21,298 nt of DNA from Candidatus Thorarchaeota archaeon SMTZ1-45 (GCA_001563335.1 LRSL01000042.1:1-21298); one strand, 5' to 3'. Counted from the stretch's first letter, positions 1 through 21,298 are shown. Notes: generated from the sequence alone by a model not told the origin. Program-made: numbers and translations.

Positions 1-765
1 GTGAAGCAGTATTATGCTTCAAAAATGGGAAGAACCTACAAGACCACAGACCCGAGAAAGACGAGTTGGGAAAAATCTGGAACCTCAATGATAGGGTGGA
101 TGTCGCGATTCGGTTCAAGCCTTGACATGCCCTTCAAGTCCATCTCACTGTTTGTGGGAAGTTGGATGCTCTTGGAGATTGGATGGCCAATTTTGACCAT
201 ACTTGGGATTGTGACAGCTGGATCTGTCTGGAGTGTTCCCTCTTCAATCGCATCAATGTTCATCGTTGTCTATGGGCTAGTATTGATCAGTGGGGTCAAT
301 GTGGTCAGGAGTCTTATAGTACAACTTACTGGACAAAGGGACAATCTTGTGAAAGCATTGTTCAGAGGTTATTTCTGGAGTCTGTTGGTTGTTGGACTGA
401 TTCTGACCATTCACCAGTATTTCCATAGTCATCTACCTTTTCTCTACCTGATTCCCATCATCTACCTTCTTCCAATAGAGATCCTCGGTAACACAGTTCC
501 AATACCAATTCCTCTAGGGATCACAGGGATGTACATGGACATCATCGTGATGGTGCTCATCTACGTCGTGGGGATAACAGGGAGTTGTATAGGTGGACTG
601 GAGATATTGAAACACTTCATCGATAGCTCCCGTCAAAGAGGGAGTTATCATGCTATTCTCTCCGTGCTGATACTAGCAGTCTTTCCGGCGATGAATATTC
701 ACTTCTCAGTTGTCTTCTTGAACTCCATTCTTGACCTGTACAGGGGGTTGATTCTCGGTGCTTGA
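1..765 (+). CDS. Multi-pass membrane protein of unknown function, probably 5'-truncated by the window edge
   Basis: Open frame from base 1 to TGA 763-765 with about 6 long hydrophobic segments. The stop overlaps the GTG start of the downstream ATPase (758), suggesting translational coupling. Confidence 0.75.
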   Translation: MKQYYASKMGRTYKTTDPRKTSWEKSGTSMIGWMSRFGSSLDMPFKSISLFVGSWMLLEIGWPILTILGIVTAGSVWSVPSSIASMFIVVYGLVLISGVNVVRSLIVQLTGQRDNLVKALFRGYFWSLLVVGLILTIHQYFHSHLPFLYLIPIIYLLPIEILGNTVPIPIPLGITGMYMDIIVMVLIYVVGITGSCIGGLEILKHFIDSSRQRGSYHAILSVLILAVFPAMNIHFSVVFLNSILDLYRGLILGA

Positions 766-3481
766 TCCATTGGCTTTTCTCAATATGGCAGTCCCATTTC
801 TCGTCCTGTTTGGCGTCAGTATAATGACAATAACCCTAGTTCACCTTGGTCTGTCAATCAGTGGAAGCCGGTTTCAGACTGAGATAAGCACAATCCTTGG
901 ACTTGCAGTGTTCATTGGTATGCAGTTTCTTCTTGGAATCTATGAAACATCGTGGACTCTTCTCATGGTATTCCTTGTGACTCCATTGATGGTATATGAG
1001 GCTGTACGTCCACTCACTGAGAATGACAGGGTTTCTTTTCTCTTGGATACTTTCGCTGAGTGTGATGATGTTCTTTGTTTCTCTCATGGTGGTAGGTATG
1101 TGGCTTTAGGAGCTATGAAAATCATTGGTCTACCAAGAGAGAAACTGCCACCAGCTACCAAGGATGATGTGGATGATGAACTGAAGATTCTGCATCCACT
1201 CTGGGAAAACAGCAAGCAGTCTGGAGCGACCTTCACAATCGAAGCGAGGGTGGTAGATGGTCTTGTAGAGTTAGTCGTCTTTGTGCTCTTGAGGGGAAAG
1301 GACTGGAAGTCAACCATAGAGAGAGTGAAGCAAAGCAGAGAGTATATTGAAACTTGGTTGAACCAGATGGACTACTCCTATGAGATACTTGGCGGAGCGA
1401 GTCTTGAAGAAACCTACAAGGCTCTGAACATTGATTCAGTTGGAGTACTGAGAGCAGAGGGTATCCCAAAGAGGCTCTCAGGCAGTCTTGGCTTACTGGT
1501 TCAGCGTCTCGTTGAACAGAGAGTTGATGCGAGTGTCCAACTCTCATTCTCATCAGGCGTCATTCCTCGTCTTAGTAAGGACTCGGGGATTCAGCATGGA
1601 AACCCAGAGAGACCGCCTAGGATTCCACATCGCGTGGAAGACCACAATCTCCGTTCCATGTACAAACAGATGGTTGAGATAGAGGCATGTGAAGAAACTG
1701 GCGTCTTTCGTTGTGGTATGAACATCCTCGTGCATGGAGAGAGTACTTTGCAGCAAGTAGAGTCGATAATCAAATCGGTCTGGAGTGATGTGAAGATCAA
1801 AGCATCACCTATTGGGAAGGTTTCACGGAGCTGGAATAGGTATCTCTTGAGAAATCAGATTCAAGGCACTGTATCCATGAGCGGGGCTCGACTCTATGCC
1901 CTCATTGATCTGTCTGAACCCCTTCCAGGTGTTCCTCGACGTTTCACACCTCCAGAGTTTCTGCTGCCAATGCGTGATTCTGAAACATCAGACATGGTCC
2001 CTGTTGGATCAGTCATGCTCAAGAGAAAGAAACTGGACCAAGTATATGGAATTCCAAAACATCATTTCTGTCATCATTTAGGACTCTATGGCGGCACGGG
2101 TTCCGGGAAGACGAACACAGCCAAGCATCTTCTCGATGAGCTGAATCAGTTGAATGTCCCCTTCCTCGTATTTGACCCATCTACAACGGAGTTTCGTGAG
2201 TTATGTGAACGGGTAGATAATCTTCGGGTCTTTACAGCTGGTGATGAAGACACTGCACCATTTCGATTCAATCCGTTTCATGTTCTTTCGGGAGTCCCAG
2301 TTCACAAACATATTGAGAATTTAGCGACCTGTTTCATTGCGTATTGGCCAACAGAAGGCATCCTTGTGGAGCATATCACGAAAGTGTTCAAACGCATGTA
2401 CGCCTTGGCTGGATGGGACGAACTCTCTAATACTCGCGGTCGTACAGTCATGCTCTCTGACTTGACCGAAGCAAAGGAGATGGTAATCAGTGAACTGGAA
2501 TATGGTTCACGACTGAACCAAGACTTGATTGGAGCCTTCAAGGCTCGATTTGAATCCGTATTAGATGACCCAATTCTGGCTGTGATGCTGAACACTGAGA
2601 GAGGAATCACAATACCTGAACTGTTAGAGAATCCCACTGTTCTCGAAATGAGAAACCTCTCAGATTCTAAGGTAGGTCTTGTCACAAGCCTATTGCTTGT
2701 TCAAATTGCAGAGTACTTGGAAGCTCAAGGTCGGTTGCAAGACCAAGAACTGAAACATGTCTTGGTCCTCGAAGAGGCTCATCATGTCTTGAAACAGACC
2801 AACACTAACGGAGGTCTTTTTGATAGTCATGCCATTCAACAGCAGGCTGTCAACACGATAGTTCAACTGCTAAGAGAGGCTCGTGGGTATGGTCTTGGAA
2901 CAATATTTCTTGACCAAAGTCCCGGTGATTTAGCAATCACTGCTGTGAAAGTTCCTGGAATCACAATCACTCACTTCTTGAAAGACTCAAGAGAACGAAT
3001 TCTGGTAGGGTCGCAGGCTAATCTATCTGAGAGTCAAACCCGATATATTGGTGAATTGAAGAAGGGCGAAGCGATAGTTCACAGCGGTTTCAATGAGCAG
3101 GCAGTGAATATTCAAATCTCTCATTTTAGGGACAAGTATGTGGGAACAGGCGAGCCTTGGACAAACGAGAGAATTGCAGAATGGATGCAGGCATACTATG
3201 CATCCAGACCTTATATGAAAAGACAGCAGTTACCAATGATTGGGTCTTGGAAACCAGACCCAATAGTGCTTCGGAATCTTGAGTATGTTACAGAGTCAGA
3301 AGATTTCGTGGATAAAATCGAAGAATATCTTGACCCAAGAAGTGGATTTGCTGAGGTACTCGTTGAACGGCTTCTTCGAAAGCATCATGCTTCAACTAAT
3401 CCTACGGAGGTTCAACGCTACGTTTCCCTGTTCATCAACTATCTGACAGACCCTGAGAGGTGTTATGATGAAAGAGGGTAG
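758..3481 (+). CDS. Membrane-anchored HerA/VirB4-like (DUF87, FtsK-HerA superfamily) ATPase
   Basis: 907 aa with about 3 N-terminal TM helices. Walker A GGTGSGKT at 2090-2113, VFDP and RFNPF motifs, Walker B VLVLEEAH (EE at 2771-2776), LLREARGYG arginine-finger region and DQSP sensor motif. Confidence 0.88.
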   Translation: MLDPLAFLNMAVPFLVLFGVSIMTITLVHLGLSISGSRFQTEISTILGLAVFIGMQFLLGIYETSWTLLMVFLVTPLMVYEAVRPLTENDRVSFLLDTFAECDDVLCFSHGGRYVALGAMKIIGLPREKLPPATKDDVDDELKILHPLWENSKQSGATFTIEARVVDGLVELVVFVLLRGKDWKSTIERVKQSREYIETWLNQMDYSYEILGGASLEETYKALNIDSVGVLRAEGIPKRLSGSLGLLVQRLVEQRVDASVQLSFSSGVIPRLSKDSGIQHGNPERPPRIPHRVEDHNLRSMYKQMVEIEACEETGVFRCGMNILVHGESTLQQVESIIKSVWSDVKIKASPIGKVSRSWNRYLLRNQIQGTVSMSGARLYALIDLSEPLPGVPRRFTPPEFLLPMRDSETSDMVPVGSVMLKRKKLDQVYGIPKHHFCHHLGLYGGTGSGKTNTAKHLLDELNQLNVPFLVFDPSTTEFRELCERVDNLRVFTAGDEDTAPFRFNPFHVLSGVPVHKHIENLATCFIAYWPTEGILVEHITKVFKRMYALAGWDELSNTRGRTVMLSDLTEAKEMVISELEYGSRLNQDLIGAFKARFESVLDDPILAVMLNTERGITIPELLENPTVLEMRNLSDSKVGLVTSLLLVQIAEYLEAQGRLQDQELKHVLVLEEAHHVLKQTNTNGGLFDSHAIQQQAVNTIVQLLREARGYGLGTIFLDQSPGDLAITAVKVPGITITHFLKDSRERILVGSQANLSESQTRYIGELKKGEAIVHSGFNEQAVNIQISHFRDKYVGTGEPWTNERIAEWMQAYYASRPYMKRQQLPMIGSWKPDPIVLRNLEYVTESEDFVDKIEEYLDPRSGFAEVLVERLLRKHHASTNPTEVQRYVSLFINYLTDPERCYDERG

Positions 3482-5831
3482 GGATTTTGATGAAATTGAA
3501 GACGGTGACGGAAAGAAACTCTATACTCTAAAAGAACTCTTGTCTGAGGTTGAAATTGAGGAAGGTGATAACAGCGGGAGATCTATCACTGAGGATGACC
3601 GTGATAATCTTCTCAGAGAGATTCATGACGAATTACTCACTGAGAGTGAGAGAGATGAGTTAGTCAGGGACATCTCGAGGGTTTCAAAGGAGTTACATGA
3701 TACTGAGAATATTCCTAGAAGACCCACTTTCCAGGACCTAGACAAAAATGAAGTATATCGCCTATACTACGGAGAAAAGTTCTCTCAAGGAAAAGTGGCT
3801 GAAGTCTTAGGTTGTTCAAGACATGTGATACAGCAGGTTTTCTTAAATCAGGGATGGAAAACCCGATCAGTGGGTGGTGTTGAGAAAGACATCGACCCCC
3901 ACGAAGTCTATCGCATTTGCGTTGAAGAGGGGCGTCCCAAGAAAGAAGCCGCTGAGGCTCTTGGATGCAAGTCCACAAGACCTATCAATCGAGTCCTGAA
4001 GGAGAATGATTGGCAAACCCCACTCGAGCAAAAGATGGAAACTGAGATCGACCCTGATGAGGTTCACAGGTTGCATTTTGAGGAGGGTTGGTCTCTCAAA
4101 AGGATAGCCAATCATTATGGGTATGTATCAAAAGATGTCATTCAAAAAATGTTCAGAGAGAGGGAGTGGATCCCCATCGGCTTGGCTAGACGAATTGAGA
4201 GGTTATACGAATTTCCTTCAGAAATTGAAGAAGAACACCGAATTGAGTCATCAAGAATTAGGAATTCCTTTGACCATCTTAGAGAGAAAGAGAGCATTTC
4301 GCCTATGGACATGGCTCGTTGTATTGAAGATATCATATCTTCATCAGCTATTGAATCAAGAGTCAAATGGTTGAAGATGCAAACCGAACAGGACACAAAG
4401 ATCACTGATGTACTTGAGAACAGACGATTAGAAGTCGAGTCTTCGTTGAATGAGCTTCTCGATATCTCCAAGGACTCCAATAAGAAAGTACGTGTTGGGT
4501 TTATTGATGGAAAACTCTACATCAGGGAGCAAGATATCTCAGAGCACAACTGGTTGAACATTTATGACAACGAATTGTTCTACTTCAAATCTACGATTGA
4601 TAAATTCAAACTTGTACATGAAATGAGGGCTCGGCTAGGTTTGAGTAAGAACACAGATTTAGGCAAACTCATAGATCAGTTAACTGACCGAGAAGATGCA
4701 GATGGTTCTGGGTACAGTGACATAAAGGAAACTACGGATGAACATCTTCGTGCTGAGACTTTACAACTCATTCTTGACACCACAGGACAGATACTATCTG
4801 ATAATCAGGATATGATCGAGTGTATTGGCAAAATACGAGGTGGAAAATACGAGGGTCAGGGGGGTATCAGGAACCCAAGATTCCCAACCGATCCCGAAGT
4901 CATTGACATGATGTTTGCTAGGTTCTTTGGTCTTGGTCTATCAGACGGTCATCTGTGCGCAACGCATTCGAATTTCATCTACGCAGAGAATGATCGAAAC
5001 CGCCGTGCTATCGTGATACAGCATTCCAAGGACTTCGGTGATGTTTACTACAATGAAAAAGAGGTTGATGGAGAAGTCCGTCAGATTCAGTTCGCGTCTG
5101 CATTTGGAAGAGCTCTCAAGAAGCGGGGCTTTCCGGTTGGTGACAAGTGTTTTCTGAACATTGGTCTTCCAGACTTCATCAAGAATGGATCTTTGCAGAC
5201 TGTTTGTGTCTATTTCAGTAACATGTGGCCTGAAGATGGGTGTTTTGTCGTTACAGGCTCAGATAACCGTGGAGAATTCAAATGGGGTCGCTCGGTTGTT
5301 GTCAGAAACCCTTCAAAAGAGCTGGAATATGGACATGATAAGGAAGTGACTGATGCTCATTTAGCATTCCTTAAGGAATACGGAACATACATCAAAGAAG
5401 ACATTGACAACGATTTCAAAGAAAGGATTGAATTGGCTTCTACGACGCTCGAAAAACTTGCCAGGTCCGATAATCCCAGAATCTCATCAGTTGCGAATGA
5501 AATCAAAGATATTGTGTATGATAATCAGCCCAAGCTCCTACTAGATGAGATTGAAGTTCTACGCAGAATTGGAATACACGCAACGTCAAGATTCATAGAG
5601 ATTGACTACTCTATTGAAACATCAAGAGTATCAATAGCGTGGAGTGGAAGAATCCAGAGAAAGACCGATGTCATGAGGGCCTCTTTACAAATGTCGCCTG
5701 ATGATATTCGTAAGAGTGCCAAGGTTAGAGAGTGGATGAAACTAAATCCAGAGCTCATTAGACAAACTGAGAAAGAGATTAACCAAGGCAGAAATGGCAG
5801 TAGCACGCATAAGGGAACCACTGCCCGATAA
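3465..5831 (+). CDS. Protein with tandem HTH-like repeats and a C-terminal LAGLIDADG (intein/DOD-type) endonuclease-like domain
   Basis: 788 aa with an acidic N-terminus and three ~52-aa HTH-like repeats. LAGLIDADG-like motif 1 FFGLGLSDGHL (~4923-4955); motif 2 LPDFIKNGSLQTVCVYFSNMWPEDGCF (~5166-5246). Start overlaps the 3' end of the ATPase gene by 17 nt. Confidence 0.7.
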   Translation: MMKEGRDFDEIEDGDGKKLYTLKELLSEVEIEEGDNSGRSITEDDRDNLLREIHDELLTESERDELVRDISRVSKELHDTENIPRRPTFQDLDKNEVYRLYYGEKFSQGKVAEVLGCSRHVIQQVFLNQGWKTRSVGGVEKDIDPHEVYRICVEEGRPKKEAAEALGCKSTRPINRVLKENDWQTPLEQKMETEIDPDEVHRLHFEEGWSLKRIANHYGYVSKDVIQKMFREREWIPIGLARRIERLYEFPSEIEEEHRIESSRIRNSFDHLREKESISPMDMARCIEDIISSSAIESRVKWLKMQTEQDTKITDVLENRRLEVESSLNELLDISKDSNKKVRVGFIDGKLYIREQDISEHNWLNIYDNELFYFKSTIDKFKLVHEMRARLGLSKNTDLGKLIDQLTDREDADGSGYSDIKETTDEHLRAETLQLILDTTGQILSDNQDMIECIGKIRGGKYEGQGGIRNPRFPTDPEVIDMMFARFFGLGLSDGHLCATHSNFIYAENDRNRRAIVIQHSKDFGDVYYNEKEVDGEVRQIQFASAFGRALKKRGFPVGDKCFLNIGLPDFIKNGSLQTVCVYFSNMWPEDGCFVVTGSDNRGEFKWGRSVVVRNPSKELEYGHDKEVTDAHLAFLKEYGTYIKEDIDNDFKERIELASTTLEKLARSDNPRISSVANEIKDIVYDNQPKLLLDEIEVLRRIGIHATSRFIEIDYSIETSRVSIAWSGRIQRKTDVMRASLQMSPDDIRKSAKVREWMKLNPELIRQTEKEINQGRNGSSTHKGTTAR
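3735..4169 (+). repeat. Three tandem ~52-codon protein-level repeats (HTH-like)
   Basis: Units start at 3735 (DLDKNEVYRLYYGEKFSQGKVAEVLGCSRHVIQQVFLNQGW), 3888 (DIDPHEVYRICVEEGRPKKEAAEALGCKSTRPINRVLKENDW) and 4044 (EIDPDEVHRLHFEEGWSLKRIANHYGYVSKDVIQKMFREREW). Shared pattern: D-x-x-EV-x-R...A-x-x-x-G...I...W. Confidence 0.85.
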
Positions 5832-5962
5832 TAAGATTCAAAAGGAAATCGAAAGTTGCTCCCATTTGTAGTAAGAATAGGTTTGACAAGACCAGACCTG
5901 CAAAACTACTTGGTGAAACAGATGACATACCGAAGAATGATTTGTTTTCATACTAGTATAAC

Positions 5963-6700
5963 GTGGAGGGGGACACGTTAGGGAAAAGAGTCCTCGTCCA
6001 AAGGAAAGGACGTGGTACTACTCAGTGGAGGTCTCCAAAACACAAGAAGATAGCACCTGCTAGACATCCCAAGTGGGCTCCAAATAAGACCTACATTGGT
6101 ATTATTGTGAACCTTCATCACGAATCTGGTAGAGGCGCACCCCTTGCAGAGGTAAGGTTTGAGGGTGAGTCCAAGGTCCACTTTATGGTAGCACCAGAAG
6201 GAGCGCAGGTTGGTCAAATAATCGAGTGTGGTGATGAAGCAACTCTGGCAAACGGCAACACCCTGATACTTGAGCACATACCTGAAGGAACACCAGTCTA
6301 CAATATAGAAGGGAGTCCTGGGGATGGCGGTAAGTATGTAAAGGCCTCAGGTCTTGCTGCCACAATAGTTTCAATTGACAAGGCTAAAGCCATGGTTAGA
6401 CTCCCTAGTGGTAGACAAAAAGCCTTCAGCCCAAGATGCCGTGCAACTATAGGCATCGTAGCTGGTGGTGGTCGTCAAGAGAAACCATTCCTGAAGGCTG
6501 GTGCAAAATGGCATCATACTCGTGGAAAGGCTCGAAAGTGGCCTGTTGTGCGAGGTGCAGCAATGAACGCAGCATCACACCCACATGGTGGTGGTTCTCA
6601 TCAGTCACCTGGTAGGCCCTCTACCGTCAGTAGACATGCACCACCCGGTCGTAAGGTTGGTAACATAGCGGCTAGGAGAACCGGACGCAAGACCAAGTAG
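5963..6700 (+). CDS. rpl2: 50S ribosomal protein uL2 (L2), archaeal type; start uncertain (GTG 5963 or TTA 5978)
   Basis: Characteristic uL2 motifs GKRVLVQRKGRG, HESGRGAPLA, RLPSG, WPVVRGAAMNAASHPHGGG and APPGRKVGNIAARRTG. Confidence 0.97.
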   Translation: MEGDTLGKRVLVQRKGRGTTQWRSPKHKKIAPARHPKWAPNKTYIGIIVNLHHESGRGAPLAEVRFEGESKVHFMVAPEGAQVGQIIECGDEATLANGNTLILEHIPEGTPVYNIEGSPGDGGKYVKASGLAATIVSIDKAKAMVRLPSGRQKAFSPRCRATIGIVAGGGRQEKPFLKAGAKWHHTRGKARKWPVVRGAAMNAASHPHGGGSHQSPGRPSTVSRHAPPGRKVGNIAARRTGRKTK

Positions 6701-6709
6701 TTAGTTTAC

Positions 6710-6747
6710 GAGATGAGAGGCCACCTCTCTCTCTTTCCTCTATTTTT
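6710..6747 (+). terminator. Putative terminator after rpl2
   Basis: GAGATGAGAGG-CCA-CCTCTCTCTC hairpin followed by a pyrimidine tract ending in TTTTT, about 10 nt after the rpl2 stop. Confidence 0.5.
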
Positions 6748-6826
6748 CTAGCATAAATCAGGAACTTATCCGAGTATTACAAGGAACCATATCTCACTAA
6801 TTCCTCAGCATTTCAGAGGACTAGAC

Positions 6827-7012
6827 ATGCGTCTCATAGCAGTGCACTTACCAGAGAAGATTGTTGAGGACATTCAACGCCTTGTAGACAAAGGTCTCTA
6901 TCCTAACAGATCGGAAGCCATTCGAAACGCCATCCGTGACCTACTAAAACGAGAGTTATGGGAAGGCACCCTAAACATGACTGGAAAGTTGAGTGAGGTA
7001 GTCGGACAATGA
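6827..7012 (+). CDS. cdrS: Ribbon-helix-helix (CopG family) transcription regulator, CdrS-like
   Basis: MRLIAVHLPEKIVEDIQRLVDKGLYPNRSEAIRNAIRDLL fits the RHH pattern, including the YPNRSEAIR signature. ATGA overlap with ftsZ matches the conserved archaeal cdrS-ftsZ2 arrangement. SD-like GAGGA upstream. Confidence 0.85.
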   Translation: MRLIAVHLPEKIVEDIQRLVDKGLYPNRSEAIRNAIRDLLKRELWEGTLNMTGKLSEVVGQ

Positions 7013-8268
7013 AATCATTGATTGATGCTGCACGGGAACATAGTCGTGGAGAACGAGGTATGTCTACAATCCGTGATATGGGACAAGCTCGGATTCTGGT
7101 TGTGGGCTGTGGCGGTGCTGGAAATAATACAGTAAAACGCCTTATGACTATTGGAGTCCAAGGTGCTGAATGCATAGCAATAAACACTGATCGCCAACAC
7201 TTAGCAATCACAACAGCTCACAGAAAACTCTTGATAGGTGAGAGAATCACACGTGGACTGGGAGCTGGTGGTTATCCACATGTTGGAAGAGCTGCCGCAG
7301 AGGAATCGACAGGACAGCTGACCGAGCTTCTAAGAGATGCTGATTTAGTCTTTATTGCAGCAGGAATGGGGGGTGGTACTGGTACAGGAAGTGCCCCTGT
7401 TGTTGCTGAAATTGCGAAGAACAATGATGCTATTGTTGTTGGTGTCATTACAATGCCTTTCAATCTTGAAAGGACCCGAATTGATAAGGCAAAAGCTGGT
7501 CTGGCTCGTCTACAGGAAAATGTAGACACGGCTGTTGTTATTGATAATCAAAAATTAATGGAGCTGGTTCCAGATCTCCCGCTCGAGGAAGCCTTTGGAG
7601 TTGCAGACGAAGTTCTTGCGAACATGGTGAAAGGTATTACTGAAACGATAACCATGCCAAGTCTGATCAACCTAGATTATGCTGATGTTCGCTCAATAAT
7701 CTGTAATGGTGGAGTAGCTCTTGTAGGTCTCGGCGAAGCCACAGGAGCAGATCGTGCCAATGAGGCAATAAAGAACGCTCTCAATAGTCCTCTCCTTGAG
7801 GTAGAATGGAGTGGAGCAACTGGCGCATTAATTCATATAACCGGAGGCCCAGACATGAGCCTCGCAGAAGCAAATAAGGTCGGGGAACTTGTATCCGAAA
7901 AGATGAGCCAAGATGCCAATGTCATCTGGGGCGCTCGAGTTGACCCAAGACTTGGTGGTGTTCTTCGTGTTATGCTCATTCTCACAGGCGTTAAGAGTCC
8001 TCAACTTCTAGCTCGCTCAAAAGAAGAAACCCCACTCTCCTCAACTACAAAACGCCTAGCAGAATATGGAATAATCAGTGCTCAGACAACAACACTTGGG
8101 TCCAGGGAAACACGGGCGCGTGCTTTTGGAAAAATCCCTGAATCCACCGAAAGGACTTGGGAAGAGCGTCTTAAGCCACTGGAACGTACATTGACACGAA
8201 AACCAACAAAGGAAAATGAAGCTAAGAAGAAGGAAATTGAAGAGCTGGGCTTAAGAAGACTTCTCTAG
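7009..8268 (+). CDS. ftsZ: Cell division protein FtsZ (likely FtsZ2 clade, from the cdrS context)
   Basis: VVGCGGAGNN, AINTD, tubulin signature GMGGGTGTG, intact T7 loop INLDYAD and VIWGA, followed by a ~90-aa C-terminal tail. Confidence 0.97.
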   Translation: MKSLIDAAREHSRGERGMSTIRDMGQARILVVGCGGAGNNTVKRLMTIGVQGAECIAINTDRQHLAITTAHRKLLIGERITRGLGAGGYPHVGRAAAEESTGQLTELLRDADLVFIAAGMGGGTGTGSAPVVAEIAKNNDAIVVGVITMPFNLERTRIDKAKAGLARLQENVDTAVVIDNQKLMELVPDLPLEEAFGVADEVLANMVKGITETITMPSLINLDYADVRSIICNGGVALVGLGEATGADRANEAIKNALNSPLLEVEWSGATGALIHITGGPDMSLAEANKVGELVSEKMSQDANVIWGARVDPRLGGVLRVMLILTGVKSPQLLARSKEETPLSSTTKRLAEYGIISAQTTTLGSRETRARAFGKIPESTERTWEERLKPLERTLTRKPTKENEAKKKEIEELGLRRLL

Positions 8269-8374
8269 CGCATGATCTTTACTGATGCCCTAATCCACAG
8301 CGAGATATCTAGATATGCCTAGTTTTGACTCTGAGATGCACTTAGGTCATATGCTCATATGTTCATAATGACTG

Positions 8375-8806
8375 CTATGCTAAACCGTGTTCTTTCAACC
8401 AGTCATCTGCGATGACTGCAACACGCTCATAGAGAGGACCACTACCCTCGATACCATCTTTTGAGATACGGATCTTATTCATTACCAGTATTATTCCCGT
8501 GTCGGGATAGAACTGCACTCCACCGGGTGGAAATGTCTTCTCTAGTTCCTTTGCAAGCCCCTCAAGACTGATCTCTCTTTCTGCGACTGAAAATGTAACT
8601 ATACTGCTACCATAGATGAATATCTTCGGGATGTTAGTTTCACCATCAGCAACCACATCAGAGAGGACAATGCTCAGACTGTTCTGATCAATTCCTTTCA
8701 AGGTGCCTGCATAGGTCTTGCCTGTGTTGATTACTACTTCAACAGTTGCCCCAACAACCGCCGCAAGCTCGCGGTTGAAGGCTCTCATTGCTGCGACATC
8801 GGACAT
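8375..8806 (-). CDS. Lsm family RNA-binding protein with C-terminal extension (SmAP3-type)
   Basis: Sm1 motif (VEVVINTGKTYAGTLKGIDQNSLSIVLSD) and Sm2-like region (KIFIYGSSI). The C-terminal domain (LEKTFPPGGV...VMNKIRISKDGIEGSGPLYER) is typical of SmAP3. SD GGTGA upstream on the minus strand. Confidence 0.88.
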   Translation of the reverse strand: MSDVAAMRAFNRELAAVVGATVEVVINTGKTYAGTLKGIDQNSLSIVLSDVVADGETNIPKIFIYGSSIVTFSVAEREISLEGLAKELEKTFPPGGVQFYPDTGIILVMNKIRISKDGIEGSGPLYERVAVIADDWLKEHGLA

Positions 8807-9016
8807 TCAGTTTCACCACTAAAGTGATTGAAATCAGAATGGAGGGCGCAATCATGCCGTTTTAAAATTGATGTTAGTACAATTTCCATCACAAGAGGCT
8901 AATTCTTCAATATCTGAAACACACACCTTTGATTTCTCTACGAACTTGGTTTATCGGTGCTTAAATTGTACAAACAACCACCTCATGGCAGTTCATAGAA
9001 TATTAGAGGTCAAATT

Positions 9017-9991
9017 ATGGCAACAGCACAAGTCCATAAGATAATTGACACAAAAGAAGCAGAATCATCCACATGGTCATCTTTTAGTCTCCTAAAGATA
9101 GGAGGAATCATGCTTACAATTGCTGCCGCTTGGCGAATAATAGATCAATTTGTACTAAATCTTGGTAGTACTTGGATGAACATTCTTCCCTCAAAGCTTT
9201 TTCCGTTCCTAATCATTCTTGGTCTTTTCTGGAAATATCGGCCAAGAGAAACAGAATCAGTTCTTGGGCTTTCAAGAAATAACTTCCAAGCTCAACTATT
9301 TTTTGGGTTTCTAATCGGTCTAGTAATATCCTTTGGAATTGATTTTGGCGGAACTATTGTATATGGAGTCTTCATCGACCCTACTTACCCTCTTCAGCTA
9401 CATATTTTAAACGAAGGATTACTTGTATACATGTTCTTCTTCTTTTTGACAAATGCCCTCCTTGAAGAAACTCTCTTCCGAGGTCTTTTGATCAATGCTT
9501 TCAAAACACATCAAAGTACAAACCGAGCGATATTGATGTCTGCTGTCATATTTGGCATCTGGCACGCAGGATGGCCCATTGTTAATGGAGCAATAGGACT
9601 TAATGCCCTTAGTGAAATCGTGTCAATGGTCTTTTTCACTACCATTCTAGGAATATTCTTTGGAGTATACTATGACAGATTCAGCACCAGTCAGACCCTT
9701 GTTGGTCCAATAGTGGTCCACACAATCATCAACTTCACAAGTGAGAGTTTCAAGATTGGTCCCGAACCCATGATACAAGGACCCGACCTTATCTTCTCAA
9801 CTCCAGGACTGATGGCTATTACATTTCTGATGTTCCTCTTGACATTCATACCTCTAGGCGTTGTTCTATGGAAGTACAAGATCGAACAGCTCTCAACAGC
9901 ATGGCATCGGATGATTGGCAAAACAAACAAGGGAGAAAAAAAGGACCCTGAAAAAAGGAACTCTAGAAAAATGAAAGTCAATGAGGTTTAG
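9017..9991 (+). CDS. CPBP family (Abi/CAAX-like) intramembrane glutamic endopeptidase
   Basis: Motifs EETLFRG (EExxxR), FGIWH (FxxxH) and HTIIN (HxxxN) in a multi-TM protein. SD GAGGT upstream. Confidence 0.9.
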   Translation: MATAQVHKIIDTKEAESSTWSSFSLLKIGGIMLTIAAAWRIIDQFVLNLGSTWMNILPSKLFPFLIILGLFWKYRPRETESVLGLSRNNFQAQLFFGFLIGLVISFGIDFGGTIVYGVFIDPTYPLQLHILNEGLLVYMFFFFLTNALLEETLFRGLLINAFKTHQSTNRAILMSAVIFGIWHAGWPIVNGAIGLNALSEIVSMVFFTTILGIFFGVYYDRFSTSQTLVGPIVVHTIINFTSESFKIGPEPMIQGPDLIFSTPGLMAITFLMFLLTFIPLGVVLWKYKIEQLSTAWHRMIGKTNKGEKKDPEKRNSRKMKVNEV

Positions 9992-9994
9992 AAG

Positions 9995-10684
9995 ATGCAA
10001 ATAGGCACAGAATTAGTTGTAATATCAAGTATAACGACAGTACTCATCTCTGCTGTGATTGGTGCATACTTGGGTCGGAAATGGCTCTCTCAAGAAGTCC
10101 GACTTCTTACTGATCTTCCACTGGTCTTTGCAATCGCATTTGTAAGTCAATCTTTCAATATCATGATTGTCACGCTTCAACACATTGGGTTGTTGCAAAC
10201 AACAATGATTCTCTTTAGAATTCGTTCAGTTGCAATCGGTGGATCAATCATTCCAATCTTGGGTGCTATCCTTCAAATCTGGACTCCTTCGATCCAGAAA
10301 TACCACAATAGGATTGTCTTTCTACTTGGCCTGTATTGGGTATTAATAGCCCTCCTCGGTTCACATGAAGAATTGATCATGATTCTAACCATTCCAGTGA
10401 TGATAATCCTTGGAATTATGATGATGTTCACATTTATCATAACTTGGCGAACTGGACGTCTGAAGGAGGTACGAAGTGAACTCATGATTATATCAGTCCT
10501 GTTCGGTATGGCTAGCCAGATTCTCAGAGTCCCACTTCTATCCACATCATTGTTCTATGTTCCAGATGTACTATTGACAATCTCGATGGTTCTAACTGCA
10601 ATCGCCTTTGCGAATCCGTGGTATCATAGAGAAACAAAGAACCGACTGGAAACATCCCTATATATGGTTGAAATCCCTGAATGA
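9995..10684 (+). CDS. Hypothetical ~7-TM membrane protein
   Basis: 229 aa with seven hydrophobic segments. SD GAGGT at 9983-9987. Starts 3 nt after the CPBP stop. Confidence 0.75.
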   Translation: MQIGTELVVISSITTVLISAVIGAYLGRKWLSQEVRLLTDLPLVFAIAFVSQSFNIMIVTLQHIGLLQTTMILFRIRSVAIGGSIIPILGAILQIWTPSIQKYHNRIVFLLGLYWVLIALLGSHEELIMILTIPVMIILGIMMMFTFIITWRTGRLKEVRSELMIISVLFGMASQILRVPLLSTSLFYVPDVLLTISMVLTAIAFANPWYHRETKNRLETSLYMVEIPE

Positions 10685-10711
10685 TATCTTGTTTAACATA
10701 GAATCTTTTGG

Positions 10712-11470
10712 TTATCCATACCTCATGCGCCTATATATGATGTAGAAGGTTAGTGGAATTATTACGAAAATGAAGGGAGTCATCAAGCTAATGTAGAGTA
10801 TGCCTATGGGTGGCCAAACATCAAAAAGGATAAACATCGGTCCCCAGAGAAGAGCATCTCCAAATACAAGTACTGCACCCCCTAATGTATCGAATAGTAA
10901 AGTTCCATAAGGTGCACTTACTAAGAATGTACCTCCAATGATGAAAGATAGGACTGTCCAAAGTGTGACAGACTTCAATGCTATACGAAGGAATGCATAA
11001 TCACCTTTTTGATACTCATCTTGATTAAGAACTGCTAGGGCAAGCAGCAACTCCTCTGAGTATTTTGGACCACCTGGGCCTACAGCAATTAAAGCTCCAA
11101 AGAAGAATATGAGTAGTGCTCCACCTGCTAGCATATATGCAGAAATAAGGAAAATCCCAAAGACCAATCCAAAGGAGCCTATCAAAATACCAAACCAGAT
11201 AACAGTAATGAGGGTGCTATACATCATTTGACGTTGAAACCAACCCCCTATGCGGCCATGCTTTGTTCTTGTCATATTCTCAATAACCCATTTGTGTGAG
11301 AAGCAGTTTCCATACTCAGTTCTGCCTGAGAGGTCTACATCACTGACATCAAAGGAATCCTCCAAAGTCCTCTTCAGAGTCCAATACTTTCTGAAATATC
11401 TCAGCCTATCAAAGGCTGAGATAAGAATAATCGCACCTGTCAATGCTAGCGACACGGTCATTTCAATCAT
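10712..11470 (-). CDS. Hypothetical membrane protein
   Basis: 252-aa ORF with 5-6 hydrophobic segments that fills the gap between neighbours. Confidence 0.72.
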   Translation of the reverse strand: MIEMTVSLALTGAIILISAFDRLRYFRKYWTLKRTLEDSFDVSDVDLSGRTEYGNCFSHKWVIENMTRTKHGRIGGWFQRQMMYSTLITVIWFGILIGSFGLVFGIFLISAYMLAGGALLIFFFGALIAVGPGGPKYSEELLLALAVLNQDEYQKGDYAFLRIALKSVTLWTVLSFIIGGTFLVSAPYGTLLFDTLGGAVLVFGDALLWGPMFILFDVWPPIGILYISLMTPFIFVIIPLTFYIIYRRMRYG

Positions 11471-11632
11471 GAATCATCCCTGACACATATTATAACCCAT
11501 GAATATCTCTTCAGGCAATCCTCTCATCTTATCAAATGAAATTTAAAGAATACTCTTAAAGCGAAACTGTCAACGCAGAGAGTAATAGACAAAAGACTGA
11601 ACATATCATTTACAGAGCAGGAGGCCATCACT

Positions 11633-11923
11633 TTGGCAGACATGGCAAGAGTAGAAGAGAAGAAAATCATCCGAAAATGGTTGAAACGAACACTCTATAT
11701 TGTTCTCTTTATCGTTTTATTTGTGAGCGTTCCCTTTATTGTGGATGCACTTGCCCGTTGGGCGACTGGGGGCGATTGGACAGAGGCTTTCTCACAAGCA
11801 TGGTTTTCAGATGTAGGGGCTGCTCAAATCTTTCTCCTTGGATTTGCTGTTATTGTCGGTCTTTTTGCCATCATGATTTATTTCATACTTGGTATCTTCA
11901 GTGGCGAAGAGGGTGGATGGTGA
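11633..11923 (+). CDS. Small 2-TM hypothetical membrane protein
   Basis: TTG start with GGAGG 8 nt upstream. Basic N-terminus, two TM helices, C-terminal EEGGW. Confidence 0.7.
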   Translation: MADMARVEEKKIIRKWLKRTLYIVLFIVLFVSVPFIVDALARWATGGDWTEAFSQAWFSDVGAAQIFLLGFAVIVGLFAIMIYFILGIFSGEEGGW

Positions 11924-12147
11924 ACCACTATTAGGATGCAAATGCGTATTGATTCCTTCCAAAATAAGATGATTAATCCTACCCAATCCAGTTTCCACTT
12001 AGACTAATCTTCAAGGTATTTCGAGAACTCACGTTTCTCATAGTAAGCATGGAGAAAAGCATCAATAGAAGACTTGTAATGGTTATTATTGACTATTAGA
12101 AATCCAAATAAGAAAGCTCGAACATCTCTAATGTTGCTTTTAAGCGC

Positions 12148-12540
12148 GTGATTGAGATAGCTGGAGAGATACCTAACATAGCAAAGTATGTGTTCCTGCT
12201 ACACTTCATCGTCGCATTGGTCTTTGGAGCTTTCTGGTTCCTCTTGCCTGAATATTGGAGTACAATGACGGGATGGCCAGTCGAATATGCGTCTGGCCGT
12301 ATCGTTGGAATGGCCACACTCATGATGGCTGTTGGCTCTTTCATGGCATATAGAAAAACCACATGGGAACAGATTGAGATCTTTGTAGTCATGGAACTCA
12401 TCTACAACATCCTAGGTGCCATCGGGATGGTGTGGAATGTGTTCACGATGACTCTTCCTGTTATAACATGGGTCCTTATTGGACTTTTAGCATTGTTCTC
12501 AATTCTATTCTTGTATGTCTTTTTCACAGCAAAGACCTAA
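12148..12540 (+). CDS. Small 4-TM hypothetical membrane protein (start uncertain)
   Basis: 130-aa ORF with four hydrophobic helices. Confidence 0.72.
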   Translation: MIEIAGEIPNIAKYVFLLHFIVALVFGAFWFLLPEYWSTMTGWPVEYASGRIVGMATLMMAVGSFMAYRKTTWEQIEIFVVMELIYNILGAIGMVWNVFTMTLPVITWVLIGLLALFSILFLYVFFTAKT

Positions 12541-12703
12541 TCGAAGTTGTTGATGTCTAAAGGTAACAGGAGAAATCGCCATCATAGATAGTATGCTGAA
12601 TAAGTAAAATATCACACATGGCACATCCTAGCGGCAATTGATTAATGCCCTAGGGAATTTGTTATTAGTCTCTCGCACCCCAGCTGAATTTGGTGTTGGC
12701 AAT

Positions 12704-13531
12704 ATGGTCTCTCAAAAGCACTTTGCACTCCAGTATCTTCGAGAAGAAAGCCTTCCAAGTCCATTTTGTCCAGGCTGTGGCGCTGGAGAAGTGTCCAATG
12801 CGTTTCTAAAAGCAGCCAAAGACTTGGGACATGAAACTCTCAGAGGATTTGCCTTTGTCTCTGGCATTGGTTGCAGTGCGTGGATTCCCTCGCCTCACTA
12901 TCAGGCTGATACACTACATACAACCCATGGTCGTGCAATCGCATTTGCCACTGGTCTGAAACTCGCTCGTCCTGAGTTGAAAGTAGTTGTAATAAGCGGT
13001 GATGGCGACCTCGCAGCAATTGGTGGAAATCACCTAATTCATGCAGCAAGACGCAACATGGACATGTCTGTGATCTGTGTGAATAATTATATCTATGGAA
13101 TGACTGGAGGACAGGTTGGCCCCACGACATTCACTGGAGACCGTACTAGTACAACTCCCTATGGTAATCCAGAGCGACCATTTGACTTAGCACGATTGGT
13201 TTCAGCGGCAGGTGCAAACTACGTTGCACGATGGACCACTGCTCATCCAGTTCAGGCTGCACGAGCTATAAAGACTGCCCTCGAAAGAGAAGGGTTCTCC
13301 TTCATTGAGATGATATCTCAATGCCCAACAGCATATGGTAGAAGGACGCATGCAGGTGAATCACCAGAGATGTTGAAATGGTTCAAGAGATTACCAGTTC
13401 GAAAGAGAGGAGATCCAATCACTCAACAAATTCCCACAAAAGAGGGAATGGACTTGGGAGTCTTTGCTGATAGACATGAACCCCCTTTCACCGAAATACT
13501 TCGTTCGATCTTCAGCAACCTTGAGGAGTAA
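12704..13531 (+). CDS. korB: 2-oxoacid:ferredoxin oxidoreductase subunit beta (KorB-like)
   Basis: FCPGCG, VSGIGCS, HTTHGRA, TPP-binding GDGD...NN, YGMTGGQ and SQCPT. Start moved from TTG 12638 to ATG 12704, which has GGTG upstream and gives a typical N-terminus length. Confidence 0.92.
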   Translation: MVSQKHFALQYLREESLPSPFCPGCGAGEVSNAFLKAAKDLGHETLRGFAFVSGIGCSAWIPSPHYQADTLHTTHGRAIAFATGLKLARPELKVVVISGDGDLAAIGGNHLIHAARRNMDMSVICVNNYIYGMTGGQVGPTTFTGDRTSTTPYGNPERPFDLARLVSAAGANYVARWTTAHPVQAARAIKTALEREGFSFIEMISQCPTAYGRRTHAGESPEMLKWFKRLPVRKRGDPITQQIPTKEGMDLGVFADRHEPPFTEILRSIFSNLEE

Positions 13532-13537
13532 CACCTG

Positions 13538-14062
13538 ATGAAGACAGAGATTCGTATTGCTGGAACTGGAGGAATGGGTGTAGTTCTTATTGGTGTCATT
13601 ATTGGACACGCTGCTGTTGTTTATGGTGGTCTCGAGGCTGTCCAAAGTCAAAGTTACGGTTCAGAAGCCCGGGGCACTTCAGCAAAGAGTGAAGTGATTG
13701 TGAGCAATCAACCAATCAATTATCCCAAAGTCAGGTCCTCGGACTATCTTATCGCAATGTCACAAAAGGCACTCGATTTGTATCTACCAGAGGCTAAGAA
13801 AGGCAGCACAATTATTGTTGATCCCGATCTTGTAAATATTAAGAACATCTCAGGCTATGAAATCGTTGAAGTTCCAGCAATGAAGATTGCTGATGAGTTG
13901 GGAATGCGGCTTGTTTCAAACATGGTGATGCTAGGAGCATTTGTAAAGAAGTCTGGACTCTTCCCACTTGAGAGTCTTCAGAAGGCAGTTGCTGATTTGA
14001 TTGGCACCAAGGCTCTTGAGATAGATATCAAAGCGATACACGCTGGAGCTGAACTTGTCTAG
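13538..14062 (+). CDS. korC: 2-oxoacid:ferredoxin oxidoreductase subunit gamma
   Basis: EIRIAGTGGMGV, QSYGSEARG, SEVIVS and NMVMLGA. SD GAGGAG upstream. Confidence 0.92.
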   Translation: MKTEIRIAGTGGMGVVLIGVIIGHAAVVYGGLEAVQSQSYGSEARGTSAKSEVIVSNQPINYPKVRSSDYLIAMSQKALDLYLPEAKKGSTIIVDPDLVNIKNISGYEIVEVPAMKIADELGMRLVSNMVMLGAFVKKSGLFPLESLQKAVADLIGTKALEIDIKAIHAGAELV

Positions 14063-14337
14063 CCTCCATGTATCAATGGAAGGACTATGATGACATCACC
14101 CTCACCAAGTCTTGTATCAAGTCCGTCACTCAGGCCAATATCTACCTCATTACATAGAATCAATGCATCGCGGTCAATCACTTCTGGACTTGCCCACATT
14201 TCCTTGATGCCTGTTTCTCTCTCAATCATCTCAATCAATAAGTCTGAGAGCCTAGCATCCTCCTCAAGTTCTATTTCAAAGAAGCCATCTTGTGACTTTT
14301 TAACTAGAGGTCCTCTGAGCTGAAGTGTGACTTTCAT
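14059..14337 (-). CDS. Ubiquitin-like beta-grasp protein (MoaD/ThiS/SAMP family, Urm1-like C-terminus)
   Basis: 92 aa ending LILCNEVDI...LGEGDVIIVLPLIHGG with a C-terminal diglycine. Its stop overlaps the korC stop within CTAG 14059-14062. Confidence 0.88.
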   Translation of the reverse strand: MKVTLQLRGPLVKKSQDGFFEIELEEDARLSDLLIEMIERETGIKEMWASPEVIDRDALILCNEVDIGLSDGLDTRLGEGDVIIVLPLIHGG

Positions 14338-14436
14338 TGTTTATTGCCACTCGCCCAAGGTGAGTGAATGCTTGATAAAGTGCTTGATTTATGCTCAAGT
14401 ATGAAGCTCTATATGGTATGAGTGTAAGCCGAGGTT

Positions 14437-15954
14437 ATGGACATGGAATGTGAGCAAGAAGAACCTGAGATTGTGTCAAGCAGGTATGCTAGAATCTTTG
14501 GCATTGCAGAACCGACAGAGAATGTAGTCCGCTTCATTAAGATTATATCAGTACTTCTTCCAGCTTTTGCTGCAAGCTTTCAAATCAGCACAACGTTCTG
14601 GATGATATATATCGCTGAGTCTCTAGGCAATGGTGACTATATAGCAGGTCTCACATTTGTTGGATTTCTAGTTGTTATCCAGATGGCCATCCAGACAGCA
14701 CTCGATTATCCTACAGGTGCTCTAGGAGACTGGATTGGCCAACGCTATGTGATATCTTCAGCTCTTCTCTGCTATGCAATAGCCTTCGGGCTCTCCTCAT
14801 TAATTGTGAAGAACACCCCTGCTCCCATCTGGATTTACATCGCTATCTATGCTCTTTTTGGACTTGGATCATCTCAGGAGAGTGGTGCGTTCAGTGCGTG
14901 GTTCGACAATAACTATCGGGTAGCTATGCCACATGACAAAGACCGCAAGCAGTATGGTGTTTTTCAGGGGCGGCTTGGGATGATATGGCAAGTATCAGGG
15001 ACCTTGGTTCTGCTTCCTGGATCTTGGCTTGCCTATTTATACGGAGAAACTTGGGTCTTCAGTCTACAAGCTATTTTTGCTGTGTTTCTAGCAATTGCTG
15101 TATTCAGACTTGTCAGAGACCTCCCTGGTGTTAGGGATGAACGAGAAGAACGACCTGCACTTGGAGAGTACATGTCTCTTCTCAAGGATGGTTTCCGTTT
15201 TCTCTGGTCCAGTAGATTTGTCACATTCATTATGCTCGGAGGCGTTGTGATGTGGAGTATAGGACCTGTTTGGTGGAATCTTTTGTTATTCCCACTCTAT
15301 TTCAGTTTCCTTGTAACACAAGTTGCGGTATCTGCCTTTAGGACCTTAGTATTTCTTCCACAGGCTATTGCTAATGAACGAAGTGGTGTACTAGCGAAGA
15401 GATTTGAACCAAAGAAATGGATTCCCCGTTTCAGAATTCTGCAGTTTATGGGTGTGATTTTTTATTTAGCACTTGCAGTCATAGTATATCTCTTCCCAGG
15501 TATTCCAGCAGGGACAGACCCAGCAACTATTGAGTTCTATAAAGTACTGATACCCTTCACAACTCTCTCGTTGATTGAGATTCCTGTCCAGACAGTTATC
15601 CCTGTAATTCTCCTCTTCATACTCTTTGTAGGCTTGAACATGTTTGGTGCAATTGCGGATATTTTAACCCAAAGAGTGATGTTAGATGTCATTCCCAACC
15701 GCATCCGAAATTCAATGTACTCTTTGCAACCCACACTGGTCATGCTAATTTCCATGCCACTCATTGCTTTCTTTGGATGGTTTGTTCCATTCACTGGAGG
15801 TTTCCTATTGACTTTCTTGATTTGCGCATTCATATCTCTATTATCAGTAGTGATGATTCGAGCTGCATTCAATAATCCAATTCCGAAGGCTGATGAGGTA
15901 GTGCCTGCATCGAAAGAGGAGCAGAAAACAGTCCAAGAGCTCGAAGTCACATAA
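14437..15954 (+). CDS. MFS transporter
   Basis: About 12 TM helices. MFS motif A-like DYPTGALGDWIGQR and SQESGAFSAW. SD GAGGT upstream. Confidence 0.88.
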   Translation: MDMECEQEEPEIVSSRYARIFGIAEPTENVVRFIKIISVLLPAFAASFQISTTFWMIYIAESLGNGDYIAGLTFVGFLVVIQMAIQTALDYPTGALGDWIGQRYVISSALLCYAIAFGLSSLIVKNTPAPIWIYIAIYALFGLGSSQESGAFSAWFDNNYRVAMPHDKDRKQYGVFQGRLGMIWQVSGTLVLLPGSWLAYLYGETWVFSLQAIFAVFLAIAVFRLVRDLPGVRDEREERPALGEYMSLLKDGFRFLWSSRFVTFIMLGGVVMWSIGPVWWNLLLFPLYFSFLVTQVAVSAFRTLVFLPQAIANERSGVLAKRFEPKKWIPRFRILQFMGVIFYLALAVIVYLFPGIPAGTDPATIEFYKVLIPFTTLSLIEIPVQTVIPVILLFILFVGLNMFGAIADILTQRVMLDVIPNRIRNSMYSLQPTLVMLISMPLIAFFGWFVPFTGGFLLTFLICAFISLLSVVMIRAAFNNPIPKADEVVPASKEEQKTVQELEVT

Positions 15955-15959
15955 TGATT

Positions 15960-16919
15960 CTATTTTGCACTCTCTAGCGACTGTTTCAGAATCTCAGGAT
16001 TCAGTTTGCCAGCATGGTAAATTTTTCCGCTTTCAATATGATTGAAAGTGATTTCAGCTGGACTGAACAAATGTGGGTCTACCTTGTAGAAGTCAAACTC
16101 CACACTCTTGAACAGGTCATAGAACGGTTGGCCATACTGCTTCGATGAAGATGATGGCACCTTCTCAATTACATCTTTCAAGTCTTTATCATCTGAACGG
16201 ACAAAGTAGAAAGTTCGACCACCGTATAGAATGCAGTCGTTTGTTATACCCATCGCCTTGGCATCTTTCTTAGCCACAGGTGCCACAGGTGCCACACCAT
16301 AGCCCGACCTTATTCGGTCAAGATCAAACCCTATCTCGTGCAACTTATGCATTCCCACTTCAACAACTCTTGCAGAAACCTGCACTGAACCTACTATGCA
16401 TGCTGTAGGAGCCAGAATGCAGTAGAGGTCCGACGGTGAGATGTTGCATTTATCTGCAATATACTGAGTGACATCCTCAGAGGGTGCTTCTCTCGTTTCA
16501 AGCAGAATCACACCAACTGATGCATCATCCTCATATCCAAGTTCTGCATAGAGCTTCTTTTCAACACGAGCCAATGCTCTTGCTGGACCTGACCCCATCG
16601 CGAAGTATTTGTCAACATTGATGGTCCAACCTGCATATTGAGAAGCCATACACGCAATCTTTGGATGATCTGAACTTACAACAACAGCTGGAAGGTCCAT
16701 GCCATCAATGTGCATCTTGGTATGGCGGACTACACCCAGCCCTCCAAGACAAATCTCACCAACCAATCTGCCAAGTTCCTCTCCTCCTGTCACTTCAATG
16801 CCTGCATCAATGATTGTTGTACCATTTCCCAGCTCACTGACAGTACAGTTTAGCTCATCCTTTTGATTCATTATCTCCTTTGTAATCTCAAGTGCACCTT
16901 CATTTACACTAAGTTTCAT
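15960..16919 (-). CDS. mch: Methenyltetrahydromethanopterin cyclohydrolase
   Basis: ICLGGLG, ACMASQYAGW, YFAMGSGPARALA, GSVQVSARVVE, AMGITNDCILYGG and FDFYKVDPHLFSPA. Start placed at ATG 16919, downstream of SD GAGGTGA. Confidence 0.96.
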   Translation of the reverse strand: MKLSVNEGALEITKEIMNQKDELNCTVSELGNGTTIIDAGIEVTGGEELGRLVGEICLGGLGVVRHTKMHIDGMDLPAVVVSSDHPKIACMASQYAGWTINVDKYFAMGSGPARALARVEKKLYAELGYEDDASVGVILLETREAPSEDVTQYIADKCNISPSDLYCILAPTACIVGSVQVSARVVEVGMHKLHEIGFDLDRIRSGYGVAPVAPVAKKDAKAMGITNDCILYGGRTFYFVRSDDKDLKDVIEKVPSSSSKQYGQPFYDLFKSVEFDFYKVDPHLFSPAEITFNHIESGKIYHAGKLNPEILKQSLESAK

Positions 16920-16929
16920 TTCCTTCACC

Positions 16930-17784
16930 TCAAATCAAGTGTTGGTTTTTGGAAGCACGAATGTAAATCTCCTCTCCTGGACTTGCTTCAGCAAAGTCTC
17001 CCATATATTTCACCCACTTTTCAGTAGAATCAATCTTTTCGGAAAGAAAGTCAGGTCTACGCTCTTTCAGATACCGAAGGTAGTAGTTGATGAACTCTCT
17101 CTCCGAACTACCACTGAATTTGTAGGTTGGAAATAATGAGTCCAGCTTTCCAAGACAAAAGATCATTCCCTTTGTTGCTTGTACGCCAATACGCTCTGCT
17201 ATATCGCCAACGACGATAATAGTGCCGCCCATCATACGAATTGCTGATTGCGGTCCCACATTGCCCTTTACAGCAATGAAACCTTTTCGCATATGAGAAG
17301 CCATCTCGCGTCCTACATTACCTGCTACATAGACGCGTCCACCTTTCATACCTTCAGGTGTTCCACGATACCCAGAACAGAGATAGTCCCCAGCATCTCC
17401 TTCTATCTGGATATTACCACCCTCCATCTCTGCAGCAGCCCAGGGTCCAACAGAACCTTTGACATGGATACGCCCAGCTACCATCTCAGCTCCGAGATAC
17501 ATGCCTGCATCTCCTTCAACGGTGATTCGACCACCGTTCATCCCTTTTCCAATCATCTTCACCTTTCTAAGGTCACCCTTGACCAATATCTCCGTTTCAT
17601 CCGGAGTTGGACCACTCTCTCCGCTGATGTCGAAGAAGTCTTTGAGTTTCAGGACTTCATTGCCGCGTTGAACAGGAATCTCTCCAATCTCCTTCACACC
17701 CTTTCCAGCAAAACGGGTGGGTGTTATTGTATCTGCTTCTAGAGGCATTTCGGGTGCTTCTTTAAGTGACAAAATCACTGTCAT
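16930..17784 (-). CDS. fwdC: Formylmethanofuran dehydrogenase subunit C
   Basis: PLEADTITP, GNEVLKLKDFF and repeated Gly-rich beta-helix units (MxGGxIxVxGxAG), plus GYRG. Start placed at ATG 17784 (SD AGGTGG); the longer track ORF overlaps ftr. Confidence 0.93.
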   Translation of the reverse strand: MTVILSLKEAPEMPLEADTITPTRFAGKGVKEIGEIPVQRGNEVLKLKDFFDISGESGPTPDETEILVKGDLRKVKMIGKGMNGGRITVEGDAGMYLGAEMVAGRIHVKGSVGPWAAAEMEGGNIQIEGDAGDYLCSGYRGTPEGMKGGRVYVAGNVGREMASHMRKGFIAVKGNVGPQSAIRMMGGTIIVVGDIAERIGVQATKGMIFCLGKLDSLFPTYKFSGSSEREFINYYLRYLKERRPDFLSEKIDSTEKWVKYMGDFAEASPGEEIYIRASKNQHLI

Positions 17785-17909
17785 GAGCCCAACCACCTTG
17801 GAATTTTTGTGATGCTTATCCCACTGATAAAACCTTTTGCAGTTCACAAGTCTGACGGAAAAGAGAAAAGGTGGCTTGTCTTGGAATTTTCTCAAGCTGG
17901 TGGAATGAA

Positions 17910-18806
17910 ATGGAGATAAATGGAGTTCCAATTGAAGACACATTTGCTGAAGCTTTTAGTATGCACATGAACCGTACCATCATCACTGCTTATACTGAGG
18001 AATGGGCAAGGATAACTGCCACAGAAGCAACAGGCTTTGGCACTTCTGTGATTATGGCCCCTGCTGAGGCTGGGATTGAATACATCATGTTGCCCGACGA
18101 AACTCCAGATGGACGTCCTGGTGTACGTGTTGTTTTTGCTGTAGGTTCGAAAAAGGCTCTCGAACCACAACTGCTCGCGAGACTTGGACAATGTGTATTG
18201 ACAAGTCCAACAGCCTCTGCTTTTGATGACACTCCCAATCCTCAAGACCAGTATGAGATTGGAAAGAAAGTTGCTATGTTTGGTGATGGGTTTCAAACAA
18301 AGAAAGGTCCTATCGATGGAAGAGTCCTCTGGCTCATTCCACGAATGAGTGGTACCTGCGTGATGGAAAACATGTTTGGACGCGTGAAAGGAGTCGCTGG
18401 CGGCAACATTATCTACTGCTGTGAAGATGTAGAAAGTGGTATGAACAGCGGGATGGCTGCTGTAAAAGCTATTGAGGGTGTTGAAGGTGCATATACGCCA
18501 TTTCCTGGAGGTCTCGTCGGATCAGGTTCTAAACCATCATCAAAATACAAAGTCCTGTTTGCCTCTACAAATGAGAAGTTTTGTCCTACTTTGCGAGCCC
18601 TCGTACCCAACACACATATCCCTAAGGGTAGTGAGTTTGTTCAAGAGATTGTCATTAATGGCTTGACTGAAGCATCTGTTGCTGAAGCCATGAAGGTAGC
18701 CATTGAAGAGGTCTGTAAGCACCCAGGTATCACTAAGATGACTGCAGGAAACTACGGAGGAAAGCTTGGAGAGTACCAGATCCAACTACATGACCTGTTC
18801 AAGTAG
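17910..18806 (+). CDS. ftr: Formylmethanofuran--tetrahydromethanopterin N-formyltransferase
   Basis: MEINGVPIEDTFAEAF, ATGFGTSVI, ETPDGRPG, GQCVLTSPT, GVAGGN, PFPGG..GSGSK, EIVING and AGNYGGKLG. Start placed at ATG 17910 (SD GGTGG). Confidence 0.96.
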   Translation: MEINGVPIEDTFAEAFSMHMNRTIITAYTEEWARITATEATGFGTSVIMAPAEAGIEYIMLPDETPDGRPGVRVVFAVGSKKALEPQLLARLGQCVLTSPTASAFDDTPNPQDQYEIGKKVAMFGDGFQTKKGPIDGRVLWLIPRMSGTCVMENMFGRVKGVAGGNIIYCCEDVESGMNSGMAAVKAIEGVEGAYTPFPGGLVGSGSKPSSKYKVLFASTNEKFCPTLRALVPNTHIPKGSEFVQEIVINGLTEASVAEAMKVAIEEVCKHPGITKMTAGNYGGKLGEYQIQLHDLFK

Positions 18807-19643
18807 TTAGTCCTTCTTGGCCCCACTTGCCGAAATCCTCCCAACTTCGATTGGAGTTTCTGAGAACATCATAGGCTGATTTGGGGAGTAAGATGGTTCC
18901 TGATTTACTAGTCTCATGATCATCTCATCTCCTGAATTAAAAGCCCTTCTGAACTGTATCTCCAAGATTGGACTGTAGAGTAACAGAGGGAGAAAGATTG
19001 TTATCATCACATATCTTAATGGCCAGAGATTATAGTCTGCTGGATCAAGAAGTATCTGATTCAGCTTGAATGCCACCTCAAAGAATGCCCACCAAAAACC
19101 AACGAAGATAGAGATCTGTCGAATATGTTTCAGTCTGTTGAACAATCTAAAAGTATCATCCACCCATTCATCATACTCTTGATGCCCAAGCGGATATTGA
19201 AGAACGCCATGCTTCTGTGCTGAGATCGCAGCAAGCTTTCCGATGAATTCCTTGTTTTCATTCTCAATGACGACAAGAGTTCGAAATCGTTTTCGGAAGA
19301 ATCCACCTATTGTCATGATTGAGAAAGCTAACATCACGATGGCCCACACAATAGTAAGAGCTATCATTACTGCTACTATTATTATGAGGCAGATAACTAC
19401 ACCCTCTTCACCACCACCAGCACCTCCACCATTGCAATAACAATCGCCGCCCCCACCACAACCGTCACCAAATACCTCGGAAGTCACTGATACACGTCCA
19501 GTTTCTGGTGAATAGACAGCATTACTTCCAGGATTTATACCAGTGATACTCTCAATCTCCTTTTTGAGAGTCGAACCAGATATTCCATATGCTCGAATCG
19601 CGAGTGGTTTCTTTGGCTCACTTGTTTCGGAATAGTCATCCAT
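18807..19643 (-). CDS. Hypothetical membrane protein with a Gly/Cys-rich segment
   Basis: GDGCGGGGDCYCNGGGAGGGEEG followed by a long hydrophobic helix and two further TM segments. ATG 19643 is preceded by GGAGG/GGAG; the track start is GTG 19661. Confidence 0.72.
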   Translation of the reverse strand: MDDYSETSEPKKPLAIRAYGISGSTLKKEIESITGINPGSNAVYSPETGRVSVTSEVFGDGCGGGGDCYCNGGGAGGGEEGVVICLIIIVAVMIALTIVWAIVMLAFSIMTIGGFFRKRFRTLVVIENENKEFIGKLAAISAQKHGVLQYPLGHQEYDEWVDDTFRLFNRLKHIRQISIFVGFWWAFFEVAFKLNQILLDPADYNLWPLRYVMITIFLPLLLYSPILEIQFRRAFNSGDEMIMRLVNQEPSYSPNQPMMFSETPIEVGRISASGAKKD

Positions 19644-19716
19644 TTGCTCCAACCTCCACAATTCTAGATGGTCTTTATGATTATGACTTCTTCGATATTG
19701 TGTTGTTAGGGTTTTT

Positions 19717-20366
19717 CTACAACCTTACAGGATGTTTCTTTGCAACTTCGATTATCTTCTGTGGCAAATAACCGAACGTCTGGGCAGCTAGAGCCAAGTG
19801 TCTAACATCTTTGATGTCAAACCCCATCTGTATTGCAATCAATACATCGAGCTCAAAGATGCTTTTAGCTCCCCAAACAAAGCCCAAATCCCGATAGATT
19901 TTTGATTTTAGTAGTAGTTCATCTGCAGCTGGAGTTGAAAAGATTGCCTCAATGATGCCGCTCACATTAAAAACGGAGCGGCAGATTTTACAAATATCCA
20001 TGATACTGTCATTGAGAAGACTATCGTTTCTTCCATGGAATTTTCCTCTGTAGGGTGTAGGAATCATTCCGAATAGATTCTTGATTGCCATTGTGACCCC
20101 TATTGTCCCGTATGCAAGTTTTGGTTTGGCTAGACTTAGCAGAGTTCCTCCTCTCATTTCATAAAGTCTACTTGGTACCATAGAATACATGATGTCATTT
20201 ACAAGTGACTTGAACCTAGAGTCTACAATATGTCTAATCTCCTCAGGTTCACATACACGTTTGGACCATAATTCCTCTGAGAGATTGAGATACTCCACAT
20301 CATGCTTTCTGAGAATATCCTCAATTCCAGATAATTTGAAAAACCATCTGTCATTTTTTAGATAAA
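19717..20366 (-). pseudogene. DUF362 family protein, apparently 5'-truncated at the tRNA 3' end
   Basis: DUF362-like LLSLAKPK...TMAIKNLFGMIP...KFH. The frame continues upstream of GTG 20298 (KNDRWFFKLSGIEDILRKHD) up to the tRNA. There is no in-frame ATG/GTG/TTG before the upstream stop at 20518-20520, and the family's usual N-terminal part is absent. Confidence 0.6.
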
Positions 20367-20444
20367 TGGAGCCCCTGGCGAGATTTGAACCCGCGACCTT
20401 CTCCTTACCAAGGAGACACTCTAACCGAGCTAAGCTACAGGGGC
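20367..20444 (-). tRNA. tRNA-Thr(GGT), intronless, CCA encoded
   Basis: Reverse complement folds as a cloverleaf: acceptor GCCCCTG/CAGGGGC, D arm GCTT/GAGT, anticodon arm TCTCC-TTGGTAA-GGAGA, T arm GCGGG-TTCAAAT-CTCGC, discriminator T, then CCA. Length 78 nt. Confidence 0.97.
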
Positions 20445-20474
20445 ATGCGTGGTTGGAGTGCGTATTGGAATTTG

Positions 20475-20488
20475 AGATAAAGGTTTCG
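20475..20488 (-). promoter_or_regulatory. Putative BRE-TATA promoter of tRNA-Thr
   Basis: Minus strand reads CGAAAC-CTTTATCT, with the TATA-like part about 31-38 nt upstream of the mature tRNA 5' end. Confidence 0.45.
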
Positions 20489-20549
20489 AAGAAGAACGAC
20501 TTCGGAATCCTTTTTACCTACTACACTCTTCTCTATAAGGGCATTCGCG

Positions 20550-21298
20550 ATGAGGAATATTTTCAAAGGGCTATCCTTCATTATGCTCATTCTTCTACTA
20601 CTAATTTCACCAACAGATAAGCTGACTGAAAAAGCCAGAACTGCGAGACACATCACCTCAGGAGAGTCTGCATCCACTTCAGATCCTTTCGGAATTATCA
20701 AAATAAGAGGTGGAGAATATATTGTTCATAACGGTGTCTGGGGCGCAGAAACTTCACAGACAGTAACTGTATATGACACCGATGTTTGTAAATTCAATGT
20801 GACACATTCAAATCACTCCCAAAACCATGTTGCTTCTTACCCGGCTATCTGCAAAGGTTCTACTTGGGGTCTGACCACTACAGGTTGGAAATCAATCCCG
20901 ATCAATGAGCTTGAATATGCGACTTTCAATTGGAGTGTGAATAGTTATCGTCCCTCAGGAATCTATAATGTAGCGGCAGAATCCTGGTTTAGTTCAGATC
21001 TTGACACCAGTTCAGGCTACAGCGGGGGAGGAGAATTAATGATTTGGATGGATACACGAGGGATGGTTCCAGGGGGAAGTAAGGTTGGTGATTTCGGTTT
21101 TTATGAGGTCTGGTACAGCTTAGTTGATCATAATTACATATGTTATTACATGACTGGACAAAACTCTGCTGAGATAGACCTCCTTGACTTCATCAATGAT
21201 GCCCTAAGTAGGGGATATCTCAACTCAACATGGTATTTGCATGATGTAGAAGCTGGATTTGAAATCTGTAGTGGGGGGGAGGGGCTCATGCTTGAGTC
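20550..21298 (+). CDS. Secreted glycoside hydrolase family 12 (endo-beta-1,4-glucanase-like); 3' end beyond the window
   Basis: Translated by hand; absent from the ORF track because there is no stop in the window. Signal peptide MRNIFKGLSFIMLILLLLISP, then YIVHNGVWG, VASYPAI, YNVAAESWF, GELMIW (nucleophile E162, 21033-21035) and WYLHDVEAGFEI (acid/base E238, 21261-21263). Confidence 0.9.
   Translation, partial: MRNIFKGLSFIMLILLLLISPTDKLTEKARTARHITSGESASTSDPFGIIKIRGGEYIVHNGVWGAETSQTVTVYDTDVCKFNVTHSNHSQNHVASYPAICKGSTWGLTTTGWKSIPINELEYATFNWSVNSYRPSGIYNVAAESWFSSDLDTSSGYSGGGELMIWMDTRGMVPGGSKVGDFGFYEVWYSLVDHNYICYYMTGQNSAEIDLLDFINDALSRGYLNSTWYLHDVEAGFEICSGGEGLMLE

Follow-up and report, generated by a model that had tools for sequence, protein, structure and literature searches.

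The window, i.e. the whole stretch of 21,298 nucleotides of Candidatus Thorarchaeota archaeon SMTZ1-45 that was analysed (positions 1-21298 of LRSL01000042.1, plus strand; positions 1 to 5,831 displayed), begins with three co-directional ORFs on the plus strand. ORF calling showed these to be chained by overlaps of 8 nt (758-765) and 17 nt (3465-3481), and the last one ends 131 nt ahead of the start of rpl2 at 5963, in agreement with the layout, about 130 nt before rpl2, described in an earlier reading made from the sequence only. Homologous clusters were retrieved for all three proteins (44, 22, and 77, the latter for ORF1), and because conserved homologues exist for each, the ORFs represent real genes and not chance reading frames. 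The features are as follows:

1-765, plus strand: ORF1, membrane protein (six hydrophobic segments), truncated on its 5' side by the contig start
758-3481, plus strand: ORF2, membrane-anchored HerA-clade P-loop ATPase of 907 aa, GTG start
3465-5831, plus strand: ORF3, site-specific-nuclease-like protein of 788 aa, ATG start
about 3735-4187, plus strand: three HTH repeats of ORF3 (aa about 91-241), seen by eye
4215-5828, plus strand: conserved family domain of ORF3
about 4893-5765, plus strand: predicted two-domain LAGLIDADG core of ORF3
4929-4952, plus strand: first LAGLIDADG-type motif, GLGLSDGH (aa 489-496), from alignment and model
5220-5243, plus strand: second LAGLIDADG-type motif, NMWPEDGC (aa 586-593), from alignment and model
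5832-5985, plus strand: right junction of a genomic island, 131 nt of non-coding DNA and the substituted 5' end of rpl2
5963-6700, plus strand: rpl2 (uL2; Pfam Ribosomal_L2_C, 3.3e-42), with a new GTG start at 5963

ORF2 encodes a membrane-anchored motor of the HerA clade that differs from the housekeeping HerA. It contains three hydrophobic helices at its N-terminus (aa 10-28, 43-61, and 65-86; nt 785-1015), a 330-aa region between these helices and the motor, a Walker A motif (GGTGSGKT, aa 445-452; nt 2090-2113), a Walker B motif (VLVLEE, aa 668-673; nt 2759-2776), and, after the latter, a conserved LLREARGxGLG motif (nt 2867-2899) that may be the arginine finger. The helices and Walker motifs agree with the ATPase of 907 aa that had been proposed. 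Both Walker motifs and a match to the Pfam DUF87/HerA central domain above its cut-off (1e-10; 42.6 bits, cut-off 23.2) place ORF2 in the HerA clade of the FtsK-HerA superfamily. Similarly, a profile of the ORF2 family ranked HerA-clade chains on top among the PDB sequences (8yho, 5.1e-19; 4d2i, 1e-16), against an E-value of only 0.0037 for the VirB4 chain 4ag5 and only 0.0019 for EccC. The best named NCBIfam match was the Ced ATPase CedD (1.7e-16; 60 bits, cut-off 600), and VirB4_plasma scored 27 bits (cut-off 590). In line with the suspected parallel to Ced, CedD is the closest named family, at a score far below its cut-off. Membership of CedB, CedD, or TedB was not supported by the CedD score, nor was an assignment to VirB4/VirD4, the TraG P-loop (23.6 bits, cut-off 25.8) and TrwB (20.4 bits, cut-off 20.5) matches being restricted to the P-loop region. 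Members of the ATPase family comprise 900-1200 aa, with a region of 400-550 aa ahead of the P-loop. Genes for nurA, mre11, and rad50 were found in none of the loci examined, which sets ORF2 apart from the housekeeping HerA, a grouping that had been named as an argument against the initial interpretation.

ORF3, whose start codon is backed by homologues starting at the same position, consists of an acidic N-terminus, three HTH repeats, a conserved family domain, and a two-domain LAGLIDADG core, in that order. The HTH assignment is based on weak Pfam matches at aa 96-125; the homologous repeat array of locus L035 gave strong Sigma70_r4 matches (1.1e-19). ORF3 itself gave no match to Pfam LAGLIDADG_1, LAGLIDADG_2, or LAGLIDADG_3 at E <= 0.1, the only lead from a curated model being PF14528, carried by its feature and structure neighbours in the ESM Atlas. 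The fold was supported by an AlphaFold2 model of aa 251-788 (pLDDT 88.7, pTM 0.87), for which all 12 Foldseek matches in the PDB with E <= 0.001 were LAGLIDADG endonucleases (probability 1.00 for PI-SceI, TliVMA, and I-Tsp061I). In addition, 50 out of 50 among the VIA-align matches listed displayed the LAGLIDADG fold (Z 9.1-14.9), with 7qsu as top match (Z 14.9, rmsd 2.5 over 193 residues). The model predicts two alpha-beta-beta-alpha-beta-beta-alpha domains in a pseudo-dimeric saddle, and two motif helices that each end in an acidic residue followed by glycine. Indeed, helices 227-244 and 327-341 of the model end at D494 and D591, the first being followed by a strand, an equivalence to catalytic residues that is judged from helix position and not from residue-level superposition. 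In an alignment of 22 family members, D494 and G592 were invariant and D591 was at least 90% conserved. By a confident model, ORF3, already supposed to be a LAGLIDADG protein, thus has a two-domain LAGLIDADG endonuclease fold in which both motif aspartates are conserved. It resembles PI-SceI, TliVMA, PI-PfuI, I-Tsp061I, I-DmoI, and WhiA (Z 12-15), and shares with WhiA the combination of a LAGLIDADG fold with HTH DNA-binding modules. WhiA has lost the LAGLIDADG motif acids, whereas ORF3 has kept them. Furthermore, ORF3 differs from these free-standing and domesticated LAGLIDADG proteins in lying outside any intron or intein, in possessing a conserved extra domain of about 226 aa ahead of the core, in its N-terminal instead of C-terminal HTH array, and in the frequent translational coupling of its type to a HerA-clade ATPase.

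ORF1, with the six hydrophobic segments that fit the earlier count of about six TM helices, is a membrane protein without known family or fold. It is short by only about seven codons compared with a 95%-identical homologue of 261 aa in locus L042. No Pfam or NCBIfam match was obtained, and an AlphaFold2 model (pLDDT 76.6) consisted of helices and a single beta-hairpin (aa 152-174). Foldseek gave no match to this model at E <= 0.001, a wide VIA search yielded only generic helical bundles (Z <= 8), and a profile search against PDB sequences returned nothing up to E 10. A likeness to CedA or VirB6, as considered previously, was not detectable by any of these three approaches; VirB6 chains were absent among the structure and profile matches, in searches that cover no solved CedA or TedA structure and easily miss weak helical membrane matches. 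All source names given for the 77 homologous clusters were Thorarchaeota or metagenome, and the family was present in nine out of 201 Asgard genomes. A homologue of ORF1 lies directly upstream of the ATPase gene, usually overlapping it, in all 11 loci examined. Further upstream, relatives encode a 2-TM protein of 104-108 aa (74-97% identical between loci), judged by topology alone, i.e. two hydrophobic helices, from genes outside the window, and a signal-anchored protein of 206-245 aa. Both genes precede ORF1 wherever the sequence reaches (L035, L036, L037, L039, L040, and L141), and L041 carries the anchored protein only. A small 2-TM gene upstream had indeed been predicted, and a further membrane gene is now added. 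In relatives, ORF1 and the ATPase are thus part of a five-gene operon encoding the 2-TM protein, the anchored protein, ORF1, the ATPase, and a nuclease, of which the last three island genes of the window are the distal part. A SIR2_2 gene, a hint at defence, was encountered downstream of the orthologous cassette L036.

The gene following the ATPase varies. It is a LAGLIDADG gene in the window, in L042, and in G222 (contig C215), and a protein with an HTH array and an HNH-like end in L140. In L035 and L038, the ATPase is followed by a gene of the p722 family (640-722 aa; named after the 722-aa member of L035) and then by a gene for a protein with an HTH array, which is HNH-like in the case of L035. 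The nuclease is thus swapped between loci, being one of two LAGLIDADG types or an HTH plus HNH-like protein. The third position was always nuclease-like or variable in the loci examined, as the sequence-only reading had foreseen. Between the window and L042, identity amounts to 95% for ORF1, 76-96% for the N-terminal half of the ATPase, 54-74% for its motor domain, 22-44% for its C-terminal tail, and only 25% for the nuclease, a different paralogue; therefore, the variable end of the ATPase changes together with the nuclease. Both loci are sisters in the ATPase tree and not in the nuclease tree.

Beyond the ORF1 cassettes, 30 out of 70 ATPase-domain matches in 61 genomes of the order, including the window pair, had an ORF3 C-domain match at most 6 kb downstream in the same orientation. 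These pairs, which abut or overlap in the loci inspected, constitute a multi-copy module that occurs mostly without ORF1, and one pair was found in a second Asgard family (L149). Six out of 16 inspected LAGLIDADG-paired ATPases lacked a TM helix and ORF1 (L075, L078, L081, L082, L084, and C85), the L084 ATPase being split into two ORFs. Since many paired paralogues are of this kind, the core ATPase-nuclease pair needs no membrane. In eight paralogous loci, a conserved gene of about 196 aa follows the nuclease, and in three genera some paralogous pairs are found at a single conserved chromosomal location, close to a gene for a ZIP-type transporter. A recurring pairing of a HerA-type ATPase with a LAGLIDADG nuclease was not found described in literature searches.

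Positions 1-5985 make up the right end of a genomic island that varies between strains and has inserted at the rpl2 start codon, splitting rpl23 from rpl2. This island was absent from the earlier interpretation, as were the ATPase-less ORF3 orthologue at the same site and the ATPase-LAGLIDADG module mostly free of ORF1. Indeed, rpl3-rpl4-rpl23 are located on a separate contig (C26) of the same genome, apart from rpl2; if C26 joins the window contig (C42), a join that is inferred and unsequenced, the island would measure at least about 13 kb. The rpl2 region was matched in 26 out of the 28 genomes covered for the genus. In 23 of these 26, rpl2 only was matched, without an ORF3-type gene upstream; three carry such a gene, one of them without ORF1 or ATPase. 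This amounts to a presence/absence polymorphism at one fixed site beside a conserved gene. Similarity to unbroken rpl2 genes starts near 5981-6005, and conservation of nt 5840-5924 (79-84%) is limited to the two further genomes with an ORF3 orthologue at the rpl2 site. The empty site is highly conserved, and rpl23 is directly followed by rpl2 in 12 out of 14 loci fetched. At the identical site, the G222 genome has an orthologue of ORF3 with 67% identity and without an adjoining ORF1 or ATPase, its left junction is within 4 nt of that of the window genome (G000), and the insert is flanked by short, imperfect direct repeats. The closest relatives by the rpl2 locus lack the gene (G221, 84% nt identity; G013, 82%; G219, 81%), and the more distant G222 and G031 carry it. 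The same chromosomal neighbourhood gathers other insertions, including a TnpB-like gene.

A rather unlikely explanation of this distribution is that ORF3 represents a free-standing, selfish homing gene of the LAGLIDADG type that targets the rpl23-rpl2 junction, with ORF1 and the ATPase as unrelated cargo or neighbours, carried along or inserted later. Its presence in three of 26 genomes, in distant and not in the closest relatives and alone in G222, at a highly conserved empty site and with both motif aspartates retained, would fit such a gene. The same holds for the multi-copy nature of the ORF3 family, which counts one to seven or more matches per genome, with many short or stop-containing remnants, and is mostly solitary in the second Asgard family. 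A parallel exists at rps2, where an island in G016 abutting this gene ends in an HTH plus HNH-like gene and a gene fragment of this kind adjoins rps2 in G013, the operon upstream of rps2 being conserved in five other loci (four fetched and contig C24 of G000). The divergence gradient between the window and L042 is compatible with a co-conversion tract. However, the ATPase-nuclease adjacency, with frames abutting or overlapping, is kept across deep paralogues (ATPase domains 28-39% identical), a persistence unlike that of a gene merely landing beside others, and in ORF1 cassettes the same downstream slot holds a nuclease-type gene of varying fold. Moreover, ORF3 of G000 and G222 is 67% identical against 75-91% for the flanking proteins, giving no sign of recent transfer, and classical homing does not produce short imperfect direct repeats.

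Also unlikely is a role of the ATPase-nuclease pair in conflict or defence, as a module akin to Sir2-HerA, DUF4297-HerA, or HerA-NurA, in which a HerA-type ring scaffolds or activates a nuclease against invading DNA, the ORF1 cassette being a membrane-tethered version and the islands being defence islands. These systems likewise encode a HerA-clade ATPase beside a nuclease or effector, and the best solved relatives by profile were HerA proteins (8j4u and further entries, 8wiv, 8xau, and 9c1m; E 1e-15 to 1e-16), several of which we take to originate from anti-phage systems. Weak PADLOC matches of the ATPase to HerA models (1e-10) and mad8 (1e-17), the patchy, multi-copy, and strain-variable distribution, the swapped nuclease partners, the SIR2_2 gene near one cassette, and the other insertions in the neighbourhood point in the same direction. 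However, PADLOC models matched neither ORF1, ORF3, nor the partner proteins of two paralogous loci, and neither Pfam nor PADLOC revealed NurA, Sir2, or DUF4297 on the partner of the ATPase. The ATPase, 900-1200 aa long against 562-696 aa for the matched solved defence HerA chains, is membrane-anchored in the subfamily of ORF2 and shows no mre11/rad50 linkage, and its partner is of the LAGLIDADG fold. The long, specific recognition sites of LAGLIDADG enzymes sit poorly with a general anti-virus effector, and the conserved chromosomal place of some paralogous pairs near the ZIP-type transporter gene in three genera argues against defence as well.

Protein export in a type VII secretion manner, in which the variable ATPase C-tail would recognise the variable nuclease as a polymorphic effector to be exported, is very improbable: the co-variation of the tail with the downstream gene, the gene of about 196 aa as a possible immunity-like partner, and the membrane anchoring and membrane partners of the ATPase would agree with it, but the ATPase belongs to the HerA clade and not with EccC, ORF3 has neither a signal sequence nor a hydrophobic segment, its long DNA-recognition array makes sense intracellularly, its orthologues exist without the ATPase, and no immunity-like gene follows it in the window. 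Nothing supports the exported effector once envisaged.

The explanation that we tentatively favour, as possible and still short of probable, is that the island is mobile and encodes a membrane DNA pump acting together with a site-specific nuclease, in a manner similar to Ced or TdtA. Counted in its favour are a membrane motor of the HerA clade with TM helices and Walker A and B motifs, together with fixed membrane partners; a nuclease-type gene after the ATPase, paired widely and with a kept active-site signature; and the co-variation of ATPase and nuclease in a mobile context for which TdtA is a precedent. Counted against it are the undetected likeness of ORF1 to VirB6, CedA, or any solved fold, ATPase scores far under every curated family cut-off, the many LAGLIDADG-paired ATPases that lack a TM helix and ORF1, the SIR2_2 gene downstream of L036, the unsequenced join of C26 and C42, the ORF3 orthologue standing alone in G222, the lack of an upstream ATPase match at the thresholds used for 74 out of 104 ORF3 C-domain matches and for nine out of ten nuclease loci of the second Asgard family, and the only partial congruence of ATPase and nuclease trees (Mantel r 0.46, reached by 11 out of 5000 permutations). 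Similarly, no pilus-assembly, relaxase, integrase, or replication genes were present in any island examined, and the integrase or att-type recombinase anticipated in the neighbourhood was not found. On balance, the initial interpretation was partly supported.

As far as the available parts of the sources go, the Ced system of Sulfolobales (CedA, CedA1, CedA2, CedB, and CedD) and the Ted system of Thermoproteales resemble the cassette in combining a TM-anchored ATPase of the HerA clade with two membrane proteins, one small with two TM helices and one with multiple TM segments, Ced comprising the small 2-TM CedA1, the multi-TM CedA, and the TM-ATPase CedB (PMC9905601). CedD consists of a TM domain, an N-terminal domain, and a HerA/VirB4-like ATPase (PMC11868833), the domain ahead of the motor being a further likeness to ORF2. 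In contrast, no resemblance of ORF1 and the small proteins to CedA or VirB6 was detectable, either in sequence or in fold, and Ced genes are chromosomal, conserved, and DNA-damage-induced, whereas the ORF1 cassette is rare and resides in variable islands. Also, the available parts of both sources list no nuclease among the Ced and Ted components (PMC9905601, PMC11868833). Such partners occur in ICETh1 of Thermus thermophilus, for which the accessible portion of the source describes TdtA as a membrane-bound HerA-like hexamer whose operon also codes for a restriction enzyme and a NurA-like nuclease, two enzymes required for efficient DNA donation (transjugation) (PMC5365140). TdtA thus resembles the present ATPase as a membrane-bound HerA-like protein in one mobile-island operon with nucleases. 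Yet, neither of its partners, the NurA-like nuclease and the restriction enzyme of type IIG, is a LAGLIDADG or HNH-like protein, that portion describes no ORF1-like or 2-TM partners (PMC5365140), and ICETh1 has a recombinase, 47-bp repeats, and a tRNA-gene insertion, against an insertion at the rpl2 start without a recombinase found here.

The analysis shows the gene structure, folds and families, the conserved gene order, and the insertion polymorphism with its junctions, whereas DNA as the substrate, a nuclease activity and the site it targets, a contact of the proteins with each other, and a direction of transport are inferred. In a membrane DNA pump, ORF3 would use its LAGLIDADG core and HTH array to locate a DNA site and would cut it, and the ATPase, presumably hexameric, would load onto the DNA and translocate it at a membrane complex that also includes ORF1 and both small membrane proteins. 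The same nuclease activity of ORF3 would explain the position of the island at a fixed, highly conserved site, and the whole would amount to an exchange of DNA like that by Ced or TdtA.

The chain of three co-directional genes in front of rpl2 that the sequence-only reading had described was upheld by the forward-strand coordinates of the open reading frames (ORFs) and by their overlaps of 8 nt (ORF1/ORF2) and 17 nt (ORF2/ORF3):

1-765, + strand: ORF1, membrane protein, reading frame open at the contig start
758-3481, + strand: ORF2, HerA-clade ATPase, 907 aa
3465-5831, + strand: ORF3, LAGLIDADG-type nuclease-like protein, 788 aa
5963-6700, + strand: rpl2 (Pfam Ribosomal_L2_C, 3.3e-42), the next gene after ORF3

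Beyond rpl2 lie a CopG-type ribbon-helix-helix (RHH) gene and then ftsZ. The RHH gene (6827-7012; Pfam RHH_1, 2.7e-08) shares 4 nt with the start of ftsZ (7009-8268). Of 14 loci fetched from the genus, 12 had a detected RHH gene beside ftsZ, which suggests that it encodes a small regulator co-translated with FtsZ. The sole RNA gene of the window found with ARAGORN and Rfam is a tRNA-Thr (GGT; 20367-20444, - strand). As the window covers bases 1-21298 of contig C42, starting at the contig end, there is no sequence to its left; ORF1 is nevertheless short by only about seven codons, given the 261-aa length of its homologue on the metagenome contig L042 (95% identity). Contigs covering the region were present in four DNA runs from four studies, among which only the possible source run bridges ORF3 and rpl2; no loose ends or joints were reported in the contigs of these four runs and the left gap was not closed. 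RNA runs were absent from those listed as containing the region. The genome itself is 88% complete and consists of 119 contigs. Conserved homologues of the three proteins formed 44, 22, and 77 clusters, respectively, and their source names, where given, are Thorarchaeota.

ORF2 possesses three N-terminal transmembrane (TM) helices, a Walker A motif (GGTGSGKT, aa 445-452), and a Walker B motif (VLVLEE, aa 668-673), and it passes the cut-off of Pfam DUF87/HerA-central. When a profile of 32 members of the ATPase family was compared with the PDB, HerA-clade chains came out on top (8yho, 5e-19; 4d2i, 1e-16; and others), whereas VirB4 of type IV secretion (4ag5) reached just 0.0037 and EccC 0.0019. 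Some of the other HerA-clade matches presumably stem from anti-phage systems. The best named NCBIfam family was CedD, the ATPase of the Ced DNA-exchange system (1.7e-16), at 60 bits against a cut-off of 600. The layout of ORF2 is the same as that described for CedD, namely a TM domain, an N-terminal domain, and a HerA/VirB4-like ATPase, according to the available part of the source (PMC11868833). A search with ORF2 gave no match in the genome-contig collection and one locus, L042, in metagenomes. No viral relatives were retrieved from IMG/VR with the ORF1 profile, ORF2, or ORF3, these scans being pattern-dependent and of low sensitivity.

ORF3 gave only weak helix-turn-helix (HTH) matches with Pfam. 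Three repeats of about 50 aa each can be discerned by eye at aa ~91-241, and the homologous repeat array of L035, a locus from a relative, matches Sigma70_r4 (1.1e-19). The remainder of the protein (aa 251-788, modelled from 22 sequences) was predicted confidently (pLDDT 88.7, pTM 0.87), and all 12 Foldseek matches at E <= 0.001 were LAGLIDADG endonucleases. Similarly, all 50 entries listed by VIA-align had the LAGLIDADG fold (Z 14.9 to 9.1), covering model residues ~227-517 (ORF3 aa ~477-767). The motif helices end in GLGLSD494G and NMWPED591G, D494 being invariant and D591 at least 90% conserved in the family alignment. The LAGLIDADG identity, at first guessed from sequence, proved right. 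Relatives of the last ~540 aa of ORF3 make up a multi-copy family (244 clusters at 50% identity, E <= 1e-30), in which the nuclease domain is always C-terminal and preceded by 0 to ~1070 variable residues. It occurred in 50 of 201 sampled Asgard genomes, including 29 of 43 in the taxonomic family of the window and 14 of 19 in a second one; full-length matches (E below about 1e-100) were confined to these two, weak or partial matches were obtained in three further families, and none in 22 families. Many matches were short or contained stop codons. Furthermore, contig C69 of the same genome carries a 61-aa remnant of the ATPase family (ORF near 13358-13543) directly before a full-length LAGLIDADG-family gene (13552-15807). 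Together with the short and stop-containing relatives, this remnant suggests that ATPase-nuclease modules decay frequently.

ORF1 contains six hydrophobic segments and matched nothing in Pfam or NCBIfam, nor did its profile match any PDB sequence. Its AlphaFold2 model (27 sequences, pLDDT 76.6) consists of long helices and one beta-hairpin; Foldseek gave zero PDB matches at E <= 0.001, and an exhaustive VIA-align search returned generic helical bundles only (best Z 8.0), VirB6 of type IV secretion not being among the matches listed. The ORF1 family is rare, occurring in 9 of the 201 sampled Asgard genomes, as a single copy in each.

Full-length orthologues of the ATPase (42-48% identity) were found in 7 of 60 other sampled genomes of the order, with an ORF1 homologue directly upstream in all seven loci. 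With the window, L042, L140, and L141 (G222:C215, from a relative's genome) added, ORF1 and the ATPase are adjacent in 11 of 11 loci. Wherever the contig extends far enough, two further genes lie 5' of ORF1, making up a cassette of five genes together with the gene downstream of the ATPase, which varies between loci:

Upstream of ORF1: 104-108-aa protein, two hydrophobic helices, 74-97% identity between loci
Upstream of ORF1: 206-245-aa protein, N-terminal signal-like helix and two C-terminal helices
Downstream of the ATPase: LAGLIDADG-family protein (window, L042, G222:C215)
Downstream of the ATPase: HTH array with a putative HNH-like end (L140)
Downstream of the ATPase: ~700-aa protein of the p722 family, named after a 722-aa member in L035 and unrelated to ORF3 (L035, L037, L038, L041)
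Downstream of the ATPase: 1087-aa protein (L036)

The 104-aa 2-TM protein (L035:9489-9803; homologues in L036, L037, L040, and L141) heads the operon; no other part of the cassette is nearly as constrained, the ATPases of those loci sharing only ~45% identity. In five loci, divergently transcribed genes encode a winged-helix regulator, a 205-aa protein, and a KaiC-like ATPase. These upstream genes were not found in the window's own, incomplete genome. The nucleases of L042 and G222:C215 represent a different paralogue (24-25% identity to ORF3). In L035 and L038, an HTH-array protein follows the p722 gene. The C-termini of L035 and L140 display a Cys/His pattern by eye, with a sub-threshold Pfam match in L140 only (E 0.11), so that an HNH identity is a lead only. 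The p722 protein had no Pfam match; that it might be a hidden LAGLIDADG protein was ruled out by hhalign comparison with the ORF3 family (probability 0.1). In L039 and L040, the contig ends within the ATPase. Just downstream of the orthologous cassette in L036 (G033:C60), a SIR2_2-domain gene (16433-18148; 6e-19) is present, apparently split in two ORFs.

An undisturbed arrangement, with rpl2 immediately behind rpl3-rpl4-rpl23, was seen in 12 of 14 loci fetched from the genus (spacer of 12 nt in L123, the locus measured), and 11 of these 12 run straight on to the RHH gene and ftsZ, G217 having two other genes between rpl2 and RHH. As reported in the available part of PMC10833476, uL3-uL4-uL23-uL2 form one segment in four Thorarchaeota genomes. 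In the genome under study, rpl3, rpl4, and rpl23 lie on contig C26, on which rpl2 breaks off after its first seven bases (ATGGGTA). The 7 kb from there to the contig end hold other genes, which encode an 808-aa secreted-type protein, two proteins of 228 aa and 437 aa, and small membrane proteins. Homology to normal rpl2 returns in the window at about 5981-6005; the original first codons of rpl2 are lost and a new GTG start comes from the insert. If C26 and C42 join, as we infer, the start of rpl2 has received an insert no shorter than about 13 kb. Its two ends, the left one on C26 and the right one in the window, were not found to be linked by terminal inverted or direct repeats. On C26, a 158-nt segment with the 3' end of rpl23, a Shine-Dalgarno sequence, ATGGG, and ~65 nt of the left end of the island is present in two copies (3299-3456 and 6908-7065, L138; 89% identical) that bracket a 3.5-kb piece with two secreted-type genes, which looks like a second, nested or tandem insertion.

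Among the genomes of the genus (26 of 28 matched), an ORF3-type gene is located upstream of rpl2 only in the genome under study (G000), G222, and G031, and in 23 the match is confined to rpl2. The insert of G222 measures only 3.6 kb; beside an ORF3 orthologue (67% identity) it encodes a 194-aa ORF in reverse orientation, and it retains nothing of ORF1 or the ATPase. On the left, the junctions of G222 and G000 are 4 nt apart, the right junction is common to both, and a short imperfect repeat of rpl2 codons 2-4 is kept at both insert ends. A complete five-gene cassette occurs ~12 kb away on the same G222 contig, beside the orthologue of window gene 18807-19661. It lies on the tRNA-Thr side of this orthologue; the contig ends before any tRNA. 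Similarly, an orthologous cassette of G016, with an HTH plus HNH-like gene last, abuts rps2, and G013 carries a fragment of such a gene at rps2; at the other rps2 loci examined, that of G000 included, the operon is normal (5 of 5). It seems clear that the DNA carrying such units is gained and lost at exact positions within conserved operons. Genes for an integrase, replication, or a capsid were not seen in any island examined. The rpl2-ftsZ neighbourhood collects other insertions too: in L130 (G217:C64), rpl2 is separated from the RHH-ftsZ pair by a TnpB/Cas12f-like gene and a 1615-aa ORF, five unrelated genes replace most of rpl2 in L131 (G024:C30), the 3' ~300 nt being left there, and a solitary LAGLIDADG-family gene with small ORFs is located just after ftsZ in G016 (L125).

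The pairing extends beyond the rare ORF1-containing operon. In the order (61 genomes), a nuclease-domain gene lay downstream of 30 of 70 ATPase-domain matches, and 30 of 104 nuclease-domain matches were so paired (same strand, within 6 kb, HTH-only rows excluded; the window pair was included by hand, its overlap being a negative gap in the script). In the paired loci inspected, the genes abut or overlap and the ATPases measure 850-1180 aa. Those of L073, L077, L079, L080, L085, and L086 have 3-5 predicted hydrophobic segments, mostly N-terminal, and those of L075, L078, L081, L082, the split L084, and contig C85 of G000 have none; no ORF1 homologue was found near any of them. A 260-aa neighbour of paralogous pairs with 6-7 TM helices was considered as an ORF1 analogue; by its consensus motifs, judged by eye, it looks like a ZIP-type metal transporter and is unrelated to ORF1. 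A soluble protein of ~196-200 aa without Pfam match lies 3' of the LAGLIDADG gene in eight paralogous loci (L075:10699-11301, L077:6625-7218, L081:6098-6691, L083:12533-13123, C85:12203-12793, and others); ORF3 in the window is not followed by such a gene. Of 10 nuclease genes inspected in the second Asgard family, one was preceded by the ATPase. Trees of the partners were partly congruent for 14 pairs (Mantel r 0.46, reached by 11 of 5000 permutations), in a test that is weak because related loci share ancestry. Partners are also exchanged between loci: the window and L042 group as sisters by their ATPases and not by their nucleases. The identity between these two loci declines steadily in the direction of the nuclease (ORF1 95%, ATPase aa 1-400 76-96%, motor 54-74%, tail 22-44%, nuclease 25%). 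A predicted complex of ATPase aa 440-907 with ORF3 aa 251-775 scored 0.01 and is uninformative on binding.

What stays constant, it seems clear, is that a HerA-clade motor and a homing-type nuclease form one coding unit; in this subfamily the unit appears membrane-embedded with three small or multi-TM partners. Tentatively, the most economical mechanism may be a DNA pump served by a site-specific nuclease, functionally like Ced or the Thermus operon of the ATPase TdtA; the nuclease would at the same time explain why the island is found at a specific site. In the Thermus operon, the nucleases are needed for efficient DNA donation, as stated in the available part of PMC5365140. Since membership of the Ced family is unsupported, such a pump would resemble these systems in its mode of working, not in descent. 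The locus varies the known HerA-plus-nuclease theme by placing the motor and its nuclease in a membrane setting like that of Ced. The solitary ORF3 orthologue in G222 favours another, less probable explanation, in which ORF3 is a selfish free-standing homing gene and the remainder is cargo. Also unlikely, and slightly more so, is that the ATPase-nuclease pair forms a defence module of the HerA-plus-effector kind, for which the nearest solved relatives of the ATPase, the patchy distribution, and the SIR2_2 gene near one cassette argue. Both remain serious rivals of the DNA pump. Export of the nuclease as an effector is very improbable. Extending the DNA pump to the whole island gives a rather doubtful picture, in which the island would be an integrase-less archaeal mobile element, its own exchangeable homing-type nuclease (LAGLIDADG or HNH-like) inserting it at rpl2 or rps2 starts, and a minimal pump unrelated to Ced in sequence (2-TM protein, anchored protein, ORF1, and HerA-clade ATPase) moving DNA between cells, with the wider ATPase-LAGLIDADG pairs of Thorarchaeota as its soluble relatives. 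If true, Asgard archaea would thereby have their first proposed apparatus for transferring DNA from cell to cell.

Asgard archaea are the closest known relatives of eukaryotes, and to our knowledge almost nothing is known about their DNA exchange or about what their mobile elements look like. Among the papers listed by full-text searches of the main texts of openly accessible articles, no title or abstract opening described a HerA-LAGLIDADG pairing. Nor did the titles and abstracts listed include an archaeal example of a core ribosomal operon invaded by a free-standing homing endonuclease. Defined here are a LAGLIDADG family that is diverse and has no name, the repeated linkage of this family with long HerA-clade ATPases, and a membrane-embedded version in islands splitting otherwise invariant ribosomal-protein operons. 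The nuclease, with its LAGLIDADG scaffold and modular HTH array, is possibly of practical interest, the rpl23-rpl2 junction being its candidate target. Should ORF3 be a selfish gene, the locus would still be a clear case of a free-standing homing endonuclease in a core ribosomal operon. If the pair acts on DNA as proposed, it would represent a new partner type for the HerA-plus-nuclease theme and give this lineage a candidate, open to testing, for DNA transfer or for integration guided by a nuclease.
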